From IMG/VR virus record IMGVR_UViG_3300045988_132920: a stretch of DNA of 64,000 bases; one strand, 5' to 3'. This document shows positions 1 to 64,000 of this stretch, one piece after another. Under the pieces are notes generated by a model. It searched no databases. It was not told where the DNA came from and was given only the letters and a program-made list of their open reading frames with translations. How positions within the stretch are numbered: position 1 is the stretch's first letter; every line of letters begins with the position of its first letter. The translations under genes and the position numbers were made by a program. Source of the DNA: a virus.

Positions 1-1396
1 CTATAATTGAAGATATTTCTATATCAGGAAGGTAGTAATATGTTGGGTTTTCAAAATCAAACATATTTGAATTCTGAGTATAGTTGCGTAAAGTTGAGGT
101 CTTTTTATACAAAGCTGAAGGACCCATATAATTGAAATTATCAATTATTAATGAATCTGTTACGTTCTTAAAACCAATATAAAACTGTATTTTAGGCTCG
201 TCTAATATGTAACTTCCAGGCTCACCTTTGTAATCTATTGTAAACGCATACATTTTCTCATTATCAGAAAGCTCTTGTACATCTGATGGTGGTATTGGGT
301 AAGTTACTCTGTAGTGCCCTACAAGTAAACGTTCATCATACCCCCATGTAATTTCTTTTGTTGCTGAATCAAAAGAGCTATTTTGTGCATAAAATTCATT
401 CTCTAAATCATATGAGTATATAGTGAACTGAAAGGCTCTTTGACTTCCATATTGCACAAGTCGGAAGTCAAAATAGTATCTATCATTACTAGGGTCGATT
501 TTACCTATAATTAATCCATTTTTAGCAAGACTATTTAATTTTGCTGTATACACAAATGACATAGGTGTTTCAAGGCTTACGTAGTCAACATTTGTTGATT
601 GAAGTACATTATCTACAGCCATGTATGAATCTGCTTGCCTTAAGTTTTGGACTTTATAAGCCTTTTGTTCAGTAGTTGGATAAAAGAAATAGTCCGTAAT
701 ATCTTTCATACCCATTTTATTAATAGTCTTTTCATAACGTCCAAATTGTAATACGTTTTTAATAGAGTTAATAAATGACTTGTGACGTTCATACGCAAGT
801 TGTTCTTTTCTGTATCCTATATTTCTTGCATCCATCTCAATACAACGTTCAAAGTCTAACTGAAAACGTGTGATTCCTGTTTTAAGGTCATTTACTGTAG
901 ATTCTAATGTGTAATTCATGTTATTTAACTTTACTGAATAATTATCAGGGTGTTCATTATTAAACACCATATTTAATACAAGTCTTATAGTAAGGCTGTA
1001 TGAAATTGATTTACTTTTTATTAAAGTAAAGCCTGAAGCATAAGCAAATAGTTGTGGTACACCTTCATAAATCTCATATAATCCAATTTCGTGCATTACA
1101 GTACCACCTTCAAACTCTAATTCAGCAGAAATCGTAAAAGTATCTTCTGTTTGAATAATATTATCTTTATTAATTTCAAAAGTTTGAGTTGGGTTTAGTA
1201 GAGTATTGATACTTGAATCGTACTTAGTATTTAGCTTATCACCTATTTTAATACAGGTCCAATTAAATGTCTCAAAAGACTCACCTTCAGCTATACGTTG
1301 CAGTATACGTCTGTGCCCAAACTCAGTAATTATGAGCTTTCCAGAGACGTTTGTAGTTGATTTATCTTTTAATGAAAATGTTGCTATACTAGACAT
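1..1396 (-). CDS. Partial CDS running off the window edge (more than 460 codons), structural or tail-associated protein. ATG at 1396-1394 overlaps the stop of the upstream 1170-aa gene.
   Basis: Hand translation of the minus strand from ATG 1396 gives an uninterrupted reading frame to position 1, unlikely by chance in AT-rich DNA. It is contiguous and translationally coupled with the preceding large minus-strand gene. Confidence 0.55.
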   Translation of the reverse strand, partial: MSSIATFSLKDKSTTNVSGKLIITEFGHRRILQRIAEGESFETFNWTCIKIGDKLNTKYDSSINTLLNPTQTFEINKDNIIQTEDTFTISAELEFEGGTVMHEIGLYEIYEGVPQLFAYASGFTLIKSKSISYSLTIRLVLNMVFNNEHPDNYSVKLNNMNYTLESTVNDLKTGITRFQLDFERCIEMDARNIGYRKEQLAYERHKSFINSIKNVLQFGRYEKTINKMGMKDITDYFFYPTTEQKAYKVQNLRQADSYMAVDNVLQSTNVDYVSLETPMSFVYTAKLNSLAKNGLIIGKIDPSNDRYYFDFRLVQYGSQRAFQFTIYSYDLENEFYAQNSSFDSATKEITWGYDERLLVGHYRVTYPIPPSDVQELSDNEKMYAFTIDYKGEPGSYILDEPKIQFYIGFKNVTDSLIIDNFNYMGPSALYKKTSTLRNYTQNSNMFDFENPTYYYLPDIEISSII

Positions 1397-4300
1397 GGGT
1401 CCTTACCTATCATTGCCATTAAGCTATATGAGGTAGCTGTTAGGTAATCACTATTAAGTACATCTTTAATTAAGGCTATCAAGCACATCTTAGAGTCTAC
1501 ACAGTATTCATATCCATTAGCTGTACGGTAATAAGATGTTAATGGAAGTGGTACTTTTATAGAACCATCTTCATTAAGTTCTCCTGATATAAGTTCTCCA
1601 TCACGATAAATAATTGGTTGTGGAGACCTAGTCATACCTGTATAATTACCAATGAATTCTCTATCAACACTTAGTTTTTGACCATTTACAGACACTATTA
1701 ATCCTGCCCCGTCAGCACCTTCTCCATCGTATGTTATTGATAACACATAGAATTCTCCAGCTTTAGGGATTGTTCCTATTCCTGTTGAAAAAACTATATA
1801 ATTATGCTTATCTGTGTAGAAAATGACTTTAAGCTGACGTTCGGATGTAACATACATACGGAACATTGGTCTATCAGTGTAATCATTATCTTTTGCAAAT
1901 AGAGTGCAATCATGCTTGTTAGTGTTCTGAGAACACACAAAGAAAATTGTGAACGGGCAATCTTCTGTTCTATATTCAACTTTAGGGTCTTCTGGAGTAG
2001 GTGGTTTAGGGTCTTCTTCCTCTTTTCCACCACCATACTCTTTTGGAATTTCGTTGTATCCATCAATATCTACGCAGTCTTGATATATTCCAGAACAATC
2101 TACACCTTTAAAATCTTCCCATAGATGTGGCACGGGTCCTGTTAAAGCTATACAACCTGAAAAACAATCTTTAAAAGTTTTTGGTTCTTCAATATAGCTA
2201 AAGAATTCTGGAGGAATAGACTCTAATTGAGAGCAGTTTTTAAAGCAGCCTTCAAAATCTGTAAATTGAGGGTTAAACTCAAAGAAGTTTTGAGGAAGTG
2301 TACTAAATTGACCTCCAGCTAAGAATTTACAAGAACGAGCTTCTATATTTGCCTCATACGCATGAGGTAATGGGTCAGTTATTTCAGTAATAACAGCATT
2401 ACGAATATGGTGAATCATTGGGATGTCACCTGTATCAGTTTGAATTTTAATTGTGTACTGACCAACTGAGCTGTATGTGTGGTATAAGTTACCTTGAGTG
2501 TATGTTCCAGTAATTCCTATGATGTCATCCTCTGGAATATTAATTTCTCCAATCTGAGGAGCTTCACCCCAGTCAAGTCCAATGCTGTTAATAAACTTAC
2601 CATACCTATTAAATTCAATTACTACAGGTTCTGTAGTTGACTGAACATCAATTTTAAATGAGAATGTTTTTTGATTATGGTTACTTGTATCTTTTTCAGC
2701 ACCCCAAGTTGTAGGAATGCTACTATAGTTAGATAGCTTTTTACAATTAAAGAAACACCCTACCCCAGATGCACCTTCAATATTCCATAACTCAGGGGCT
2801 TCACCTTCTAAGTTTTCACACGCTGCAAAACACCATCCAAATCCTGTAGCATTTTTATTGTTCTTAAATAAGTTTTCAGGAATTGAAGTTAGTCCTGGAT
2901 TGTACTTGAAACATCCTGTAAAATATTGTGCAGCAATGTTATTACTAAATAGATTTTCAGGAATACTGGTCAAACCAATATAAGACACAGTATCTCCGTC
3001 TATAACCTCAGCAGAGCAGCCTTTGAAGCAGTTTGAAAAGTGTGTTACTTTAGTACATTTTTCAAATAAATCTTCTGGGATTGACTCAAGTGATACACAC
3101 TCGGCAAAACAGTTGTTGAAGTAACGTGCTTCTGTACTGTACATGAACAATGTGTTTGGAATTGAGTTAATATTTTTACAGTTTGCAAAAGTATACAAGA
3201 AAGATGTTACATTTGGAGTTGCAGCAAACCAAGAGATTGACCCTTCATTTAAGTCCAGGCTAGAGCAATTTCTAAATGTATAGTCCATGCTTGTAAGTTG
3301 TCTATTGTACATAAATACTTCAGGGACAACATATTTAAGCTCTGTAGCACTATCAAATATACCAACATATTCACGACCAGCTGTTTCTGATAAGTTACTC
3401 ATCAGTTTGTTAGCTTGAATAGAAGTACTTGTAGCAGGTTCTAGTCCATTATACAACTTTAAGAACGGAGTATCAATACTTATAACACCCGTACTACCCA
3501 TGTTATATAGCATAGGCATATATCCTGTAGCAGAAGTTATTGTAATTGTATAATTTGCACCACCTTCTGGCACAACATAACTGTGAGTTGCATTACCCTT
3601 TGTATGAATGTCCGCTGGAATAGGTTTACCAGTGTTAAGGTCTGTATCATTCCAATCAATCATTATTGGGTTAATAAACGGAGTATTAATACCAAAGTAA
3701 AGGGTTACTTCTCCACCGCCATCACCATCTAAGTGAATTGTAAATTTGAATTCTGAATCAGCTGATGCAGAGTAAGTTGATTTTACAAGTTCTTCAGGTG
3801 TTAGGCTTCTTGATAGACTTCTTCTAGCCAGTTTCCTAGGGGCGATAGTTACTACTTCTGGTTCATTATCTTCTAAAGTTATTTCAACTTGGCGTGTTAA
3901 TTGAAGGTCAATAGAGCCATCAAGCTCATACCTATCTGTCCCTTTAAAGTTCATCCAAGATGCAAGTCCTTCATATCCGTGTTCATACTTTGTTGATAAC
4001 TCATTTGTTGCTAAGTTTTTACCATTAATACCTATATCAGGTATAGATATTTTACGGGACTTATCATTCGTTTGTTGAAACACCCAGAAACCTTCTACGT
4101 TTTTCAAAGATGTAGCATTTAAAAGGTTTGCATAAGTAGATGTAGCTGCAAAAGAGGCATATTTCTTTTTGTCAGCTTCAATCATAGCATAAACTTGCTC
4201 ACCTCTGTTAAGCCCTAATATCTGAGCGTTATTAGAGATTTGTTGAGCTAAGTTAGACTCTACAAATAAGATATTTTTTTGAATATTGTCTATATCGTCT

Positions 4301-4896
4301 GTTGTAGCAAAGTTATTAACTGGGTCTAATAAGATTCTGTCGTAATTTTTAGCTAAATCGACTGACTTTAATTTAGCATTAAACTGAATTGACATGTAAT
4401 GGTGTGTATCTTCACCAGGTTTACCGATACCTTGGAAGGTACATATAGCAAATAAATGGTCTTCTCCGTTGATTGTTTCATATACACCAAGTTCGTGTAT
4501 GTCTATGTTAGAGAGACTTTCAGGTATTGTGGTAGACAATGTTACCATACTTTTTTCAACATCAACATACTTTGAGTTAATGTATACAGTTCCATTAGGA
4601 ATAGCCTTTCCTAGTTTTGTGTCATCATTAGTTTCAAAGTAGTTTCTGAATTTTGAAGTTGAGTATCCTGTCCCTAATATATTATCAACATCTTTATACC
4701 AGTTATATGAACCAATACGAGCTTTATATAAGTATAAAAAATCTTCTGGTGATAGAGACTTAACACGGTTTTTACCATATTTTGTGAATACCCAATACAC
4801 CTTATCGGTAGTATTGTGTAATTCGTTGTCAGCCATTATATATTTCCCCTCATAGTTAAGTTTTAATGTAGTCAATGGATAATTTAAGAGTCTCAA
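1384..4896 (-). CDS. Large tail fibre / receptor-binding protein carrying BspA-type leucine-rich repeats.
   Basis: 1170-aa ORF. Its central region holds repeated F-x-x-C-x-x-L-x-S-IPExLF units of about 23 aa (e.g. LTSIPENLFSNN, LESIPEDLFEKC), typical of the BspA-like LRR family. The N-terminal half is Gly/Thr-rich and beta-type in composition. Confidence 0.8.
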   Translation of the reverse strand: MRLLNYPLTTLKLNYEGKYIMADNELHNTTDKVYWVFTKYGKNRVKSLSPEDFLYLYKARIGSYNWYKDVDNILGTGYSTSKFRNYFETNDDTKLGKAIPNGTVYINSKYVDVEKSMVTLSTTIPESLSNIDIHELGVYETINGEDHLFAICTFQGIGKPGEDTHHYMSIQFNAKLKSVDLAKNYDRILLDPVNNFATTDDIDNIQKNILFVESNLAQQISNNAQILGLNRGEQVYAMIEADKKKYASFAATSTYANLLNATSLKNVEGFWVFQQTNDKSRKISIPDIGINGKNLATNELSTKYEHGYEGLASWMNFKGTDRYELDGSIDLQLTRQVEITLEDNEPEVVTIAPRKLARRSLSRSLTPEELVKSTYSASADSEFKFTIHLDGDGGGEVTLYFGINTPFINPIMIDWNDTDLNTGKPIPADIHTKGNATHSYVVPEGGANYTITITSATGYMPMLYNMGSTGVISIDTPFLKLYNGLEPATSTSIQANKLMSNLSETAGREYVGIFDSATELKYVVPEVFMYNRQLTSMDYTFRNCSSLDLNEGSISWFAATPNVTSFLYTFANCKNINSIPNTLFMYSTEARYFNNCFAECVSLESIPEDLFEKCTKVTHFSNCFKGCSAEVIDGDTVSYIGLTSIPENLFSNNIAAQYFTGCFKYNPGLTSIPENLFKNNKNATGFGWCFAACENLEGEAPELWNIEGASGVGCFFNCKKLSNYSSIPTTWGAEKDTSNHNQKTFSFKIDVQSTTEPVVIEFNRYGKFINSIGLDWGEAPQIGEINIPEDDIIGITGTYTQGNLYHTYSSVGQYTIKIQTDTGDIPMIHHIRNAVITEITDPLPHAYEANIEARSCKFLAGGQFSTLPQNFFEFNPQFTDFEGCFKNCSQLESIPPEFFSYIEEPKTFKDCFSGCIALTGPVPHLWEDFKGVDCSGIYQDCVDIDGYNEIPKEYGGGKEEEDPKPPTPEDPKVEYRTEDCPFTIFFVCSQNTNKHDCTLFAKDNDYTDRPMFRMYVTSERQLKVIFYTDKHNYIVFSTGIGTIPKAGEFYVLSITYDGEGADGAGLIVSVNGQKLSVDREFIGNYTGMTRSPQPIIYRDGELISGELNEDGSIKVPLPLTSYYRTANGYEYCVDSKMCLIALIKDVLNSDYLTATSYSLMAMIGKDPCLV

Positions 4897-4929
4897 TATA
4901 AATTTTGTAACGACAGCTATGAGGTTAAA

Positions 4930-5541
4930 ATGACTGCTACAGATAAAACACTGGCTAAAGACATGGTTAGACTAAAGAAAGCTAGTTCCTATAAGGAATT
5001 CAAGCCTGGCTTTTTCCGTAACGTGCCTGAGCTCGGTGGTCATATATACAGATTCAAATGTGCTGAATACTCAAAAATTTTTCTGATTGTGAATACTACA
5101 GGAGGATACACAAAAGAGTATTTTAATAAAGAGGAGTACCACTTCATCATAAGGCAGGCTAGTTCACTGAAGGAGTGGTTGACTAAATTTTTTCAAGAAG
5201 CTAGTGATATTATGGACATGGTGAACAACATCATGGATAAGGACCAACAAAATGCTGATATACGTGCTGCTGGGGTTCCTCACGGGTACAAAGTAGACCC
5301 TTCAGGGGAAGTAGTTATAGACCCTAAAGAAGCCTTATTAGTAAAACGTATTTACAAACTATATACAAACTACGGTTCAATCCGTAAAATTGCAGCTGAG
5401 TTAAAGACAAACTATTCACACGTTCGTGATGTATTGCACGACTATAGATATGAACGTATGGAAAAACCTATCATTCCAAGTTCTAACTTGAAAAAAGTAA
5501 GACAAATGATGGATACAAACAGAAAGAACAGGACAACCTAA
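4930..5541 (+). CDS. Hypothetical protein, 203 aa.
   Basis: ORF divergent from the structural genes, with a basic C-terminus. No motif recognised. Confidence 0.55.
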   Translation: MTATDKTLAKDMVRLKKASSYKEFKPGFFRNVPELGGHIYRFKCAEYSKIFLIVNTTGGYTKEYFNKEEYHFIIRQASSLKEWLTKFFQEASDIMDMVNNIMDKDQQNADIRAAGVPHGYKVDPSGEVVIDPKEALLVKRIYKLYTNYGSIRKIAAELKTNYSHVRDVLHDYRYERMEKPIIPSSNLKKVRQMMDTNRKNRTT

Positions 5542-5552
5542 GGGTAAATTCA

Positions 5553-8500
5553 ATGGCAAATATAGAACTTTCAGACGTAATGAATTCAATATCAAGAATT
5601 CAGCTAAACTACACAAATTTAGCGAAGTCTTGGTTTGACATTTTTTATAATCCACATCCTATGGATGTACAACTAGAGTTTTACGACACTGATGGTAAAT
5701 TAGCAACTTATATAATACCTAACAGAGCTAAAGATAAAAATTTCTTTACTAATGGTGCTGGTGAGCCTAGTGATAACTCAGAAAATGGTACTGTTTATGT
5801 AAATACTGAAGATGGTACTATCTGGGTTAAGTTCATTGAAGGGTGGTCACAGATAATAACTGAAGCCCAATTAAAGAGCTTTTTAATGGAAGGAGAAGGG
5901 AATCCAGACGATTCAATTTCTGCTCCTAACGGAACCTTATATGTCAACAGAAAAGATAGCTCTTTATGGATGAAACGTGCTAATGGTTGGGCTCAAATTG
6001 ACTCCTACCCTACTACTATTATAAAAGAATCTTTTGATGTTCCAGATGGAACAACTGAGATTAAACTGCAAAAGGGCACATGTAGACATATTGACCTTAT
6101 GCAAATATTTGAAAATGGTGTCCTTGTTCCACCTGCTAATTATAAAATTAAGGCTGATAATAAAACGGTAACATTCTATGATGCACCATTCCAAACTCCT
6201 AAGATATTAAACTCAAATGACCAATACGTTGAAACTGAGTCAACAGTTCATATAGAAATCCAGTATTACATGGATGTTCATTTTGAAGCTGGTTTAATTA
6301 ATGATGAATTTCAGCAGTTCCAACAACAATATGCAGAGGCTGTTCAAACTGTTAATTATGGTATTAACTATATCGACAGTTTATTAGCTAACTTAATGGA
6401 AAACTTTAGTACAGAAGCTCTTGAACGTGAAGCTGCTGCATTAATGGAACAATTAAATACTGAATTTTTGTCTGACAGAGAAGAACTTGAAACAATCTGG
6501 AAGAAGACAGAAAAATTTGTTAATGACAACTTAAATACGTTTTCAACAAACGTTAGTCTAGTTACATCATTGTACAATGAAACGGTTAATTTAGCTTCTG
6601 AGGCTAAGCTAAGTGCAACTAGTGCTGCTAGAGATGCTGCAAATGCACGTGTGTACATGGAAACTGTACAAAACGATGCTAATAGTCTTACTAAGAATAC
6701 AGATTTTGTAAAACTAGAACGTGCTTTATTTGGTCAAACAGCTATTTTGTCAGATGTTATTAATAATGCTGACCCACGTGGTTATTTGGAAAGCATGCAA
6801 GCTGACTTTTTAAGCTCATTAAACATAGTAAACCAACGTTTATCAGCAGATATTCTTGAAAAAGAAGATGCCCTAAAGACATTAATTACAGCTACAGAAA
6901 GTGAGCTAACCACAAAATTTGGTTGGTTATCAGATATTGTTGACGAAAATACACAATATTTTAAAAACTGGACTGATAGTCATGTTGACCTAGCTAACTT
7001 TAGTAACGAAGTACTAAGATATTATAACTATAATAACTTCCCTATAGATAATAATGCAATTTATCATTACTTCTATGATATGTCAAATGATAATGATTTA
7101 ACATTCCCTACACAAGCTGAGCTTCAATCAGGTCAGCCCCAAGAAATTGTAGTAAATGTTACTAAAGATTGTAGCTATTACACATATGATTTAGGTAAAT
7201 TCATGGAAGGTCCTAAGGATAGTGATACAGTTGATGAATACTACAATAAAGACTGGAATTTCACATTTGACATTATACCTGACCAAGCAATTAATTTATC
7301 TCGTTATGAAGTTGAGGGCGATATTTACGAGGGATTAACTTCTGGTATTGTCTCTGTTATAAGAGTTGCATTTATTAATGACACACCATACACTCCTAAA
7401 GTTACTTGGAGTAACAGAATTAAGTGGATTAACAAGATTGGTGGATTTGAAACAGCTCCTGAATTTGAAAAATACAAAGACTATATAATAGAGTTTATCT
7501 CATTTGATAACATGACAACTTGGTACGCATATGCTTTAGGACTTCCTCAAGTACCTGTAGAAATTGACACATTCCCAATCATGTTTAATATGGTGTGTGA
7601 TATTACTGATACAAACTTATTTGAAGGTGGAATAAATCAAATTTCAGCAAATGTTGGTCAGTATGCTATTGGTAAAGCTGCTACACTGACATTTAACATT
7701 GATGAGGAAGAAATTGAACTTGACGAACCACAGTACTTTAAAATTGTTCCAGGTGTATGTGGTGGGTTACCTCATGTAAATATATCAATGGAAATTGACC
7801 GTAAATATAGAGGACTTCCTTTAGAAAATGTTAGATTTAGAATTCCACAAACTGAAAAGAACTACACTTACTTTGTTAATAGTGACCTTGATAAACAGGG
7901 GCACGAAGTTTGGATTACACCAGAAGGTGGCGGAGACCCAGTCCCTGGAGAAGACCCAGATGTAATAAAAGGCATGAAGTATGTTCTAAATGATAACATT
8001 GAGTACAAGCCAGACGGAAGTAATGCTCCGATTGTATATGTAAATGACAGAAAGAAAGTGGAACGCCATTATCATGTATATGTTAATGTACCTGCAATAG
8101 ACACAGTTGTATCACATGCTGTAGGTAATTACAAACTTAAAGCATACTCAACTGGTACAAATGAAAGCATAGGTGCTGCAATCAAAAGAGTATGTAAAGC
8201 TGTTTCTGAAGCATCCTCAGCTTCTCAAGCTAATGCAGATTCGTTTGAAATTCAATCATCAGATGGTGAGGTTAAATATACAACTCTAACAGACTGGGTT
8301 AATAAACTTAATATTGATAAGACTCCAGATACTTTGAAACTTCATTCTGATATAGATGCCTATGATAGCTATGCGGATTTAGAAGTTGCTTTATCTGAAA
8401 TAAATGATGTTGACCAAGATTTACCTTATGTTGTACCATACAGAAGAAAAGGGGTAAATATTGAGACAGCTAAACTTATTGTAGGTTGGGATGATTATAC

Positions 8501-9356
8501 AACCGAAGAAGAAGTTGAGGATTCAGCTGATGGTGATACTTATACTGTTTATCACCACGACCCTATTTACAAAGATATACGTGTGTCAGACTTTTACCCT
8601 ATTAAATACAGAACTGAAGAAGGTGAGATAGTCACTTATAATCAGCCAATTAGATATAAAGCTCTGCATTTTGAAATTGAGTGGAGTGCATACCAAACAG
8701 CTGCTTCTTTAGGTGCAAAGGGTAATACTCAAGTTAGATACCCGTTAAAATTAAAGGCGTATCCAGTATTCTACTATTTGAACTTAGATGAAGCAAACAA
8801 TGGTGGCAACTTAATGGAAGTTCCTCCTGTTTCTGAAATAATTTCTCAACAACCAGTATTTGTATTTGACTTTAAAACAGAAACTGCTGTAATTGATAAC
8901 TTGAATGCAAGTTTGACTTTTGTTGAAACAGTTTACATAAAAGAATCTGACCAAGAAATTTCAAGCTCATCTGTAGAGTTATATACTGGAAAAACTTATA
9001 AATATACACATGACTACACTATGTCTAACAAGATATTTAATGAACTTATTGTAGACATTAATACCTTGGATAGTGAGCACGCTGACCATATTCCAGACCC
9101 TAATACTCAAGCTACATATATTGAGCAACTTAGCGTTGTTAGTATTGAAGATACAAACCCATCAGGTTTATTCTTTAAGTTAAATGAAGCTAATGTTGAG
9201 GGTGAAACAGATGAAGGTGAACAGCTTTATGTTGATTGGAACAAATATGACCTTGATGAATCAACTTATACAATTAAAGTTGCTCCTCAAACAGCTTCAA
9301 GTGATGACCCCGTGCTAATTGGTGCAGGTGAGTATACTGAGGTAATTGTAGGTTAA
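5553..9356 (+). CDS. Large tail fibre-like structural protein, 1267 aa.
   Basis: The N-terminus has duplicated tail-fibre-type motifs (NGTVYVNTEDGTIWVK...GWSQI and NGTLYVNRKDSSLWMK...GWAQI). The long ORF is tightly packed with its neighbours. Confidence 0.75.
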   Translation: MANIELSDVMNSISRIQLNYTNLAKSWFDIFYNPHPMDVQLEFYDTDGKLATYIIPNRAKDKNFFTNGAGEPSDNSENGTVYVNTEDGTIWVKFIEGWSQIITEAQLKSFLMEGEGNPDDSISAPNGTLYVNRKDSSLWMKRANGWAQIDSYPTTIIKESFDVPDGTTEIKLQKGTCRHIDLMQIFENGVLVPPANYKIKADNKTVTFYDAPFQTPKILNSNDQYVETESTVHIEIQYYMDVHFEAGLINDEFQQFQQQYAEAVQTVNYGINYIDSLLANLMENFSTEALEREAAALMEQLNTEFLSDREELETIWKKTEKFVNDNLNTFSTNVSLVTSLYNETVNLASEAKLSATSAARDAANARVYMETVQNDANSLTKNTDFVKLERALFGQTAILSDVINNADPRGYLESMQADFLSSLNIVNQRLSADILEKEDALKTLITATESELTTKFGWLSDIVDENTQYFKNWTDSHVDLANFSNEVLRYYNYNNFPIDNNAIYHYFYDMSNDNDLTFPTQAELQSGQPQEIVVNVTKDCSYYTYDLGKFMEGPKDSDTVDEYYNKDWNFTFDIIPDQAINLSRYEVEGDIYEGLTSGIVSVIRVAFINDTPYTPKVTWSNRIKWINKIGGFETAPEFEKYKDYIIEFISFDNMTTWYAYALGLPQVPVEIDTFPIMFNMVCDITDTNLFEGGINQISANVGQYAIGKAATLTFNIDEEEIELDEPQYFKIVPGVCGGLPHVNISMEIDRKYRGLPLENVRFRIPQTEKNYTYFVNSDLDKQGHEVWITPEGGGDPVPGEDPDVIKGMKYVLNDNIEYKPDGSNAPIVYVNDRKKVERHYHVYVNVPAIDTVVSHAVGNYKLKAYSTGTNESIGAAIKRVCKAVSEASSASQANADSFEIQSSDGEVKYTTLTDWVNKLNIDKTPDTLKLHSDIDAYDSYADLEVALSEINDVDQDLPYVVPYRRKGVNIETAKLIVGWDDYTTEEEVEDSADGDTYTVYHHDPIYKDIRVSDFYPIKYRTEEGEIVTYNQPIRYKALHFEIEWSAYQTAASLGAKGNTQVRYPLKLKAYPVFYYLNLDEANNGGNLMEVPPVSEIISQQPVFVFDFKTETAVIDNLNASLTFVETVYIKESDQEISSSSVELYTGKTYKYTHDYTMSNKIFNELIVDINTLDSEHADHIPDPNTQATYIEQLSVVSIEDTNPSGLFFKLNEANVEGETDEGEQLYVDWNKYDLDESTYTIKVAPQTASSDDPVLIGAGEYTEVIVG

Positions 9357-9371
9357 ACTAGGAGAATTATT

Positions 9372-9692
9372 ATGGAATTTATGAAAAAAGCTATGAAGAT
9401 AGTTAAAGATTGGATAATTTCTTTAGCTAAGGCTTGTTGGACTGAATATCTTAAGGATAAAGTTCATGCTCAAGTAGAAGAACTCATACGACAAGGCGTT
9501 AACATGGCAAATATCTTTTATAAATCAAAAGATTATGAGTTCAAGCGAAACTATGTAATTAAGTTTGTAACTGATAAAATTAAGTTACCTATAGCTTTAA
9601 AACCTTTTAAATGGGTTATAACTAAAGTTATGAGAGAGTCTATAGATAATGAAATTGAAAAATTACTCGATAAGCTAAATAAAACACACTAA
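9372..9692 (+). CDS. Hypothetical protein, 106 aa, possible fibre chaperone or assembly factor.
   Basis: ORF with an RBS (aggagaattattATG) directly after the fibre gene and followed by a terminator. Confidence 0.55.
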   Translation: MEFMKKAMKIVKDWIISLAKACWTEYLKDKVHAQVEELIRQGVNMANIFYKSKDYEFKRNYVIKFVTDKIKLPIALKPFKWVITKVMRESIDNEIEKLLDKLNKTH

Positions 9693-9721
9693 AACCGAAT
9701 AGTGTTGATTGAGACTAATGC

Positions 9722-9752
9722 TCGGCTGGACCAAGTCCAGCCTTTCTTTTGT
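9722..9752 (+). terminator. Rho-independent terminator.
   Basis: Hairpin ggctggaccaagtccagcc followed by tttctttt. Confidence 0.65.
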
Positions 9753-9793
9753 TATTAAATTCTATGCTGACTAAATAGTTGTAGGAAAAATAG

Positions 9794-10174
9794 ATGCACT
9801 TAGTGAACAGGAAGATATTAAAGGGTCGAGGAGACTTGTTTTCAATACGACACGATATTGAAAAACGTAGTATGATGGGTATAATTCAGCGTACACCTAT
9901 TGACATATCTAATTGTACTTTTACTATGTACGTTCATAGACATGTTGAGTACGAATGTAAAGATTTACTGTTCAGTGTAGAAGGTATTGTTGCTAATGGT
10001 GAGGCTGGTTTAGTATATTTCCATGTCCCTGCTGAAGAAACTGATATTCAACCTGCTACTTATTGGTATACTGTTGAAATGACAAAACCTAATGGTAAAG
10101 TTGTTAGAACAGAAGCTGCTAAGTACATCATAGCTAATAGTATGAATCCATATTATAACATATATAACAAATAG
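9794..10174 (+). CDS. Hypothetical protein, 126 aa.
   Basis: ORF with RBS (gtaggaaaaatagATG). Confidence 0.5.
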   Translation: MHLVNRKILKGRGDLFSIRHDIEKRSMMGIIQRTPIDISNCTFTMYVHRHVEYECKDLLFSVEGIVANGEAGLVYFHVPAEETDIQPATYWYTVEMTKPNGKVVRTEAAKYIIANSMNPYYNIYNK

Positions 10175-10183
10175 GGGACAGAC

Positions 10184-11077
10184 ATGGGATATAATAATGT
10201 ACATTTATCAGTTGATGATATGTTCGTATATTGGAGTGATATTCTTGGGGAACCTAAAGATTCTAAGAAGCTAAGAGACTATGTAAATGGTTTAATGGCT
10301 GATATGAAGAAATCTCTTGAAGATGAGTTATTTAATGGTTTAGATGAAGCTAATAATGCAAATATTGAACATATTAAAGACTTGCTTTCAGGTTCTCAGG
10401 ATTTAATAGACCCGTTTGCAATTAAATACCATCATACAACTGTAGGAGATGCTTTAGATGAATTAATGCACGAAGAATTTGATGCAGTTGTGCCAGAGGA
10501 TTATATTACAGACAAAGGTCGTAGATTACTCAACTATACTGTTGGCTGGACTTTTAATAAAGAACCAAAAAGTCTTATTGTTGAACAGTATGAATTAGGT
10601 GATAAACTTATAGACTCAACTAAGTTAGAACCTGATGCAGAGAGCATAACATTCCCTGAAATTAACAAAGATACAACAGTTAAAATAATTGCTGAAGATA
10701 ATGATGGTTGTGTAATTACAAAGTTACACAAAATAATCTTTAAAGACCGCTACTACACAGGTGTTCATGGTTCAACTAAAATAACAAATTCTAAGCTAAT
10801 TCATTTACACAGTGGATTTATAGATAAGGATTTGACTTATTGGTACAAAGACCATGATTGTTCTCATGGAACATATATTTATTTTGCAGTTCCTAATAAC
10901 ATTCATCGCAAGTATGAGTTTTTAGTTAATGGTCTTAAAGATAATGATTGGGAATTAGAAGTAAGAGACATTGAAAATGCGTACAATCATTTTGAGTCTT
11001 ATAGAATCTATCGTAAGGCTAATAAGATGCACGCAGAAGATATTATAGTGGAGGTACACGGACATGACTATGAATAA
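10184..11077 (+). CDS. Hypothetical structural protein, 297 aa.
   Basis: ORF with RBS (ggggacagacATG). Its end overlaps the next gene's start. Confidence 0.65.
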   Translation: MGYNNVHLSVDDMFVYWSDILGEPKDSKKLRDYVNGLMADMKKSLEDELFNGLDEANNANIEHIKDLLSGSQDLIDPFAIKYHHTTVGDALDELMHEEFDAVVPEDYITDKGRRLLNYTVGWTFNKEPKSLIVEQYELGDKLIDSTKLEPDAESITFPEINKDTTVKIIAEDNDGCVITKLHKIIFKDRYYTGVHGSTKITNSKLIHLHSGFIDKDLTYWYKDHDCSHGTYIYFAVPNNIHRKYEFLVNGLKDNDWELEVRDIENAYNHFESYRIYRKANKMHAEDIIVEVHGHDYE

Positions 11078-13232
11078 GGGACAGTTAGTAACTTCTACAA
11101 TAGTTCCTGCTCATGAGTTTGATACCTACGCAACACATGACTCCATTTATGGTAAAGGTGGTTGGAGAGAGGTAAAAACTCTAGCTGAACGTGATGCTAT
11201 CCCTATGGAACGTAGAAGACAAGGTATGGTTGTATATGTTCAAGAGAATTTTACAGCATACTTATTAAATAATGGCACAGTTAATGGATGCTTCATTCCA
11301 TTAATGCCAACAATTCCAACTGAGTTAATAAACCATCTAATGTCTACAGGTGTCTTAAATTTACCTGAGCTTGAACCTTATGCTAAGAAGATATGGGTTG
11401 AAGAACAGCTAAAAGATACTATTAAAACTGAAGATATTAATGATAATCTTGCTCATTTAATGGATTCTATTAAAGAATGGGTTGAAGGCAAAAAGTATCT
11501 TACAGAGCATCAACCTTTGGATGATTATATAAGAATTACAGAGGTTGAAGAATTACTTGAAAATTACTATACTTCAGAAACTATTGATGAAATGTTCTCA
11601 AAGTATATTACTGAAGAAGTTTGTAATGAACGATTTTTAAGTAAAGCAACTGCTGAAGAAACTTACCTTAAAAAAGATGAATTTAATGAGGATAGACTAA
11701 CTCTAAGTGGTACAATTCTTGGATTAGATACAAGAATTCAACATATTGAAGAAACTTATGTTAATTCATCTGAAATGGATGATAAAGGCTATATTACCGA
11801 AGCAACAGCTAGAGAAATCATTGAAGGGTATAATTTCCTTGTAGAAGATGTTTTAGCTGAGTTAGGCTATAAAACTGCTGAAGATTTACTTGAAGATTTT
11901 GCAACTAAGGCTGACTTAGAGAAAAAGTTGAAAGAAATCATGACTAAGGAAGACCTTAAAGGTTATGCTACAGAAGCATTTGTAGTTGATAAAGTTAAGA
12001 ACTTAGTTGCAGTTGATAAAATTGGTGACCATCTTAAAGGCTATGCTACAGAAGCATTTGTTACAGATAGAACAAGAAACCTTGTTACACAAGAGCAAGT
12101 TCTTGAGTACTTAAATGGTTATGTTACTGGAGATGACGTAGATAATAAAGTTGGTGATGCAGCAACTAAAGAAGACCTTAAAGGTTATGCAACTAAGGCA
12201 TTTGTTACTGATAAGATAGAAGATTTAGTTTCTAAAAATGAAATTAATTCTTACTTTAAAGGTTATGCTACAGAAGCATTTGTAACTGACAAAGTTAAAA
12301 ATACAGTTACACAAAAGCAACTAAATGACCGTTTAGCTGAGTTAAACATTGGAAGTGCTGATAATGTAGCTACACAAGATGATATTAAGAATTTCATTAC
12401 AGATGATGAAGTTGATGAGAAAATTGAAAATCTCGTGTCAATTACCGACATTGCACGACTTCTTAAGGGTTATGCCACAGAAGCATATGTAGCTGATAAA
12501 GTTAAAGATACTGTTACACAAAAACAACTAGCTGATATTTTAAATGGTCAAGCACCTGGTGAGATTGTTACTGGTGGTTTAACTGCTGATGATATTAAAA
12601 ATTTTGTTACAAACGATGATGTAGACAAGAAAATCAAAGCTCTTGTAGCTAAGAAAGACATACCTGGTTACTTTAAAGGTTATGCTACTGAGGCGTTTGT
12701 TACAGACAAACTTAAAGTTTTGCAAGATGCTCTTGCAAATGTAGGTAAAGGTGATACTGATGACTCTGAGATTTCACTTGATTTAACTGGGCTCGCCTCC
12801 AAGGTATGGGTGTCAGAACAGGATTTCGCTACTTGTTCATGGGTGAAATCTCAAAATTACCTACAAACTGAAATGCTTAAGGGCTATGCTACAGAAGCGT
12901 TTGTAATGGATAAAATCAAAAAGAGTGAGTCACAACCTATTAAAGGTGCTGCTACAGAGTCTTGGGTTATTAATTATCTAGCAAATGCACTGTCTGGAAT
13001 TTCAGTAGATGGCGTAATTACAGACTACAGATTATTAACTAACAAGCCTTCAATAGGTGGTGTTCAGTTAATTGATGATGTATCTTTAGATGACTTAGGT
13101 TTAGTTAGAAAAGAAGTATATGAAGCTAAAATTACTGAGTTAGAGAATAAACTTGCTGAATTAGCTACTTTAGTTGATGAGCACTTAAATCCTAAAGGTG
13201 CAGTCGTACACGGAGAGAAGATAAATGACTAA
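11064..13232 (+). CDS. Tail fibre protein with about 7 tandem (L/F)KGYATEAFVxDKVKxxV repeat units.
   Basis: 722-aa ORF. The protein repeats are mirrored by degenerate 45-nt DNA repeats near 11951, 12038, 12179, 12258, 12466, 12676 and 12878. The C-terminus is coiled-coil-like. Confidence 0.8.
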   Translation: MTMNKGQLVTSTIVPAHEFDTYATHDSIYGKGGWREVKTLAERDAIPMERRRQGMVVYVQENFTAYLLNNGTVNGCFIPLMPTIPTELINHLMSTGVLNLPELEPYAKKIWVEEQLKDTIKTEDINDNLAHLMDSIKEWVEGKKYLTEHQPLDDYIRITEVEELLENYYTSETIDEMFSKYITEEVCNERFLSKATAEETYLKKDEFNEDRLTLSGTILGLDTRIQHIEETYVNSSEMDDKGYITEATAREIIEGYNFLVEDVLAELGYKTAEDLLEDFATKADLEKKLKEIMTKEDLKGYATEAFVVDKVKNLVAVDKIGDHLKGYATEAFVTDRTRNLVTQEQVLEYLNGYVTGDDVDNKVGDAATKEDLKGYATKAFVTDKIEDLVSKNEINSYFKGYATEAFVTDKVKNTVTQKQLNDRLAELNIGSADNVATQDDIKNFITDDEVDEKIENLVSITDIARLLKGYATEAYVADKVKDTVTQKQLADILNGQAPGEIVTGGLTADDIKNFVTNDDVDKKIKALVAKKDIPGYFKGYATEAFVTDKLKVLQDALANVGKGDTDDSEISLDLTGLASKVWVSEQDFATCSWVKSQNYLQTEMLKGYATEAFVMDKIKKSESQPIKGAATESWVINYLANALSGISVDGVITDYRLLTNKPSIGGVQLIDDVSLDDLGLVRKEVYEAKITELENKLAELATLVDEHLNPKGAVVHGEKIND

Positions 13233-15915
13233 ATTTGTAAAATCTATTAAATTTGGCAAAGATGGCGACATATACGTTGTAAAAGATAGTGAAGCCCATG
13301 CCAAGATTGCAGCTTTAGAAGCTAAGGTTGATTCAGCTGAAGCTCCAGATGTATCTGGTCTTGCAACAAAAGAAGAATTGCAAGCTGTTAATACTAAAGT
13401 TGATGCTATAGAGATTCCAGATATATCTGGTCTTGCAACAAAAGAAGAACTTGCTTCTGCTAATGCTAAAATAGATGCTATAGAAATTCCAGATGTATCT
13501 GGTTTAGCAACTAAAGAAGAATTGCAAGCTGTTGAAATCCCTGATGTAGCAGGATTAGCTACTAAAGCGGAGCTTGAGGAAGCTGTTGCTAACCTAGCAA
13601 CGGAAACATCCCTCACACAACTTAATGAAACAACAACTGCTGCAATCAATGAAATCAAAGAAAATTATGCTACTAATGAAAGTGTTGATGCTAAAATAAG
13701 TAGTGTAAACACTGATTTTAATGACCTCTTTACTGTAACAGAAACTATTGAAAATAAAATATTACCAAAAGCTGTATTAACTAATAATAAATTAAGTACA
13801 ATGGCACAATTATCTAATTCAAGTAGTACTTGTGGTGTATTTATACCAACAAACCAAGTAAATATGCAAGGTAAAGTATTGTACTCATTAGATATGAATT
13901 GGGGTCAAACTGGTGATATGGATGTGTACATTGTTAATGCAGGTGGTAATGGTATTATTACACAAGACATGCTTCCAGCATTTTCAGCGATAGCAACAGA
14001 GCTTAAATTACTCTGTAAATTACATATCTCTAAATTAGGTGAATACAGCATAGTATTACAGGAAAGTGATGAAGTTACTAATATTAATCAGGATTATGTA
14101 AATGAAGATGGATATATAGTTATTCCAAACGGTCATTATGTAGGTCTTAAGGGTTATAGTCAAGCAAATGGTGCTGCGTTTAAATATGGTGGAACTGATA
14201 ATATTGGATTTATTTATTATTTGAATGGAAATAAATCAAAGTCAGATACATGTTTAGCAGTAGGTATGTCAACTTTAGAGAGTACTGAAGTAGTTTTAAA
14301 AGATTACACTTTTGATAATTATTTAGTTGAAACTAGTACAGTTGAATCTGTAAACTATCCAGCGACATTTGATACAACATATAATAATTCTATTTTACCA
14401 AGTCATAACGCAGTTAAAGGTATGTTTTTCTTCCCAGTAGTTCAACAACAATCTTGTAATGGTAAAGTTATTACTGGTATTTCATACTATGGTAATGCAG
14501 GTGTAACAATGAAAATTGGGTATCACCCATGGGCAGATAATTCGGTATTTACTTCAGGAATGGATGTTGCTGGGTGGAATGCTATTATGACTGGTGATGA
14601 CACACCATATATACTATTTGAAGTAACTCCAACAGAAACAACAACTACAGGTAAACCAGTATTTTATAAGTTAGATGGTACTGATGATAGAGTTAATATC
14701 CTTAATACTGAAAAGTATGATGCTGAGGCTGGTGGTTTTCCAGTAGACTCAACAATGGCTTTATTTGTGTCTGATAGAAACAATATAACTGGTGCTACAA
14801 GTGTCATTGCGATAGGTTCAACTAACAACTCATCATTCTTCTTTAAATCAGGTGTTACTGGGTATTGTGGTCACATTAATGCGAATAATAGTAAAATAAG
14901 CTCAACCACATCAGGGACACTACTAATTAATTTGCATACTACAGAGAAGATAGTTGAAGAAGTTAAAGATATTAAGTCTGGAGTACTTAAGGATGTATTA
15001 GGGGCTGATATACATAAAGAAGAATCTCCACTAAAAGGTAAATATTTATCATTAATTGGTGATAGTATTACTACTTTTTCAGGTTGGTCAAATGTTGCAC
15101 CAGCTTCACCAAATGGAGCTATCTATTATCCATATGGTGCAATTACTAATGTAGAACAAACCTATTGGCATAAACTTGTTACTAGAACAGGTATGAACTT
15201 ACTTGTAAATAACTCTTGGTCTGGTTCAAGATGTTCAAATTCAGGTGGAGGTCCAGTTGTATCAACAAGTAATGACAGATGTAAACAGCTACATAAAAAT
15301 GGGATTAATCCAGATTATATCTTAATTAACATTGGTACTAATGACTTTAATAACGATGTCGAATTAGGTACATGGAATGGTCGTGGTGAAAAATTCCCAG
15401 TAGATACACTTGCACCAACTACATTCAGAGAAGCCTACGCCGTAATGTTACACAGACTTCGTAAAAACTACCCATTAGCTAAGATTTATTGTTGCACAAT
15501 TCCGTGTGGTAACAATAAGTCTGATAATTTTAATGAAATTAATGCTAAGGGTGTATCATTGGTTGAATACAATGATGCAATCCGTGAGATTGCTACAGCA
15601 TATGGTGCTAGGGTTATTGAGCTTGCAACATCTGGTTTAGATTACTATACATTAAATACGCTGTATGTTGATGGTAGACTTCATCCAAATGAAGCAGGTA
15701 TGGAAAGATATTATGAAATCATTAGATATGCTATGGAAAATGAAGATTCAACAAACGTTTCATGTCCAAGAGCAGCAGCATTAATGAAGGGCAGTATTCC
15801 AGAGATAAGTAAATCTAGTGCAACTACATTAGAAGAACTTATTACAAGCTACAACACTTTATTGGATACGTTGCAAGCAAGAGGTATAATTGTTGCAACT
15901 GAGGCATCAGAATAA
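13225..15915 (+). CDS. Tail fibre / tailspike with N-terminal EIPDVSGLATKEELQAV repeats and a C-terminal SGNH (GDSL) esterase domain.
   Basis: 896-aa ORF. SGNH blocks are present: LSLIGDSITTFSGW (block I), NSWSGS (block II), INIGTNDF (block III), DGRLHPNEAG (block V). It shares a 36-aa segment with the convergent gene 15986..18694. Confidence 0.85.
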   Translation: MTKFVKSIKFGKDGDIYVVKDSEAHAKIAALEAKVDSAEAPDVSGLATKEELQAVNTKVDAIEIPDISGLATKEELASANAKIDAIEIPDVSGLATKEELQAVEIPDVAGLATKAELEEAVANLATETSLTQLNETTTAAINEIKENYATNESVDAKISSVNTDFNDLFTVTETIENKILPKAVLTNNKLSTMAQLSNSSSTCGVFIPTNQVNMQGKVLYSLDMNWGQTGDMDVYIVNAGGNGIITQDMLPAFSAIATELKLLCKLHISKLGEYSIVLQESDEVTNINQDYVNEDGYIVIPNGHYVGLKGYSQANGAAFKYGGTDNIGFIYYLNGNKSKSDTCLAVGMSTLESTEVVLKDYTFDNYLVETSTVESVNYPATFDTTYNNSILPSHNAVKGMFFFPVVQQQSCNGKVITGISYYGNAGVTMKIGYHPWADNSVFTSGMDVAGWNAIMTGDDTPYILFEVTPTETTTTGKPVFYKLDGTDDRVNILNTEKYDAEAGGFPVDSTMALFVSDRNNITGATSVIAIGSTNNSSFFFKSGVTGYCGHINANNSKISSTTSGTLLINLHTTEKIVEEVKDIKSGVLKDVLGADIHKEESPLKGKYLSLIGDSITTFSGWSNVAPASPNGAIYYPYGAITNVEQTYWHKLVTRTGMNLLVNNSWSGSRCSNSGGGPVVSTSNDRCKQLHKNGINPDYILINIGTNDFNNDVELGTWNGRGEKFPVDTLAPTTFREAYAVMLHRLRKNYPLAKIYCCTIPCGNNKSDNFNEINAKGVSLVEYNDAIREIATAYGARVIELATSGLDYYTLNTLYVDGRLHPNEAGMERYYEIIRYAMENEDSTNVSCPRAAALMKGSIPEISKSSATTLEELITSYNTLLDTLQARGIIVATEASE
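13606..13713. repeat. Perfect (or near-perfect) inverted repeat of about 100-108 bp, copy A. Partner is at 18586..18682 on the opposite strand.
   Basis: The plus sequence acatccctcacacaacttaatgaaacaacaactgctgcaatc...gtgtaaac reverse-complements to the text at 18586-18682. It encodes the shared TSLTQLNETTTAAINEIKENYATNESVDAKISSVNT segment of the two SGNH fibre proteins. Confidence 0.8.
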
Positions 15916-15920
15916 AGAAA

Positions 15921-15987
15921 ACTCCCAGGCATCTGGGAGTTTGAGATAAGTATTATGTGTGAGCTGGAGTAATCCAGCTCTTTTATT
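15921..15987. terminator. Bidirectional double-hairpin terminator between the convergent fibre genes.
   Basis: Hairpins actcccaggcatctgggagt and gagctggagtaatccagctc. T-runs follow on the plus strand (ttttatt) and A-runs precede (aaagaaaa), giving T-runs on the minus strand. Confidence 0.7.
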
Positions 15988-18694
15988 ATTCAGTTGGTTC
16001 TGGACCTGTAAATAATCCATCTGGATTATTAATGTTATACATATCTGTAACAGCTAACATTGCAGCCATTTGGCAAACTTGTCTATTTGCAGCTGTAACT
16101 GGAATAGTGTCTGAAGTTGTATTTAGTCTTGTTGGCATAAATGCTGAAGTATACATTGACTTCTTAAAGTATGGTGCAAGTAATGATTCATAGTATGCTA
16201 GTGCTGCTGTATATCTTGCAATACCGTCTGCCAAATGGTGACCATCACCACACAACCCTTTTGTTGCACTTGATGCTATTGTAGAAGCACGTAAATTTTG
16301 TATTGCTGTACCTACTGGAATAACAACATCCATGCCATATGTAGCTTGCATGTATTGTGCTGACTTGGCGATACCCTTCCATCTTGTAACAGTATCTGAG
16401 TTGTTACTGTAAGAGCCATGAACCATTAAAAATCCAATATGTGCCTGTGGTTGGTGGAATCTTAATAACCTGATTAATTCTTTTAAGTATCCACTGTCGG
16501 ATGTACCTTCCCAAGTTGTATAGTCATGTGAATATGTAGATACTTGGTGAATTAAGATAATATCCCATGTATTATTAGTTAAAGCATGTACAAATTTTTG
16601 TTGAGCTGTGCCTGATGATAGTAAATCTACAGATGCTTCACCAAATAGTTTACTAACACCACCACTTGCATCTTTACCATAATAAACATCATACCAGTTT
16701 TTATATGATGCTCCGCCTCTTATAGCCGTGCAGTGTGCAATTTTCGACACGTCAACACCTAACGCACATACAAGACCTGGAATATCATATGTTGGGTCTT
16801 GAGTAAATGAGTTACCAATATCAAGTATTCTAAACTCATCTTTGTAGTAACATGGTTTTGGATTTAAAAATTTACAACCACCTGATACAGCTGTGACATT
16901 ACTACCAGCTTTATCTGGGTCATTAAGTTTAGCAATAGTTTCACATAATGCAGATGTATTACGAGTGATAGTACATTTGAATATACTTTTATTAGCATCT
17001 TCTGTACCACCACCTACCCAACATGGTTCTGTTGCAGTATACTCTACAGAGTTATCAGAACTAGTAGTTATTTTAATCAAAAGTGCTTCATTAGTAGTCT
17101 TAGATATTGCATAAAATCCTTTAGCATTTGAACCACCAACGTTAGTAACTTTTATAGTGTCACCAATATTTAAGTCAAATCTCCAAGAATTCCACGTAGT
17201 TGCATATTCTTTTGTAAATGAAACTATATCACCAGTATTATAATTTTTTAGAGCATAATATTCCCCTAAGAAGAAATGAGCTGTGTCAGTGTCATAATCC
17301 TCAGCAGTGTAATTTTCCACAAAAAAGTTATTACCATCAATAACTGGATTATCTGTTATTTTTATACCATTAACAGTTGGTGTCTTATCTTTTACTGCAA
17401 TAATATGTGCTTTAAATACTGGATTACTTGATGACCTCCTTGGTTGAAGATACAAAATAACATCCTTCTCGCAAGTATATGTATATGGGTTTGACTCTGA
17501 ATATGATGCACCTGCTTGAGCTACATCTAGTACAACACCTGTTTCTTTATCTAAAATAAAGAATGCCCTAGCATTACCTCCACCTGATATAGCTAGTGAT
17601 ATAGTACTACCAGCTAGAAGTTCTATTTCTGGAAGTACGTTGAACTCATTAGTATTAAATGTCATTATCTTCAAAGTATCTGGAATACTTCCAATAGTAT
17701 ACATTGAAGCATTTATATAGTGTGCTTCTATTATTTCGGGTGAGTCAAAATCATATTCAAGAATTTCTTGACTTTTATAACTTGGAATACCTAAATCCTC
17801 ACTTGTAGTATTTTTAGTTAATTGAACACCATTAATCTTTAACACTTCTTTTGTAACATCAGCACTAATTTCAGTATATTCTTCGACTTCATATGTTGGG
17901 TCATAATCTGTCATGACATTACCTAGCTCAACCTGCGGTTGAGAAATATCTGGTGTTTCACTTGAAAAATAAGATAATGATATGTAATATACATTTTCTG
18001 GAGTATTAAATGTAAAACTACATCTTTGATTGACTTCAAAAAAATTCCCTCTGCAAAGTTCTGTTACGAAGTTACCATCTCTATCCCATCCTTCAAGTCT
18101 ATGACCACCTGACATTTTTGGAGTTATTGAATATGTATAAACTTTATTTGGTTCTATTGGCATTTCAGTTAACGTGTAATACCCAATACTAGATTGAAAT
18201 ACCCCAAGTTCATTATAATAACCATTTTCAACTAATTTTGCATTTGGATTAATAAAATTTTTAGATGTAACCTTAGCAACCTTACCAATTCGGATTGTAC
18301 TATCTGGAGTTAATTTATCCTGTTTACTATCTAAATCTTCTTTAGTAGCTAACCCTTCTAAATTAATAGCTCCACCAGTAGCAGCTTCTAAAACTTTAGT
18401 ATCAACATATGAAGTTGTTGCTAAATTAGATACATCTGGCACTTCTATAGCTTCCACTTTAGTATTAACAGCTTGAACTTCTGTTTTAGTTGCTAAGTTT
18501 GTAATATCTGGAATTTCAATATCTGCAACTTTATTATTAACATAGTCTATAGTAGCTAACCCTTCGATTGACGGGGTGTTTACACTACTTATTTTAGCAT
18601 CAACACTTTCATTAGTAGCATAATTTTCTTTGATTTCATTGATTGCAGCAGTTGTTGTTTCATTAAGTTGTGTGAGGGATGTTGGGTACAACAA
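15986..18694 (-). CDS. Second receptor-binding protein with a shared N-terminal module and a C-terminal SGNH-like hydrolase domain.
   Basis: 902-aa ORF. The N-terminal TSLTQLNETTTAAINEIKENYATNESVDAKISSVNT segment is identical to that in 13225..15915. SGNH-like motifs: ILDIGNSFTQD and GDGHHLADG. Confidence 0.85.
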   Translation of the reverse strand: MLYPTSLTQLNETTTAAINEIKENYATNESVDAKISSVNTPSIEGLATIDYVNNKVADIEIPDITNLATKTEVQAVNTKVEAIEVPDVSNLATTSYVDTKVLEAATGGAINLEGLATKEDLDSKQDKLTPDSTIRIGKVAKVTSKNFINPNAKLVENGYYNELGVFQSSIGYYTLTEMPIEPNKVYTYSITPKMSGGHRLEGWDRDGNFVTELCRGNFFEVNQRCSFTFNTPENVYYISLSYFSSETPDISQPQVELGNVMTDYDPTYEVEEYTEISADVTKEVLKINGVQLTKNTTSEDLGIPSYKSQEILEYDFDSPEIIEAHYINASMYTIGSIPDTLKIMTFNTNEFNVLPEIELLAGSTISLAISGGGNARAFFILDKETGVVLDVAQAGASYSESNPYTYTCEKDVILYLQPRRSSSNPVFKAHIIAVKDKTPTVNGIKITDNPVIDGNNFFVENYTAEDYDTDTAHFFLGEYYALKNYNTGDIVSFTKEYATTWNSWRFDLNIGDTIKVTNVGGSNAKGFYAISKTTNEALLIKITTSSDNSVEYTATEPCWVGGGTEDANKSIFKCTITRNTSALCETIAKLNDPDKAGSNVTAVSGGCKFLNPKPCYYKDEFRILDIGNSFTQDPTYDIPGLVCALGVDVSKIAHCTAIRGGASYKNWYDVYYGKDASGGVSKLFGEASVDLLSSGTAQQKFVHALTNNTWDIILIHQVSTYSHDYTTWEGTSDSGYLKELIRLLRFHQPQAHIGFLMVHGSYSNNSDTVTRWKGIAKSAQYMQATYGMDVVIPVGTAIQNLRASTIASSATKGLCGDGHHLADGIARYTAALAYYESLLAPYFKKSMYTSAFMPTRLNTTSDTIPVTAANRQVCQMAAMLAVTDMYNINNPDGLFTGPEPTE
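18586..18682. repeat. Inverted repeat copy B, partner of 13606..13713.
   Basis: Reverse complement of copy A read directly. One synonymous difference at the outer edge. Confidence 0.8.
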
Positions 18695-18819
18695 AATTAC
18701 ACTTAGAGAATGAACTAAACAAACCTGTGCAAAACTGTGAACTTAAATTATAGTGCAGACGTAGGTGGGGTTTCCTCCTTTCCCCACTTATGTCTTCATT
18801 AAAGTCATGGAGATATAAA

Positions 18820-19323
18820 ATGGCACACGAAGAACAAAGAGCCTCAGCAGGTTTTTCTAATGTAGAACTACTAAATCCAAAATTAAGAGTTAAGTTTCTT
18901 AGAAGTCAAAATGTACTTGGAGAAAAAGATGGTATTATTGATAGAACCCTAAAAACACCTTCAAGCAATGAAAAAGGTAAATTTGACATTGGTAACTTAA
19001 TAATTACTATGGATGAGGGTGAAGCCTATATTGATTTACCTTATTCAGATGATGGTACAAGTTCAGCAGGATTTGATGCAGTTCAACGTGTAGTCCTTGG
19101 GGGCATTCAGTTCGTTGATACTAAAGAACAATTATACAAAATAGCAGCCGATATTAAAACTCAAATTAAAGCTGGTAAACGTCCTATGCGTAAGATATTC
19201 TACTGCCTTGAAGATAGGGGCGGATATATGTTTTTTAGTGATGATTCTGGCATAAATGTTGATGAAATGAACATGACTAATATGATACCTTACCACACAA
19301 CTTGGTGTGAATTTGCTGACTAA
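18820..19323 (+). CDS. Hypothetical protein, about 167 aa.
   Basis: The start is reassigned to ATG 18820, which has an RBS (ggagatataaaATG). The track's 18790 start has none. Confidence 0.55.
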   Translation: MAHEEQRASAGFSNVELLNPKLRVKFLRSQNVLGEKDGIIDRTLKTPSSNEKGKFDIGNLIITMDEGEAYIDLPYSDDGTSSAGFDAVQRVVLGGIQFVDTKEQLYKIAADIKTQIKAGKRPMRKIFYCLEDRGGYMFFSDDSGINVDEMNMTNMIPYHTTWCEFAD

Positions 19324-19331
19324 CACTCAGG

Positions 19332-19360
19332 TTGACAATTTATAATAATCATGCTATTAT
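19332..19360 (+). promoter_or_regulatory. Consensus sigma70-like promoter upstream of the helicase gene.
   Basis: ttgaca, 17-nt spacer atttataataatcatgc, tattat. Confidence 0.6.
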
Positions 19361-19366
19361 GTCAGT

Positions 19367-21529
19367 GTGACAGAAATCACAGGGATGACAAGCATGCAAT
19401 ACAGCTTTACAACAACAGTACATAGAGTAATCTATTACAACGAAGAAACTAAATGGGGTGTCCTAGCATTAGATAATGTTTTAAAGAATGACCCTTACTT
19501 TAGGGATTCTGAAATCCTTGCTACAGGTAATTTCCGAGGTGTATATGAAGATTGCACTATTGATATTGAGGGTAAACAAGGGCATCACCCAAAATATGGT
19601 GTGCAATTACAGATTCTAGCTGTAAAAGTACACAAAGGTGTTGACCGTGCCTCTGTTGTAAACTTCCTGTCAAAATCAGACATTGCAGGTATTGCAGAAA
19701 ATCTTGCTAACAGCATCTTTAATAAGTTTGGTGAGAAGTCTATAGATATTGTACTTAACCATACTGAAAGACTTTTAGAAGTTAAAGGTATTGGTCAAGA
19801 TACATTTAATCTTGTTGTGGAGTCTGTCGGAAAATACAAACGCATGGAAAAACTGGTTAAGTACGCAACTCAACTGGGAATTAAGTACTCTCTTATTGAT
19901 AGGCTTGACAAATGCTACGGTGATGAAGCACTGAAAGTTTTAAAAACTGACATTTATAAAGTGCTGGATGATTGCCAAGGTGTATTTTCCTTTAGTCAGA
20001 TTGATAGTATTGGTGAGAAACTAGAAATACCTAAAGATAGCCCTAAGCGATTGAAGGCTTGCCTTAACTATTGCTTACTTAATCGGGTATTAACTAATTC
20101 TTCCACAGGGTGTGTTATTAGTGAACTTCGACAGGAGTTTGCTAAAGTATCAGGTTTACCAGACACACGATTGTTTAATGCTACAATGGCTACACTTGTA
20201 TCTCAAGGAATAGTGCTTGTAGAAGGTACACACGTTTACTTAAAATCATTCTATATGATGGAAGAACGTATTGCACAAATTCTGAATGCCCTTAATAGAA
20301 CACCTTTACTTACTAAAGTAAAGAAGTATGTTGTTGATGAAATTGCTGATGATATGTTCAGTTTTGACCTTAACTCTCAGCAAAAAGAAGCATTATACAA
20401 CATACCAAATGAACGAGTAAGTGTGTTAACTGGAGGTCCTGGTACTGGAAAGTCAACAATAACTAAGGTTTTAGTTCACATCTTTGATAGATACAATATT
20501 AAATACAAGTTACTTTCACCAACAGGTAAAGCAACTCGTAGATTGTCTGAATGTACAGGTAAACCAGCATTCACAATTCATAAATTTCTCGGTGTTACGA
20601 ACTCATTAGATGATGCTATGGTGACTTCTGTAGACGAGAATACAGCTATTATAGTGGATGAAGCATCTATGATGGATATTATGATGCTTAATAAGCTGTT
20701 GGAACTAGCCCTATTGAGTCCAATAAGACTAATACTTATTGGAGATAAAGACCAATTACCATCTGTTCAGGCAGGAAACGTACTTGGTGACTTGATTGAC
20801 TCAAATGTTGTTCATGTTCATCGACTTACGGACATTATGCGACAGTCTGAAGACTCTCATATCATTAAGTATTGCCACGCAATAAATAATGGTAAGATTA
20901 TTCAACCTTGTAAGCACGATGACTTCGTGTTTAGAGAGTATGAAGATACCTCTGAACTTTTAAATGACTTGTTAGATGACTTTAACTATGAAACTCATAG
21001 ATACGGACTTCTACAAGTTCAAGTAATTACACCTTATAAAAAAGGTGAGCTTGGTATGGAGTCACTAAATCGTGAGATAGCACGTTGCTGTAATGACCAT
21101 GAGCCCAACATAACCTTTAATTATCGTCTTGAAGATAAGGTTATGCAAACCATAAATGACTATGAAAATAATGTGTTTAATGGTGAGGTTGGTATTGTTC
21201 AGGACTTTTTTGGAGACAGCATGAGTGTTAGATTCCAAAGTAGTGATTCACCAATAGGATATGCTGTAACACAACTCAATGATTTACAGCTTGCATATGC
21301 TTGTACTTGTCATAAATCACAAGGTGCTGAGTATAACGCAGTGTTTGTAATCCTTGATAAGGAAATTAGTAATTTCCTACTTACACGTAAAATGTTGTAT
21401 ACTGCAACATCTCGTGGTAAGAAAAAAGTGTACATATATGGCACACCAGGGTGCCTTAATATGTGCATTAAGAACGTAGCTGAGAAGCCACGAATTACTA
21501 AATTAGGCTGTTTGATGACATCCTTTTAA
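19367..21529 (+). CDS. RecD-like (superfamily 1) DNA helicase / ATP-dependent exonuclease subunit.
   Basis: Walker A (LTGGPGTGKST), Walker B (IIVDEASMMD) and a C-terminal TATSRGKKKVYIYG motif typical of the RecD/TraA family. A consensus promoter lies upstream (ttgaca 19332-19337, tattat 19355-19360). An alternative start at ATG 19394 (MQYSF) is possible. Confidence 0.85.
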   Translation: MTEITGMTSMQYSFTTTVHRVIYYNEETKWGVLALDNVLKNDPYFRDSEILATGNFRGVYEDCTIDIEGKQGHHPKYGVQLQILAVKVHKGVDRASVVNFLSKSDIAGIAENLANSIFNKFGEKSIDIVLNHTERLLEVKGIGQDTFNLVVESVGKYKRMEKLVKYATQLGIKYSLIDRLDKCYGDEALKVLKTDIYKVLDDCQGVFSFSQIDSIGEKLEIPKDSPKRLKACLNYCLLNRVLTNSSTGCVISELRQEFAKVSGLPDTRLFNATMATLVSQGIVLVEGTHVYLKSFYMMEERIAQILNALNRTPLLTKVKKYVVDEIADDMFSFDLNSQQKEALYNIPNERVSVLTGGPGTGKSTITKVLVHIFDRYNIKYKLLSPTGKATRRLSECTGKPAFTIHKFLGVTNSLDDAMVTSVDENTAIIVDEASMMDIMMLNKLLELALLSPIRLILIGDKDQLPSVQAGNVLGDLIDSNVVHVHRLTDIMRQSEDSHIIKYCHAINNGKIIQPCKHDDFVFREYEDTSELLNDLLDDFNYETHRYGLLQVQVITPYKKGELGMESLNREIARCCNDHEPNITFNYRLEDKVMQTINDYENNVFNGEVGIVQDFFGDSMSVRFQSSDSPIGYAVTQLNDLQLAYACTCHKSQGAEYNAVFVILDKEISNFLLTRKMLYTATSRGKKKVYIYGTPGCLNMCIKNVAEKPRITKLGCLMTSF

Positions 21530-21530
21530 G

Positions 21531-21572
21531 TTGACATCCAGTTAAGTTATATGATATAATCTTAACTGGGGG
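21531..21572 (+). promoter_or_regulatory. Promoter with a 9-bp inverted repeat (ccagttaag...cttaactgg) bracketing the -10 element. Candidate operator.
   Basis: ttgaca 21531-21536, tataat 21555-21560. The palindrome arms lie at 21539-21547 and 21562-21570. Confidence 0.55.
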
Positions 21573-21580
21573 AGACTTAC

Positions 21581-21913
21581 ATGAAGAATTTTATCAGAAC
21601 AGTCTTAGACATAGTCAGGGCTTTACTTAGGTTAGTCTTGATGATGTGTAGGCTGGTAATATCTGGATTAGACCAAATCCTGTTTAATAATTCAGAAGTA
21701 GCTAATATTTCACTTATCTGTGTGGCTCAACGTAGAGAGCAAGAAAAGATTGCATACATTGATAAGTTAATTGAGAACAATATTGACCTTGCTTTACATC
21801 AACAAGTCCCACCAAGTAATTTCATACCGTTTCAAGAAGATAGTGAGTATGATGACGATGAGCCATTTGATGAGGACAATGATGATGGAGACTCAAATCC
21901 TCCAGTAAAGTAA
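21581..21913 (+). CDS. Hypothetical protein with a strongly acidic C-terminus, 110 aa.
   Basis: RBS (ggggagacttacATG). C-terminal run EDSEYDDDEPFDEDNDDGDS. Confidence 0.55.
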   Translation: MKNFIRTVLDIVRALLRLVLMMCRLVISGLDQILFNNSEVANISLICVAQRREQEKIAYIDKLIENNIDLALHQQVPPSNFIPFQEDSEYDDDEPFDEDNDDGDSNPPVK

Positions 21914-21924
21914 AGGAATATAAC

Positions 21925-22494
21925 ATGAATACAGCTAATATAGAGAACTTTCTTGATTTTGCATATAACCAGATAATAGGGTATTCTGACATTATGAAAA
22001 TTATAGAAGACGACAGTGAGGATGATACTAAGACTAAACAACGTAAACCTCACCCAGTGCTTTTGTACAGAAATGATGACATTCGACAAGATGATTGGGG
22101 AATGCACTTTACAATAATGTCAATTAACTGGAAGATTTTATGTGATGTTACTATTAAAAAGCCATCAAAGACTATTGAAACACCTGTGAAATCTACTGTA
22201 GACCTTTCAGCTGAACTTGACAACTATTTCAAACCTAAAGAAATTGTTGAAAGTATTGAATCTCTTGATGGAGCTAAACCAGAAGACGTTTTAGCTTTAA
22301 TTGACCTTAAAGTATATTCTTGGAAAGACCGAGACAATGATGGCAAGAATGATACTACAGAGTTTAATAATATCCCTGTTATGAAAGATGACTATAGGGC
22401 GATTGGCGGTATTTGTTCACATCTTACTAAAATGTGGGAAGATGAGTGGAAGGAAATGTGTAAAGTTAAAGGTAAGAAAGATAAATGCAATTAG
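21925..22494 (+). CDS. Hypothetical protein, 189 aa.
   Basis: RBS (aaggaatataacATG). Confidence 0.6.
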   Translation: MNTANIENFLDFAYNQIIGYSDIMKIIEDDSEDDTKTKQRKPHPVLLYRNDDIRQDDWGMHFTIMSINWKILCDVTIKKPSKTIETPVKSTVDLSAELDNYFKPKEIVESIESLDGAKPEDVLALIDLKVYSWKDRDNDGKNDTTEFNNIPVMKDDYRAIGGICSHLTKMWEDEWKEMCKVKGKKDKCN

Positions 22495-22874
22495 TTGAGT
22501 TGTGGAAATGTACAAATAGCTGTAGCATCGGTGTTGGTAATTCAGGTATTATAACTTGTGATATTATGGTGCGTAAATACGAAACTGGTGTTCTTACACA
22601 CTCTATTCAACTTCATAAAGGACAGTTATTTAAAGTTGATGGGTTTAATTTTTACACTAAAACTATGATATGTACAGTTAATAATGATTTTCAAGTAGCT
22701 ATCCCCTTTAGTGACGTTCCAAACACGGTTTCAATACATAATACTTATACAGGGGATGTGCACGGTATGTGTTTTGTGAATACTAAACATGATGTTGTTT
22801 CAGTGGTAACAATGGTCTATATCACTACAGGGCTAGTACTTTTAGGAAGTATCTTGTGTGCACTGCTTTGGTAA
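22485..22874 (+). CDS. Hypothetical protein with a C-terminal transmembrane helix, 129 aa.
   Basis: Its start overlaps the upstream stop. C-terminal hydrophobic segment VVTMVYITTGLVLLGSILCALLW. Confidence 0.5.
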   Translation: MQLVELWKCTNSCSIGVGNSGIITCDIMVRKYETGVLTHSIQLHKGQLFKVDGFNFYTKTMICTVNNDFQVAIPFSDVPNTVSIHNTYTGDVHGMCFVNTKHDVVSVVTMVYITTGLVLLGSILCALLW

Positions 22875-22919
22875 ATCTTAAATTCTTTGGTAGCAAAAGA
22901 CCAAGGATGAGATTAAATA

Positions 22920-24932
22920 ATGTCTAATATTCGTGAAACACTATTTGAGCAAAGATTAGTATATTGTACTAAAGATAAATTGAATGCTCACGCAAAAGAT
23001 TTAACACCAGGCTGTATCTACTATACAACTGACACAAAACAACTATTTTGTGACATTGCCTATGATGATGGTTATAAGGGGCACTCAACAGCTGGAACAG
23101 CTAATACTAAGAGAGTTTGCTTTGACTCTTTAATGTGCTTTAATACATACGCAGACCTTGTAGCATATACTGCTAATGACTTATCCTCTGAAAAACTGTA
23201 TTATGTTCGTGGAACTTCTACAAACTATAGTGAAGCAGGTATATATCATTACTCTGATGGTAAACTTAACCTTGTTATTAAAAACAGCTCAAACCAAAAC
23301 TCACCAGCATTATACCAGCTTGTTACAGCACTAAATACAGCTGATGCTAAAGAAGCTAATATTAATAAGGTATTTTTGTTACACGATACAACAAATCCTT
23401 TTGAAACAGCTCCATATACAGCTCATTTAGTTATTAAGAATGATAATGGTACTTATGGGTATGTTAGATTAGTACCTACTCGTGATGAAATAGAAGACCA
23501 TATAAACAGCTCTATTACAGATTCTTTGACACAGCTTAATGAAGTACTTGATACAATTCAACTTGAACTTGAGGCACGAGTAAATGACTCTGATGGTGGT
23601 TTCAAAGATACAGGTATTTCTAAAGTAATACAAGGGTACATGAAAAAAGGTACAGCATATCTCAAAAAGGAAACAGATACACTTCTTGAGGCTCAGAAAG
23701 AAAGTTTACTTCATTTAATTGAAGATTGTGGTAATATATCAACACTAAGAAAAGATGTTGTTGATACTGAAGTTTATCCAGGTGGTGTAACAGATACAGA
23801 CCCTGCTGTAATAACCCTTGAAGACACTGTGTCTGTATATACATATGATTTAGATACATCAACAGAAAATCCTGATAGACACGTGATTTCATTTGATACG
23901 TCAAGGTTGTCAAAAGCATTAGAAGTTGGTAAAGCTATAACTTTTGAGCTTATTTTACATAACACAAACAATATTGAACCAATGTTTAATGCTAACATAT
24001 CATGGGTTAATAATTATGAGCCTGAGTATGTGTTTGAATACACTTCTATTATCTTTAGGTCTATAGACCGTGGAAACACTTGGATTGCAGCATTTAATGG
24101 TGGCTGGTTGGGTGGGGGTTCTCTTGATGGGGACCACTCTGAAACAATAGTTACACCAAGTGAGGCAATGAGCCCATTAGCAGCTATTGAAGAAGCTAAA
24201 AGAGAAGCAATAAATACCATTAAAGAAGCTGTAGTTATTTCAGAATCTACTATTGACTCACAAATGTCTATGGCAGAAGGCAAGTTTAATGTTATGTCTG
24301 AACGTCTTGACAAGATGGAATCAGACCTTGAAAATTCTGTTGGTGAATATATTGATGGTAGAAAAATTGAGCTAGTCCAAGCAGTAGAAGCAGCAGGTGA
24401 CCTTAAATTAAGTGAACTTGATGATGACATAGCAAATATAGCAAAAGAGTGTGAAGATGCTGTGCAAACAGCAAACGATGCTTCTGCAAAGGCAGACTCA
24501 TTTGAACCATACAAAGAAAAAGTTGACAGTATTATTAAAAATAATCTTCCTACGTATGCTCTAACTGATTTAAGCAACTGTGCTGTACCATATATTCAAC
24601 AAGCTAAGGGTAGTGCATCTTCTGGGTATGCAGTTAAATACAGTAATAAGTTATGTGAACAATTTGGTCAAACTGAAGCAATATACTGTGGTGGTGCTTT
24701 TACATCTAAACCACTAGAGGTTAAGTTACCTATGAATTATAGTACACCAGTGTATAACATTCAGGTAACTCCAAGAATACTTGACTTAAATGCAACAAAG
24801 GAATTTAAGATTGGATGCACCGTAATAAAGCAAGAGGAAGGCTCTTTCACGATTTGGGTTGAACCTATTGAGAAGGTTAATGATTCGTTCCAAGTTCAGT
24901 TCTACTGGATTACTAAGGGCTTATCTGCTTAG
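22920..24932 (+). CDS. Hypothetical large structural protein, 670 aa.
   Basis: Long ORF with RBS (ggatgagattaaataATG) and a mid-protein coiled-coil region. Confidence 0.7.
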   Translation: MSNIRETLFEQRLVYCTKDKLNAHAKDLTPGCIYYTTDTKQLFCDIAYDDGYKGHSTAGTANTKRVCFDSLMCFNTYADLVAYTANDLSSEKLYYVRGTSTNYSEAGIYHYSDGKLNLVIKNSSNQNSPALYQLVTALNTADAKEANINKVFLLHDTTNPFETAPYTAHLVIKNDNGTYGYVRLVPTRDEIEDHINSSITDSLTQLNEVLDTIQLELEARVNDSDGGFKDTGISKVIQGYMKKGTAYLKKETDTLLEAQKESLLHLIEDCGNISTLRKDVVDTEVYPGGVTDTDPAVITLEDTVSVYTYDLDTSTENPDRHVISFDTSRLSKALEVGKAITFELILHNTNNIEPMFNANISWVNNYEPEYVFEYTSIIFRSIDRGNTWIAAFNGGWLGGGSLDGDHSETIVTPSEAMSPLAAIEEAKREAINTIKEAVVISESTIDSQMSMAEGKFNVMSERLDKMESDLENSVGEYIDGRKIELVQAVEAAGDLKLSELDDDIANIAKECEDAVQTANDASAKADSFEPYKEKVDSIIKNNLPTYALTDLSNCAVPYIQQAKGSASSGYAVKYSNKLCEQFGQTEAIYCGGAFTSKPLEVKLPMNYSTPVYNIQVTPRILDLNATKEFKIGCTVIKQEEGSFTIWVEPIEKVNDSFQVQFYWITKGLSA

Positions 24933-24968
24933 GTTGACATTTTAGCATTTTAATGATATAATGGATGT

Positions 24969-26429
24969 ATGGCAATATTTAGAACAAATATACGACATAC
25001 TCCAGCTAGAAGACCTGAGCCAAGTAACTTTGACTTAAGTCTTTATGAGCATCATACAGATGGTGATTGTATAGTTTTGACCAAGTACTTGAGTTGTTTA
25101 CAACATGTGATACTACCAAGTCCTGAGCAATACCCAAGTCTAAGAGTCTCTAATACATTTACTGTAGTTAATGATGTTGATATATTTGATTTTAATAATA
25201 TTCCTATTATACCAGATTTATCAGGGTTCTTAACCAGCCATGACTCCTCAGGAGGTCATATTCGTGAGGTTAGAAACTTGAGCACACCTGGAACTTCTGC
25301 CAGCAGTGCATGCTATGAGATGGAAAGTTTACCAGTGTACCCTGACCACATTGAAGACTTAGAGGAAGCATATTGTTTTAATAAGTCTAAGGAAACACCA
25401 GTACTACCTAGTAAAGCTAAAAACTTGCGTGGTGCATTTAATAGAAGCCATTTATTAAAAGCCCCTGAAATTCCAAGTGGTGTGACTACACTTGAATCAG
25501 CATTTTTAGGTTCAAAGGTCCATATACCAATGAAAATTATTCCAGGTACTGCAAAAGACTGTTCTAAGATATTCTTTGATGCTCACTTTCTTAAAGAAAT
25601 GCCTAACATAGGTTATGGGGTAGAAAACTTAGAATCTGCATTTTTTGATACTGATATTTGTGAAGTTAAAAGTATTCCAGAATCTGTAACTAACTTAGAT
25701 GGAGCTTTTGGTAGAACTAATATTATTAAACCTCCAAAGCTACCTAAAGGACTAACTCAACTAAATGAAACCTTTGTTGAGTGCTATGAACTTGCAAGTT
25801 CACCAGCTTTACCTGATGGGTTAATTAGCATGCACGGAGCCTTTAAGTCTTGTCATTCATTGAAAAGATGCAGACAGATGCCTAAGCACGTACTAGACTG
25901 TTCTGAGGCATACAGAGACTGTGTTCGCCTTGAAAAAGCATTACCGCCAGGTCCACTAGCATCCAAATGTCAGAATATGTACTTTGGTTGTTCATCTTTA
26001 ACTGAAGGTTGTGACATGCCTGATTCAGTTATACTTGCTTCTGGTTTTTATGGAAATTGTGTAAATCTAACTCACCCTGGTAAACTTGGTAAGTATGTAG
26101 AAGACTTGGAAGGTGCTTATAGGGGTTGCATACGACTAATTGAGGCACCTGAGATACCTGAGCATGTAAAGATTATTGCTGGCATGTTTCGTGGTTGTAA
26201 AGAGCTTAGCGGTGACATTATTATAAGGTCACGTCATATTATTAATATTAGTATGGCTTTTCCAGCACGTACACAAAGATTTAAGACAGTCTATATCCCT
26301 TTTTATAATGCTGATGGGACATACACCGACACATATAAGTCTTTTGAACAAAATCATTTCTTTGACTCTGCATATGAGCATTTGTATAATATGGAAGTAA
26401 AAGCATTAGAGTACTATGAAAATGATTAG
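24969..26429 (+). CDS. BspA-type leucine-rich-repeat protein, 486 aa.
   Basis: Repeats of the form L-x-x-A-F-x-x-x-x-I-x-x-x-x-IP-x-x-V-x-x-L (e.g. NLRGAFNRSHLLKAPEIPSGVTTLESAF). Promoter upstream (ttgaca 24933-24938, tataat 24956-24961). Confidence 0.8.
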   Translation: MAIFRTNIRHTPARRPEPSNFDLSLYEHHTDGDCIVLTKYLSCLQHVILPSPEQYPSLRVSNTFTVVNDVDIFDFNNIPIIPDLSGFLTSHDSSGGHIREVRNLSTPGTSASSACYEMESLPVYPDHIEDLEEAYCFNKSKETPVLPSKAKNLRGAFNRSHLLKAPEIPSGVTTLESAFLGSKVHIPMKIIPGTAKDCSKIFFDAHFLKEMPNIGYGVENLESAFFDTDICEVKSIPESVTNLDGAFGRTNIIKPPKLPKGLTQLNETFVECYELASSPALPDGLISMHGAFKSCHSLKRCRQMPKHVLDCSEAYRDCVRLEKALPPGPLASKCQNMYFGCSSLTEGCDMPDSVILASGFYGNCVNLTHPGKLGKYVEDLEGAYRGCIRLIEAPEIPEHVKIIAGMFRGCKELSGDIIIRSRHIINISMAFPARTQRFKTVYIPFYNADGTYTDTYKSFEQNHFFDSAYEHLYNMEVKALEYYEND

Positions 26430-26465
26430 GGTTGACACACAAGGTAAATAAAGGTATAATTAATC

Positions 26466-26696
26466 ATGTTGAACGTAGAACGTTACAAAATTAAAGGCAA
26501 AACGTATCGAAAAATAGGCGAGGAAACAGTAAATCCTGCTGATAGATGTATAGTAGATGAAATATGGATTCTGCAAAATCACCAAGGTCAAGAGTTTAGA
26601 CTTATGGTAAGGAGAGGTAGAAGCAATAGTTTTAGACTATACGAAAAAGATGGTAAATTTGTCTGTGGAACATACAGTATAAGTCAAGTTAAATAG
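26466..26696 (+). CDS. Hypothetical small protein, 76 aa.
   Basis: Promoter (ttgaca 26432-26437, tataat 26455-26460) plus an ORF. Confidence 0.5.
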   Translation: MLNVERYKIKGKTYRKIGEETVNPADRCIVDEIWILQNHQGQEFRLMVRRGRSNSFRLYEKDGKFVCGTYSISQVK

Positions 26697-26705
26697 GAGA
26701 CTTAA

Positions 26706-27047
26706 ATGGCACATTTTATTAACATAACAGCTGATAAATTAGATATAACTAATTCTGAAGGTAATAACGCAATAGTGTTTCATATCCCTGGTCACTGTGC
26801 TGGGTGTAAAAGAGCTTTAGAGCTCATAAATGAAATGGCTTTTGATGGTAAATTGGCTGATTGGAATTTTTATTTAATTGATGCTGAAAATGATACTAAT
26901 AAAGTACTTATTGATAAATATGAGGCTACTATAGCTCCAACAATTATTACTTTTAAGTCAGGTGTTAAAATGAATAGAACAAATGGTTTAAAAGAGTTTA
27001 TACAACAAAAGGACAAGTTATTTACAAATGAAACTAATGCAAATTGA
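26706..27047 (+). CDS. Thioredoxin/glutaredoxin-like CxxC protein, 113 aa.
   Basis: RBS (taggagacttaaATG). A CAGC motif follows a beta-strand-like VFHIPGH segment, consistent with a thioredoxin-fold active site. Confidence 0.45.
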   Translation: MAHFINITADKLDITNSEGNNAIVFHIPGHCAGCKRALELINEMAFDGKLADWNFYLIDAENDTNKVLIDKYEATIAPTIITFKSGVKMNRTNGLKEFIQQKDKLFTNETNAN

Positions 27048-28392
27048 ATTTGACAAACACATCCCTAATGATGTCATAACTAAAATTCAAACTCTTGTAG
27101 AGGTATTTACTGATGTATACCCTGATAAAGATATTCAATTAGGTATTGTTGGTGGTGCACTACGAGATATTGCATTGGGTATTAAGCCAAGTGATTGGGA
27201 CTTATTCATAGTCGGATTAACTTCAAATGAAGTCATCCAAGCTCTCACTGCTAATACAAAGTGGGAGGCATTTGAGTCAGGACTCAATTTTTCTATTGTA
27301 AGATGGAATCATTGTGAGATTACGGTTATTGAATCATATGATGACCTATGTGAGGATAGAGCAAGACGTGACCTCAGAATAAACTCCCTATACTTGTCTT
27401 ATGATGGTGGTAGTGGCTGGTATCTATCGACTACTACGGAAATTAATAGAGATTTTGAGCAAGGTATTTTAAGCTCAGACGGAGACGTTGATAAAAAGTT
27501 TGCTCAAGACCCTATAAAAATCCTAAGGGTTCTTAGATTCGCAGCCAAATATCACTTTCAAATTGACAGAGATTTGCACTTTGACATTCTAAGGCTAAGA
27601 CACTTAGTTAAAGATAAGGCTATACCTAAGGATAGAATTTTCCATGAGTTAAAGAAGGGATTTACTTGTGGTAATGCTTATGGGTTTGTTAGACTTCTTG
27701 ATGAGTTTGAGTTACTTGAGCATTTCTTCCCAGCAGTACATGCTTTAAAAGGTATAGACGGTGGTCATTATCACAATGAACAAGTGTTTACACATGTTAT
27801 GTTTGCATTAAAAGCACTTGACCCTATTGACCTACCATTTGAAGTAAAACTTGCTGCACTCTACCATGATACTGGTAAGTATCACTGGGAGATTGTTGAC
27901 GGTAAACGTAGATTTGTTGGTCACGATAGACTTGGTAAGTACGCAGCTAAGCAGGACCTTAATAGATTACGTTTTCCTGAGCACATTAAACGTACTGTAA
28001 AGGCTTTAGTTTGGTTTCATATGCACCAGGTAGATGGTAAAAAATCTACACGTAAGCTGGCTATAGGTCTTGGTAAGTTTAATGTACCATTAAAATATTT
28101 CTTTTGGGTAAGATATGCTGATAATATGGGAAGTGCTGTGTATAAAACAGATTTCATGTATTATTGGAAGCTCTATAGACAGGCTCTTAGGTACATTAAT
28201 CCGAAACACGTTCCGTCTGTAAAAGACCTTGTAATAAATGGTCACACAATTATGGAAAAGTTTGGAATTAAACAAGGACCTATTATTGGTAAGGCTTTAA
28301 AGATTCTGTTTAACAAAGTTGAAAATGAAGAACTTGAAAATGAAGAATCTGCTTTATTAGAAGAACTAAAACGACTTTTACCTACACTTTGA
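27028..28392 (+). CDS. cca: tRNA nucleotidyltransferase (CCA-adding enzyme) with an HD domain.
   Basis: Class II nucleotidyltransferase head motif GGALRD (GGxVRD consensus) near the N-terminus. HD-domain motifs H...LYHDTGK follow, as in bacterial CCA-adding enzymes. It sits next to the tRNA array. Confidence 0.85.
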   Translation: MKLMQIEFDKHIPNDVITKIQTLVEVFTDVYPDKDIQLGIVGGALRDIALGIKPSDWDLFIVGLTSNEVIQALTANTKWEAFESGLNFSIVRWNHCEITVIESYDDLCEDRARRDLRINSLYLSYDGGSGWYLSTTTEINRDFEQGILSSDGDVDKKFAQDPIKILRVLRFAAKYHFQIDRDLHFDILRLRHLVKDKAIPKDRIFHELKKGFTCGNAYGFVRLLDEFELLEHFFPAVHALKGIDGGHYHNEQVFTHVMFALKALDPIDLPFEVKLAALYHDTGKYHWEIVDGKRRFVGHDRLGKYAAKQDLNRLRFPEHIKRTVKALVWFHMHQVDGKKSTRKLAIGLGKFNVPLKYFFWVRYADNMGSAVYKTDFMYYWKLYRQALRYINPKHVPSVKDLVINGHTIMEKFGIKQGPIIGKALKILFNKVENEELENEESALLEELKRLLPTL

Positions 28393-28393
28393 G

Positions 28394-28630
28394 GTGATAA
28401 TGGTACTATATTGGTTTAGTTCACGTTATGACCCTGAGGTAGGGCACGCATATACTAATCTACATGACTTAAAGACATTTTGTGTAAATTGGTATAGTGC
28501 CTATGTGTCCCACAGGCTATCTGCATATTCATATCAAGCTGCTATAATGTCTTGTGTGATGCAAAATTATGACAGTATGAACGAATACAGGCTCTATGGT
28601 ATAATTAAGAGAAGTAAATGGTTTCTATAG
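28394..28630 (+). CDS. Hypothetical small protein, 78 aa.
   Basis: ORF coupled to the CCA gene stop, with RBS tgaggtgataATG. Confidence 0.4.
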   Translation: MIMVLYWFSSRYDPEVGHAYTNLHDLKTFCVNWYSAYVSHRLSAYSYQAAIMSCVMQNYDSMNEYRLYGIIKRSKWFL

Positions 28631-28632
28631 GG

Positions 28633-28661
28633 TTGACAATCGTGAAAACATGATGTATAAT
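28633..28661 (+). promoter_or_regulatory. Consensus promoter driving transcription into an ORF-free region of about 600 nt.
   Basis: gggttgaca, 17-nt spacer, tataat at 28656-28661. Confidence 0.6.
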
Positions 28662-29244
28662 AAATATGTACTTTGACAAGACCCATAATGTAAGTTCCGA
28701 TACTAACAGTTACGGATTATCGTATCCATCAGCTCGTTAGTTATGTGGAACCTGATGAAACAGTAAAATTTTCATCAGGGTATACCCAAATTAGCATATC
28801 CCTACGATTGAGTTATTCATAATGCAATAACAACAGGATAGTCTGGGAGGACGGAGTACCCCAGTAGGTCTTATTAAAGTCATATAATTGCACATTAAAA
28901 GTTTAATAGGTAACAACGAACGCATATCCAGTACGAAAGTAGCCCAGGGTTTTGGTACATTCCTCGTAAAGACCCCTGACCTCTATTTCAAGGATGGGCT
29001 TAATTACCCCAAAGGTGCTATAGGGATGGGACTCGTCAGGTTGTAGGACACAGACGACTGTTGTAATACAGTGGATATTACAGACATAGAGCTCAAAGTT
29101 TGTAATGTTTTATTTGGTATTGGTTCGGATTAATACAAAGGAGAAATACGTTTTTATCACCTCGCTGAGTATTAATATACCTATTTTAAATCTTCTACAA
29201 TAACAACCACTTTTACTGTCTGTTCCTTGACAGTATGTATCACA

Positions 29245-29275
29245 AAAAGAGACCCTTATTAGGGTCTCTTTTATG
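29245..29275. terminator. Bidirectional terminator ending the ORF-free transcript (plus) and the HNH gene (minus).
   Basis: Hairpin agagaccc-ttatta-gggtctct flanked by aaaa / tttt. Confidence 0.65.
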
Positions 29276-29693
29276 CGTTACAATTAAGACATCTTTTACC
29301 TTTCTTACGTCCAATTTCAATACCTAGTTCTTGTACAGTCTTTTTAATCATTTGGATATATTTATTACCATCAAATTTTCCAGGAATCTTTACATCTAAA
29401 AACTGGTCAAGATATGCTTTAATCATTGACCAGTCGAGTATTGTATTTAAAGGTTTTGTGCCACGGGCATTGTTCATTTCTTTAGAGGCAAGAGCATAGT
29501 TACTTAGAACAGACCTCCCTCCCTCACTTGCTGGCTTAAGATGTTCCAGCGATACATTGTTGACATTAATACCCTCTCCGTAGATTCCACGTTTGACAGT
29601 AGGTAACTTACCCTTCTTAAATAAAGTTTTTAATTCACTTTGGTATGAGCCAAAGCTCACTTGAGTTCCAGGTTGTACCTTGCTAACAGACAT
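29271..29693 (-). CDS. HNH-family endonuclease.
   Basis: Motifs SLEHLKPASEGG...NYALASKEMNNARG (His-Asn-His core with N spacing) and a C-terminal CLNC zinc-finger-like pair. It is a free-standing minus-strand gene between the CCA gene and the tRNA array. Confidence 0.7.
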   Translation of the reverse strand: MSVSKVQPGTQVSFGSYQSELKTLFKKGKLPTVKRGIYGEGINVNNVSLEHLKPASEGGRSVLSNYALASKEMNNARGTKPLNTILDWSMIKAYLDQFLDVKIPGKFDGNKYIQMIKKTVQELGIEIGRKKGKRCLNCNA

Positions 29694-29742
29694 TTATCAA
29701 CCTCATATTTTGTTATCATGTTACAATTTATTACAAGTGGGG

Positions 29743-29769
29743 TTGACATTAAAATTAATCTGTGATAAT
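29743..29769 (+). promoter_or_regulatory. Promoter at the head of the tRNA island.
   Basis: ggggttgacat...tgtgataat (extended -10). A second promoter lies at 30065-30093 (ttgaca-17-tatagt), just upstream of tRNA-Glu. Confidence 0.55.
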
Positions 29770-30064
29770 ATGAGATTATATTATAGGAAGCACACAACAA
29801 AGGATAAATTAAAAGTATGCAACTACTCAATACAGTGAAACAATTTAATAGCTGGAATATGGATTGCTCTCGTGATGAACATAGAGCATATTCACCTGCG
29901 GTTATTATATTAGGCACTGAGTTGCTGGGTGGTAGCAGATATATCCGAAGTTAAAGTTTGATTAACTTATAATAGATTTCAAAGATGCTACCTAGAGACC
30001 AAAAGAATCAAAGGTAGCATTTTTAGTTAGTACATTGACAATTTCATAGTAATACTCATAAGAA

Positions 30065-30093
30065 ACATATTGGGTTGACATATTCAACTTTTT
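30065..30093 (+). promoter_or_regulatory. Promoter immediately upstream of the first tRNA, tRNA-Glu.
   Basis: gggttgaca, 17-nt spacer tattcaactttttatga, tatagt. Confidence 0.55.
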
Positions 30094-30158
30094 ATGATAT
30101 AGTAGATAGTGTTGGAAGCAAGCCAATAAAAAACAGCACTTTGACACTATCTATATAT

Positions 30159-30234
30159 GCGGCTATCGTCTAATCGGTCAGGACGTCACCCTTTCAAGGT
30201 GGAAACGAGGGTTCAAACCCCTCTAGCCGTACCA
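30159..30234 (+). tRNA. tRNA-Glu (anticodon TTC).
   Basis: Cloverleaf read by eye: acceptor gcggcta/tagccgt, anticodon loop cTTTCaa, T-arm gaggg-ttcaaac-ccctc, CCA encoded. Confidence 0.8.
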
Positions 30235-30239
30235 TTTAT

Positions 30240-30314
30240 GGGGCATTAGTTCAGTTTGGTTAGAACATTGCACTGTCACTGCAAAGGTCAGGGATTCGAG
30301 CTCCCTATGCCCCG
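30240..30314 (+). tRNA. tRNA-Asp (anticodon GTC).
   Basis: Acceptor ggggcat/atgcccc, anticodon stem ttgca/tgcaa with loop ctGTCac, T-arm aggga-ttcgagc-tccct. Confidence 0.8.
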
Positions 30315-30550
30315 ATTTTAAAGTCTTATGACCTTGTTGTTATAGTCTGTGGATGGTTGCAAACTGAATCAGACCGAAATGGTACAAAGGACAGAAGTAG
30401 AGGTGCTCCTCTACCTGCATAGACCTACCCAGTTCTCAGTAATGGAATTGTATACTACGTTAACTTGTTGGCTGGTCACTAGGTGCAACTTTGACTAACA
30501 TATGCAGAGTTCAGTAGGTTCGACTCCTACCAAGGTTTTCAGTTTGTTAT

Positions 30551-30625
30551 GGGTCTGTAGCTCAATGGTGGAGCAGGGGACTCATAATCCCTTGGTTACA
30601 GGTTCGACTCCTGTCAGACCCACCA
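30551..30625 (+). tRNA. tRNA-Met (anticodon CAT).
   Basis: Acceptor gggtctg/cagaccc, anticodon loop ctCATaa, T-arm acagg-ttcgact-cctgt, CCA. Confidence 0.8.
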
Positions 30626-31075
30626 AGATTGAAAAGTTATTGTTCACTCGGTCTTTTCTTTGACTCCTTGTGGATTGTTAAAAGACCCACCTAGCTAGGG
30701 GATGGAATATACTAGGGTCCGTTAAGAGATTGTTGGACGTACGTGAAAACCGTATAAATACAAAAATCCATTACAGGTGAAAGTGCAACGGTGCACAGCT
30801 CTGGCTCATAACCAGGCACAGCCAAGCCCTTTTTTTGAAGGAACAACTTAGGTAGCCGTTCGACTCGGCAATATCCTGTATTGAATTCGGGTTGGTAACC
30901 TTTTCACTCATGATGTAGTGTTTGTGCTTGCAAGACGAACACTAAGTAGTGGACTCAGGGTGTGGTCTGAGGGGAAACAACACATAAACGGTACCGACTG
31001 AACTTAACGACTCCGAAGCAGTATAAACATTGGAGGGTCCGTTTGTGGGAGTTTTATAGTCAAACTTCCACACAT

Positions 31076-31151
31076 GCCGAAGTAGCTCAAATGGTAGAGC
31101 AGCTCACTTGTAATGAGACGGTTGTGGGTTCAAGTCCTGCCTTCGGCACCA
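31076..31151 (+). tRNA. tRNA-Thr (anticodon TGT).
   Basis: Acceptor gccgaag/cttcggc, loop ctTGTaa, T-arm ttcaagt, CCA. Confidence 0.75.
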
Positions 31152-31155
31152 ATAT

Positions 31156-31262
31156 TTGATGCTTTAGTTTAAGATTCCCTATCAGTATACTAGTTAGCAT
31201 AGGGAGAAGGCGAAAATACAGGTCCGCAAGCCTGAGATGTTAGTTCGACTCTAGCAAGTATC
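31156..31262 (+). ncRNA. Aberrant tRNA-like element of about 105 nt (7-bp acceptor-like pairing, T-arm gttag-ttcgact-ctagc, internal 7-bp hairpin, non-7-nt anticodon loop).
   Basis: gatgctt pairs with aagtatc and a canonical T-arm is present. The total length and an inserted tccctat...ataggga hairpin do not fit a standard cloverleaf. Possible insertion-containing or degenerate tRNA. Confidence 0.3.
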
Positions 31263-31275
31263 ATCAATTACTTAA

Positions 31276-31350
31276 TGGCAAGTAGCTCAATGGCAGAGCT
31301 CTCGGCTGTTAACCGAGCGGTTGGAGGTTCGAGTCCTCTCTTGCCAGCCA
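31276..31350 (+). tRNA. tRNA-Asn (anticodon GTT).
   Basis: Acceptor tggcaag/cttgcca, loop ctGTTaa, T-arm ggagg-ttcgagt-cctct, CCA. Confidence 0.8.
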
Positions 31351-31372
31351 ATTAACATAAAAGGAGATTAAT

Positions 31373-31630
31373 ATGTACCGATTAGTTAGAGCTTGGAAAG
31401 TCTGGAGAAATAAGAATAAATACAAGAATTCACCAGAATCAATTAAACAGGACATCTATGAGATAATAACGACTAAGTTATTTAAACAACCTCAAGAATG
31501 TCTAAGAGCTTTAGATGAATTTGAAGGTATAGTAAGTTATGACTATGATTCTAAGGGTAATTTTGAAGCAGTATTAGCTAGTGGTACAAAAATTAAGGTT
31601 TGTGTAACTTTAACAACTATTGAAATATAG
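31373..31630 (+). CDS. Hypothetical small basic protein, 85 aa.
   Basis: RBS (aaaggagattaatATG) directly after tRNA-Asn. Confidence 0.55.
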   Translation: MYRLVRAWKVWRNKNKYKNSPESIKQDIYEIITTKLFKQPQECLRALDEFEGIVSYDYDSKGNFEAVLASGTKIKVCVTLTTIEI

Positions 31631-31737
31631 GTGAGAGCCGAATATCAGTTGGTCGGACGTGTCTGTAAAACATGTGCCTAATAAGCCGTTGGGGGTGCAA
31701 CTCCCTTCTCACCTACCATATAATGAAAGGAACTCTT

Positions 31738-32046
31738 ATGAAGTTATTAATGTCTTTATTAGCATTAAGTTTGATGACATCTTCCGTATATGCTCAGAAT
31801 TACTTTCAAACACAAGGTCTTTCTAAGGAAGTTGTTAGTACAGATGACATTATAAATATGTGTAATTACTGTTCACATCATTATTTTATATACAACGTAA
31901 ATCATAAGTATAGATATAAAGTTATTTATGATAATGAGCTTAAATGTAATAATGACTATAATGCACTAGTGCTAAAAATGCAAAATGATGAATATAGTAA
32001 ATGTATAAAGCACGGTGGTGGTACTGCTTGTGCATTACGAAAATAG
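31738..32046 (+). CDS. Secreted small Cys-containing protein, about 102 aa with signal peptide. Paralogue of 34607..34885.
   Basis: Start reassigned to ATG 31738 (RBS gaaagga). Signal peptide MKLLMSLLALSLMTSSVYAQ. C-terminal motif SKCIKHGGGTACALRK. Confidence 0.6.
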   Translation: MKLLMSLLALSLMTSSVYAQNYFQTQGLSKEVVSTDDIINMCNYCSHHYFIYNVNHKYRYKVIYDNELKCNNDYNALVLKMQNDEYSKCIKHGGGTACALRK

Positions 32047-32203
32047 CTTAAGGGAACTGCGGTCCTGAAAACACTAAAAGGCATGCTCCATTACAGAAAA
32101 TCCTAGGTAAGAACCATATTTTAGTGTCAAACTGGCAGAGCTGTAAGTCTAGCTAACTTATAGGAAGTTTAGCAGGGTGGTGTCTGAAAACCCTGTAATC
32201 ATG

Positions 32204-32278
32204 GGGGCACATGTACCAAGGTGGCGAGATTCCCTTGCAAGGAAACTGTGGTGAGTTCGATTCTCATTGTCTCCACCA
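32204..32278 (+). tRNA. tRNA-Ala (anticodon TGC), weak D-arm.
   Basis: Acceptor gggggca/tgtctcc with G-U pairs, anticodon loop ctTGCaa, T-arm gtgag-ttcgatt-ctcat, CCA. D-stem pairing is poor. Confidence 0.5.
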
Positions 32279-32342
32279 ATTAAAACAAACTAATAGGAGA
32301 ATACAAATGAAACTTAAATCACGATGGTGTAATAAACAATAT

Positions 32343-32418
32343 GCGTGTATAGTTTAATGGTTTAGAATTCTGGTCTCCAAAACCAGAGATGTAGGTTCGA
32401 TTCCTGCTACACGTGCCA
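32343..32418 (+). tRNA. tRNA-Trp (anticodon CCA).
   Basis: Acceptor gcgtgta/tacacgt, anticodon stem ctggt/accag with loop ctCCAaa, T-arm ttcgatt, CCA. Confidence 0.8.
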
Positions 32419-32422
32419 ATAC

Positions 32423-32495
32423 GGGTGTGGAGCTCGGTTGGTTGAGCAGCTGGCTTTTAACCAGTTGGTTGCAGGTTCGATTCCTGTCGCACCCA
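32423..32495 (+). tRNA. tRNA-Lys (anticodon TTT).
   Basis: Acceptor gggtgtg/cgcaccc, loop ctTTTaa, T-arm gcagg-ttcgatt-cctgt. No encoded CCA. Confidence 0.75.
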
Positions 32496-32522
32496 ATTTT
32501 TACATAAAAAGGAGAATAAATT

Positions 32523-32756
32523 ATGGCAGTTTTTGCAGTAGCATTAAACAATGAAGGCTATGGATGTGGGTTTTACATCTGGCAAGCCGAAGACGAAGAA
32601 GCTCTTATAGCAGACCTTAAAAAAGAGTGGAATCGAGACCCAGACAATGATGTAGTACAAGCCTGGATAGATGAAGAATGGTTATTCTTCTCAAAAATTG
32701 ATGAAGAAGCATTTAAAGGTGAAAACTATTTTGAGGTATATAATAACTTCTCTTAA
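32523..32756 (+). CDS. Hypothetical small acidic protein, 77 aa.
   Basis: RBS (aaaggagaataaattATG). Its end abuts tRNA-Val. Confidence 0.55.
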   Translation: MAVFAVALNNEGYGCGFYIWQAEDEEALIADLKKEWNRDPDNDVVQAWIDEEWLFFSKIDEEAFKGENYFEVYNNFS

Positions 32757-32832
32757 GCTCGCTTAACTCAATCGGTAGAGTGTCTCCCTTACAAGGAGGA
32801 AGTTGTAGGTTCGAGTCCTACAGCGAGCACCA
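32757..32832 (+). tRNA. tRNA-Val (anticodon TAC).
   Basis: Acceptor gctcgct/agcgagc, loop ctTACaa, T-arm gtagg-ttcgagt-cctac, CCA. Confidence 0.8.
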
Positions 32833-32877
32833 TATTTGTTAAATTTTAATAGGTATAACAAGTATGGAGACAATATA

Positions 32878-33210
32878 ATGGCAGAATTATTTACAGCAGT
32901 TGAAGCTAAAGAAATCACAGATGCAGCATGTGATAAATATGCTGAAATCGTAAGAATAATCAAAGATAAAGCTGCAAACAAACAGTACGAAGTATTATTC
33001 ACAAACGAAGAAGTGTCTGATGAAATCTTTACTAAACTAAGAGAAGGCGGTTTCTACATCAATAGAGCAGCTCGTGGAGTTGTTATTGCGTGGGATACTG
33101 CTGTTAATGCAGACGACAAAAAAGAAGAAGTTACTACACCAGACCCTGGTAAAGAAGAAGATGGTAGTCAAGGCGGTAATGAGCAAGGTGAAGACCAAGT
33201 TACTGAATAG
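32878..33210 (+). CDS. Hypothetical protein with an acidic C-terminus, about 110 aa.
   Basis: Start reassigned to ATG 32878 (RBS ggagacaatataATG). A terminator hairpin at 33231-33262 follows. Confidence 0.55.
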   Translation: MAELFTAVEAKEITDAACDKYAEIVRIIKDKAANKQYEVLFTNEEVSDEIFTKLREGGFYINRAARGVVIAWDTAVNADDKKEEVTTPDPGKEEDGSQGGNEQGEDQVTE

Positions 33211-33265
33211 TCTGCAACTCAAAATCAAATAGGTTTGGAAGGAGCCTAATAGGCTCCTTCCTTAT

Positions 33266-33341
33266 GCCGAGGTAGCTCAGTTGGTAGAGCACCTGTCTGA
33301 AGAACAGGGTGTCACTGGTTCAATTCCAGTCCTCGGCACCA
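33266..33341 (+). tRNA. tRNA-Phe (anticodon GAA).
   Basis: Acceptor gccgagg/cctcggc, D-arm gctcagttggtagagc, loop ctGAAga, T-arm actgg-ttcaatt-ccagt, CCA. Confidence 0.85.
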
Positions 33342-33442
33342 TTTAAAAGTTTGGGTGGTCGTCTAAGTAAAGGACACGAAAATCGAAAATGATGGGGATT
33401 TATTAAGTGACGTCACATATTCAACCTATCCCACCCACCCAT

Positions 33443-33519
33443 ATCCTCGTAGCTCAATAGGACAGAGCATGGAGCTTCTACCTCCAGTGTTGGGGGTTCG
33501 ATTCCCTCCGAGGATGCCA
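33443..33519 (+). tRNA. tRNA-Arg (anticodon TCT).
   Basis: Acceptor atcctcg/cgaggat, loop ctTCTac, T-arm ggggg-ttcgatt-ccctc, CCA. Confidence 0.75.
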
Positions 33520-33606
33520 CTAAGAATCACATGCTAAATGAAGGCTACTCACGGACCAATAAGTAGGTCAGATGAGTTCTGGAGGTCCCACGTGGACTTC
33601 CATTAT

Positions 33607-33680
33607 GCGGATATAGTTTAAAGGTAAAATTCCTCCTTGCCATGGAGATGTTGCGAGTTCGATTCTCGCTATCCGCTCCA
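33607..33680 (+). tRNA. tRNA-Gly (anticodon GCC).
   Basis: Acceptor gcggata/tatccgc, loop ttGCCat, T-arm gcgag-ttcgatt-ctcgc, CCA. Confidence 0.8.
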
Positions 33681-33707
33681 ATAAATAAAAACGAAAGGAA
33701 CACAATT

Positions 33708-33992
33708 ATGATTGATGCAAACTTAGCCGTGCTTGATAAATTAGAAGACCTTATTAAATGTGATGGTAGGTTAACAATTACTTTAAACAAAACGGATTTA
33801 ATGGTTCTCCATAGTGCAATCCATAGTGAAAAGGTTTATATAGATAAACTTTTTAAAGGTTTTGCAGAAGGTGATAATGATGGAGCTGATTTAGATAGCT
33901 TTTGTCAATTACTCGGAGAAATTAGAGCTGACTCTGTTTCAGATATGGAGACAATTATACAAACTATAGTTAATAGAATTTTAGAAACTTAA
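33708..33992 (+). CDS. Hypothetical small protein, about 94 aa.
   Basis: Start reassigned to ATG 33708 (RBS aaacgaaaggaac). The track's 33642 start would overlap tRNA-Gly. Confidence 0.55.
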   Translation: MIDANLAVLDKLEDLIKCDGRLTITLNKTDLMVLHSAIHSEKVYIDKLFKGFAEGDNDGADLDSFCQLLGEIRADSVSDMETIIQTIVNRILET

Positions 33993-34001
33993 CTATATTA
34001 T

Positions 34002-34076
34002 TGCGAATATGGTCTAAAGGCTATGATTTCTGGCTTCCAACCAGACGGTCAGGGTTCGATTCCCTGTATTCGCTCC
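34002..34076 (+). tRNA. tRNA-Gly (anticodon TCC).
   Basis: Acceptor gcgaata/tattcgc, anticodon stem tctgg/ccaga with loop ctTCCaa, T-arm caggg-ttcgatt-ccctg, CCA. Confidence 0.8.
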
Positions 34077-34254
34077 ATTCCAGGTTGCTTAGTTAGCATA
34101 GGTCATACCAAGTGCACAGTATGGCTATGGGTAGGAATAACTCCCTACCCTAACTGGAAGCAACCTATGTCGTAGGACCACGTACAGTGGAGTGCTTGTA
34201 TGAAGAAGCTGCGTGGATAGTATAACAGACATTAAACTCCTTTGGTAGATATGA

Positions 34255-34331
34255 GTCTGGGTAGTCAAATTGGTAGAGACAGGGGACTTAAAATCCTCGT
34301 TTTGTGGGTTCGACTCCCACCCTAGACACCA
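34255..34331 (+). tRNA. tRNA with anticodon TAA (Leu, UUA) but a short class-I variable loop.
   Basis: Acceptor gtctggg/cctagac, anticodon stem gggga/tcctc with loop ctTAAaa, 5-nt variable loop, T-arm gtggg-ttcgact-cccac, A73, CCA. Confidence 0.65.
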
Positions 34332-34335
34332 ATAA

Positions 34336-34412
34336 GCCCCTGTAGTCAAATAGGTAAAGACGGCTGCCTTAGAAGCAGTGTTCTGCGAGTTCGACTCTCG
34401 CTGGGGGCACCA
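34336..34412 (+). tRNA. tRNA with anticodon TAG (Leu, CUA) and a short variable loop.
   Basis: Acceptor gcccctg/tgggggc, loop ctTAGaa, T-arm gcgag-ttcgact-ctcgc, A73, CCA. Confidence 0.65.
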
Positions 34413-34417
34413 ATTAT

Positions 34418-34492
34418 ACCCTTGTAGGCTAACGGAGAAACCGCAACACTACGAATGTTGAGTTCTAGGTTCGATTCCTAGTGGGGGTACCA
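34418..34492 (+). tRNA. tRNA-Arg (anticodon ACG).
   Basis: Anticodon stem caaca/tgttg with loop ctACGaa, T-arm ctagg-ttcgatt-cctag, acceptor with G-U pairs, CCA. Confidence 0.65.
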
Positions 34493-34493
34493 T

Positions 34494-34566
34494 GCCAGTA
34501 TGATGGAATGGTATACATACCAAGCTCAAACCTTGGGTTCTGCAAGTTCGACTCTTGCTACTGGCA
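34494..34566 (+). tRNA. tRNA with anticodon CAA (Leu, UUG) and a short variable loop.
   Basis: Acceptor gccagta/tactggc, anticodon stem ccaag/cttgg with loop ctCAAac, T-arm gcaag-ttcgact-cttgc, A73. No encoded CCA. Confidence 0.65.
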
Positions 34567-34606
34567 TTAGGTTGACAATGTTAAGTTAATATGATATATT
34601 TCTTGT

Positions 34607-34885
34607 ATGAAAAAGACTATTTTACTTACAATGATTTTATTAATGGGGACTGTTACATTAGCAGACGATTGGTATACAAACCCATCAAGTCCTACAAATG
34701 TAATGATGAATCCAATGAATGCTTGGCATCCAGCTAATATTTATCACAACACTGTACTTAACCCTTATAAATACTATGAGGAAGAAGACAGTTATGACAG
34801 AGCTACTAGAATTAAGACTAAGAAGTACAACTCTTGCGTGAAGTATGGTGGTGGAGATGCGTGCAGAAGTATATTAAATAACTAG
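34607..34885 (+). CDS. Secreted small Cys-containing protein, 92 aa with signal peptide. Paralogue of 31738..32046. Probably expressed from a leaderless mRNA.
   Basis: Signal peptide MKKTILLTMILLMGTVTLA. C-terminal NSCVKYGGGDACRSILNN. Promoter ttgaca 34572-34577, tatatt 34595-34600, which places the transcription start at about the ATG. Confidence 0.6.
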   Translation: MKKTILLTMILLMGTVTLADDWYTNPSSPTNVMMNPMNAWHPANIYHNTVLNPYKYYEEEDSYDRATRIKTKKYNSCVKYGGGDACRSILNN

Positions 34886-34958
34886 GTGTAGTGCAGTTTG
34901 GTAGCATGCCTGTTTTGGGAACAGGCGGTCGGGGGTTCAAATCCCTCCACCTAGACCA
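34882..34958 (+). tRNA. tRNA-Pro (anticodon TGG).
   Basis: Acceptor ctaggtg/cacctag, anticodon stem cctgt/acagg with loop ttTGGga, T-arm ggggg-ttcaaat-ccctc, CCA. Confidence 0.75.
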
Positions 34959-34963
34959 ATTAA

Positions 34964-35035
34964 TCCCCGATAGTTTAATCGGCAGAACATCTGATTTTGG
35001 TTCAGAAGGTCGAGGTTCGAGTCCTTGTTGGGGAA
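34964..35035 (+). tRNA. tRNA-Gln (anticodon TTG).
   Basis: Acceptor tccccga/ttgggga, anticodon stem tctga/tcaga with loop ttTTGgt, T-arm cgagg-ttcgagt-ccttg. Confidence 0.65.
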
Positions 35036-35108
35036 TTTTAACTTGGGTTGACAGATATTCAATTTAATGATATAATAACGAAGTAAACATACGAAAAAGG
35101 AAATACAT

Positions 35109-36140
35109 ATGACAACAGAACTTGTAACAAATGAGGATTTGTTCTACTCTTATCCGTCTATTGAAAATTCTTATAGGGAAGAATTCATCAATAAGATTTA
35201 TGCTCACGGATACGGAGATGAACGTTACTACGTAACTGAAAAAATCCATGGCTCAAACACGCAGCTCTCTTATGATGGTAATGAATTCAAGTATGGCACA
35301 CGTAGCCATTATCTTATTGAGAATGAGAAATGCTATAACGTACAGCCCTTACTTGACAAAGTTAAACCTGTATTAGAAGCTGAATACAAAAGATTGAAAG
35401 AAGACGTACCAACCTTAAGAAATGTTATTATCTATGGTGAGGTGTATGGTGGATGCTATCCACACCCTGATGTAAAGGTAAATAATCATGCTTCTAAAGT
35501 ACAAAAAGGTGTTTACTACTCACCTAATAATGAATGGTCAGCATTTGATTTTTGCTATGTAGATGATAATGGTAAGCACTTTTATACAGGTTCACAATTC
35601 ATTAAACTGTGTCAAGTAAATAACATTAGCACTACACCTGTATTAGCTATTGTTAATACACTAAAAGAAGCACTTGAGTTTAATAACGCAGGTGAGTCTA
35701 CCATAGGTCCACTTCTAGGGTACCCTGAGCTTGAAAATAACACTATGGAAGGGGTTGTAATTAAACCCCTTGATAAAGACCTCTGGATGGGTCAAACTCG
35801 TGTAGTAATCAAGAACAAAAATGATAAGTTCAAAGAAAAATCACACGAAAAGAAAGTAAACATCCAAATTGAACTACCAGAGTGTGTTACAAAGGCTTTG
35901 GAGGCTTCTGTACCCTATATAAATGAGAATCGTGTAAATAACGTTATTTCTCATTTAGGTGAAGTGACCTATAAGGACACAGGACGAATCATTGGTGAGA
36001 CTAACAAAGATGTTCTTGCAGTGATTCAAGATGAAGTACCTGAGTATAATCTTATGGAAAAGCAAGAACGTAAGCAATTTACAAAGTTGCTAAATAACGA
36101 AGTTGCTAAAGTTGTACGTAAGGTGATGCAGGTACGTTAA
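35109..36140 (+). CDS. RNA ligase of the T4 Rnl2 family.
   Basis: N-terminal YPSIENSYREEFINKIYAHG and the nucleotidyltransferase motif I TEKIHGSN (T4 Rnl2: EKIHGTN). Later motifs RVVIKNKNDKFKEK and YINENRVNNVISHLGEV closely parallel T4 Rnl2. Promoter ttgaca 35048-35053, tataat 35071-35076. Confidence 0.85.
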   Translation: MTTELVTNEDLFYSYPSIENSYREEFINKIYAHGYGDERYYVTEKIHGSNTQLSYDGNEFKYGTRSHYLIENEKCYNVQPLLDKVKPVLEAEYKRLKEDVPTLRNVIIYGEVYGGCYPHPDVKVNNHASKVQKGVYYSPNNEWSAFDFCYVDDNGKHFYTGSQFIKLCQVNNISTTPVLAIVNTLKEALEFNNAGESTIGPLLGYPELENNTMEGVVIKPLDKDLWMGQTRVVIKNKNDKFKEKSHEKKVNIQIELPECVTKALEASVPYINENRVNNVISHLGEVTYKDTGRIIGETNKDVLAVIQDEVPEYNLMEKQERKQFTKLLNNEVAKVVRKVMQVR

Positions 36141-36173
36141 TCAGGGTAAATTACCCTGATTATGCACCCTTAG

Positions 36174-36248
36174 CCAAGTGGTCAAGGCGGAGGTCTGCAA
36201 AACCTCTATCGTTGGTTCAAATCCAACAGGGTGCTCCATTTGGAGAGT
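36174..36248 (+). tRNA. tRNA-Cys (anticodon GCA).
   Basis: Acceptor gcaccct/agggtgc, anticodon stem gaggt/acctc with loop ctGCAaa, T-arm gttgg-ttcaaat-ccaac, CCA. Confidence 0.8.
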
Positions 36249-36351
36249 AAACTTCAGGGGTCTGAAGGCTGGTTTGCTAAACCAAGTGTTCACGTAAGTG
36301 GATGAGTTTCAAGTACTCTGCTCTCCTCCATTTATAACAAAGGAATAAGTT

Positions 36352-36732
36352 ATGATATATACAGGTTATTTTGCTAAAACAAAAGAATATGAGGCAGCAG
36401 GACTATTCCCTATAGGTGTTGCTGGTAAAACTCCAGATTTCTTTAAGAATATGGTTTGGAGAGATGTAGCACCAAGATGGGACCACTTTAAACGGTGGAA
36501 ATCTGGTGAGATAGATAACTTTCAATATTCTGAACTTTATACAACTATGCTCAACAAGCTAGATAAAGAAGATACAAGGAAGTTTATCCAAGAGCTTCTT
36601 CAGATTAATGAGAATATCATATTCTTATGTTATGAAAAACCAGGTACTTTCTGTCATAGACACATACTAGCAGATTGGCTAGAATCTGAGATAGGAGTGG
36701 GACCTGTTGATGAATATAAATTGGAGGTGTAA
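36352..36732 (+). CDS. DUF488 (YeaO-like) family protein.
   Basis: The C-terminal FCHRHILADWLES matches the DUF488 signature (CHR...LADWL). The N-terminus MIYTGYFAK fits the family. Confidence 0.45.
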   Translation: MIYTGYFAKTKEYEAAGLFPIGVAGKTPDFFKNMVWRDVAPRWDHFKRWKSGEIDNFQYSELYTTMLNKLDKEDTRKFIQELLQINENIIFLCYEKPGTFCHRHILADWLESEIGVGPVDEYKLEV

Positions 36733-36815
36733 CCCTAATTGGTAAGGGGGTAGTCTTGAAAACTACTAGTAGTCGGGAAACTGACGTGCTGGTTCGAGTC
36801 CAGTCACCTCCTCCA
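36724..36815 (+). tRNA. tRNA-Ser (anticodon TGA), class II with a long variable arm.
   Basis: Acceptor ggaggtg/cacctcc, anticodon stem gtagt/actac with loop ctTGAaa, long variable arm agtcgggaaactgac, T-arm ttcgagt, CCA. It overlaps the stop of 36352..36732. Confidence 0.8.
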
Positions 36816-36832
36816 GTATAGAAAGGACAAAT

Positions 36833-37192
36833 ATGTCACTTCAAGAAAACCTAGCATACTTAATGGAGTTCAACTACAAAAAGCTATTTAAAGGTGTTCC
36901 TAAAAATTACTATTTGTCTAAGGAGGACAGGCAAGAGCTATTAGATGCTATTGAATGTGCTCAAGAGACTTTTGGTAGGCAACATGGTGACTTTATCTTG
37001 GCAGATGGTAAGTTTACTCCCCACAAAGCACTTGAGTTTTGTAATGTTCGCTGCACAGATACTGTTGAAGAAGCAATTTGTAATTACGTACTTGCTGCAT
37101 TGAATCCAAAATATTCAGAGTACGAACAATTTGTTCAGTATACAGTAGATGAACTAAAAAAGTATGAGAATGGGTACAGAAATAAGAAATAA
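36833..37192 (+). CDS. Hypothetical protein, 119 aa.
   Basis: RBS (agaaaggacaaatATG). Confidence 0.55.
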   Translation: MSLQENLAYLMEFNYKKLFKGVPKNYYLSKEDRQELLDAIECAQETFGRQHGDFILADGKFTPHKALEFCNVRCTDTVEEAICNYVLAALNPKYSEYEQFVQYTVDELKKYENGYRNKK

Positions 37193-37265
37193 TGCTGGGT
37201 GTCCGAGTGGTTTAGGAGCTGCACTCATACCGCAGTTTACGTGGGTTCAAATCCCACCTCAGCAA
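37193..37265 (+). tRNA. tRNA with a CAT anticodon (Met/fMet or lysidine-Ile type), second copy.
   Basis: Acceptor tgctggg/ctcagca, anticodon loop ctCATac, T-arm gtggg-ttcaaat-cccac. The last anticodon-stem pair is mismatched. Confidence 0.55.
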
Positions 37266-37286
37266 TTATTTATGAATGGGGTCGTG

Positions 37287-37363
37287 GCAATGTAATGTGT
37301 CGTTAGCTCAGTTTGGTTAGAGCCCTGGATTGTGGTTCCAGTTGCATGGGTTCAAATCCCATA
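37287..37363 (+). tRNA. tRNA-His (anticodon GTG).
   Basis: Acceptor gtgtcgt/acgacac, anticodon stem ctgga/tccag with loop ttGTGgt, T-arm atggg-ttcaaat-cccat, CCA. Confidence 0.8.
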
Positions 37364-37478
37364 CGACACCCCATTTATAGAGTTTAGGTAAGGTCTACAT
37401 CACCTTCGGTAGCGAGTCGACACTACTGAAAATGGCAGTCGGGAGTGAGGCAACGACTAAAATATTTCTCACGAACAT

Positions 37479-37553
37479 GGTCTTGTAGCTCAGCGGTAGA
37501 GCACTCGGCTGATAACCGAGAGGTCGAAGGGTCAGCACCTTCCAAGACCACCA
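37479..37553 (+). tRNA. tRNA-Ile (anticodon GAT).
   Basis: Acceptor ggtcttg/caagacc, D-arm gctcagcggtagagc, anticodon stem ctcgg/ccgag with loop ctGATaa, CCA. Non-canonical T-loop gtcagca. Confidence 0.75.
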
Positions 37554-37596
37554 TTATTACTATGAAATTGTATATTCTAACTCATGGAGGGACAAA

Positions 37597-38250
37597 ATGA
37601 CACTTGACCATACTGTGAGACTTTTTAATACTACAATCAATGAGGCTTTTGCTGAGCTTAAAGAGCATCATGTACAGCCCGATTGTATTATTACCCATAT
37701 AAACAACAACTGCTTTGGTGGTGAAATTACCATTGAAAAAATGAGAGACCTTGGCGAAAGATTCAAAGATGTTCTTATTGGTCAAGGTCATATTTATTTG
37801 TATATTGATGATATTCAAGACTTAGGTATAGTCATGGTAGGCATGCAAGAAGCTGGGTTAACGTTTAAGAATATCCTAACAATACCTTACACAGATAAGA
37901 TAGTACAAGCTGGATGTAACACACGTAAATACTTTGATGGTGCTGTAAAACGAGTGTTATACTTTACTAAGTATGAAGGACATTTCTTAAACCATACAAA
38001 ACTATTTATTAAAATAAAGGCTACTAGTATGCACCCTGCTGTGTGGAATTGGTTTAAGGGTACAATCTCAGACTCTTACAAAAATATCATGCAAATATCT
38101 ACTCAGCACGCAGATACAATACTTGACCCATTTATGTTAACTGATGCCATTGGTAAAGCAACTGTTGAGGCAGACAGACACTACATCGGAATCAACCCTG
38201 GAAAAAATTTTAACGATATAAAGCATAGCTTAGAAATGTTACAAGTTTAA
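37597..38250 (+). CDS. Hypothetical protein, 217 aa.
   Basis: RBS (ggagggacaaaATG) after tRNA-Ile. Confidence 0.6.
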   Translation: MTLDHTVRLFNTTINEAFAELKEHHVQPDCIITHINNNCFGGEITIEKMRDLGERFKDVLIGQGHIYLYIDDIQDLGIVMVGMQEAGLTFKNILTIPYTDKIVQAGCNTRKYFDGAVKRVLYFTKYEGHFLNHTKLFIKIKATSMHPAVWNWFKGTISDSYKNIMQISTQHADTILDPFMLTDAIGKATVEADRHYIGINPGKNFNDIKHSLEMLQV

Positions 38251-38548
38251 GGGGTTGACAAATAAATTATCTTATGTTATTATATTTATATAAGGCAAAC
38301 GTCAGGCTAAGTAATCTACAGAACGGTCTGGTGGCAGATATAATTGCCAAGAGCCTCACTATACCGTTGCCGAGCGGTTCTTACATATGGTGAGACAACT
38401 CAGGAGATTGAGACCTCGTGTAAGAAGGTAGCTATTATAGCAAAAAAAAACATCAACTCCACGTTGTAGATAACCTCGCATAAGGGAACGAAAGACCTTG
38501 TTCAACATGCAGCTGACCAGTGAACAGCTTACCAAACACTGGACGTAG

Positions 38549-38622
38549 CGGAGTGGAGCAGTAGTAGCTCGCCAGTCTCATAAGCTGGAGGTCGTGGGTG
38601 CAACTCCCACCTCTCGCAACCA
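38549..38622 (+). ncRNA. tRNA-like element with a CAT anticodon loop but imperfect acceptor stem (possible third CAT tRNA or pseudo-tRNA).
   Basis: Anticodon stem ccagt/gctgg with loop ctCATaa, T-arm gtggg-tgcaact-cccac. Acceptor pairing is poor and the 3' end reads ...aacca. A roughly 250-nt ORF-free leader and a promoter lie upstream; a terminator follows. Confidence 0.4.
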
Positions 38623-38676
38623 ATTACAAATAGAGCCTAGTTACCTAAGGCTCTATTTTTATGTATATTTTAGTAT

Positions 38677-40503
38677 ATGAAACAAACAAGACATCTAATA
38701 AACTCATTTACTAACAACATTAATGATATACCTATTAATCAAATTGAACTTATTAAGGTAAATAAGTCAGTAGTTGGGTATAATGGCGACCAATTAACTA
38801 TTGACACAGAACTCAGTACTTTTGATAAGGATGCGTTGTATTATGATAATAGTGCTTTGTTTGTGTTTGTATCATCATTTACAGACTTAAATGATATTTC
38901 TAGCATTATTAGGGATTATTATGCTGATGTGTACAAAGGGTTATCTGGACGTGTAGAGGCTTATGTTAACTACAATAATAACTGGTATGAGCTAGTTATT
39001 TTATTAAACGTTTCTGTAGTTACTGTACACATTAACGGAATTGTAGATTCCCCTAGTGAGGAAGCAGATTCTTTGTATTACTGTGTTGAATCTAATTTAT
39101 ACCGATTAGACAACAAAGACATCATTATTGGTACAGCTCTTACACAAAAGTCATTGCAATATGGTGGAATGGCTAAGTCGTTTTATTTCAAAAATGGTCA
39201 ATGGATTGAAATAAGAGTTCAGATAGCACCTGATGAAGCCGAGATGTCATATACTGTAAGTGATAACATTGAGGAAGATATTGTCGTAGGTGGCATCTAT
39301 TACCTAATAAAAGGGCAGCTGTATAGGTGTGTACATGGTAACATTTGGATAGACTGTAATCCTATGACAGCAGGGGAGAAAGCTAACAATGCAACCAACT
39401 CTAATGCTATTGTTAATGGTAGCATGCAGCCTATATATAACAGAGACATAGTATATTTAGAATGCTACCCGTATGATACTAAAACTCATACAAGACTTGT
39501 TAAAAATAGATATGGTGAAACTGTTGAAGAACAGTATACACTAAACAAAGTTCTTTTTGATACCTTTGATTTAAGTACAATTACTTCAGCTGATGCACAC
39601 GAGCATTGTATGCTTATAAGAGATAAGTGGTATTATTATGCTCCAGCTAAAGAATTATTTAAGTGGACTCCTAATGGAGAACTACCTGAACTTGTACAAC
39701 CTTGGGTACTTACTGGTAAAAATACTCAACGTATTTTTTACTCTCCAGATAAAGGTGGTATTACACTTAATGACAGTAAGGACAATGCGTATATTGAAGT
39801 ACCAAGAGGTAAAAACTTAACACTTACTACAGAAGCCCTATCAAGTACAACTCCATTGTGGTTATATCATCCTGCAAGAGAAAGTTGGGTTGAGTATAAA
39901 GTAATTGTTACAGAGTCAAACCCAAACATGCTTTGGGCTAATAACTCTTTAAATGATGAGCTGATACAGGCTCTGGTTGAGCAAGATGCTTTTGTTTTAA
40001 ATATATCAAATGACCTTGGTTGGGAGCTGTACAAGTTTGATTACACAAAATTTTTTGTTAAATATGATTTTGTGGGCAAGTACGGAGACGAAGATGGCTA
40101 TGGTATTTATGAACGTCAGTTTCAGTTTTATAGAAACATGATGCACAGATATTATGATATTAACAAAATCAATAGAATTGACCATGCAGATATTACATTT
40201 ATTCACCAACATCCATTAATTGCAGTAGATGTTCCAGAGAACGGAAAAATTTATTATGATTCTGTTAAGGACACTTACTATATCACACAAATAGTTCCAC
40301 CAGAAGATGTTATTACATCAGAGATTGAGTCAGTAGTTAATGATGGTATCATAGATGACTTGGGGAATAACATACCTGTTATTGACAAGCAGTATTACAA
40401 CAAAGAAGGTCTCCCATTAGTATTTGATGGAGAAACCTACTTTGAATTTTTGGAATTAAAAACAGATAATGAGTTTATTCAGCACAGAATAATGTACCTG
40501 TAG
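38677..40503 (+). CDS. Hypothetical large protein, 608 aa.
   Basis: Long ORF after terminator 38630-38660. No motif recognised. Confidence 0.65.
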   Translation: MKQTRHLINSFTNNINDIPINQIELIKVNKSVVGYNGDQLTIDTELSTFDKDALYYDNSALFVFVSSFTDLNDISSIIRDYYADVYKGLSGRVEAYVNYNNNWYELVILLNVSVVTVHINGIVDSPSEEADSLYYCVESNLYRLDNKDIIIGTALTQKSLQYGGMAKSFYFKNGQWIEIRVQIAPDEAEMSYTVSDNIEEDIVVGGIYYLIKGQLYRCVHGNIWIDCNPMTAGEKANNATNSNAIVNGSMQPIYNRDIVYLECYPYDTKTHTRLVKNRYGETVEEQYTLNKVLFDTFDLSTITSADAHEHCMLIRDKWYYYAPAKELFKWTPNGELPELVQPWVLTGKNTQRIFYSPDKGGITLNDSKDNAYIEVPRGKNLTLTTEALSSTTPLWLYHPARESWVEYKVIVTESNPNMLWANNSLNDELIQALVEQDAFVLNISNDLGWELYKFDYTKFFVKYDFVGKYGDEDGYGIYERQFQFYRNMMHRYYDINKINRIDHADITFIHQHPLIAVDVPENGKIYYDSVKDTYYITQIVPPEDVITSEIESVVNDGIIDDLGNNIPVIDKQYYNKEGLPLVFDGETYFEFLELKTDNEFIQHRIMYL

Positions 40504-41023
40504 ATGAATTTAGTGTAAATTTTTCAATTACTGGTAATGACCCGTCCATCATTCTGTCAACTACAATAAATGATGCTTTTTCAAATCCCATGACTTTATT
40601 AGTATATTCAATAACTGGTTGAATCTCATAGTCTGAGCATGAAAATAGGTCTATTGATATATAGTTTTTCTCGGTCCAAGAATGCAGTGTGCAGTGACTT
40701 TCGACCCATATAGCAATAGCTGAGACACCACTACCTAGTGTGTTTCGTTGGTTAATGTGTGTCCTAAATGAACTAAGTATTTCAGAGTCATTACACTTAC
40801 CTTCTGCATCAAGTTTTTCTAATAACCTTACAGCCTCACCAGAGAATGGAAATGACATAGCTATTGGTGGGAATACTAAGGTCATGTTAGTTATTTTAGT
40901 TACTTCTTCTAAGTAATCAGATAAAAATTCTCGACTAGACATGTCTTTAACTTTATCTGACGAAAAGACTCCATCTATTATTAAGTGTCGTCCTGCGTAG
41001 TTTGGTGTATCAATAAAATTCAC
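40475..41023 (-). CDS. speH: S-adenosylmethionine decarboxylase proenzyme (pyruvoyl-dependent, SpeH/SpeD class I-like).
   Basis: Motif VESHCTLHSWTE matches the self-cleavage / pyruvoyl site E-S-H...H-T-W-P-E of bacterial class I AdoMetDC. Length is about 180 aa. Confidence 0.65.
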   Translation of the reverse strand: MNFIDTPNYAGRHLIIDGVFSSDKVKDMSSREFLSDYLEEVTKITNMTLVFPPIAMSFPFSGEAVRLLEKLDAEGKCNDSEILSSFRTHINQRNTLGSGVSAIAIWVESHCTLHSWTEKNYISIDLFSCSDYEIQPVIEYTNKVMGFEKASFIVVDRMMDGSLPVIEKFTLNSSTGTLFCAE

Positions 41024-41077
41024 TGTTACCTCCTATTGGTCGTACGTAATACAATATATCTTATCGAATTATTACTA

Positions 41078-41100
41078 ATTTGTCAACCCGATTGGGTTGA
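41078..41100. promoter_or_regulatory. Palindromic divergent-promoter core ttgtcaacccgattgggttgaca, with overlapping -35 hexamers on both strands.
   Basis: It lies between the minus-strand AdoMetDC gene and the plus-strand membrane-ORF operon. Perfect 10-bp inverted arms surround gatt. Confidence 0.55.
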
Positions 41101-41151
41101 CAGAATACCAAATTAATGATATGATTGAAGTACAACAACAAGGAGATAATC

Positions 41152-41310
41152 ATGAAATTATTACTATTACTTTTATTTTGCTTATTCTGTGGAATATCCT
41201 TAGATGGATTAACAGTAACAGGTGTTGTACAAGCACTAAATCAACATCCATTTTGGACACTTGTATTCTTAGGTGCTATATTCTCATCAACCTATGTAAA
41301 GGTAGGGTAA
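41152..41310 (+). CDS. Small hydrophobic membrane protein, 52 aa.
   Basis: Strong RBS aggag 7 nt upstream of ATG 41152. Two hydrophobic segments. The stop overlaps the next start (TAATG). Confidence 0.5.
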   Translation: MKLLLLLLFCLFCGISLDGLTVTGVVQALNQHPFWTLVFLGAIFSSTYVKVG

Positions 41311-41891
41311 TGGGTTACAGAAACTATTTAGCAGTAACAGATAGAAAAAGCATTAAGAATTATAAGCAAATTCTTAAGAAGTTTGTTGAAGATGATGGAC
41401 ATTGTTCTTACATAGACTTTCTTCACGAAGTTTCCAAAGAAGTGTATGAACTAGGTAAGTACTCTGATGAAGGAAGTGCTTTGGAGAGTTATTCTCCAAA
41501 AATTCCTGAGAGTATCGCTACTGAGTTTGAGGAACTAAAGCAACTTCTTGCAGAGCACGAGTATGGTTTTAACTATGTTAACCAAAGAGCTTTTAAGTGT
41601 ATAATTGATAGCTACCAAACTCGTTCAGGTTTGTACTATACAGATATGGTTGACTCATTAGTAGGAAAACCTGGAGCTCGTTTATCTAAGGAAGAAGCTA
41701 TAAAACAAGCTATTCACTATTTCAGAAAAATGGCGAATGAGTACTCTAATGGTTCTATAGTTGATACAGATATAGAAAATAAGTGCTCATTAACAAGCTC
41801 TTGGGATTATGCTATGTCTGTATTTAACTTAGCCTATATTTACAAGACATTTAACTGGGAAAATGATATAATGATAGTAGTAGGATATTAA
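41310..41891 (+). CDS. Hypothetical protein, about 193 aa.
   Basis: Start reassigned to ATG 41310, coupled to the upstream small ORF. The track's N-terminal extension from 41097 overlaps the promoter and is low-complexity. Confidence 0.6.
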   Translation: MGYRNYLAVTDRKSIKNYKQILKKFVEDDGHCSYIDFLHEVSKEVYELGKYSDEGSALESYSPKIPESIATEFEELKQLLAEHEYGFNYVNQRAFKCIIDSYQTRSGLYYTDMVDSLVGKPGARLSKEEAIKQAIHYFRKMANEYSNGSIVDTDIENKCSLTSSWDYAMSVFNLAYIYKTFNWENDIMIVVGY

Positions 41892-41892
41892 T

Positions 41893-42312
41893 ATGCCAAT
41901 GATACCTAAGCATATGCCAAAATATGAATATTATGCAGTAGCAGAGGAAGCAAATGGAGTTACTTTAAATCACCTGATTTCCTATGCTGAGCACTATGGT
42001 TTGTCACTAGATACACCAATTTATTGTCAGCACGTTGAGGATTCATTCCTTGCTGACCATCAGTCAGTTGAACTACTTGTTCCTGGCGATGAAAAGAACT
42101 ACGGCTGTTATCCGTGTGGGTGGGGTACAGAAAGTTTCCCGTGTGAATATGCAAATGAGTGTAAAGTGTATATTCAGGCGAGGGACCTAAATAAAGAACA
42201 CACAGATAAAACACCTGATTGTTGTAAAAAATGTCCTGAAAGAAATCAGTACTTACATGGTGAGTCTGTTTCATATAAAGGAAACAAATTACTTATAAAT
42301 TTGCATTATTAG
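41893..42312 (+). CDS. Cys-rich hypothetical protein, 139 aa.
   Basis: Multiple Cys pairs (CYPCGWG, CEYANEC, CCKKCPE) suggest metal binding. Confidence 0.55.
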   Translation: MPMIPKHMPKYEYYAVAEEANGVTLNHLISYAEHYGLSLDTPIYCQHVEDSFLADHQSVELLVPGDEKNYGCYPCGWGTESFPCEYANECKVYIQARDLNKEHTDKTPDCCKKCPERNQYLHGESVSYKGNKLLINLHY

Positions 42313-42333
42313 ATGTAGAAAGGAACAGAGAAC

Positions 42334-43836
42334 ATGTCAAATTTAATGTTTATGGCACTTTGGGCAGCTCTCGGTAGTGGAGCTATCTTGCTCATTGTAG
42401 TACTTTATGTACTAGGTCTTCGCAGAATTGTACAACCTGACCAAGTTCACGTTGTACAACGTAACAAGAACTCAGAAGTATATGGTTCAGCTGCAAAAGA
42501 CAACAGTGGTAACACTTATTATGAGTTTCCAAGTTGGATTCCTAGATTAGGTGTAACTGTTAAAATACTACCTACAGACATCTTTGATATTGACTTAAAT
42601 GATTATGAAGCCTATGACAAAGACCGTCTTCAGTTTTTAGTTGATATTAAGGCATTCTTTAGAATTGTTGATTTTAAAGTAGCTGCTGTTAAAATCAAAA
42701 GCACACAAAGTTTATCTTTACAGTTAAAAAGTATTGTACAAGGTGCAGTTCGTTCATTGCTTGCTAAAGAAGATTTAGAAAGCATTATGTCTGAACGTGC
42801 TAAGTATGGTACAATGTTTACTGAAGAAATTTGTGAGCAACTTAAGGAATGGGGTGTTGCAACAGTTAAGAATATTGAGTTGATGGATATTAGAGATGCC
42901 CATGGTTCAGATACTATTGCAAACATCATGAAAAAGAAGAAATCTGCTATTGAAGCTGAATCTCGTAAAACTGTTGCTGGTAATATTCAACAGGCAAAAG
43001 AAGCTGAAATTGTTGCAATGCAGATAGTTCAGTTAAAAGAACAAGATGCAAAACGTGAAGTAGGCTTGAGAGAAGCAGCAGTACAACAAGAGGTAGGTAT
43101 CGCTAATGAAAAGGCAGCTCAAGAAATCCAAGCTCAAAAGAAAACCACAGCTGAGAAAGAAATGGAAGTTACTCGTGTTAATACTATCAAAGCTGCTGAG
43201 ATTGATAAAGATGCTGCTGAAGTACAAGCAGAACAGAATAGAAAGGTTACTATTATTGATGCTGAAACTCGTGTTAAACGTGCTGAAGCAGACAAGCAGG
43301 CTACTATTCTAACTGCTGAAGCTGAAAAAGAAAAGACTATCCTTGAAGCTGAAGCTACTAAACAACGTGTTGAATTAAAGGCACAAGCTGATTTAACTAC
43401 TTCTGTAAATGAAGCTAAAGGTATTGAGGCTAAAGGTAAAGCTACTGCTGAATCTGAAAGACTTAATAAAACAGCTTCTGTTGCCGATAAAGTTACATTG
43501 GCTAAAGAAATTGGTGAAAATAAACCTTACCAAGAATTCTTACTTAAACAAAAACAAGTTGAAGTTATGGGCGAAGTTGGTGTGGCACAAGCTAAAAACT
43601 TATCAGGTGCAAACCTTAACGTCTACGCAACAGCTGGTAGTGTAACTGATGGTATATCAAAAGCAGCAAATATCTTTTCACCAAGTAACACACTTGATAT
43701 AGCTAGTGGCTTAGAAGCATTTGTAGCTACTCCATTTGGAGCTGCTGTAGCTGATAAAGTCCTTGGTACAGGCGATGCAGTGAAAACACTTGAGACGGCA
43801 AAGCAAGTGGTTAAAAATCCAAAAGGTGATAAATAA
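42334..43836 (+). CDS. SPFH/band-7 (flotillin-like) membrane protein with an Ala/Glu-rich C-terminal repeat region.
   Basis: N-terminal TM helix (ALWAALGSGAILLIVVLYVL), then an SPFH-like core. A long AEAEKEKTILEAEATKQRVELKAQ-type EA-repeat coiled coil follows, as in flotillins. Confidence 0.6.
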   Translation: MSNLMFMALWAALGSGAILLIVVLYVLGLRRIVQPDQVHVVQRNKNSEVYGSAAKDNSGNTYYEFPSWIPRLGVTVKILPTDIFDIDLNDYEAYDKDRLQFLVDIKAFFRIVDFKVAAVKIKSTQSLSLQLKSIVQGAVRSLLAKEDLESIMSERAKYGTMFTEEICEQLKEWGVATVKNIELMDIRDAHGSDTIANIMKKKKSAIEAESRKTVAGNIQQAKEAEIVAMQIVQLKEQDAKREVGLREAAVQQEVGIANEKAAQEIQAQKKTTAEKEMEVTRVNTIKAAEIDKDAAEVQAEQNRKVTIIDAETRVKRAEADKQATILTAEAEKEKTILEAEATKQRVELKAQADLTTSVNEAKGIEAKGKATAESERLNKTASVADKVTLAKEIGENKPYQEFLLKQKQVEVMGEVGVAQAKNLSGANLNVYATAGSVTDGISKAANIFSPSNTLDIASGLEAFVATPFGAAVADKVLGTGDAVKTLETAKQVVKNPKGDK

Positions 43837-44114
43837 TGGCAGACTTAGAGTCACTTAAAACTAAGATTCAACTGTACAAGATGAAAAAGACACAAATGGA
43901 AGATATTGAAGCTGAAATTAAAGACTTGCGTGACCAAATTGTTGATGGTATGAAGACTTTAAATAAAAGCAAGGTACAATCAGGCGACCTTACAGCCACT
44001 CTTTCATCCTACACATCTGAGTCCTTTAATAAGGCAAGATTTAAGAAAGACCATCCAGAAATGTACTTTCAATACTATACAACTTCTTTTTCAGACAGGT
44101 TACAGGTGAAATAA
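43836..44114 (+). CDS. Hypothetical protein, 92 aa.
   Basis: Start overlaps the upstream stop (TAATG). Terminator 44118-44148 downstream. Confidence 0.5.
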   Translation: MADLESLKTKIQLYKMKKTQMEDIEAEIKDLRDQIVDGMKTLNKSKVQSGDLTATLSSYTSESFNKARFKKDHPEMYFQYYTTSFSDRLQVK

Positions 44115-44117
44115 ACT

Positions 44118-44148
44118 AAAAGAGCTCAGTAATACTGGGCTCTTTTAT
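44118..44148 (+). terminator. Rho-independent terminator.
   Basis: aaagagctcagtaatactgggctctttt. Confidence 0.6.
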
Positions 44149-44211
44149 TGCTAAATAGTTGACACATATTAAAAACTATGATATACTTTTGTTAGATAGG
44201 AGAATAGCACG

Positions 44212-44514
44212 ATGCAGAGATTTATTAGATTAACTGAAATGATTAATACAGAACCTAAGAGTATCATACTTAACACATTTGATATTGTAGAAGTATATGA
44301 AGCAGATGACGATGAAGATGATATTAGTTCTCATATAATGCTAAGAACAGAATCTTCTGACTTAGACATTGTAGAGTCTGTGGATACTATTTATGACTTA
44401 ATCCATGGTAAAGAACCTTCAAAAGAAAACTTGAAATTTCCCGAACAAGTAGAAGCACAGTTTACATCTGAGCTCTACGGAAGTTTTGGTGATGGTGATG
44501 CGTTCAAGTTATAA
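44212..44514 (+). CDS. Hypothetical acidic protein, 100 aa.
   Basis: Promoter (ttgaca 44160-44165, tatact 44183-44188) and RBS aggagaatagcacgATG. Confidence 0.55.
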   Translation: MQRFIRLTEMINTEPKSIILNTFDIVEVYEADDDEDDISSHIMLRTESSDLDIVESVDTIYDLIHGKEPSKENLKFPEQVEAQFTSELYGSFGDGDAFKL

Positions 44515-44735
44515 AGCATCATTTATAAAGCTAAGTACATTCCTTATGACTTTGATAGCTTTAATGGTTCATTTTAGTTATTATGGTGTGTTTGACCATT
44601 TGTCACGTGTTCTTGATGGGGAAGTGACACCAGACAAATCGTTATTAATTGGAGCTTTATTATTAGTCAGTTTAATCGGGGTGCTGCAAGCACTATTGTT
44701 TACATACATTGATGAAAAATTATAGGGAGAGTAGA

Positions 44736-45383
44736 ATGAATGAATACGGGGTTAAGCTCATCGAACAAAAAACAGCCAATGCACGAGCTGAAAGTAAAGC
44801 TAGGTCTTTTAGTAAATTATCGAATTACACTTCAGACAAACAGTACTTCAGAAACTGGAACAACTTTAAACTAACACCTGAATACTTTTTGAATTACATG
44901 AAGGTTAATAATGGATATGCTAGTAAGTACTATTTAGTTAAAAAACTTTCAGATAACAAGGTATATACTAAACCTGAGGTTTATCAAGGGTTAAATAGTT
45001 TATTGAACTATTTTAAAGCACACCCAGAACTAGGTGTTCATACCTTTTTTATAGATGCTAGGTTGATGTTTATTATGCCATCTTTCAAAGATGAGTACCC
45101 TGACAGGTATGAACATAATAAAATTTGGAAACAATATTTTGCACAGCTTAAATTAGCTAATGAATCCAAGTATTGCACGTCTGTAATTGAAGCTGTTGAG
45201 CCTAAAGTTCAGCCAGTAGTTGTAACAGAAAAATCTGTAGAAGTATTAAGCCAAAAGGCTACGGAGATAGGGGAGAGAAAAAGAGGGACATTTGAGTCCT
45301 TATTATCTAGGGTTGGAGAGCACCTAGATAGTTCAAGTGCAGTAGTTAAAAAGGTGTGTAAGCACTTGTTAGCACATTTTTAG
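44736..45383 (+). CDS. Hypothetical protein, about 215 aa.
   Basis: Start chosen at ATG 44736 after RBS agggagag. The upstream in-frame ATG 44709 is possible. Confidence 0.55.
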   Translation: MNEYGVKLIEQKTANARAESKARSFSKLSNYTSDKQYFRNWNNFKLTPEYFLNYMKVNNGYASKYYLVKKLSDNKVYTKPEVYQGLNSLLNYFKAHPELGVHTFFIDARLMFIMPSFKDEYPDRYEHNKIWKQYFAQLKLANESKYCTSVIEAVEPKVQPVVVTEKSVEVLSQKATEIGERKRGTFESLLSRVGEHLDSSSAVVKKVCKHLLAHF

Positions 45384-45481
45384 ACTACTGTTATAATGTC
45401 GTATGTAATTACAATGAGGTAGCATAATGCTACCTCTTTCCTTAGGTTGACAGTTTAGATAAATTATGCTAAACTTAAAGT

Positions 45482-45979
45482 ATGTTTGAAGTAAGCAATG
45501 TATTATTTTTAGAAGAATTAACAGCAAGTTTATACATGTATAAAAGCATGGAGACTGTTTATTACAGATGTGACTGTATTCCAATTCATTTTACAGACTT
45601 GTTTAAATCACGTCACTTACTACAGACAAAGCACTATATAAATAGCAGAAGCAGTTACCATGATACAAAAGGGCAAGTTAACGGTACATTCATTCATAAC
45701 AATATGCTGTTCGTACAAATTGAACATGCAGAAAACTTCGATTATGTGGTAAGACGAACAAAATGGTTTGAAAAACCACGCAATATACAAGTTGAGCCGT
45801 TTGAGTGGTGCTACACATACTCCCCAGAAGTTATAGATGGTAATTTTGGTTTTGATGATGAACACGAAATTGGTCAACTTGGTTTAAGATGGGATGCACC
45901 TGAGTTAGCTGTAAGTTACCACTTAGAGTGGGGTGAACCTTTCCCATATGAACGACATTCTATAAATTACTGGAGATAA
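45482..45979 (+). CDS. Hypothetical protein, 165 aa.
   Basis: Promoter ttgaca 45445-45450 upstream. Confidence 0.5.
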   Translation: MFEVSNVLFLEELTASLYMYKSMETVYYRCDCIPIHFTDLFKSRHLLQTKHYINSRSSYHDTKGQVNGTFIHNNMLFVQIEHAENFDYVVRRTKWFEKPRNIQVEPFEWCYTYSPEVIDGNFGFDDEHEIGQLGLRWDAPELAVSYHLEWGEPFPYERHSINYWR

Positions 45980-45981
45980 TT

Positions 45982-46353
45982 ATGATACTTGAATATTCTG
46001 ATGCTAACTTAATACCTATTATAGGTAATGATGATGGACTTTATGTAACCCATGCAGTATCTGTGAAAATTGTGAATAAAAAGGTTCAGAAACGAATGAG
46101 TATTTTTGGTAAGCCTTGTCATCGCTCAAGGTCGCTACTTTCAAAAGACCCTTTTGGTGGTCTTTTACAAACTCCAGGCTATTATGGAAGAATAGCCTAT
46201 TCTATGCCTGAATTATACTACTTTGTATGTGTTGTAAGTTATACAAAATATCTAAGAGAAGCAATGTCAGGTAACTCAATTACTTCAATAGAGTTACACA
46301 CTGGTGGAACTCTTGAAGATATAGTTAGAAGACAGTTGGAGGGTTATGCTTAA
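45982..46353 (+). CDS. Hypothetical protein, 123 aa.
   Basis: ORF with RBS ggagataattATG. Confidence 0.45.
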   Translation: MILEYSDANLIPIIGNDDGLYVTHAVSVKIVNKKVQKRMSIFGKPCHRSRSLLSKDPFGGLLQTPGYYGRIAYSMPELYYFVCVVSYTKYLREAMSGNSITSIELHTGGTLEDIVRRQLEGYA

Positions 46354-46684
46354 GTTAACTGATGTTCGATTAACAGGCTGCTCAATGAAATACTCTACGG
46401 GAGAATGGACTAAAAGTGGTCTTGCGTTAATATGCTATTTTGCTGAGCTTACAGTATGTTCAGATGCTGCTTCAAGTATTATAAGAAGTAGGTGGTTTTG
46501 TAATAAGAGCCCACTACGAGTTGGTTGTAGCTACCAGTATTTTGACTATCCAACAATAGTACGTGCTAGTGGTTATTATCATAGCCCTGGTATTAAACTC
46601 CTATATCCAGTATTACTAAAACAAAAGCCTAGAGGTATAGGTCTTGGTTGTGTGGAGGTATCCTCATATGATTCAAGGGTATAA
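46346..46684 (+). CDS. Hypothetical protein, 112 aa.
   Basis: ORF overlapping the upstream stop. Confidence 0.4.
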   Translation: MLKLTDVRLTGCSMKYSTGEWTKSGLALICYFAELTVCSDAASSIIRSRWFCNKSPLRVGCSYQYFDYPTIVRASGYYHSPGIKLLYPVLLKQKPRGIGLGCVEVSSYDSRV

Positions 46685-46880
46685 AAATGTTCTTGTATTT
46701 GGGCATGTAGGTAATTTATATCTTATACCTGCTAGTGACCATATAACTAAGAGGCTGAGTATATTTCAGTACGTGGAAACACGGGCTCAAGTTCTTCCAG
46801 CTGTTGTGTACGTGTTGGGTTGACAAACTTGTAATCTTATGCTATTATAAATACATAAGCAATACCGAAAGGACAGAATA

Positions 46881-48065
46881 ATGAAAGCAATTAAAACAAA
46901 TAAGAATTCAATTTTGTCATGGGCAAAAGAGATTGAAGAACCAGCATTAAAACAATTAATTAATGCTGCTGAGCACCCTTGTATTAACATGCCTGTAGCT
47001 GTGTGTCCAGATGTACATGCAGGATTTGGTGTAACTATTGGCTGTGTACTTCCAGTAACAGATGCACTAATCCCAAATGCTGTAGGTGTGGATATTGGAT
47101 GCTCAATGTCAGCAGCTAAAACAAATATTCGTGTAGAAGATGTATCAACAGAACTATTAAAGAAGATTGTTGGTGGAGCTAAAGGTTACCCAGGAGGTAT
47201 TAGAGCTAATATCCCTGTAGGACAAAGCCACCACAAAACAAAACAAGACCACCATATCTTTGCTAACAGAGATATGTGGAATGACACAATAGTTTGTGCA
47301 CAAGAACTTGAATCAGCACAATACCAGTTAGGAACAATGGGTGGTGGAAATCACTTTATTGAACTACAAGCTGGAGATGATGGTTTCTTGTATTACATGA
47401 TTCACTCAGGCTCACGTAACTTAGGGTACAAAGTGGGGCAGTATTATGATAAACTTGCTAAAGACTTGTGCAGCAAGTACAAGCAAGATAGAGTAGTACA
47501 AGATGACTTAGCTTTCTTACCAAGAGGTACAAAAGAGTTTGATATGTACTTTAAAGAAATGAATTTGTGCTTGCAGTTTGCCAAAGCAAACCATGAACGT
47601 ATGCAAGAAATCTTAGATGGAATTTTGAGACATTATATTCCTGAAATTGCATTTACTAAACGTTGGTATACAAGGCACAACTATGCAGCTATTGAAAACC
47701 ATAAAGGTGTAAACTACTTTATACATAGGAAGGGTGCTATAAGAGCACGTGTGGGTGATGAACAAATTATCCCTGGCTCACAAGGTACAGCTTCTTATAT
47801 AGTAGAAGGCTTAGGTAATGTGGATTCATATTGCTCAGCTTCACATGGTTCAGGTAGAGTAATGTCAAGAAGGCAGGCAACAGCTTCTTTAAATCTTGCA
47901 GAAGAACAAAAGAAGATGGAAGGTATTGTTCATAACATGACTACTAACAAGCAGTTAGATGAAGCACCTTCAGCTTATAAAGACATTGAAGACGTATTAA
48001 AGCAAGAAGCAGACTTAGTGAATAAAATTGTTAAGTTAAAGCCTATTGCTGTAGTGAAGGAGTAA
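46881..48065 (+). CDS. rtcB: RtcB RNA 3'-phosphate / 2',3'-cyclic-phosphate ligase.
   Basis: Near-canonical RtcB blocks: CPDVHAGFG, AVGVDIGCSM, GGNHFIE, HSGSRNLG, HRKGA, IIPGSQG, SASHGSGRVMSR and SAYKDIEDV. These run collinear with E. coli RtcB motifs over the full length. Promoter ttgaca 46819-46824, tattat 46842-46847. Confidence 0.9.
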   Translation: MKAIKTNKNSILSWAKEIEEPALKQLINAAEHPCINMPVAVCPDVHAGFGVTIGCVLPVTDALIPNAVGVDIGCSMSAAKTNIRVEDVSTELLKKIVGGAKGYPGGIRANIPVGQSHHKTKQDHHIFANRDMWNDTIVCAQELESAQYQLGTMGGGNHFIELQAGDDGFLYYMIHSGSRNLGYKVGQYYDKLAKDLCSKYKQDRVVQDDLAFLPRGTKEFDMYFKEMNLCLQFAKANHERMQEILDGILRHYIPEIAFTKRWYTRHNYAAIENHKGVNYFIHRKGAIRARVGDEQIIPGSQGTASYIVEGLGNVDSYCSASHGSGRVMSRRQATASLNLAEEQKKMEGIVHNMTTNKQLDEAPSAYKDIEDVLKQEADLVNKIVKLKPIAVVKE

Positions 48066-48070
48066 GTATT

Positions 48071-48421
48071 ATGTCACAAACAGAAGACTTACATGTAACT
48101 ATACTTGGTCCTGCTGCATTTATGTTTGGTGCATTTGGGAAATTACTTTTCCACATGCACCTGCATGTACTACTAATCTTTGGATTCCTTATAGGACTAA
48201 TTATGTCTTATATAGCTATAAGATTTGGAGTAGACAAAGTATACACATTGTACAACCAAGGACAAATGGACCAAACAACAAGGCACATTCCAACAATACA
48301 AACTAAAAGAGTAGTGCATAAAGACTGGTGGAGCTTTTATTTGGAAGCACAAGTACTATACTTTCCACTTGCTACAATACTTGGAGGAATGATAGGAGTA
48401 TTATTAGGAGGACTTGTATGA
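48071..48421 (+). CDS. Small integral membrane protein, 116 aa.
   Basis: Three hydrophobic helices. It directly follows rtcB with RBS aggagtaagtattATG. Confidence 0.55.
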   Translation: MSQTEDLHVTILGPAAFMFGAFGKLLFHMHLHVLLIFGFLIGLIMSYIAIRFGVDKVYTLYNQGQMDQTTRHIPTIQTKRVVHKDWWSFYLEAQVLYFPLATILGGMIGVLLGGLV

Positions 48422-48520
48422 AGTTAGATAGAAAATTCTATAGTATAACTTATGTGAAAAGAGTACTAGGTGAAACTGTACTAAAGCTATTTTTAGCACA
48501 ATTAAAGAGGATATTATAAA

Positions 48521-49396
48521 GTGCCAATAGAAATAGAAGAAGTATGTTTCACAGAAAAAGTAGAGCTAGTAAAAGACACAGAACTAGCAGAAGCATATAA
48601 AAGAGAGGAAGATATTAACTCTTACTCTTTACAACATGCTTTTACACAAATACAAGAATCAAGACTGCAAAATGCAAGGAAATATATGTTTCTAAGTATT
48701 ACAGGTGAAGATGGCTTAATGTACTATGCAATAAATGCTAATACAAGAGTAATGATTAAAACAATAGTTAAAGCTCTTGGTAAAGTTCCAATGATAGGAT
48801 TAGCATGTAATAGGAGTCTTGAAGATATATTAATTACAAGTATGTCTAATGAAGTATTTGACCTTGATAAAGCAATGCTTGCTATACCAAGTAAATCTAT
48901 ACACGTGCAGATACATTTAAAAAGTAGCTCAGCTTCAGACAGAATTAAATGGTTCCACAGCAACGTGCAAGAACTTGAACAAAGTTTGAATGTACATATA
49001 CTAGACTATGAGTTTAAGGGCTTAACTGACCATGCTCTGGAACTAATGTATGGAAACTACATGTATGAAGACATAGTAACGTCAGTAGAACACAGAATAA
49101 GCAGTGATATTGCAACTAAGTGGAAATGGATTTCATCTCATATGACATTCCATTACTATATGGCATCACTTGCAAGGTCTTTTCAACTAGGTATAGGTGA
49201 TAACTTAACTGTTACTACAACTGGCTGGCTTGTAACAGACTCAAATGCACAAGATAGAATACCACTATATTCATGGGGTGCACAGCACTATAATTCATCA
49301 GGTGACACATATAATGACCTGGTTAATAAGTATTCAGCTACTGCATTCATAGGTAAGCCTTCAGATAAGTATATACCTTTCAGATTCAAAGATTAA
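48521..49396 (+). CDS. Hypothetical protein, 291 aa (GTG start).
   Basis: RBS agagga 8 nt upstream of GTG 48521. Confidence 0.55.
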   Translation: MPIEIEEVCFTEKVELVKDTELAEAYKREEDINSYSLQHAFTQIQESRLQNARKYMFLSITGEDGLMYYAINANTRVMIKTIVKALGKVPMIGLACNRSLEDILITSMSNEVFDLDKAMLAIPSKSIHVQIHLKSSSASDRIKWFHSNVQELEQSLNVHILDYEFKGLTDHALELMYGNYMYEDIVTSVEHRISSDIATKWKWISSHMTFHYYMASLARSFQLGIGDNLTVTTTGWLVTDSNAQDRIPLYSWGAQHYNSSGDTYNDLVNKYSATAFIGKPSDKYIPFRFKD

Positions 49397-49440
49397 TATA
49401 TCATACCTAAATTCCATCCAATTTAAGAGTAATATCTAAT

Positions 49441-50289
49441 TTATACTACACCATCCTCCTCGGTGTAGTTTTTCTTATGTACCCTATAATATCCACCATA
49501 CCTTGAAACTGTAATGTCTTTGTTTTTCATAAACCCCTTCCTAATGCTATTAATTATTACTTTTGTAGAGGCTAAACTAATATTCATTCTAGCAGAGAAG
49601 TGCCTGTATATTTCATATATCTTTCTACCTTCAAACATATCAATAACATTGTCTAATGTTAGAAAATGACTATGTAAAAACTGCAAATGAGTTTTTGGAA
49701 TATAAGGGTGGTATTGTAAATTACCTTCAGCTATTGGATAACTCTTTAATGTGTAGTAGTCTAACCACGTACGAAGTGTTAGATTCCTCCTGTTATCTTT
49801 ACGAATCTTGCTAGGTACATACTCCTTAAATACTTCTTTTATCTGTTCCACAGTTAATCCAGATATTTTTGAGAGCTGTGGAATAGTTAATCCACATCTA
49901 TGCGTTAATAAAATGTCATATATAGTTTTATACAACTTACTAATAGGAGTGTCGCCTGTCATAATCTCATTAATAGCTTGTTTTATATCATCAACTGTAC
50001 AACCAAACCACTCTGTACCCTGTAGTCTATAAAATCCTTTTTGTTGTAGTACTTTATGTATATCTCTATCCGTTATATTAAAATCATTATCATAACTTGG
50101 TAAAATAAATAGTACATTGAATTGATTACCTTGTGTACACGGGTACCCTTGCAGCTGAGCTTGAATACGTGCTTCAACTGACCCTGTTGTTTGACCAATT
50201 TTAACTAGCCCTTTTCCAGAAGTAGTACTTGTTTGCCATGCTTGATTTCGACTGTGCTCTGTGTCATAGACGTAGATAGTTTGTGACAT
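49441..50289 (-). CDS. T5orf172 / GIY-YIG-like domain protein with a C-terminal DNA-binding region; putative homing-endonuclease-like or regulatory protein.
   Basis: The N-terminus IYVYDTEHSRN...GLVKIGQTTGSVEARIQ...GTEWFGCTVDDI matches the T5orf172 domain signature (YIY...KIGxT...R...EWF). It is a lone minus-strand gene among plus-strand genes, next to direct repeats. Confidence 0.65.
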   Translation of the reverse strand: MSQTIYVYDTEHSRNQAWQTSTTSGKGLVKIGQTTGSVEARIQAQLQGYPCTQGNQFNVLFILPSYDNDFNITDRDIHKVLQQKGFYRLQGTEWFGCTVDDIKQAINEIMTGDTPISKLYKTIYDILLTHRCGLTIPQLSKISGLTVEQIKEVFKEYVPSKIRKDNRRNLTLRTWLDYYTLKSYPIAEGNLQYHPYIPKTHLQFLHSHFLTLDNVIDMFEGRKIYEIYRHFSARMNISLASTKVIINSIRKGFMKNKDITVSRYGGYYRVHKKNYTEEDGVV

Positions 50290-50372
50290 TAATAAAATCT
50301 CCTTTTGTCAGAGAATCTAATAATATGGTAGCTGTATAAGCTGATAAGAGTAGGCTGTTGGTGGTTGCAAAT

Positions 50373-50463
50373 TGGTAAGAACAGAGTTATACAGGTTAAA
50401 AAGGTAGAGTAGATTAATAGTTGTAGAGGTTGGTAAGAACAGAGTTATACAGGTTAAAAAGGT
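50373..50463. repeat. Two perfect 34-bp direct repeats (ttggtaagaacagagttatacaggttaaaaaggt) separated by 23 bp.
   Basis: Copies at 50373-50406 and 50430-50463 read directly. They lie in the upstream region of the minus-strand T5orf172-like gene, in an ORF-free stretch. Confidence 0.85.
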
Positions 50464-50711
50464 GCTAACGGCTGAAACCCGCTGTGTGACTGGGTTATAG
50501 AAAGGTCGAAGTTTTCAGAAAATCCTAAAATTTCTGTGAGCCTCTAAAGACACACCCGACCACACCTGCTTTTCACCCTTCTATCGCCCTTTTTTCACTT
50601 CAAAAAATTGTTACAATAATTTACATAAAACATGCTTGCATGCTATTGACATTTAACTTTTTTAGTGTAATAATAGTATTATAAAGTTAAGCAAACGAAA
50701 GGGAAACGACC

Positions 50712-51185
50712 ATGACAACTTATGAAACACTTTACAACGCAATCGCAAAAGCGAACGAAAAACAAGGACTAAACGCAATGGACATCGCAAGGGGTACGAA
50801 GGCAACAGGCTCAAAAAATGGCATTAAGTACCTAAACATCGGGGGCGTAGTAGTTGCTTACTCTAGCGACAAGCAAGCATTACAAGCTAACAGAAACAGG
50901 GCATGCTCAATCGCTAGACAACAAACGGCAAGCATGAGAAACGGCATGTCTTATGGAGTACCTAACTGTGTAAGCCAAGTATATAGCGACTATTCAGCAT
51001 TTGTAGGAATTGAAAAAATCGGATTTGCAAGCCAAGCATACAAACTAGCCTACATCAGAAAATACTTGCAAGGTGAATTTTACTTCTTAATCGGTCAAGG
51101 CATAAGCAATAACTTCCACGAGATAATAAACGGAGATTACAACATAGTAAACAGTTTAGAAGATAAAAGGGATATATGGGGCTAA
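50712..51185 (+). CDS. Early-region hypothetical protein, 157 aa.
   Basis: Conserved leader aaacgaaagggaaacgaccATG. Promoter ttgaca 50646-50651. Confidence 0.6.
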   Translation: MTTYETLYNAIAKANEKQGLNAMDIARGTKATGSKNGIKYLNIGGVVVAYSSDKQALQANRNRACSIARQQTASMRNGMSYGVPNCVSQVYSDYSAFVGIEKIGFASQAYKLAYIRKYLQGEFYFLIGQGISNNFHEIINGDYNIVNSLEDKRDIWG

Positions 51186-51250
51186 AACCCCATTCCCTAC
51201 TGGGTTTTAACAATAAGTGATACATACAATTAAGTAAAGGAGAATTAAAA

Positions 51251-51616
51251 ATGAAACAAGCACAAGTAAACTACTCAACAATTACAGAAACTATCATTGA
51301 TGATGTAAAGCAAGCTATTATTGACATACAGGCAGGTGAAGATGATTGTTTTATGAAGTTCTTAAACAATGGCATGGTTGGTTATAGCCTTGCATGTTCA
51401 GGTGGTTATTCAATCATTTACGATTGTACAAATGACAGGCTAGTAGTAGCATGGTTGTTAAAGGTTAGAGGGTCAAACATTCATGATTGTATTGACGGGT
51501 CATGGGGTCAAGGTTATTATTTCGATAATAATGGGGGTAGTTACCTTAATGAACGATATGACATTGACAAGGTTGTAGATTTATTTGTCCGTAAAGCACT
51601 AGGGATTAGGGATTAA
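51251..51616 (+). CDS. Early-region hypothetical protein, 121 aa.
   Basis: RBS aaggagaattaaaaATG. Terminator hairpins 51611-51676 downstream. Confidence 0.6.
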   Translation: MKQAQVNYSTITETIIDDVKQAIIDIQAGEDDCFMKFLNNGMVGYSLACSGGYSIIYDCTNDRLVVAWLLKVRGSNIHDCIDGSWGQGYYFDNNGGSYLNERYDIDKVVDLFVRKALGIRD

Positions 51617-51954
51617 GCCTAATCCCTTTAGGGATTTAAGATTAAAGACTGATTGATGTTTCAATCAGTCTTTTAGTATTGATATAAAATATTCAATCTG
51701 GGGCTACTAGCAGGCTATTTAAGACAGGTTACAGTTAATGAATGATAGTTTATACAGTTTGATAGGTTGGAGGGCTTAACGGGGCTTGTAGCTCGTGTAA
51801 GATTGGCATGCTAAAATTGCATACTATTGTAACACAAGAATTTTATTTGTCAAGGGTTTATTAAGTTTTGTAACAAATTAAATACAGGGGTTGACATTTA
51901 AAATTTTTAGTGCTATTATATAAGAGTAGCAGATAAACGAAAGGGAATTAAAAA

Positions 51955-52254
51955 ATGTTAGAACACACTTTGAACATCGGACTTAATGACATGGTAACAC
52001 GCAAGCAAGAAATTGAAACCGACAGAGCTATTGAAATTATCGGTGCAGTGTTAGGGGATTGCACAGTAAAACAAGGTGCAACAGGCTTTTATGCTCACGA
52101 AGACGGCTCAAAAGTAGTTGAAAAATCACTTGAAGTAGTTGTATATGGTGGAAGACAAAAGCAAGTAATCGCTAAAGTTAGGGAGCTAAAAGTTCTTTTA
52201 AATCAAGAGAGCATAGTTTATAATTGCGAGCAGTCAAAAGCAAAATTTATCTAG
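51955..52254 (+). CDS. Early-region hypothetical protein, 99 aa.
   Basis: Cassette promoter (ttgaca 51891-51896, tattat 51914-51919) and leader aaacgaaagggaattaaaaaATG. Confidence 0.6.
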   Translation: MLEHTLNIGLNDMVTRKQEIETDRAIEIIGAVLGDCTVKQGATGFYAHEDGSKVVEKSLEVVVYGGRQKQVIAKVRELKVLLNQESIVYNCEQSKAKFI

Positions 52255-52330
52255 TTTAATGGGGGGATAACTCTCCCCCCCTATAAACTAATCTTAATTA
52301 AGTATGTAGTAAGTAGTAAAGGATAATAAA

Positions 52331-52576
52331 ATGAGTAAAGATGAGAGAATTATTTTAATGTTGTTTGTAGTAGCAGGATTTATTGGCATGTTGTTCTTAC
52401 CTATGTTAGGTATGCTTTATATATGGGACGAGATAGCACGCATGGCAGATAAGGCATGGCAAGTATGCGTTTTATATAAATGTTTATCAATCCTATGGTG
52501 CATGGCTACTTATGCAATTCAGTTTGGCATGGGCAAGATGATATTCAAGCATATTATTTGCAAGCAACCATTTTAA
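52331..52576 (+). CDS. Early-region small membrane protein, 81 aa.
   Basis: RBS aaaggataataaaATG. Two hydrophobic helices. Terminator 52598-52628. Confidence 0.55.
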   Translation: MSKDERIILMLFVVAGFIGMLFLPMLGMLYIWDEIARMADKAWQVCVLYKCLSILWCMATYAIQFGMGKMIFKHIICKQPF

Positions 52577-52597
52577 AATGATTTTAAAATAAGGATT

Positions 52598-52628
52598 TGA
52601 GCCATGACTTTACGGAGTCATGGCTTTT
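52598..52628 (+). terminator. Rho-independent terminator.
   Basis: agccatgact-ttacgg-agtcatggct then tttcg. Confidence 0.65.
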
Positions 52629-52746
52629 CGATTGGTTGTAGTATAGTGTGAGGTGCAAGCCGTGAAACGGCTATAACGCAGTTATAGCTTGTGTTTCAGG
52701 CATATAATAGATATAGGTTAAGTTTTGTAACATACTGAAAATTTTT

Positions 52747-52774
52747 ATTGACAAAATTTGATTTTGTGATACAA
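52747..52774 (+). promoter_or_regulatory. Family-B promoter (TTGACA-N16-tgaTACAATagtat), plus strand.
   Basis: ttgaca 52747-52752, tacaat 52769-52774. Further plus-strand members at 55726, 56695, 57383, 59085, 60967 and 61008. Confidence 0.6.
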
Positions 52775-52879
52775 TAGTATACACTATTATGGATTGTAAC
52801 AATATGTTAATATACTATTGACATATAAGTTTATTAGTGATATAATCATCATGTGGTACATAAATGAAAGGAAAGAATT

Positions 52880-53299
52880 ATGGATTTTAAACAAGGTATA
52901 TGCCCGTTATGTGGTAGTGAAAATTTGGATTACGGGGTATTACAACCTGATGACGATTGTATTTATTACCCGTGTGAATGTGGGGATTGTGGAGCTACTT
53001 TTAAGGAATATTACAGCCTTGATTTTTCAGGTCAAGAAAATATATCTGCTGGAGATACTGGGAATGTAGTTGAAAGATACACACTTGAAAGACAGGTTAA
53101 AGAGGGATTTTTCGCTGATTTATCATTATATAAAAAGATTGCTACCTTTGAAACTTACGAGGAAGCATGGGAAGCATACGAAAAGCAAACAGTAACAGGG
53201 GATTATGCTATCGTTAGAGCTAACTATAAAGTGGAAAATGATGAACTCACAGAGATAGTACAGACAAGGAAAGCTGAAACACTTGTAAACCATAAATAA
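52880..53299 (+). CDS. Early-region zinc-ribbon protein, 139 aa.
   Basis: CPLCGSEN...CECGDCGA four-Cys motif at the N-terminus. Tandem promoters at 52747 and 52817. Terminator 53301-53337. Confidence 0.6.
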   Translation: MDFKQGICPLCGSENLDYGVLQPDDDCIYYPCECGDCGATFKEYYSLDFSGQENISAGDTGNVVERYTLERQVKEGFFADLSLYKKIATFETYEEAWEAYEKQTVTGDYAIVRANYKVENDELTEIVQTRKAETLVNHK

Positions 53300-53300
53300 A

Positions 53301-53337
53301 GGGATAAGCATGCCAGTAGTTGGCATGCTTATTTTTA
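53301..53337. terminator. Rho-independent terminator, hairpin symmetric with flanking A/T runs.
   Basis: gggataagcatgcca-gtagt-tggcatgcttatttttaac. Confidence 0.7.
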
Positions 53338-53345
53338 ACATGCGT

Positions 53346-53378
53346 ATACTATTGTAACACAAAAAACTCATTTGTCAA
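53346..53378 (-). promoter_or_regulatory. Family-B promoter on the minus strand, antisense and directly downstream of terminator 53301-53337.
   Basis: The minus strand reads ttgacaaatgagttttttgtgttacaatagtat. The same arrangement recurs at 51823, 54136, 54866, 55787, 58088 and 59134. Confidence 0.5.
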
Positions 53379-53414
53379 GTGTTTATTAAGAAGTGTAACA
53401 AATTAAATAAAGGG

Positions 53415-53443
53415 GTTGACATATAAGTTTATTAGTTGTATAA
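53415..53443 (+). promoter_or_regulatory. Family-A cassette promoter (gggTTGACAt-N17-TATAAT with TGn extended -10).
   Basis: ttgaca 53415-53420, tataat 53438-53443. Equivalent copies at 51891, 52817, 54213, 54939, 55859, 56774, 57446, 58165, 59207, 61719, 63097 and 63949. Confidence 0.65.
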
Positions 53444-53474
53444 TATTCATGTAAATAAACGAAAGGAATTAAAC

Positions 53475-54095
53475 ATGAAAGTAAATGACTTTATTATGGC
53501 AGTACTAGACCATTCAAAAACAGACCCAAGTATATTAAACAAGGAATTGCAGTTATATAATTCAGCCGAACGCAAATCCTATGCAACAGACTCAATTCCA
53601 ACTTTTGTTGACCTATCAGATGACAAGTATCTTGATATAGTGTTTAACAATCAAGGGAACATTGCAGATATAAGACAGGAACTGGAGGGGAAAGCCTTAA
53701 ATCCTGTGCAAGTATTAAATGGGTGGAGTGGCTTATACACTATTGTCAAGAATGCACTTGCTAAAATTGAAACACCTAATGAAACAGAGATGTGCTTAAT
53801 TCAACAATACTACTATAATAAGCTCATTGAGAATTTACAAGGTATAAAAGCCATTGACAAATCAGTTGAACTTGTTGAGGATGAGGGGCTTGAGTTTATG
53901 CGACACATTGATGTTGAAATTAACTTCAACAACGGTGGTGGGCATGCAGGAATACGAGCTTTTATTACAATAACAAAGGATAACAAGAACGAAATTCAAG
54001 CCTATGTGCAAGATGAGTTTTACGGAACTATTCCACAAGAGGATAATTATTTTGAAGATATAAACATTAACAACCTTATCGCTTATCTACAATAA
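53475..54095 (+). CDS. Early-region hypothetical protein, about 206 aa.
   Basis: Start reassigned to ATG 53475 behind leader aaacgaaaggaattaaacATG. Cassette promoter ttgaca 53415-53420, tataat 53438-53443. Terminator 54097-54134. Confidence 0.6.
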   Translation: MKVNDFIMAVLDHSKTDPSILNKELQLYNSAERKSYATDSIPTFVDLSDDKYLDIVFNNQGNIADIRQELEGKALNPVQVLNGWSGLYTIVKNALAKIETPNETEMCLIQQYYYNKLIENLQGIKAIDKSVELVEDEGLEFMRHIDVEINFNNGGGHAGIRAFITITKDNKNEIQAYVQDEFYGTIPQEDNYFEDININNLIAYLQ

Positions 54096-54096
54096 A

Positions 54097-54134
54097 GGGA
54101 ACAGGCATGCACACTAGCATGCCTGTTCTTTTGT
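54097..54134 (+). terminator. Rho-independent terminator.
   Basis: gggaacaggcatgc-acact-agcatgcctgttcttttg. Confidence 0.7.
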
Positions 54135-54272
54135 TTAATGAAATACTATTGTACCACAAAAAACTCATTTGTCAAGTGTTTGTTAAGAAATGTAAATTTA
54201 TAAAACAATGTATTGACATTTAAGTTTATTAGTGTTATTATATAAGAGTAGATAAACGAAAGGAACACAGAT

Positions 54273-54461
54273 ATGGCAACAAATTTTGAAATGTTTTTAG
54301 ACACAGTAAACGGATTAAAGTACTCACAAGGCTTTTATAGCAGACTCGCAAATCAAATTGCTGAAATGTCAGAAGAAGACTTAAACAGAGCTAAAGAAGA
54401 AATCAATGCACTACCTCAATTCAATGACCAACTTGATGTAATATTGTGGTTAGAACAATAG
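54273..54461 (+). CDS. Early-region small protein, 62 aa.
   Basis: Cassette promoter (ttgaca 54213-54218) and leader gataaacgaaaggaacacagatATG. Confidence 0.55.
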   Translation: MATNFEMFLDTVNGLKYSQGFYSRLANQIAEMSEEDLNRAKEEINALPQFNDQLDVILWLEQ

Positions 54462-54472
54462 GAGAGTTACAG

Positions 54473-54805
54473 ATGTTAAACGACTTAGACTTAATGGTGA
54501 AACTATTTGACAATAAGTTAAATGAATATCATACAGACAGCCTTGTGAAATTCCGCAAGGCAGTTGAAGACAAAGTTCTTGATACAGAAACAAAGCAAGC
54601 CTTAATGCAGTTAAGCACAGAAGACCTTGCAAATCTCATGCGTATTGCAGAAAATGCACACATTGACGAGATGAACGGCAGAGAAACGCAATGGGATACA
54701 GTAGCAGAGCATGCCAAGTCATCAATAGCACAGTTTGCACTTAACAACCTATCGGTTGAAGAATTGCAAGAATGGACTGATATATGTAATGCAATGGCAT
54801 GCTAA
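54473..54805 (+). CDS. Early-region hypothetical protein, about 110 aa.
   Basis: Start reassigned to ATG 54473 after RBS taggagag. Terminator 54834-54860. Confidence 0.55.
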   Translation: MLNDLDLMVKLFDNKLNEYHTDSLVKFRKAVEDKVLDTETKQALMQLSTEDLANLMRIAENAHIDEMNGRETQWDTVAEHAKSSIAQFALNNLSVEELQEWTDICNAMAC

Positions 54806-55001
54806 AACAGAGTTAATTTATACGGTGATTACTAGCACACATTTGTGTGCTTTTTCTTTAGTAGTGAAATACTATTGTAACATAAAAAACTCATTTGTCA
54901 AGTGTTTGTTAAGCAATGTAAATTTATTAAACATACTATTGACATTAAAGTTTTTTAGTTGTATAATGATTATGTGATAGATAAACGAAAGGGAACAAGA
55001 C

Positions 55002-55622
55002 ATGGAAAGACCAGTAAAGATTGAAATTAACAAGGACGAAGAAAAAAGGATTTACATAAATGATGACATCTTCATTGATATATCAAACAATGGGGGCAGA
55101 GAGTATGACATCTATGTATTTGACCAAATGAAATGTGTAGCAACACAGAGCATGGATATAATAGGCATAAGGGAAGACCAATACACCTATGACAAACGAA
55201 CAGTAAAAGAACTCAACAGAGAGCATATACACAGGGCAGAAGTAACAAACATATTAAGCATACTTGATAAGCACACTAAATCCTTACAGGATAAGTTTGC
55301 TAAACTATGTGCAACTAAAAGACCTTTAACTGCTTCTGAAATAATGTTTACTGAAAAAGAAGTTCAAGAACTATTTAAAGGTGAGGTTACATACATTGAG
55401 CTATGCCCTAACACTGATGACAGTATAAGTGTTTTTGTAGTTTTCGAGGGTAAGGTAGGTGTATTTTATGAAATGAATAAAATACACCTACCTTACAAGG
55501 GTTTTCAACATAAACGAACTATTGAGTACTACACAGTTTATAATTCCTTTAGTGATGAAACTACCCTTGAACTAAACGAAAGAACATTGCGAGCTATTGA
55601 CAGAGATGAGTGCCGACTGTAA
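55002..55622 (+). CDS. Early-region hypothetical protein, 206 aa.
   Basis: Cassette promoter (ttgaca 54939-54944, tataat 54962-54967) and leader aaacgaaagggaacaagacATG. Hairpin 55610-55633 at the stop. Confidence 0.6.
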   Translation: MERPVKIEINKDEEKRIYINDDIFIDISNNGGREYDIYVFDQMKCVATQSMDIIGIREDQYTYDKRTVKELNREHIHRAEVTNILSILDKHTKSLQDKFAKLCATKRPLTASEIMFTEKEVQELFKGEVTYIELCPNTDDSISVFVVFEGKVGVFYEMNKIHLPYKGFQHKRTIEYYTVYNSFSDETTLELNERTLRAIDRDECRL

Positions 55623-55919
55623 CCAGTCGGCACAACCCCACTTCACCCCTATAACCCCCATTTTACAAGGGTTAGAGGGGTATTTTAGGTAGGTATTAAG
55701 TTTTGTAACAATCTGAAAATTTTTATTGACAAATAACTTTTTTGTGGTACAATAGTATTCACCATGCCCGTGATTGAGCATGAAAATATACTATTGTAAC
55801 ACAGGTTAGATTGATTGTCAAGTACATGTTAAGAATTGTAACAATTAAATACATGGGGTTGACATAAGAAATCTTTAGTTGTATAATAATTATGTGATAC
55901 AAAACGAAAGGGAATACAA

Positions 55920-56114
55920 ATGAGAAAAGAAGATTTACAGGAACTCCTTAACAAATGTGGTGAGATTGAGCTTGATTTAACCTTATCACAGGAAGATGAT
56001 GAAATTATTTTAACAATAGGGTCAGAAAATTCATCTGGAGAGGAATACATCATAAATAACACAGATGACATTAAAAACATTATTGAAGATTACATAGCAG
56101 ATTTATATGAATAA
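55920..56114 (+). CDS. Early-region small acidic protein, 64 aa.
   Basis: Cassette promoter (ttgaca 55859-55864, tataat 55882-55887) and leader aaaacgaaagggaatacaaATG. Confidence 0.55.
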   Translation: MRKEDLQELLNKCGEIELDLTLSQEDDEIILTIGSENSSGEEYIINNTDDIKNIIEDYIADLYE

Positions 56115-56132
56115 ACGAAAGGGAACATGAAC

Positions 56133-56684
56133 ATGAAACAACACACAATTTGGAAAGATACTTCAATGTGGACTGTAAAGAACATTGACGAGGCAAAAGC
56201 AAGTGCTAGAGCAGAACTAATAGACAACGGATTTGAAAATCCAACAGACGAGCAAATAAGCGAATATATCGAACAGGATAACGAATTTGAATATCAAGCA
56301 ACATACAACAAGTTCAAACAAGTACAAACTAACGGCAAAATTGTTCTTGTTGCAGATAATGCAACATGGAGAGGTAGGAGAGTAGGCTTAAAATATTTAG
56401 GACACAATTTAGGTAATATTTTACAGTCATTCTTCAACGGCTACCCTGCTTTTACTTATGATAGGTTTAACATCAGAGGTGAGGAATGCCACCATGACCA
56501 ACGATTTTGCAGCGATAGCAGACCTAATCAGTATTTATTCAGAGAGCTTAAGGAAGAATACAGTGATATGGACGATTATAGGCTATGTGAGTTGCTTGTG
56601 CAAGATAATGAGATTAACAAACGCAATTTAGCAAAATATACAAAATCATTAAGACCATATTTAAAGGAAGTATGGGGGATTTAA
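56133..56684 (+). CDS. Early-region hypothetical protein, about 183 aa.
   Basis: Leader aaacgaaagggaacatgaacATG. The second ATG is chosen for its RBS spacing. Confidence 0.55.
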   Translation: MKQHTIWKDTSMWTVKNIDEAKASARAELIDNGFENPTDEQISEYIEQDNEFEYQATYNKFKQVQTNGKIVLVADNATWRGRRVGLKYLGHNLGNILQSFFNGYPAFTYDRFNIRGEECHHDQRFCSDSRPNQYLFRELKEEYSDMDDYRLCELLVQDNEINKRNLAKYTKSLRPYLKEVWGI

Positions 56685-56901
56685 TCCCTCATACTTGACA
56701 AATAATTATTTTATGATACAATAGTATGCTTGTCATGTAATTGTAAAGATATGTTACAACAATAAATAAGTATTTGACATTTTAATTTGTTAGTGCTATC
56801 ATATACATGTATTAAGGATAAAGAAAAGCACTTGACAAATAATTACTTTTCACCTATACTTAATCATGTGATACATAAGACAAAAGAAAGGGAACAACAT
56901 C

Positions 56902-57309
56902 ATGGCAATCAAGGTAAAAGACGAAGTAAGAAAAGGCATAAGCTACACTAAAAGGGAAATTGTAGACCTAGAAGAACTTATTGCTGAATGTGATGAAGCA
57001 ATAGGCTACATGTCAGAAACTACTTTTACAAGACACCGTAACGCACACAGAATTAACAAGGTAATTGAGCAGAAGAAGTCAGCACAACAAGAGCTATCAC
57101 TTCAAAAGTTAAGCCTTAAAAACTATGCTGAATTTTACGGTCTTAAAAAGTCAGATGTTGAAGCAGTTGCACCAGCGACAGATGAGCAACTGGAAAAGGA
57201 CTGGCAAGCAGACTTAAGGGAAGCAAATAAACCATATAACCCTAACGACCTAATAAAACTTATGGAACAGTTTGACAGGGAACACCCTCAACAATTTGAA
57301 ATAGTATAA
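56902..57309 (+). CDS. Early-region hypothetical protein, 135 aa.
   Basis: Three promoters upstream (56695, 56774, 56833). RBS aaagaaagggaacaacatcATG. Confidence 0.6.
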   Translation: MAIKVKDEVRKGISYTKREIVDLEELIAECDEAIGYMSETTFTRHRNAHRINKVIEQKKSAQQELSLQKLSLKNYAEFYGLKKSDVEAVAPATDEQLEKDWQADLREANKPYNPNDLIKLMEQFDREHPQQFEIV

Positions 57310-57501
57310 CTCTTGTTCGGAAACATAAATTAGGCACAGGTTCACAGAGCTTGTGCCTATTGCCTTTTAGATGTAAGTATTGACAAATAATTATTTTATG
57401 GTACAATAGTATCTTTTGCATGCCTGTATAATATCGAGGGTTGACAAACAACTTTTTTAGTGTTATAATATACATGTGATACCAAACGAAAGGGAACATA
57501 T

Positions 57502-57693
57502 ATGACTGTAAGAATACTAAACACATGCCCGATTTGTGGCTGTTCAAAATTCAAGTATCAAGATGATGGATTTATGTGCCTTGATTGTGGTGAGTTCTCA
57601 TACATAGAGGACATGACCTCAACAGCTTTAGAAGTGCATGAGTTATCTGAACATGATTTGATTGACAGGTCATTAGTAAAGGGGGAACAATAA
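57502..57693 (+). CDS. Early-region zinc-ribbon mini-protein, 63 aa.
   Basis: CPICGCSKF...CLDCGEF. Leader aaacgaaagggaacatatATG. Confidence 0.55.
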   Translation: MTVRILNTCPICGCSKFKYQDDGFMCLDCGEFSYIEDMTSTALEVHELSEHDLIDRSLVKGEQ

Positions 57694-58073
57694 TGAGTAT
57701 AAAAGAACAATTACAAATAACGATTGTACAAAAGATGATTGTACGAAGTCCTTTTGCAAAAGGTAACTGTAAGGAATACATACTTGATTTAACATACAAT
57801 AATAAGACAATGCGTTATAACTTTTATGATAGTGTGTATAATTATGAGAACAACCAAGAGCTTAATAAGTTTGAAACACTTTATGCAATCCTTACAGACC
57901 GTAGAGCATACAGATATTCAAGAAGTGTAGAGGACTTTGCAAAAGAGTTTGGTTACACAGATGAAGAAAAGGCAAGGAAAGTATATAGTGCTTGTAAGAA
58001 GATAGCACTTGACCTTGAAAGACTATTCACAGAGGAAGAACTAGAACAGCTTGAGCAAGAAGTAGAAGTGTAG
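57693..58073 (+). CDS. Early-region hypothetical protein, 126 aa.
   Basis: TAATG overlap with the upstream gene. Terminator 58069-58090. Confidence 0.55.
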   Translation: MSIKEQLQITIVQKMIVRSPFAKGNCKEYILDLTYNNKTMRYNFYDSVYNYENNQELNKFETLYAILTDRRAYRYSRSVEDFAKEFGYTDEEKARKVYSACKKIALDLERLFTEEELEQLEQEVEV

Positions 58074-58090
58074 GGAATTCCCTACACTTT
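58069..58090 (+). terminator. Rho-independent terminator.
   Basis: Palindrome tgtagggaattccctaca followed by tttt. Confidence 0.6.
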
Positions 58091-58229
58091 TGAAACATAC
58101 TATTGTAACACAAAAAACTCATTTGTCAAGAGTATGTTAAGAAATATTAAATGTTGAAACAAGGGGTTGACAGGTAAGTTTATTAGTGCTATAATAAGGG
58201 AGTGATAGATAACGAAAGGGAATAAACAA

Positions 58230-58895
58230 ATGAAAAACTTAAACAACATGACAACAGAGGAAATTCAAGACACTATTTGGGAAGTACTTGAAAGTAAATC
58301 AGGTGAGGAAGTCTTAAGAGCTTTTACTAACTGGCATGGAACTCAACTTCTTACAGGGGAATTCCTAGAAGCATTGTCAGATGACGGAATGACAGATGAG
58401 GAATACGGATATTTTGATGATGAAGAAGATGAAGAAATCGAAGAAGACGATGATGACAGTGATGAGGACACTAAAGAATTCCTTGATACTTTAACTGATG
58501 ATGAGCTTGAAGAAGTACATTCAAAAGTAGTTAAGTTATATGAAACACTTGCAAAGTTAGCTACTGATAGTTCAGCAAAGGAAACACAACACGGGCAAGT
58601 AGACCATGTAAGATGTGCTTTTAAAGCTCTTGTTAGCTTGTACAATGGTGAATACACAGATATGCTTAGTGAAAACCACTACATGGACATAAGACTAAAC
58701 ATAGCACCTATACATGATGTGCTAATTACATTAACTGCACTACCAAATAAAAGACCTTATATAAATGTTAATCAATGGGTGGACTACAAAGACGGAACTG
58801 CTATATACTTAGGTGAAGTTGAAAGGCAATGCAAGTTAAGACTTGGTAAAGAATTCCCTGATAAAATAGGTTATTGGGGAATAGGGCAGAACTAA
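58230..58895 (+). CDS. Early-region protein with an extended acidic D/E tract, 221 aa.
   Basis: Cassette promoter plus leader gataacgaaagggaataaacaaATG. Tract DEEYGYFDDEEDEEIEEDDDDSDEDTKEF. Confidence 0.6.
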   Translation: MKNLNNMTTEEIQDTIWEVLESKSGEEVLRAFTNWHGTQLLTGEFLEALSDDGMTDEEYGYFDDEEDEEIEEDDDDSDEDTKEFLDTLTDDELEEVHSKVVKLYETLAKLATDSSAKETQHGQVDHVRCAFKALVSLYNGEYTDMLSENHYMDIRLNIAPIHDVLITLTALPNKRPYINVNQWVDYKDGTAIYLGEVERQCKLRLGKEFPDKIGYWGIGQN

Positions 58896-59266
58896 ATTCC
58901 CTATCGTATCACAAAAGAAGCTACTCTTGCAGATGATTGCAAGGGTAGCTTTAGTATGTATGGTAGCCTACACCCAACCACTCGCACGCCGCTAAATGGC
59001 TATAACCCTTGCTACACAATGGTTTGAGATAGATTGATTGAGGGTGTTAAGTTTTGTGAAATTCTGAAAATTTTTACTTGACATTTTTGTGATTTATGAT
59101 ACAATAGTATACCTCACGCAGTAAAATACTATTGTATCACATGACACACATTTTGTCAACCCTTACATTGTAAATTTTTATTAACTTTATTAAATCGTAG
59201 GGGTTGACATTAAACTTTTTTAGTGCTATAATAAGGGAGTGATAGATAACGAAAGGGAACAAACAA

Positions 59267-59785
59267 ATGACAAGAAAAACTTTAGATGTAGCATTAGACT
59301 TTGTAAATCAAGAACAGGATTATGGTAAAGGGTCATCAGTACACTACAATGGGCATTTATTTTACAGTTACGCAACAGTAGTTGCACAGATTGTAAAGGG
59401 TAAAGACAATGGAACATATTGTCTATTGAGCAATAACAATATGAGCATGATTACTTCAAAACATTTGGGAAACCTTGTTTCAGCTTGTATTAGAACAAAC
59501 ACACCTATTATCCGTGTAGCTTGCGACTGGTACGACCGTTATGAAGTTACACCAACAGAGTATGCTAATAGGCAAATAAAAGACCTTAATTACTATGTAG
59601 AGAATAAGGACATTTTAACTAAAAAGCCTAACAGAACAGAGTTTATCAGTATTTATGTAAATACACAGGAACTAATTGAAACATTAGAACTTGATATTAA
59701 AATTCCTCAAGAAATAACAGACTTATATAACAACTTGTTTAATGTAGAGTTTGTGAAATCACTAAGAAAACGCAAGGTAGCCTAG
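59267..59785 (+). CDS. Early-region hypothetical protein, 172 aa.
   Basis: Cassette promoter and leader gataacgaaagggaacaaacaaATG. Confidence 0.6.
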   Translation: MTRKTLDVALDFVNQEQDYGKGSSVHYNGHLFYSYATVVAQIVKGKDNGTYCLLSNNNMSMITSKHLGNLVSACIRTNTPIIRVACDWYDRYEVTPTEYANRQIKDLNYYVENKDILTKKPNRTEFISIYVNTQELIETLELDIKIPQEITDLYNNLFNVEFVKSLRKRKVA

Positions 59786-59841
59786 AAATAGGCTACTATG
59801 CCAACGAGTAGTAAATACACATAATTGTAAAGGATAATAAA

Positions 59842-60702
59842 ATGAAGGTATTAGTAAAACAAGAATTAACTAACAGAGATTTTCAAAAGGAACTATTTGA
59901 AAAGAACGGCATAATAACACTTGCACATAACACAGATAACTTAGAATTATTTGTGCCAACATCTTGGGTAAGTGGTGAAACATTAACACACTTATCAATG
60001 AGTGGTAGAGCCTTTTCAGAGATTAAGTACTCAAAAGATGATAATAAAATTCAAGTAGACAGGCATAACCACTCATGCTCAACACCACATGATTTTGAGT
60101 TTGAACTTAATAAGATTACAACATGGATTGGTCAGACAATTCTACCAGTATATAAAGATTTATCAATAGGTAAGTTGTACTCGCTATATGTAATGTACAC
60201 TATTAACAGAGCTTTGTTTGATAACACTAGAACACAGGATGAGGGTTTGATTGAACTAGCACATAAGATTGTACATGCCAGTAACTCAATTTCAGTTGAA
60301 AAAGACATTAACCAAAACGCAGATACAGCAGAACTTGAAAAAGAAGTAGAACAGCACTTCAATAAGATTGCAGAATGTATTTGCTACACCTTAAGAGAAG
60401 ATAGAATTCTAACTGGTAAAGGTAATCCTTTTGTAAACTTCTTCTCAAGATTGTTTCAATCAGATTTCTTTGAAAATTATTCAGAATACACTTACTTATG
60501 TAAGAAACAAGAAATGATTAAAGACATGATTAAGTTTGATTTGATGTTTAGACCTAAGGCAGAAACTACACAGGAAATTATAGACACCTATGCAGACACT
60601 ATTAGGAATACATCATTTAATAAGTTTGAATTTGATTATGTTAAGTTATGCCTAGCAGAGTATATACATAGTACTCATTACATAATGGAGTATAACTTAT
60701 AA
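59842..60702 (+). CDS. Early-region hypothetical protein, 286 aa.
   Basis: RBS aaaggataataaaATG. Terminator 60750-60777. Confidence 0.6.
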   Translation: MKVLVKQELTNRDFQKELFEKNGIITLAHNTDNLELFVPTSWVSGETLTHLSMSGRAFSEIKYSKDDNKIQVDRHNHSCSTPHDFEFELNKITTWIGQTILPVYKDLSIGKLYSLYVMYTINRALFDNTRTQDEGLIELAHKIVHASNSISVEKDINQNADTAELEKEVEQHFNKIAECICYTLREDRILTGKGNPFVNFFSRLFQSDFFENYSEYTYLCKKQEMIKDMIKFDLMFRPKAETTQEIIDTYADTIRNTSFNKFEFDYVKLCLAEYIHSTHYIMEYNL

Positions 60703-60749
60703 AGATTTAATATCTAGTGTTTTGTTCGTGGTTTGTTCATAACAACCTA

Positions 60750-60777
60750 ACCCTCTTAATGAGGGTTTTTCTTTTGT
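60750..60777 (+). terminator. Rho-independent terminator.
   Basis: aaccctc-ttaat-gagggtt then tttcttttg. Confidence 0.65.
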
Positions 60778-61772
60778 AAGAACACAGGAAGCCCCAGTTG
60801 ATTATCCTAAAATCATGATGTGTTGACACATTTAGATTTACATAAAATCGGGTAGGGCTACAATGCAGTAATAGCTTGAAAATTGATTTTTGATGTTTAG
60901 AAAATCCCTAATAGGACTTTTTCAAAATGGGTATGGTAGAAAATTGCTTCAAGTACAGGGTTGACAAAATGATTGTTATGTGGTACAATAGTATGCTACA
61001 CAAGGGATTGACATAATTTGGCTCGTGTGGTACAATAGTATATTTTGCATGGGCATGCCTGTAAACCCTCTCGTAGTCGGTATGCGACAGATTGGGTGAA
61101 TGAGCATTTTGAGCCTACTAGGACACCATTAAAAGCCATTATTGGTCATCAGATGTGTTGTGTGTTGATTGAGCATGTCGACCTCGTCAGAGCCGTTGCA
61201 ATGGCTTTAGGTTTGATAAACAGGGAGAATAGTTGAGCAGAGAGAGTTTGAGAGTGCCGACCCGACCGAAACTACTACAACTACTGGGCGATAGCGAGTG
61301 AGGTTGAGCAGAACGGTGCGTGGGGCAGACGGGGCAAGGCTGTGTTTTAGACACACTCACATTCCCCAAAATTCCCAAACATTTCCCGACCCAAACGCAC
61401 CTCACACCCTCAAACAAAACTTCAAACCCTGTTTCAACTTCCCACAAATTATATTATCTAATGAAGCGGAAACGCAGACACCCCAACACATACCACCGAC
61501 ACAGACGGCTGAAACCCAGACAAAATAGGCGTTCATGGCACTTTCGCACTGTAAACAGTGTTTTATATGCCTAAAAAGCCCTCGTAGTCTACACGACAGC
61601 CTATTCCTAACATCTATTTCATACACTCTCACATATACAAGCCTAAAAACTGGCTATACTGTGTTCTTTTGTAATCCTTTAATACACATACTATACAGAC
61701 CCTCTCATGTAGTAGGGTTGACAAATTACTTTTTTAGTGTTATCATATAAGAGTAAACGAAAGAGGTAACAA

Positions 61773-61970
61773 ATGTATGGTAAAGACATTAACGGTATTG
61801 ACATCAAACTAAATGACATAGTACAAAGTATCAAAAAGAATACTGACTGGAATGACCAGTTAAACAATGACCTTATGACACAAGTTGTAGACAACGAATT
61901 TCAAATTGACAATGACTACATCTATGAAGTAATAGGGAACACTATTGACAATCCCAAACTTACATACTAA
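61773..61970 (+). CDS. Early-region small protein, 65 aa.
   Basis: Cassette promoter (gggttgacaaattacttttttagtgttatcat) and leader gtaaacgaaagaggtaacaaATG. Confidence 0.5.
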   Translation: MYGKDINGIDIKLNDIVQSIKKNTDWNDQLNNDLMTQVVDNEFQIDNDYIYEVIGNTIDNPKLTY

Positions 61971-61985
61971 CAAGGAAGCAAGCAA

Positions 61986-62570
61986 ATGACAGAATTAACA
62001 TATACAGAAGAAAACACATGTACTACAACACTTACAACAGACATCTTAAATGAAAGATACTGTGTTGTTCCTAGTATTGAACAGGAATTACTTGACAAGT
62101 ACAAAGAAAACACTAAAAGAAGAATAGTTGTAAATACTAAAATTAGTACAGATAAGTTTACAATAACAATAAACCCTAGTATAAACAGGCTGTTTCTTAC
62201 TTTTACTCAAAATGATGATGTAGTTATTCTTCAATTATTCATCAAGACAAATGTTGAGCTTGAGTGTGTTGAAGGTCTTATTTTCTCATTCCTTGAGAAC
62301 TGTTTAGACTACTTACACAACCTTGCTAAAAGTCAAACATTATACAGGGCTATATGGAATGCAGACTGTGTTTCAAAATACCCTAATGTTAAAGGACAAG
62401 TTGAAATAATAATTAAAGACCTGTTTACAGGTGATACAGAGTATGGTGTTGATTATTTTGACTTTATTAGCGAAGAAAAAGGTGAGGAATTCTGTAATGA
62501 ATTCAACTCACTTAACATTACTATTATGGAAGACTTTAGAGAATTTTGTAATAAGAGAGGTATTATATAA
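61986..62570 (+). CDS. Early-region hypothetical protein, 194 aa.
   Basis: RBS caaggaagcaagcaaATG. Confidence 0.55.
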   Translation: MTELTYTEENTCTTTLTTDILNERYCVVPSIEQELLDKYKENTKRRIVVNTKISTDKFTITINPSINRLFLTFTQNDDVVILQLFIKTNVELECVEGLIFSFLENCLDYLHNLAKSQTLYRAIWNADCVSKYPNVKGQVEIIIKDLFTGDTEYGVDYFDFISEEKGEEFCNEFNSLNITIMEDFREFCNKRGII

Positions 62571-62791
62571 TGGCACTTACACAAGCATGTATAGATGAAA
62601 TAAAGTTAAATCCTAAAGAATACAGAGCTATATTTGACAAGCATAATAATATGCAAGACAAATACAATAGATTTACTGGAGAGGATTTACTTAATGCACA
62701 AAGGCTTAGTAATAACTGGGAAAAAGAAGTTGAAACCTATGAAGAATACTGGGCTAGAATATATGCTTCTGATATGCTTATTATGAGGTAG
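62570..62791 (+). CDS. Early-region small protein, 73 aa.
   Basis: TAATG overlap coupling. Confidence 0.5.
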   Translation: MALTQACIDEIKLNPKEYRAIFDKHNNMQDKYNRFTGEDLLNAQRLSNNWEKEVETYEEYWARIYASDMLIMR

Positions 62792-62794
62792 TAA

Positions 62795-63025
62795 ATGAAC
62801 GATTATAGATTGAACTTAATACATAAGACAGATAATAAAACATGTGCTAGGACGTTATGTCAAGTAGCATGGTTTAATGCAGTATCAGCTTTTGACACAC
62901 TTAGAACAGCTTATTTACAAGGGTTATTCCCTAGTACTGTTGTAGGAGTTGTATTAGTACACAATAGAACTAACAAGGTTATTAAAGATTGTTCTAAGCT
63001 ACACAATAAACTTATTGACTATTAA
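62795..63025 (+). CDS. Early-region small protein, 76 aa.
   Basis: RBS atgaggtagtaaATG. Confidence 0.45.
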   Translation: MNDYRLNLIHKTDNKTCARTLCQVAWFNAVSAFDTLRTAYLQGLFPSTVVGVVLVHNRTNKVIKDCSKLHNKLIDY

Positions 63026-63160
63026 ACATTCATTCATATATTATTTCTAAAAACTTTCATTCTTATGTCAATCCTCACCTCCTAATATCAAAAGGGTTGA
63101 CATTTCTTTTTGTTAGTGTTATAATAACTATGTAAGCAAACAACGAAAGAGGTAACAATA

Positions 63161-63523
63161 ATGGCTAAGTTAGGTACATTCATAAACGAAGAAACATCTC
63201 GTGAAACACTAATACTTGGAAAGCTAGTTATTAGTGGCTTTAGAGGTGACGGAATAACTTACCCTAAAGGGAAGTACATCTATGAATTCATTAAGTATGA
63301 TAACTGTGTTGTGAACTTCAAAGGGGATAACTTCATCAATTACAGTATTATGTGCTTTATACCTTTAAACTCAAAAACCATTAGAATTGCCGTAGTCAAT
63401 ACTAATCAACCTAATGTAGTAGTAATCAGATTTACTCAAAGGTATGAAACTGTTGCAGATAAGAATAGTATTGTTAAATGGTTTACAGACAGACATATAC
63501 CAGTCTATAAAGTAGAGAACTAG
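63161..63523 (+). CDS. Early-region hypothetical protein, 120 aa.
   Basis: Cassette promoter (gggttgacatttctttttgttagtgttataat) and leader acaacgaaagaggtaacaataATG. Confidence 0.55.
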   Translation: MAKLGTFINEETSRETLILGKLVISGFRGDGITYPKGKYIYEFIKYDNCVVNFKGDNFINYSIMCFIPLNSKTIRIAVVNTNQPNVVVIRFTQRYETVADKNSIVKWFTDRHIPVYKVEN

Positions 63524-63536
63524 AAAGGGTAAACTT

Positions 63537-63932
63537 ATGATACTAATTAAAAGACTTGAATTTACACAAGACAATCAAGGAAGACCTGTAACAGTTGAAA
63601 CTACTGTGTTTCACCTTAGTGTACTTGTAAATGATACAGATAACATGCACACTCATCTAATTGAGGAAAATGTGTTTGAAAACAATGTGTTTAGAGAGCT
63701 TGTGCAAGAGTATATGGAAAACGAAACAGATGAAGTACTATTCTGTACTAGCACTGATGAGGGTGCAGAATTTGAAGTAACAGGAGAAGTATGTCTTGAA
63801 TTCCTTAATAGAATGAAAGCTAAAGGCTACAACCTAGACAATTTGTGGAAAGAGGACGGAGTAACATTTTTGAATAACAAGTTCTTTAATGTTAGCACTC
63901 AACATTATGCCGTTGAAGTTGTTGATTACTAA
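63537..63932 (+). CDS. Early-region hypothetical acidic protein, 131 aa.
   Basis: RBS gaaagggtaaacttATG. Another cassette promoter begins at 63949. Confidence 0.55.
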   Translation: MILIKRLEFTQDNQGRPVTVETTVFHLSVLVNDTDNMHTHLIEENVFENNVFRELVQEYMENETDEVLFCTSTDEGAEFEVTGEVCLEFLNRMKAKGYNLDNLWKEDGVTFLNNKFFNVSTQHYAVEVVDY

Positions 63933-64000
63933 TAAGTAGGGTTGACAAATAACTTTTTTAGTGTTATACTATTCATGTAAGCAAACAACGAAAGAGGTAA

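Follow-up and report, generated by a model that had tools for sequence, protein, structure and literature searches.

The tRNA array and its three armless tRNA-Leu genes

The 64-kb window (the whole stretch of viral DNA that was analysed, 64,000 nucleotides of IMG/VR record IMGVR_UViG_3300045988_132920) contains an array of 25 tRNA genes at 30159..38618, identified with ARAGORN and Infernal; the array and all other features described below lie on the plus strand. Its members include three genes with the Leu anticodons UAA, UAG and CAA. The first-pass annotation had folded this trio by hand as class I tRNAs with short variable loops. Both ARAGORN and Infernal, the latter using the Rfam model RF00005, confirmed this fold: in this large phage, the long variable arm is truly absent from all three tRNA-Leu genes.

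The first of them, tRNA-Leu(UAA) (34255..34331), is a 77-nt class I gene with an encoded CCA, which matches RF00005 over its full length with 59.8 bits (the gathering score is 29 bits). It is built of an acceptor stem GUCUGGG/CCUAGAC, a 3-bp D stem GUC/GAC, the D loop AAAUUGGUAGA, a variable loop GUUUU and A73. tRNA-Leu(UAG) (34336..34412; 62.2 bits), also class I and also 77 nt long with CCA encoded, has the 3-bp D stem GUC/GAC, the D loop AAAUAGGUAAA, a variable loop GUUCU and A73; it carries A37 in place of the G37 that is usual in bacterial Leu tRNAs reading CUN codons. tRNA-Arg(ACG) (34418..34492), a class I tRNA with a 4-bp D stem, separates this gene from the third one and is not part of the phenomenon. 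The third gene, class I tRNA-Leu(CAA) (34494..34566; 57.6 bits), lacks an encoded CCA (TTA comes next) and consists of an acceptor stem GCCAGUA/UACUGGC, a 3-bp D stem AUG/CAU, the D loop GAAUGGUAUA, a variable loop GUUCU and A73. ARAGORN placed this gene at 34493-34567 with an 8-bp acceptor stem, which is an over-extension of the 7-bp stem and A73 delimited by Infernal.

All three genes span model positions 1-71 with E-values of about 1e-12 and maximal posterior probabilities, and they score no lower than the tRNAs around them. The anticodon loop has the canonical 7 nt (CU-NNN-A-N) according to both programs. As the hand fold had indicated, each gene combines a 5-nt variable loop with canonical acceptor and T arms and the discriminator A73. 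None of them has the class II architecture, and all three display the features that define type I tRNA-Leu (a Leu anticodon, a variable loop of 4-6 nt and A73). We also considered and rejected the idea that the hand fold was mistaken and that the sequence conceals a long arm or places the anticodon in another register. The two programs agree on the register and on the 5-nt loop, neither offered another anticodon, and the genes reach the discriminator after only 73-74 nt; a long arm therefore cannot fit ahead of the CCA. The probability of such an error is practically negligible.

Long variable regions do occur elsewhere in the array. tRNA-Ser(UGA) (36723..36815) is a 93-nt class II tRNA, in line with what had been noted for it earlier, and tRNA-Tyr(GUA) (31629..31718), a 90-nt gene with a weak score of 31.8 bits, has a variable region of 15 nt. 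tRNA-Ser(UGA) can be viewed as an internal control, its long arm being retained where the synthetase needs it.

The array is accompanied by genes for tRNA maturation and repair. CCA is encoded in 18 of the 24 array genes called with Rfam. Closely upstream of the array, and syntenic in relatives, is a gene for a CCA-adding enzyme (27028..28392), a tRNA nucleotidyltransferase with an HD domain (PHROG 2244; Pfam PolyA_pol, PolyA_pol_RNAbd, HD and tRNA_NucTran2_2). The predicted enzyme could finish the 3′ ends of Leu(CAA) and of the other CCA-less genes. An Rnl2-type RNA ligase (35109..36140; Pfam RNA_ligase, 1.2e-21, and T4_Rnl2_C, 4.6e-13) is encoded within the array itself. The third tRNA-repair member is the RNA ligase RtcB (46881..48065; Pfam RtcB, 5.3e-94), whose family seals 2′,3′-cyclic-phosphate to 5′-OH ends. 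A search of the large ORFs of the 64-kb window revealed neither LeuRS nor any other aminoacyl-tRNA synthetase, and no tmRNA like those that the relatives possess was found in the window.

Probable Leu identity of the tRNA bodies

LeuRS is blind to the anticodon; therefore, a Leu anticodon alone is no proof of Leu identity. The first-pass annotation allowed for two possibilities, namely, unusual Leu tRNAs or tRNAs whose identity differs from their anticodon. Bacterial LeuRS recognises tRNA-Leu by A73, by U8:A14 and A15-U48, and by the way in which G18G19 and A20a are positioned in the elbow (PMC9976931, PMC6614811), whereas it uses neither the anticodon nor the long arm (PMC9976931). The complete bacterial set (U8, A14, A15-U48, G18G19, A20a and A73), together with the 3-bp D stem, is present in all three genes, and so is an intact T loop (U54, U55, C56 and A58).

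We then asked which isotype the tRNA bodies resemble if both the anticodon and the variable region are masked. Nearest-neighbour classification of bodies misassigned several control tRNAs, and per-isotype HMMs were used instead, with the Leu HMM derived exclusively from long-arm phage tRNA-Leu. This long-arm Leu profile turned out to be the best match for every member of the trio. For Leu(UAA), the Leu HMM gave 46.5 bits and the runner-up, Tyr, 35.0 (a margin of 11.5 bits); for Leu(UAG), the scores were 41.8 for Leu and 33.3 for Glu (8.5 bits), and for Leu(CAA), 34.0 for Leu and 17.4 for Met (16.6 bits). The same profile was on top for the tRNA-Leu of T5, Fezzik and a Vibrio phage, as well as for 40 of the 44 short tRNA-Leu in our IMG/VR sample. 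The D arm points in the same direction. The combination of a 3-bp D stem and a D loop of 10-11 nt is the Leu hallmark among phage tRNAs, occurring in 95% of tRNA-Leu and in 0-35% of short-variable-loop isotypes except Cys (85%). Taken together, the identity set and the profile scores favour the first of the two possibilities, that of unusual Leu tRNAs.

Could the three tRNAs nevertheless accept an amino acid other than leucine, or serve in recoding or suppression? In favour of this idea, class I is an unusual shape for a Leu tRNA. However, A73 and the Leu-type D arm speak against it, and the Leu anticodons rule out synthetases that read the anticodon. Specific alternatives can be rejected from sequence. 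All three genes have C-G at 3:70 and so lack the Ala determinant G3:U70; Ser identity lacks the long arm needed by SerRS, and His identity lacks the extra G before position 1. Furthermore, the ORFs of the phage are read through normally in the standard code and its use of Leu codons is ordinary: TTA accounts for 41% of them, CTT for 27%, CTA for 15% and TTG for 11%. Together, the UAA, UAG and CAA anticodons cover the most-used Leu codons of the phage.

Relatives provide a further argument. A megablast search with the region as query found no match among 50,697 phage records; there is no close sequenced isolate of this phage. An exact 33-nt stretch from Leu(UAA) was likewise without a match in IMG/VR, and the Rnl2 ligase as a query returned five loci with 31-37% identity and no tRNAs nearby. 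Members of the clade were recovered by using the CCA-adding enzyme as a query. A 98% relative retains the trio, with one anticodon-stem pair improved from G.U to A-U. Relatives with a CCA-adding enzyme of 40-46% identity have retained these D and T arms; their stems are fully compensated, and UAA or UAG stands in place of CAA. For example, the D and T arms of Leu(CAA) recur with UAA and UAG in loci L250 and L253. Thus, one armless body bears CAA, UAA or UAG across related jumbo phages, and the anticodon is Leu every time. With this, the suggestion that identity and anticodon differ loses its footing, and we regard charging with another amino acid or recoding as extremely unlikely. tRNA-Leu with a long arm has not vanished from the clade, as it persists in some of the relatives (L250 and L255).

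Conservation and distribution of armless tRNA-Leu

In 120 IMG/VR loci, 44 of 174 tRNA-Leu, about a quarter, are armless. Class I tRNA-Leu are also present in phage T5, in some Mycobacterium and Vibrio phages and, as solitary chromosomal genes, in many Actinomycetota across many genera. The earlier premise that bacterial and phage tRNA-Leu are normally class II was therefore overstated. The comparison with tRNA-Leu of other phages, which the first-pass annotation had proposed, revealed clear similarity: Leu(UAG) is 82.5% identical over 62 nt to tRNA-Leu of the Mycobacterium phages Fezzik and LeBron, and Leu(UAA) shows 82% identity with T5-like tRNA-Leu across 61 nt. In the IMG/VR sample, loci with armless Leu have larger arrays (median of 12.5 tRNAs vs 5.5).

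To assess covariation, we aligned 51 distinct short phage tRNA-Leu sequences and considered 21 pairs. Compensatory changes were found in all 21, and 97.8% of cells were paired. The covariation score was 0.959 vs 0.244 for shuffled alignments, and not one of 500 shuffles reached the observed value. Even the tertiary 15-48 pair covaries (AU in 49 sequences, GC in 2). Across the same 51 sequences, U8, A14, G18, G19, A20a, U33, A35 and A73 never vary, and at least 90% of the sequences have A15; all Leu identity and T-loop positions are either invariant or at least 90% conserved.

These data also bear on the idea that the genes are decaying, as pseudogenes, or have a role outside translation, for example as recombination sites or as decoys for host enzymes. 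Several features could be read that way: Leu(CAA) has no encoded CCA, the D stems are just 3 bp long and folding for minimum energy does not yield cloverleaves. When the bare sequences are folded thermodynamically, the minimum-energy form of the UAA and UAG genes is rod-like, with the cloverleaf 2-4 kcal/mol above it, and in single-sequence folding only Leu(CAA) has a z-score below -2 (-2.95). A cloverleaf lying above the minimum free energy is, however, common for tRNAs, and the 3-bp D stem is normal in tRNA-Leu. The missing CCA is matched by a CCA-adding enzyme encoded beside the array, the Infernal scores are at the level of the neighbours with all conserved tertiary nucleotides intact, and the stems have been preserved by compensatory substitutions both among the 51 sequences and within the phage's own clade. 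Decay or a non-translational role is therefore very improbable.

Discussion

Given that bacterial and phage tRNA-Leu are expected to have a long variable arm, three armless Leu genes side by side might look like an oddity. Our results indicate otherwise. The armless type is common in phages, T5 included, and in Actinobacteria; hence it is an under-reported known kind rather than a one-off. In the literature that we searched, we found no description of armless phage tRNA-Leu.

The closest parallel is provided by phage T5 (Tequintavirus, LR597659.1). Its tRNA-Leu(UAA) and tRNA-Leu(UAG) both belong to class I and are 77 nt long, with a 3-bp D stem, a D loop GAAUUGG(U/C)AUA, a variable loop GUUUU, A73 and an encoded CCA, and its Ser and Tyr tRNAs keep long arms, as in the array described here. 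On the other hand, T5 belongs to an unrelated family, Demerecviridae, has an enterobacterial host and possesses no CAA isoacceptor. T5 tRNA-Leu reportedly accept leucine, according to hybridisation and charging work of the 1970s. tRNA-Leu is included in the list of T5 tRNAs (PMC4810235). No paper commenting on the missing arm was found in the literature searched.

Compared with canonical class II tRNA-Leu of the E. coli type, the three genes share A73, U8:A14, A15-U48, G18G19, A20a, the 3-bp D stem and the purine13:A22 mismatch, and differ in having 5 nt in place of a variable stem-loop of 13-15 nt. The D loop AAUUGGUAGA of Leu(UAA) is identical to that of E. coli tRNA-Leu. The genes look like bacterial class II tRNA-Leu in which the D arm and the core have been kept while the 13-15-nt arm was swapped for a 5-nt loop, probably more than once.

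Two further systems are worth comparing. E. coli tRNA-Leu deprived of both the anticodon and variable arms is still charged if A73 and the tertiary contacts of the D and T loops are intact, according to a study cited as reference 53 of PMC9976931. That molecule is an artificial construct, whereas the phage genes are natural and complete decoders. In animal mitochondrial tRNA-Leu, whose variable loop is likewise short, A73 and A14 are identity elements (PMC9976931), but these tRNAs are organellar, have a reduced, floppy structure and a dedicated mitochondrial LeuRS, and show no sequence relationship to the phage genes.

We therefore consider it likely that the trio represents functional type I Leu isoacceptors of the phage, charged by the host LeuRS, in which the arm was dispensable and has been lost. 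That they carry leucine, which enzyme attaches it and why the arm disappeared is what we infer from the comparisons above. Since bacterial LeuRS ignores both the anticodon and the long arm, the arm would be dispensable, and the host enzyme could charge all three isoacceptors, UAA, UAG and CAA. The same arrays retain the long arm in tRNA-Ser and tRNA-Tyr, where the bacterial synthetases make use of it. TyrRS-tRNA structures reveal such use of the long variable arm. For SerRS, it is established (PMC9976931).

Experimental support for leucylation of a natural bacterial armless tRNA-Leu comes from Streptomyces coelicolor, the only printed bacterial exception to the long-arm rule that we found. The LeuRS of this species charges its type I tRNA-Leu(CAA) with leucine, and A73 and U8:A14 act as identity elements (PMC6614811). 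This tRNA is armless like the phage genes but chromosomal; moreover, in the solitary actinobacterial genes that we retrieved, position 13 is C and the variable loop is, for instance, CAGUG, whereas the phage genes described here have a purine at position 13 and GUUYU. The C13 form is also present in some phages. The Streptomyces LeuRS needs its leucine-specific domain to charge the tRNA; E. coli LeuRS, whose leucine-specific domain reportedly prefers tRNAs with a large variable loop, failed to charge the Streptomyces tRNA in vitro (PMC6614811). It follows that not every bacterial LeuRS takes every armless tRNA-Leu.

As for the reason behind the arm loss, we favour relaxed constraint over a specific adaptation. 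The occurrence of armless Leu in larger arrays is, however, not obviously explained by relaxed constraint alone, and this observation, along with the repair genes, brings up an adaptive alternative, already hinted at in the first-pass annotation. According to it, the armless copies escape a host toxin or nuclease that reads the arm and disables class II tRNA-Leu, thereby sustaining translation. Factors that sense long variable arms do exist. The MenT3 toxin requires the long variable loop of tRNA-Ser and acts weakly on tRNA-Leu and tRNA-Tyr (PMC11162799). According to studies cited in PMC13056530, human SLFN11 cuts type II tRNAs and bacterial Schlafens serve phage defence. If host-encoded, an arm-reading factor could be a MenT/AbiEii-like nucleotidyltransferase, a Schlafen-like or another RNase; if it were phage-encoded, the phage could destroy host tRNA-Leu and spare its own copies. 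There are phage tRNAs that escape anticodon nucleases by means of a variant anticodon loop (PMC10264068), and T5 tRNA-Lys acts against PARIS (PMC11464382). Such tRNAs replace vulnerable host tRNAs and, as here, may be found in a genomic setting with tRNA-repair enzymes, but the known cases alter the anticodon loop and not the variable arm, and we treat this likeness as a lead only. The CCA-adding enzyme, Rnl2 and RtcB point to tRNA-damage pressure, and therefore escape from a nuclease stays conceivable.

Several observations weigh against this alternative. The literature searched contained no nuclease or toxin that targets tRNA-Leu via its arm. We know of no nuclease that recognises the long arm of tRNA-Leu. 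Ser and Tyr tRNAs of the same arrays retain their long arms, and long-arm Leu is still present in some relatives of the clade. In addition, the solitary armless genes are so widespread in Actinomycetota that the form must be viable without a phage-defence setting. Consequently, we find it unlikely that armless copies serve to escape an arm-reading host factor, and rather doubtful, too, that arm loss has been recurrent and selected in phages with large arrays and repair enzymes, making the copies invisible to such a factor.

Overall, the trio is a solid, if unexceptional, example of armless tRNA-Leu. For annotation, this means that class I tRNA-Leu should be expected by isotype models and length filters. 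It also draws attention to the co-evolution of LeuRS and its tRNAs: E. coli LeuRS does not accept the tRNA from Streptomyces, but E. coli is infected by T5, which has only armless tRNA-Leu. The T5/E. coli pair thus offers a tractable system for distinguishing neutral from protective arm loss in the conflict between phages and hosts over tRNAs.

Three class I tRNA-Leu genes in the array

ARAGORN placed 25 tRNA genes on the + strand of the window, between 30159 and 38618. Among them, tRNA-Leu(UAA) (34255-34331) and tRNA-Leu(UAG) (34336-34412) are followed on the same strand by tRNA-Arg(ACG) (34418-34492) and tRNA-Leu(CAA), the last delimited at 34493-34567 by ARAGORN and at 34494-34566 by Infernal. 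All three Leu genes align with the Rfam model RF00005 over its full length (model positions 1-71) with maximal posterior probabilities, scoring 59.8 (UAA), 62.2 (UAG) and 57.6 bits (CAA) against a gathering score of 29. The first-pass annotation had described them as class I tRNAs with Leu anticodons and short variable loops that keep A73 and canonical acceptor and T arms, and both programs agree. In each, the anticodon loop is canonical (7 nt, with U33), the variable loop measures 5 nt (GUUUU in UAA, GUUCU in UAG and CAA), the T arm has 5 bp with loop UUCGACU, and the discriminator is A73. The D stem is just 3 bp, with D loops of 10-11 nt (AAAUUGGUAGA, AAAUAGGUAAA and GAAUGGUAUA). In the Infernal fold of Leu(CAA) the acceptor has 7 bp and CCA is not encoded; the 8-bp acceptor drawn by ARAGORN is an over-extension. 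Since the genes measure 73-74 nt before CCA, a long arm has no room; given this length and the full-length class I fit, we rejected both a hidden long arm and another anticodon register. The long arm ascribed to tRNA-Ser(UGA) in the same array is real (93 nt), and tRNA-Tyr(GUA) has 90 nt.

tRNA-Ser(UGA) (36723-36815) has discriminator U73 instead of the usual bacterial G73. tRNA-Tyr(GUA) (31629-31718) is atypical: it reaches only 31.8 bits on RF00005 and was dropped by the filters of larger searches, its T loop is UGCAACU against the consensus UUCRANU, and no stem is obvious in its 15-nt variable region, GCCUAAUAAGCCGUU. At position 37 the CUN-reading Leu(UAG) has A, not G, which would preclude m1G37. 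Among phage tRNA-Leu with NAG anticodons in IMG/VR loci L004-L123, position 37 is G in 19 and A in 17 long-arm genes, and A in 17 and G in 4 armless ones. Outside the array, an ORF with a T5orf172/MUG113 domain (49441-50289, - strand), possibly a homing-endonuclease-like gene, stands amid an otherwise + strand region.

Armless tRNA-Leu in other phages

No near match to the region was found among 50,697 phage records. Sensitive blastn matched 334 records in total. Its hits to Leu(UAA) include annotated tRNA-Leu genes from T5-like phages (82% over 61 nt), and those to Leu(UAG) include tRNA-Leu from the Fezzik/LeBron group of Mycobacterium phages (82.5% over 62 nt). Short length is likewise seen in the matched tRNA-Leu, which measure 77 nt (T5_ev212), 74-75 nt (Fezzik) and, for both genes of Vibrio phage vB_ValS_X1, 77 nt. 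T5 encodes two tRNA-Leu and no more (UAG and UAA), each a 77-nt class I tRNA; its tRNA-Ser (89-95 nt) and tRNA-Tyr (91 nt) are long.

IMG/VR was scanned with a pattern that admits both classes, defined by GGTANA in the D loop, CTYAR in the anticodon loop and GTTCRANTC in the T loop, with a free gap of 16-34 nt. In the first 120 matching loci, of at least 120, ARAGORN found 174 tRNA-Leu, and 44 of these (25%), in 32 loci, are short (74-78 nt); the percentage is merely indicative, because the sample consists of the first matches and is not a random draw. Loci with a short Leu hold a median of 12.5 tRNAs, versus 5.5. In these 120 loci tRNA-Ser measures 84-94 nt without exception and tRNA-Tyr 82-93 nt with one exception.

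We aligned 51 distinct short phage tRNA-Leu (from the window, T5, Fezzik, the Vibrio phage and the IMG/VR set). No sequence departs from U8, A14, G18, G19, A20a, U33, A35, C56, A58 or A73, and at least 90% have A15. Over the class I cloverleaf and the 15-48 tertiary pair, 97.8% of cells are paired, compared with 62.2% after shuffling and 35-46% with the partner slid by 1-3 columns. All 21 pairs have changes on both sides, and the covariation score of 0.959 (0.244 shuffled) was reached by none of 500 shuffles; the 15-48 pair is AU in 49 sequences and GC in 2. These substitution patterns indicate that the class I fold of short phage tRNA-Leu is under selection. With the variable region removed, the nearest neighbour of 18 of the 50 short Leu in the IMG/VR sample is a long-arm Leu, which is consistent with repeated arm loss at the low resolution that about 70 nt gives. 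Short Leu come in two forms, one with a purine at position 13 and one with C13 (16 of 50). Every long-arm Leu of the sample has the purine, and C13 occurs only among short Leu and actinobacterial genes; the window's three genes are of the purine-13 form.

Leucine identity

The identity set of E. coli-type LeuRS (U8, A14, the A15-U48 pair, G18G19, A20a and A73) includes neither the anticodon nor the long arm (PMC9976931, PMC6614811), and every nucleotide of it is present in all three genes. All three are well-formed and conserved: class I tRNAs that combine Leu anticodons with the complete bacterial Leu identity set. For a comparison of isotype with anticodon, we built our own HMMs, one per isotype, from 807 phage tRNAs of the IMG/VR sample after deleting the anticodon and variable region, and trained the Leu model on long-arm tRNA-Leu only. 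The anticodon-free bodies of all three match Leu best: 46.5 bits for Leu(UAA) (runner-up Tyr, 35.0), 41.8 for Leu(UAG) (Glu, 33.3) and 34.0 for Leu(CAA) (Met, 17.4). The Leu model also ranks first for 40 of the 44 short Leu in the IMG/VR sample, as it does for those of T5, Fezzik and a Vibrio phage. Among phage tRNAs the Leu signature is a D stem of 3 bp combined with a D loop of 10-11 nt, found in 95% of phage Leu and in 0-35% of other short-variable-loop isotypes except Cys, where it reaches 85%.

Identity nucleotides and model scores together bear out the suggestion that these are unusual Leu tRNAs; the competing suggestion, an identity that differs from the anticodon, is not supported. Pair 3:70 is C-G in all three genes, so the Ala determinant is absent. 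Ser identity was rejected because the long arm for SerRS is missing, and identities read by anticodon-dependent synthetases because the anticodons are wrong for them. The trio also fits demand, as its anticodons serve the phage's Leu codons (TTA 41%, CTT 27%, CTA 15%, TTG 11%, CTG 4%, CTC 3%).

Relatives of the phage

The CCA-adding enzyme (HD domain; 27028-28392), encoded directly upstream of the tRNA array, has homologues of 98% and 40-48% identity on contigs of 45-239 kb. The order of RecD2-like helicase, LRR protein, CCA-adding enzyme and tRNA array is conserved, and the phage and its relatives look like a clade of jumbo phages. The 98% strain, L254, keeps the Leu-Leu-Arg-Leu block of the window; in its Leu(UAA) the D loop carries a change and G28 is replaced by A, so that a G.U pair becomes A-U. 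Leu(UAA) of L250 (40%; 76 nt) and Leu(UAG) of L253 (46%; 78 nt) share their D arm, UG AUG GAAU(UU)GGUAUA CAU, and T arm, GCAAG UUCGA(C/G)U CUUGC, with Leu(CAA) of the window, and the changes in acceptor and anticodon stems are fully compensated. A single armless body thus bears three different Leu anticodons in three related phages. Such anticodon switching is expected if LeuRS ignores the anticodon, and is hard to reconcile with any other identity.

Long-arm Leu also occur within the clade: Leu(UAG) of L250 (85 nt) and Leu(UAA) of the relative L255 (84 nt). The former and the short Leu(UAG) of L253 both lie upstream of tRNA-His, which follows directly in L250 and about 0.8 kb downstream in L253, and both have the 5' acceptor strand GCGGGUA, so arm presence differs between likely orthologues.

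In relatives a tmRNA lies between the CCA-adding enzyme and the array (L250, 11917-12304; L253, 12879-13272; also L255 and L257), with tag peptide ANNVIKADFGYRTAIAA or ANNVVRADFGSKAMAIAA. None was found in the window by ARAGORN or Rfam (at gathering and at E<=1), nor in L254 by ARAGORN. The corresponding stretch of the window, 28630-30159 (about 1.5 kb, up to the first tRNA), contains neither a substantial + strand ORF nor a match to Rfam. IS605 OrfB/TnpB-like (Cas12f-like) genes lie inside the arrays of L255 (14190-15350) and L257 (17273-18445).

Armless tRNA-Leu in bacterial genomes

A scan of one genome per bacterial or archaeal species, with class-I-only spacing, yielded 165 short tRNA-Leu in 118 of the first 120 loci matched (at least 120). 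In 76 of these loci the short Leu gene is solitary, with anticodon CAA or UAA, mostly in Actinomycetota (Bifidobacterium, Gardnerella, Micromonospora, Salinispora, Nocardiopsis and Thermobifida, among others). The D arm of the solitary actinobacterial genes reads UCC-CAAUUGGUAGA-GGA, and CAGUG is an example of their variable loops (in loci such as L129, L134, L138, L169, L182 and L189). This setting corresponds to the published type I tRNA-Leu(CAA) of S. coelicolor, which is charged by ScoLeuRS and not by E. coli LeuRS (PMC6614811). In the second setting among these matches, 14-32 tRNAs are densely packed within 8 kb on MAGs from many phyla, for which prophages or phage contigs are the simplest reading.

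Proposed charging, repair and loss of the arm

Structural work shows that bacterial TyrRS uses the long variable arm. For SerRS such use is established (PMC9976931). Arm use by the two synthetases would explain why Ser and Tyr tRNAs retain it. Bacterial LeuRS, we propose, has no need of the arm, which was probably lost for that reason; removing the anticodon and variable arms from E. coli tRNA-Leu does not abolish charging (PMC9976931). The host LeuRS probably charges the armless trio through A73 and D-arm/elbow geometry. Its acceptance cannot be taken for granted, since the armless tRNA of Streptomyces is not charged by E. coli LeuRS, whose leucine-specific domain is reported to prefer tRNAs with large variable loops (PMC6614811). 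T5 infects E. coli while carrying armless Leu tRNAs only. Its Leu D loop is nearly that of E. coli tRNA-Leu, and these two points suggest that the purine-13 form may be the one compatible with E. coli-type LeuRS.

CCA is encoded in 18 of the 24 Rfam-called tRNA genes and not in those for Asp, Lys, Leu-CAA, Gln and two Met-CAU (30240-30314, 32423-32495, 34494-34566, 34964-35035, 37193-37265 and 38548-38618). This mixture is in keeping with a phage-encoded CCA-adding enzyme, which would complete the six. Together with a T4 Rnl2-type RNA ligase inside the array (35109-36140) and RtcB (46881-48065), the HD-domain enzyme forms a tRNA-repair set that implies exposure to tRNA damage; L250 and L254 carry the same three genes and a DUF488-N3a protein, which in the window is also encoded inside the array (36352-36732). 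T-even infection cleaves a host tRNA-Leu, which is a lead only. Escape from a host nuclease that recognises the long arm would be a conceivable reason for arm loss, and it has some context besides the repair set: MenT3 depends on the long variable loop of tRNA-Ser (PMC11162799), type II tRNAs are cut by human SLFN11 and Schlafens of bacteria take part in phage defence (cited in PMC13056530), and phage tRNAs dodge anticodon nucleases (PMC10264068). We nevertheless consider this origin improbable, as the literature searched yielded no arm-specific enzyme acting on tRNA-Leu, Ser and Tyr tRNAs retain their long arms, armless Leu sit on actinobacterial chromosomes, and members of the clade still have long-arm Leu.

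Armless tRNA-Leu is already known from animal mitochondria and S. coelicolor, and stands unremarked in the GenBank annotation of T5. We found no paper noting it in phages in the literature searched, and a 2023 review describes the long arm as universal outside animal mitochondria (PMC9976931); the scale of its occurrence thus seems under-reported. The solitary actinobacterial genes spread well past the single published Streptomyces case, and the trio in this phage, real and well explained, adds to the known armless tRNA-Leu and is not a one-off.

Follow-up and report, generated by a model that had tools for sequence, protein, structure and literature searches.

Perfect 34-bp direct repeats beside a strain-variable T5orf172 endonuclease-like gene cassette of an uncultured jumbo phage from the gut

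The T5orf172 gene and its upstream intergenic region

The window analyzed here is a single 64-kb stretch of phage DNA that includes 25 tRNA genes and genes encoding RtcB, a CCA-adding enzyme, a RecD-like helicase and tail-fibre-like proteins. Among GenBank phages the window has no DNA match and its proteins reach only ~30% identity, thus the source phage has no cultured relative. Exact matches to its proteins fall on human-gut metagenome contigs, the longest of which is 239,207 bp. The DNA comes from an uncultured jumbo phage of the gut. The style of the promoters and ribosome-binding sites points to a Firmicutes-type host.

We examined a minus-strand gene at 49441-50289 and the noncoding DNA that precedes it. 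The encoded protein matches the Pfam family T5orf172 over amino acids 4-109 (PF10544; E 3.4e-9, 37.6 bits with a cutoff of 20) and also MUG113 (PF13455; 36.6 bits with a cutoff of 22.3). The T5orf172 assignment made in a preliminary description of this DNA is therefore upheld above the Pfam gathering threshold. That description also considered the gene to be the sole reverse-oriented gene in a 20-kb stretch, and from about 41 to 64 kb we find no second gene on the minus strand; the nearest lies at 40475-41023. The gene is intergenic with its own open reading frame, and lies antisense to its neighbours between a terminator-like hairpin and the leader of an array of early genes. The last ~9 codons cross the hairpin on the opposite strand. 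The hairpin was read directly from the sequence, as its loop exceeds 8 nt and it was skipped by the terminator scan.

The C-terminal ~170 amino acids of the protein are orphan and helix-rich. The only Pfam match in this portion is to HTH_60, which at E 0.12 is below threshold. The structure model obtained for the protein is of low confidence (mean pLDDT 40, pTM 0.23) and too poor for a fold search, but it displays a pattern of three helices and a beta-hairpin, and the region possibly consists of two helix-turn-helix (HTH) or winged-helix modules. The protein has no match in the PDB or NCBIfam. Neither it nor the 291-aa protein encoded in the flank has relatives in the viral, metagenome and genome contigs searched, and there are no T5orf172 paralogues in the 64-kb window. 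We identified one distant full-length homologue of the T5orf172 protein (P0009, 32% identity). Its locus contains no long or comparable upstream repeats, only a 13-bp tandem pair. Separately, there is a similarity of 15 amino acids, or 43 nt, between the T5orf172 locus and the open reading frame at 51251-51616. No conserved sigma-70 promoter was found for the T5orf172 gene. The sole minus-strand match, at 50347-50320, was rejected because its -10 element is destroyed in a related allele (A', described below).

The 422 bp upstream of the gene (50290-50711) contain no open reading frame of at least 20 amino acids except for two spurious minus-strand frames that overlap the start of the next gene, in keeping with the earlier view of this region as ORF-free. 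A direct repeat search showed that the sequence TTGGTAAGAACAGAGTTATACAGGTTAAAAAGGT is present twice in this region. Both copies are perfect, and their starts are separated by 58 bp, or about 5.5 helical turns. The two identical 34-mers had already been noted in the preliminary description, which placed the second copy correctly and the first copy one nucleotide off, at 50373-50406 (see table). The 34-nt unit is asymmetric and is positioned 83-174 nt upstream of the T5orf172 ATG. The spacer between the copies and the 24 nt preceding copy 1 both begin with GAGTAG, and are otherwise only ~50% alike.

No other perfect noncoding local repeat of such size exists within the 64 kb. Searches of either strand of the window with up to 12-13 mismatches and with k-mers, a check for further copies that had been proposed earlier, did not reveal a third copy, and shuffles of the window gave zero matches to the 34-mer. 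A 13/15 match at 60773 was considered as a further copy and rejected, as it is one of ten such matches and at chance level. Neither the 34-mer nor its 31-nt core has a match in public viral or genome contig collections. A generic dispersed repeat is ruled out by the lack of other copies in the window and in the collections scanned. Independent assemblies from several samples and several assemblers are 99.95-100% identical across the repeat region, thus the repeat pair is not an assembly artefact.

Downstream of the repeats, a conserved noncoding block sits between the cassette junction and the first early promoter. The block has no Rfam match, no excess folding stability, and no match in metagenome or viral contigs. 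For the region as a whole, Rfam reports nothing at the gathering threshold and only chance-level matches at E values up to 10. The predicted folds of both strands are less stable than those of shuffled sequences (z +1.05 and +1.49). With no Rfam family and folding weaker than that of shuffles, we rejected a structured RNA as an explanation for the region. The early cassette promoter that the preliminary description placed on the far side of the region is present. Positions 50646-50674 form a near-consensus sigma-70 promoter, which opens a long row of such promoters that have a leader and ribosome-binding site in common. The promoter and leader modules recur in the downstream cassettes at 51891, 54213, 57450, 59213, 61728, 63951 and elsewhere.

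Table. Features of the T5orf172 locus in window coordinates. Differences are those between the window (allele A) and allele A'.
Feature	Position	Strand	Remarks	Differences
T5orf172 (GIY-YIG-like) gene	49441-50289	-	282 aa; nuclease-like domain at aa 4-109	
Terminator-like hairpin	49445-49475	+	ACTACACC-9 nt-GGTGTAGT followed by T run; ends upstream tRNA/RtcB-side operon	
Allele-specific cassette	49492-50450		959 bp; gene, 5' flank, copy 1, spacer, first 21 nt of copy 2	
5' UTR and ribosome-binding site of T5orf172 gene	50290-50321	-	AAAGGAG	0/32
Hypervariable stretch, ribosome-binding site to copy 1	50322-50371		compare 3.25% divergence overall	10/50
Repeat copy 1 (R1)	50372-50405	+	21-nt cassette-specific part X and 13-nt part Y, AGGTTAAAAAGGT	0/34
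Spacer	50406-50429	+	24 nt; GAGTAG at start	1/17 in the visible part (50406-50422)
Repeat copy 2 (R2)	50430-50463	+	last 13 nt are backbone and form the right junction of the cassette	
Conserved noncoding block	50464-50600		C-rich, 45% GC compared with 35% for the window; in all three alleles	
First early-cassette promoter with shared leader and ribosome-binding site (AAACGAAAGGGAA)	50646-50711	+	TTGACA-17-AATAAT with TG; precedes gene 50712-51185	

Three natural alleles of the locus

We identified three natural alleles of this locus. Allele A, which contains the T5orf172 gene and two repeats, is that of the window and of many samples. Allele A' originates from ERR13961219 and is 96.75% identical to the window at the nucleotide level. 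It encodes the T5orf172 protein at 97% amino acid identity and contains one full repeat and the 13-mer. Allele A' consists of two contigs that were joined in the spacer by a 13-nt overlap. Allele B is found in three Logan runs (L012-L014) and lacks both the gene and the repeats. Its flanks are 95.2% (left) and 92.1% (right) identical to those of the window, and there is no other indel in 9.6 kb, the left flank aligning over this length with no gaps.

In allele B an unrelated 153 bp substitutes for the 959-bp cassette. The breakpoints determined by BLAST are at window position 49491 (L012 position 9588) and window position 50451 (L012 position 9742). The left homology spans the terminator-like hairpin, which is identical in the window, in A' (L011) and in L012-L014 and is thus common to all alleles, and the last ~16 codons of the T5orf172 gene fall in this shared sequence. 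The right breakpoint lies within repeat copy 2, and homology with allele B restarts at 50451. The junction in allele B reads AGGTTAAAAGGT, and the 13 nt that terminate copy 2 (50451-50463) are backbone sequence there. Nothing in allele B corresponds to the first 21 nt of the unit, whose best alignment scores below the null. Homology between the A-specific and B-specific segments was also considered and rejected, as their alignment score of 37 lies within the range of shuffled sequences (mean 24.8, sd 4.5, max 53). The locus is not simply empty in the cassette-less allele, whose replacement segment is a motif array with 11 occurrences of GTAAG/CTTAC in 200 bp, compared with about 0.4 expected.

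Near-identical phages thus either have both the gene and the repeats or lack both. Of the possibilities raised in the preliminary description, a recombination or homing target and a module junction are supported, as the gene and repeats form a 959-bp presence/absence cassette with one breakpoint in copy 2. With three alleles and base-mapped breakpoints, a candidate origin or iteron locus becomes a documented natural polymorphism.

Alleles A and A' differ at the repeats by a single 24-nt indel. In A' the order is R1, AGAGTAGATTAGTAGTTGTAGAGG, TTAAAAAGGT, GCTAACGG, and the first 24 nt of R2 are missing (50430-50453, or equivalently 50427-50450). The missing segment is bounded by a 5-nt direct repeat, AGGTT, at 50427 and 50451. 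The indel represents one event. Either copy 1 converted the junction 13-mer through short homology, or A' underwent a slippage deletion. Such an event explains the perfect identity of the two copies, and no selection on the pair is needed. Because of this indel, and because the unit occurs twice in A, once in A' and not at all in B, the pair is not a conserved array, and the second copy is dispensable since A' has lost it.

Comparison of A with A' also provides a measure of constraint. The T5orf172 gene has a pN/pS of 0.10 with a pS of 0.12, and given this ratio it is under purifying selection and encodes a working protein. Copy 1 shows no differences in 34 nt. This is unlikely at the 12% synonymous divergence (P = 0.012) or in comparison with the adjacent 50 nt (Fisher p = 0.005), although it is unremarkable at the genome-wide divergence of 3.25% (P about 0.33). 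This single pairwise comparison provides moderate evidence that copy 1 is functional. Given the conservation of copy 1, the operator array suggested in the preliminary description survives only in the form of a hypothetical single site.

Possible functions of the repeat unit

T5orf172 proteins are a subfamily of the GIY-YIG nucleases that occur as free-standing homing endonuclease genes (HEGs) of phages, have modular DNA-binding domains, and tend to be found at the boundaries of genetic exchange (PMC10448857). The cassette described here looks like such a gene. As in the T5orf172 HEGs of ICP1 and the seg genes of T4, the nuclease domain is at one terminus and is separate from a putative DNA-binding region. 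The gene is similarly located in an intergenic region between conserved modules, here the tRNA/RtcB module with its terminator on one side and the early array with its conserved leader on the other, where it is reversed with respect to its neighbours. It also shows the same presence/absence polymorphism with conserved flanks. However, 87% of surveyed T5orf172 HEGs have zinc-finger domains (CapR/DUF723/DUF4397) (PMC10448857), whereas the C-terminus of the protein described here is orphan and helix-rich rather than of the zinc-finger type. A further difference is that the cassette-less allele holds an unrelated 153-bp motif array, and cleavage and homing by this cassette are predicted properties. 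The locus appears to be a free-standing T5orf172 endonuclease cassette, with an informative three-allele series.

Two characterized nucleases offer precedents for a relationship between such a protein and nearby repeats. Monomers of the GIY-YIG endonuclease I-TevI recognize a long asymmetric site, and the enzyme also binds an operator upstream of its own reading frame, by which it represses its own transcription; this operator resembles the homing site but is not cut (PMC2988022). The unit described here is likewise a long asymmetric sequence upstream of the reading frame, and 13 of its nucleotides are identical to the junction of the endonuclease-less allele. However, I-TevI is encoded within an intron and has an operator that overlaps a defined late promoter, whereas no conserved promoter was found here, and the putative site is duplicated in one lineage. 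The second precedent is Odn (ICP1 Gp88), a T5orf172 nuclease that requires ~30-bp repeats for cutting and whose activity is altered by natural duplication or replacement within these repeats (PMC8263062). Specificity for repeated units of this size, and their natural duplication or replacement, which changes susceptibility to Odn, recall the locus described above. In contrast, the DNA-binding domain of Odn is RepA_N-like and its target, the iterons of the PLE origin, is in another replicon (a satellite), whereas no Rep-like domain was detected here and the repeats adjoin the gene of the nuclease itself.

We give an even chance to the explanation that the repeats are the upstream flank and right junction of a strain-variable T5orf172 cassette, and that the unit is the putative binding site of the nuclease. 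The proposal is based on the location of the unit upstream of the gene, the fact that it travels with the gene, and its termination in the 13 nt that form the junction of the cassette-less allele, as well as on the invariance of copy 1 between A and A' and the purifying selection on the gene. The 34-nt unit, or at least copy 1, would be bound by the cassette's own protein, as a monomer via the C-terminal helix-turn-helix-like region, and would play the part of an operator or homing-site mimic, as in I-TevI. The shared 13-mer would then be the portion that the operator has in common with the target in genomes lacking the cassette. Breaks that are made or attracted by the nuclease, followed by repair, would have generated the local hypervariability, the 24-nt indel and the second copy. 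The proposal is weakened by the below-threshold helix-turn-helix match, the lack of a conserved promoter for the gene and the absence of comparable repeats upstream of the distant homologue. Although we infer that the unit may be the nuclease's own binding site, serving as operator or homing-site mimic, its likeness to the putative target is limited to 13 nt, as the first 21 nt match nothing in allele B. The 34-mer, the 13-mer junction and the allele B array constitute a set of substrates for the recognition of DNA by the poorly characterized T5orf172 nucleases.

The main alternative is that the unit has no function and is a neutral scar, in which case copy 2 arose recently by short-homology duplication, or A' underwent a slippage deletion, and copy 1 is invariant by chance. 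The variable number of copies in close relatives, the 5-nt direct repeat flanking the indel, the hypervariability of the rest of the region and the fact that allele B manages without the repeat sequence are all consistent with this explanation, as is the unremarkable conservation of copy 1 when the genome-wide divergence is taken as the reference. However, the local divergence of 10/50 or the synonymous divergence of 12% is difficult to reconcile with an unchanged copy 1 (p 0.005-0.012), and the 24-nt stretches preceding the two copies show only ~50% similarity while the 34-mers are identical. On balance we consider a functionless unit unlikely, though with an appreciable chance of being correct. 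It is also conceivable that a regulator independent of the T5orf172 protein controls the first early promoter, or the host-takeover array as a whole, and uses the repeats as operators or upstream sites. The repeats are 180-270 bp upstream of a near-consensus early promoter, and since allele B has another dense motif array in the corresponding position, both alleles might hold regulator sites. Yet this is a large distance from the promoter, similar early promoters elsewhere lack such units, and the presence of the repeats follows that of the T5orf172 gene, not that of the promoter, which every allele conserves. Such a regulator is therefore very unlikely.

The preliminary description suggested that the repeats resemble iterons or could mark a replication origin. 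Like the origin iterons of plasmids and phages, they are direct repeats in ORF-free DNA beside a gene for a likely DNA-binding protein, and each unit includes a weak DnaA-box-like sequence, TTATACAGG (7/9). In addition, the ~30-bp repeats recognized by a T5orf172 nuclease are themselves the iterons of the PLE origin (PMC8263062). However, by iterons we understand a series of usually three or more units that close relatives share in number and sequence. Here there are only two copies, 58 bp apart, and A' lacks one copy and B lacks both in phages that are otherwise collinear. Neither the adjacent protein nor the neighbouring proteins have a Rep, primase or helicase-loader domain, and there is thus no candidate initiator gene. 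The region has no AT-rich unwinding stretch and is GC-richer than average. The examination of GC skew suggested earlier reveals no large-scale switch. The skew is positive on either side of the site, the cumulative skew climbs monotonically through it, and a local dip is due to the single reversed gene. Origin iterons bound by an initiator are extremely unlikely, and this portion of the preliminary description is not supported.

Apparent over-representation of the adjacent early array

The array of early genes that begins next to the repeats appears to be over-represented in assemblies. Among collection blocks with exact-protein matches, genes of the array (50.7-60.7 kb) are listed in 39, 37 and 41 blocks. 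Outside the array the numbers are 18 for the T5orf172 gene, 17 for the 291-aa flank gene, 16 for a gene at 63.5 kb and 21 for a gene at 5 kb. Within one sample, a SPAdes contig covering 49600-65550 has a coverage of 5.29, compared with 3.05 for a contig covering 3-7 kb (the tail-gene region). The values are k-mer coverages of one sample, and thus assembly statistics rather than read mapping. Their ratio of 1.73 is close to the 1.70 expected if an 11.2-kb core were doubled. In low-coverage samples the array is recovered in contigs of 10-20 kb that always span about 50-61.6 kb, while the rest of the genome is mostly in pieces of <5 kb, and several contigs end at 50398-50477 and 61591-61694. On the coverage around 50.4 kb, which the preliminary description wished to see examined, these statistics give a hint. 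They point indirectly to a copy-number step at the intergenic region, which extends over about 11 kb and has no peak at 50.4 kb. These data suggest that the step fits a collapsed terminal repeat or a strain-shared array better than an origin.

In SPO1- and T5-type phages the terminal redundancy is taken up by arrays of strong host-type promoters, and arrays of short repeats adjoin the terminal repeats of T7-, T5- and SPO1-type phages. The locus resembles these in its position at the edge of a strong early-promoter array that appears over-represented in assemblies. The early array (about 50.45-61.7 kb) could therefore be a direct terminal repeat that has collapsed in assembly, in which case the site where terminase generates the left end would be marked by, or lie next to, the repeats, the 13-mer and the C-rich block. 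A difference from the known terminal repeats is that the repeats described here are absent or halved in close relatives. As A' lacks copy 2 and B lacks both units, the 34-mers are not an essential terminal signal, and at most the 13-mer and the conserved block (50464-50600) could be the cis-acting sequences. The 239-kb contig continues straight through the site, which is about 88 kb and 151 kb from its ends, and these ends are uninformative. The regions that bound the array have no significant similarity to each other (z about 2.4, one shared 13-mer), and an apparent resemblance between the two noncoding regions was rejected as it consists only of promoter matches. Furthermore, an array that is shared between co-occurring strains gives over-representation equally, and contig ends near 50.4 kb may reflect the repeat itself at small k or low coverage. 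We therefore give a terminal repeat only a slim chance. If it is correct, the genome ends and the order of entry during infection would be fixed for a lineage with no cultured relative.

The preferred explanation, a nuclease binding site, could be combined with a role for this array. The 34-mer would then be the operator or mimic for an unusual T5orf172 endonuclease, with a twin-HTH-like region in place of zinc fingers, that is stationed exactly where a terminally redundant host-takeover array of ~11 kb has its left edge and that acts at, or drives the exchange of, a genome-end module. We regard this combination as doubtful. If it holds, whole early arrays would be swapped between strains of jumbo phages, and the GTAAG array of allele B would be an alternative state or target. 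The consensus-promoter array adjacent to the repeats behaves as a higher-copy segment in the assemblies.

Copy number and edges of the early-gene array

In public assemblies the early-gene array appears to be present in excess of its surroundings: its genes are found in 37-41 collection blocks versus 16-21 for the flanking genes. Both edges of the array also show a clustering of several contig ends. In one sample the coverage ratio between contigs is 1.73, with the array side higher. The array may be a direct terminal repeat of approximately 11 kb that is collapsed by assembly, or a module common to co-occurring strains.

The ORF-free region at the right end of the array holds a tandem pair of consensus promoters (60961 and 61008), followed by approximately 650 nt of C/A-rich noncoding sequence (45% GC). 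The 13-mer ACGGCTGAAACCC at 61505 within this region is also present at 50468, in the C-rich noncoding block preceding the first early promoter. The region may correspond to a long noncoding RNA or serve as the boundary element on the array's right side.

Coordinates of the features (window positions unless a locus or contig is named)
Feature	Position	Remarks
tRNA-centred module	27028-48065	
CCA-adding enzyme	27028-28392	
tRNA genes (n=25)	30159-38618	
RtcB RNA ligase	46881-48065	
Early-gene array	50700-61700	boundaries near 50.45 and 61.6-61.7 kb
Minus-strand TTGACA-16-TACAAT promoters	51853, 53378, 54175, 54901, 55821, 58129, 59159	first hexamers
ORF-free region, 1.07 kb	60703-61775	after last cassette
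Allele B segment, unrelated, 153 bp	L012 9575-9741	equivalent to window 49492-50450; cassette-less allele
Tandem pair, small, AAGGAGCCCCCTT / AAGGAGCCCCTGT	L034 5760-5785	about 220 nt upstream of P0009 gene

Minus-strand promoters at cassette junctions

Every cassette junction between 51826 and 59159 carries a minus-strand promoter in addition to the plus-strand consensus promoter. A scan identified a terminator-like hairpin approximately 20 nt downstream in three cases (53378, 54175 and 58129), and a perfect 13-bp hairpin (51644-51673) lies approximately 150 nt downstream of the promoter at 51853. Minus-strand promoters followed by hairpins suggest, from sequence, that short antisense or insulator transcripts would arise at these junctions.

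Possible recombination traces and a distant homologue

In the 3' half of the 291-aa gene flanking the cassette (49000-49250), the window and L011, a contig from a second cassette-bearing strain, differ locally by about 13%, and the 150 bp adjoining the cassette (49300-49449) are identical. Such a mosaic would be expected from recombination tracts that stop at the nuclease gene. Additionally, 49952-49994 shows 43 nt of inverted similarity (79%) to 51297-51339, pairing T5orf172 codons 99-113 (VDDIKQAINEIMTGD) with the second early gene's codons 16-30 (IDDVKQAIIDIQAGE); this may be left over from recombination with another T5orf172-type gene.

The segment replacing the cassette in allele B contains 11 GTAAG/CTTAC motifs in both orientations, mostly TGTAAG/CTTACA, versus about 0.4 expected per 200 bp, and in L012 shows a loose periodicity of 52-56 bp.

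The T5orf172 protein has a single distant homologue, P0009 (32% identity). The P0009 gene, at locus L034, is reversed relative to its neighbourhood, like the T5orf172 gene, and has an HNH endonuclease gene 1.9 kb away.

Elsewhere in the window, the 25 tRNA genes, CCA-adding enzyme and RtcB together look like a kit for tRNA supply and repair.

Follow-up and report, generated by a model that had tools for sequence, protein, structure and literature searches.

The window analysed here, a 64,000-nucleotide stretch of viral DNA, ends in an array of small ORFan genes which continues for at least 9.5 kb beyond position 64000 in contig L061 and spans more than 23 kb (counted in window-equivalent positions, from 50.6 kb to 73.5 kb or beyond). 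The continuation carries ten additional promoter-leader copies, and window and continuation together form a co-oriented block of more than 40 such genes. The plus strand of 50640-64000 carries 23 ORFs, yet the promoter-leader cassette is present there in only 14-15 copies, so many units must contain two to four cistrons; the sequence-only reading of this DNA, which had assigned more than 20 ORFs to individual transcription units, was right about the number of ORFs but not about their separation. Its observation as a whole is real and has been partly confirmed, although it overstated the copy number, the identity of the copies and the hairpins.

Units:
50712-51616 (+): unit 1, ORF157 (50712-51185) and ORF121 (51251-51616)
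51955-52576 (+): unit 2, ORF99 (51955-52254, SAM-lyase-like fold) and ORF81 (52331-52576, hydrophobic)
52880-53299 (+): unit 3, ORF139, CxxC...CxCxxC Zn-ribbon-like motif at N-terminus
53475-54095 (+): unit 4, ORF206a
54273-54805 (+): unit 5, ORF62 (54273-54461) and ORF110 (54473-54805)
55002-55622 (+): unit 6, ORF206b
55920-56684 (+): unit 7, ORF64 (55920-56114) and ORF183 (56133-56684)
56902-57309 (+): unit 8, ORF135
57502-58073 (+): unit 9, ORF63 (57502-57693, Zn-ribbon) and ORF126 (57693-58073, phrog_4273, E 4.5e-13)
58230-58895 (+): unit 10, ORF221, acidic tract DDEEDEEIEEDDDDSDED
59267-60702 (+): unit 11, ORF172 (59267-59785) and ORF286 (59842-60702)
61773-63025 (+): unit 12, ORF65, ORF194, ORF73 and ORF76; without terminator
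63161-63932 (+): unit 13, ORF120 and ORF131; without terminator

The products belong to no Pfam family and only one of them to a PHROG family, which bears out their earlier description as unannotated, and the product types named in that description are present: ORFs with Zn ribbons (at 52880 and 57502), one that is hydrophobic (52331) and one with an acidic tract (58230). ORF99, of which a 239-kb contig carries a near-identical copy, is the sole ORF of the array with any functional hint. Its Pfam S-AdoMet_lyase score of 18.9 bits is below the cut-off of 28; among PDB folds it matches the phage SAM lyase 6ZNB best (E 1.7e-5, TMq 0.64), and its ferredoxin-like fold matches CutA and PII proteins as well. 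The predicted SAM-lyase-like fold would fit an anti-defence role of the kind that had been proposed for the array products.

Strong hairpins lie 3' of 13 of the 23 ORFs, several of them without a T-run, and when the 23 ORFs of 50640-64000 were examined none was found 3' of those beyond 61.7 kb. The proposal that every ORF is followed by a rho-independent hairpin therefore applies to only part of the array.

Hairpins:
51644-51673 (+): terminator hairpin 3' of ORF121, dG -16.7
52252-52290 (+): hairpin 3' of ORF99, dG -18.7, weak T-run
52599-52626 (+): terminator hairpin 3' of ORF81, dG -17.5
53303-53333 (unstranded): hairpin 3' of ORF139, contains GCATGC, terminator-like score on minus strand
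54095-54132 (unstranded): hairpin 3' of ORF206a, dG -24.8, contains GCATGC, terminator-like score on minus strand
54834-54851 (+): terminator 3' of ORF110, 7 T in tail
55645-55681 (+): hairpin 3' of ORF206b, dG -17.2
56670-56694 (+): hairpin at ORF183 end, without T-run
57331-57359 (+): terminator 3' of ORF135
58063-58092 (unstranded): hairpin at ORF126 end
58917-58952 (+): hairpin 3' of ORF221, dG -22.1
59772-59801 (+): hairpin at ORF172 end, without T-run
60749-60767 (unstranded): terminator 3' of ORF286, terminator-like score on both strands

The class A cassette and exchange of units between strains

The class A promoter consists of GGG-TTGACA, a 17-nt spacer with TTAGTGn at its end, and TATAAT. 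Promoters of the TTGACA-17-TATAAT type number 14-15 in 50640-64000, and the window holds 11 matches to the leader 10-mer AACGAAAGRG, all within 50694-63996, against a shuffle expectation of 0.13; both counts far exceed those expected from shuffling. A repeat search returns families 63-140 nt long with 5-11 copies each. The reiterated plus-strand cassette is thus as had been reported, but its copies, which had been called near-identical, share 60-91% identity with the reference copy of the repeat family to which they belong. A TTAAGnnnTGTAA(CAA) block lies upstream of class A on the plus strand in all of its copies (one is listed below as an example; the others are at 51861, 52718, 54183, 54909, 55696, 55829 and 59047).

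Class A copies and associated blocks:
50646-50711 (+): promoter (TTGACA-17-AATAAT) and leader AAACGAAAGGGAA, 5' of ORF157
51891-51954 (+): cassette 5' of ORF99
52818-52879 (+): cassette, leader variant AAATGAAAGGAA, 5' of ORF139
53386-53398 (+): TTAAGnnnTGTAA(CAA) block 5' of class A
53416-53474 (+): cassette 5' of ORF206a; L159 insertion junction
54213-54272 (+): cassette 5' of ORF62/ORF110; L159 deletion junction
54939-55001 (+): cassette 5' of ORF206b
55859-55919 (+): cassette 5' of ORF64/ORF183
56111-56132 (+): leader/RBS block ATAAACGAAAGGGAAC without promoter, 5' of internal cistron ORF183
56774-56802 (+): additional class A-like promoter (TTGACA-17-TATCAT), tandem with 56832
56832-56901 (+): class A-like promoter (TATACT) and leader AAAGAAAGGGAAC, 5' of ORF135; L159 deletion junction
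57441-57501 (+): cassette 5' of ORF63/ORF126
58167-58229 (+): cassette 5' of ORF221
59204-59266 (+): cassette 5' of ORF172/ORF286; 91% identity to 58162-58236 copy
61718-61772 (+): cassette, leader subfamily 2 (AACGAAAGAGGTAAC), 5' of four-cistron unit ORF65-ORF76; next to the additional unit of L160
63097-63160 (+): cassette, subfamily 2, 5' of ORF120/ORF131
63942-64000 (+): cassette, subfamily 2, truncated by window end; L066 unit-deletion crossover site

The consensus of 22 copies, taken from the window and the L061 continuation, reads GggTTGACAaataAcTTTtTTAGTGtTATAaTat..atGTaA ... aAACGAAAG followed by GGAAC or AGGTAAC. Conservation in this consensus extends well past the -35 and -10 hexamers and takes in the spacer, the region of the start site and AAACGAAAG(G/A)G, whereas 11 control promoters at 19-47 kb have in common only GGTTGACA and ATGaTATAAT; the distance from the -10 element to AACGAAAG ranges from ~8 to 22 nt across copies. 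The possibility that the similarity is confined to generic hexamers, which had been put forward as the test of the original observation, is thus contradicted by the alignment. Because spacer positions without function are also conserved, the cassettes seem to owe their likeness to common descent or to gene conversion.

Strain variants of the array have gained, lost or replaced whole units relative to one another. A two-gene unit is absent from L066, and the crossover, for which the junction was aligned base by base, falls inside AACGAAAGAGGTAA, within the leader; for the other variants the breakpoints are those given by BLAST, and they fall at cassette copies. L159 carries four extra genes in a 2.3-kb insertion 3' of the 53416 cassette; it is also missing 54280-56877, a deletion whose breakpoints lie at the 54213 and 56832 cassettes. 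L160 has an extra 141-aa unit flanked by two copies of the 61714-61742 cassette. These variants are metagenome assemblies, in which misassembly at repeats could mimic unit indels, but the four different indel events come from contigs of four different samples or runs. As judged from these alignments, the cassettes double as recombination points at which genes are added or removed between strains.

The leader and the probable host

The leaders (20-35 nt) are purine-rich and predicted to be unstructured (mean z +0.8). Their conserved core, AAACGAAAG(GG/AGGT), is an extended Shine-Dalgarno (SD) sequence whose pairing to the 16S tail is uniform (-8.9 to -10.1 kcal/mol, with the canonical Firmicutes tail assumed for the host), and the promoterless copy at 56111-56132 shows that the block is part of the ribosome binding site and not of the promoter. 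The promoter together with AACGAAAGRG is also found 5' of ordinary genes at 113 genome loci, mostly in Clostridia MAGs (the main groups being Oscillospiraceae, Acutalibacteraceae, Ruminococcus and Eubacteriales). It occurs at 92 viral loci as well, and the string stands in front of genes in many unrelated phage contigs. The array-bearing contigs are all metagenome assemblies, those named being gut metagenomes. The 113 loci provide a clue to the host, and the array probably belongs to a large human-gut phage which infects a member of the Clostridia.

The presence of the motif in front of ordinary genes in Clostridia and in many phage contigs leaves a dedicated RNA control element, which had been suggested from the conservation of the leader, unsupported. 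It is accordingly quite unlikely that the leader is an RNA-level operator at which a phage protein recognizes AAACGAAAGG and shuts off the whole class together, the proposed candidates being a translational repressor of the RegA type or an endoribonuclease which, like RegB, cuts in early SD regions. T4 RegA and RegB are precedents for such control, and AACGAAAGRG both precedes an internal cistron and is class-specific within the genome (11 of 11 occurrences in the array, none at the ~40 other genes of the window). An operator is nevertheless difficult to reconcile with the lack of predicted structure, with the inconstant distance between the -10 element and the motif, or with the more distant contigs L275 and L503, which both retain the SD core (GAAAAGAGGTA in L275) and have lost the AAC prefix. 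Neutral spacer positions are, moreover, conserved to an equal degree, so common descent accounts for the similarity of the leaders. A Pfam search of 30 ORFs, which is a weak search for this purpose, found no RegA- or RegB-like protein.

The class B promoter

Besides class A there is another consensus promoter, class B (TTGACAAAT-N-TGnTACAATAGTAT), with 12 exact matches against 0.00 expected and 14 copies in total, seven on each strand. Copies of either orientation occur, upstream of class A promoters or as tandem or convergent pairs. The “upstream block” that had been assigned to the cassette is really this separate, oppositely oriented promoter. The seven inverted copies aim into the terminator of the upstream unit, and in six of them the -35-to--35 spacing between class A and class B is 38 nt.

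Class B copies and adjoining stretch:
51821-51853 (-): TTGACAAAT..TGTTACAATAGTAT, inverted, 38 nt off class A -35; -35 deleted in L159
52748-52780 (+): forward, 70 nt 5' of class A 52818
53346-53378 (-): inverted, fires into terminator 53303-53333
54143-54175 (-): inverted, fires into terminator 54095-54132
54869-54901 (-): inverted, fires into terminator 54834-54851
55726-55758 (+): forward, convergent with 55788-55821; predicted starts ~26 nt apart
55788-55821 (-): inverted, convergent partner to 55726
56695-56727 (+): forward, immediately 3' of ORF183
57380-57412 (+): forward, 61 nt 5' of class A 57441
58097-58129 (-): inverted, fires into hairpin 58063-58092
59078-59110 (+): forward, convergent with 59126-59159; 15 nt between elements
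59126-59159 (-): inverted
60961-60994 (+): forward, first of tandem pair, ahead of 660-nt non-coding stretch
61008-61041 (+): forward, second of tandem pair
61042-61717 (+): non-coding stretch 3' of the tandem pair, GC 41%; no Rfam match, structure not unusual

Class B copies are 94-100% conserved between strains, except for the copy in L159, whose missing -35 implies that individual copies are dispensable. The arrangement recurs in three more distant contigs, L275 (four of four copies inverted), L277 and L503 (eight inverted, three forward). Across the four lineages TTGACA, the 16-17 nt spacing, TG, TAYAAT and the adjacent AGTAT are kept while the spacer sequences differ, as would be expected if the promoter works. 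This retention of promoter-defining positions only, together with the finding that none of the mapped strain breakpoints falls within a class B element, makes it improbable that class B is instead an operator or other site for a DNA-binding protein of phage or host, or a recombination or inversion site, that resembles a promoter. Such a site would explain why the elements are found facing either way, in convergent pairs which could not be productively occupied together, with no gene downstream and often with the palindrome GCATGC(C) just downstream, and why the RNA predicted downstream has no conserved sequence. If class B is a promoter, it would most likely serve as an RNA-polymerase loading site, or as a head-on insulator or antisense device; it is less likely to be the source of a specific small RNA.

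Expression of the array and its relation to known systems

The explanation which we consider probable is a hyperplastic accessory-gene array in a large human-gut phage, with reiterated host-type cassettes, recombination between them, and class B promoters. Each unit of one to four small ORFan genes would be driven by a copy of one near-consensus host sigma-A promoter and a short leader and, given this promoter and the extended SD, host RNA polymerase and ribosomes would express the genes strongly once the DNA enters the cell. Between 50.6 and 61 kb, the left half of the array, hairpin terminators would insulate one unit from the next; from 61.7 kb to 73.5 kb or beyond (window-equivalent), its right half, promoters are repeated without terminators. 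The cassettes would serve as substrates for homologous recombination that exchanges whole units.

Judged solely by promoter type, the array would be early; sigma-A-like promoters of another flavour are also present at 19-47 kb, so promoter type alone cannot separate temporal classes. There is some small chance that, instead of an early takeover set, the units are accessory genes of moron type or with continuous expression, active for example in a prophage or throughout infection: sigma-A promoters are not early per se, the genes are dispensable between strains, and the units resemble morons in having promoters, and in many cases terminators, of their own. The more than 40 genes in one co-oriented block, however, look more like the early regions of SPO1 and T4 than like scattered morons; the genome, which is large and encodes 25 tRNAs and RtcB, is typical of virulent phages, and neither an integrase nor a repressor was seen among the 30 ORFs scanned with Pfam.

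A host-takeover module has been described in SPO1 (PMC6873191), and the definition and behaviour of PeSL regions have been reported (PMC2839356; PMC4122927). The likeness to host-takeover modules that had been noted from the sequence holds, in that the array shares with SPO1-type modules and T4-type PeSL regions its small ORFans, near-consensus sigma-A promoters, strong ribosome binding sites and unit terminators (PMC6873191, PMC2839356). The design of the array is of a known kind, to which this phage adds a further perfect promoter, often directed backwards.

The repeated promoter-leader cassette

Within 50640-64000 of the AT-rich window (GC ~33%) lie 23 plus-strand ORFs of 62-286 amino acids, and promoter scans and pattern searches place upstream of them 14-15 copies of the class A cassette, a TTGACA-17-TATAAT-type promoter joined to a short leader. 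Eight of the 15 window copies match the promoter at 12/12 hexamer positions, and the leader 10-mer AACGAAAGRG occurs 11 times in the window, always in the array, compared to an expected count of 0.13. A repeat search recovers families whose elements span 63-140 nt. Each family has 5-11 copies, which share 60-91% identity with their reference copy; they are related but not, as the sequence-only reading had described them, near-identical. Stacking 22 copies (14 of them in the window, 8 in the continuation of the array) gives the consensus GggTTGACAaataAcTTTtTTAGTGtTATAaTat..atGTaA, a variable distance, aAACGAAAG and then GGAAC or AGGTAAC, whereas 11 control promoters from 19-47 kb have in common only GGTTGACA and ATGaTATAAT. 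Hexamer-only similarity, named beforehand as the outcome that would refute the cassette, is therefore rejected, because the consensus is conserved outside the hexamers, unlike that of the controls.

The claim that small ORFs stand behind a repeated cassette thus holds, but the accompanying claim of one promoter for each ORF does not: since 14-15 promoter copies serve 23 ORFs, many units hold 2-4 cistrons. The hairpin that had been placed behind each ORF is likewise found for only part of the array. Strong hairpins (dG -9.5 to -24.8) follow 13 of the 23 ORFs, all at 51.6-60.8 kb, several of them have no T-run, and there are none in the array beyond 61.7 kb; those present lie upstream of the promoters and do not overlap them.

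The array is known from contig fragments. It is present throughout 50640-64000 but does not end there: L061, a contig of the same phage, continues it for 9.5 kb beyond 64000, with 10 further promoter-leader copies and ~25 further small ORFs. On its left the array is bordered by a minus-strand gene with a T5orf172/MUG113 domain (49441-50289). A gene for the RNA ligase RtcB (46881-48065) separates the tRNA array from the gene array, a direct repeat of 34 nt with identical copies occupies 50372-50405 and 50430-50463, and the stretch 50290-50640 has a folding z-score of +1.65 against shuffles. The tRNA array, at 30159-38618, comprises 25 tRNA genes covering most amino acids and is interspersed with small ORFs that have their own TTGACA-17-aTGaTATAAT promoters. 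Four genes in the window look leaderless and have no SD, their start codon (ATG, but GTG at 19367) lying 6 nt past the -10 of a consensus promoter (24934-24971, 34572-34609, 19332-19369 and ~45447-45484). The palindrome GCATGC(C) is enriched at 50638-61058, with 12 of the 20 window sites falling in the array and 8.9 expected in the whole window.

The conservation of the leader beyond the SD had been read as a sign of shared control at the RNA level. With initiation assumed ~7 nt past the -10, 5' UTR lengths come to 20-35 nt, and the leaders have folding energies of 0 to -3.8 kcal/mol and are less structured than shuffles (mean z +0.8); no Rfam family matches them at the gathering score, or at E values up to 5. 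These values speak against a structured cis-regulatory leader RNA. The conserved block pairs with the 16S 3' tail, for which the canonical Firmicutes sequence was assumed for the host, at a uniform -8.9 to -10.1 kcal/mol, compared to an average of -7.9 for other genes of the window, which do not use the block. A copy without a promoter precedes the internal cistron at 56133, and the block therefore belongs to the ribosome-binding site rather than to the promoter.

The same string is widespread. An exact-pattern scan of IMG/VR with TTGACA-N14-15-TGnTATAAT-N8-22-AACGAAAGRG returns 94 matches in 92 loci of 29-57% GC, many of which have the fuller leader CAGAAAGAAACGAAAGRGG in common, and in bacterial genomes the promoter plus AACGAAAGRG pattern is found at 113 loci, mostly in Clostridia MAGs (mainly Oscillospiraceae, Acutalibacteraceae, Ruminococcus and Eubacteriales) and in many cases upstream of ordinary genes. 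L275, a more distant contig, retains the SD core (GAAAAGAGGTA) and has lost the AAC prefix. We take the leader to be an efficient one, an unstructured extended SD, and the likeness among its copies to reflect common descent of the cassette together with selection for expression. Nothing in the data requires a dedicated RNA operator, and the proposal of shared RNA-level control is unlikely, given the lack of structure, the extended SD and the presence of the same string before ordinary Clostridia genes.

Gene content and variation between strains

Megablast returned no close match to the window among 50,697 phage records; the same phage is present in metagenome assemblies, those that are named being gut metagenomes, and gut samples with the phage include ERR13985326, ERR13961219, PRJNA217052 and PRJEB26961. 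Whole units distinguish the window from contigs of other samples. In L066, base-by-base alignment shows that a two-gene unit (79 + 105 aa) is missing, with the crossover inside AACGAAAGAGGTAA, within the leader. L159, which is ~95% identical to the window, has 2.3 kb with four extra genes inserted straight after the 53416 cassette, and is without 54280-56877 (three units), with BLAST breakpoints at two leaders, those of cassettes 54213 and 56832. In L160 an extra 141-aa unit lies between two copies of the 61714-61742 cassette, and the BLAST breakpoints are again at the cassette copies. The unique non-coding spacers have no mutual homology beyond the TTAAGTTTTGTAACA..CTGAAAATTTTTA block. Cassette-driven shuffling is supported by these natural population variants. 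Elsewhere in the window, a 108-nt perfect inverted repeat (13605-13712 and 18576-18683) lies within the N-terminal parts of two convergent ~900-aa genes with GDSL-lipase and DUF4886 C-terminal domains, and its flanks are only ~75% complementary; the pair could be invertible or gene-converted tail-fibre-like genes.

No Pfam family scores above its cut-off among the 20 array ORFs scanned, and the single PHROG match among them, to a family of unknown function, is that of ORF126 (57693-58073), whose homologues are near-identical variants only. ORF286 (59842-60702) and ORF221 (58230-58895) lead to no relatives in IMG/VR. ORF99 (51955-52254) scores 18.9 bits (E 0.0015) against the S-AdoMet lyase family PF23780, below the cut-off of 28, and has no significant sequence match in the PDB. 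Its AF2 model (pLDDT 79) has as its top PDB match the phage SAM lyase 6ZNB (E 1.7e-5, TMq 0.64), and also matches SAM-AMP lyases and, at 1e-4 to 1e-3, CutA/PII-like folds. Homologues at 57-82% identity occur in related gut contigs, and a 239-kb contig carries a near-identical variant. On the basis of the predicted fold, ORF99 is a plausible but unproven candidate for an anti-restriction or anti-CRISPR enzyme.

Early expression of the array is suggested by the strength of its promoters, by its resemblance to the SPO1 host-takeover module (PMC6873191) and by the absence of such promoters from the large-ORF region (1-19 kb).

A second promoter element upstream of class A

The cassette had been described as beginning with an upstream block. 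The block exists, but it is in fact a second consensus promoter, class B, of the form TTGACAAAT-N-TGnTACAATAGTAT with a spacer of 16-17 nt, for which there are 12 exact pattern matches compared to 0.00 expected, and 14 copies overall. No copy lies in the window outside the array, or in the array's right half, where terminators are lacking. Seven of the 14 copies are inverted, six of them with a spacing of exactly 38 nt between their -35 and the class A -35; the predicted transcripts of four (53378, 54175, 54901 and 58129) reach the terminator hairpin of the preceding unit within 10-20 nt. The seven forward copies stand in tandem with class A or are convergent with an inverted copy, as in the following pairs:

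55726/55821, strands +/-, convergent class B pair
59078/59159, strands +/-, convergent class B pair

Two forward copies stand in tandem upstream of a 660-nt non-coding stretch (61042-61717) with a GC content of 41%, rich in G over its first half and in C/A over its second. Conservation of this stretch between strains is 87-97%; no Rfam family matches it, and folding across 61040-61720 is no better than that of shuffles (z -0.36). Another non-coding stretch, 51636-51820, downstream of the inverted copy at 51853, differs from L159 at a handful of positions over ~180 nt, and the adjacent ORF121 (51251-51616) is 93% identical to its L159 counterpart. GCATGC(C) is often found 5-25 nt past a class B -10, either as a single site or in the two arms of a terminator hairpin, and the same is seen in L274, L275, L277 and L503.

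Between strains the class B copies are 94-100% conserved, except for one L159 copy that has lost its -35 through a 15-nt deletion. More distant contigs carry the same layout: L275 and L277, found through ORF99 homologues of 57-59% identity, have respectively an inverted GGGGTTGACA-16-TATAATAGTATCT in 4/4 intergenic regions and three copies, and L503, found through a pattern scan, carries eleven, of which 8 are inverted and 3 forward. The lineages agree in the -35, spacing, TG, -10 and AGTAT and diverge in the spacers, although the collecting pattern itself required the hexamers and AGTAT. Because the promoter positions are kept while the spacers differ, class B bears the signature of a working promoter. 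Class B pattern scans of IMG/VR gave mostly single, chance-level matches, and a metagenome scan for inverted class B followed by class A gave mostly single matches, many from unrelated environments, together with the relative L503.

The regions downstream of the inverted copies have negative folding z-scores, which probably reflect the known terminator hairpins that they contain. The predicted class B RNAs have no sequence in common. A role for them as antisense to the class A leaders was rejected, the duplex energies being no better than those of shuffles. We infer that the function of class B resides in polymerase binding or in transcription itself. It is possible, though we hold this only tentatively, that class B is a dedicated regulatory device of this phage group, in which a perfect sigma-A promoter, its discriminator AGTAT(C) conserved, stands in either orientation upstream of the productive promoters. 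An inverted copy would fire head-on into the terminator of the preceding unit, and might insulate units by polymerase collision or roadblock, or subject the 3' hairpins of early mRNAs to antisense attack or destabilisation; alternatively, host RNA polymerase might be loaded at class B or trapped there by limited escape. If class B is such a device, then polymerase binding itself, rather than an RNA product, would control the timing or isolation of early units.

Relation to known phage systems

The closest parallels are the promoter-early stem-loops (PeSLs) of T4-type phages, which are repeated promoter/stem-loop/SD motifs located upstream of ORFans in hyperplastic regions, where they mediate modular shuffling (Arbiol et al. 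2010, PMC2839356; Comeau et al. 2014, PMC4122927). The array motif also lies between genes, from stop codon to next start codon, and both motifs contain a host-consensus early-type promoter (sigma-70/sigma-A, in the array within a repeated intergenic motif) and an SD, which in the array is AAACGAAAG(GG/AGGT) at the 3' end, 7-10 nt upstream of the ATG in 22/22 copies. For the terminator stem-loop of the PeSL, the hairpins at 51.6-60.8 kb are candidate counterparts. Both are concentrated upstream of ORFans in hyperplastic regions, gene content in the array varying between strains, and in both, recombination between copies accounts for insertions, deletions and replacements among close relatives (here L066, L159 and L160). 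The differences are that the array promoters are of the Gram-positive type (sigma-A, -16 TRTG) and their carrier a probable Clostridia phage, its large ORFs, as far as scanned, containing no T4 hallmark families; that the array stem-loop lies upstream of the promoter pair, whereas that of the PeSL overlaps the promoter; that the right half of the array has no stem-loops; and that the array has an additional conserved second promoter, often inverted. Encapsidated mini-circles are a further PeSL trait; the array is known here from sequence alone.

The SPO1 host-takeover module, as the 1998 study is relayed in PMC6873191, consists of small genes with promoters and RBSs of the highly expressed type in short operons. 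The likeness to such a module that had been proposed is borne out in architecture, since the array comprises ~12 kb or more of small co-oriented genes of a large Firmicutes phage in short operons with strong sigma-A promoters and strong RBSs, and one product, ORF99, looks anti-defence-like in its predicted structure. It does not extend to homology with SPO1 gp37-gp60, of which there is no trace as a Pfam or named PHROG family in the ORFs scanned or as a DNA match in the phage collection. The array promoters also differ in being reiterated copies of a single cassette, and the SPO1 module lies in the terminal redundancy of its genome and acts early in host shut-off, while the array is known here from contig fragments.

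Two other schemes offer partial parallels. T4 RegB and RegA control early mRNAs through their SD regions, and the array would likewise specify a class of presumed early mRNAs with a common sequence at the ribosome-binding site, a possible shared handle; no such protein was identified in a Pfam scan of 30 ORFs, however, and its shared sequence is an extended SD, owed also to common descent and widespread in Clostridia and their phages. In phi29, back-to-back promoters (A2b/A2c and A3) form the early/late switch, and in the array, too, sigma-A promoters diverge from one another across a few tens of bp that include a conserved block. The inverted promoter of the array, however, lacks a gene of its own to transcribe, recurs at many units and has no known regulator.

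Dense promoter arrays occur in other phages. Three unrelated IMG/VR phage contigs, L300 and L318 (GC 0.48-0.49) and L315 (GC 0.42), have consensus sigma-A promoters at a density of 17-25 per 10-12 kb, and a purine-rich leader follows each promoter. The dense-promoter design therefore seems to be common in phages with Gram-positive-type promoters, and the three contigs suggest the same for gut and rumen phages. In several of their copies, bases directly preceding the -35 can pair with the spacer, and a hairpin could span the -35.

The array is real, and is best filed as a known kind of system, at once PeSL-like and host-takeover-like, carried by a gut phage with Clostridia as its probable hosts. 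The PeSL concept, in which cassettes both express and shuffle ORFan genes, is thereby extended from the T4-type phages of Gram-negatives to a large uncultured gut phage with promoters of the Gram-positive type. Screens for anti-defence and host-takeover functions gain from the array a defined set of over 40 small, independently promoted genes, including one that is SAM-lyase-like. Class B is a conserved, orientation-independent extra element that is explained by no known scheme, and it presents a concrete and cheap-to-test puzzle on the use of host RNA polymerase by phages.
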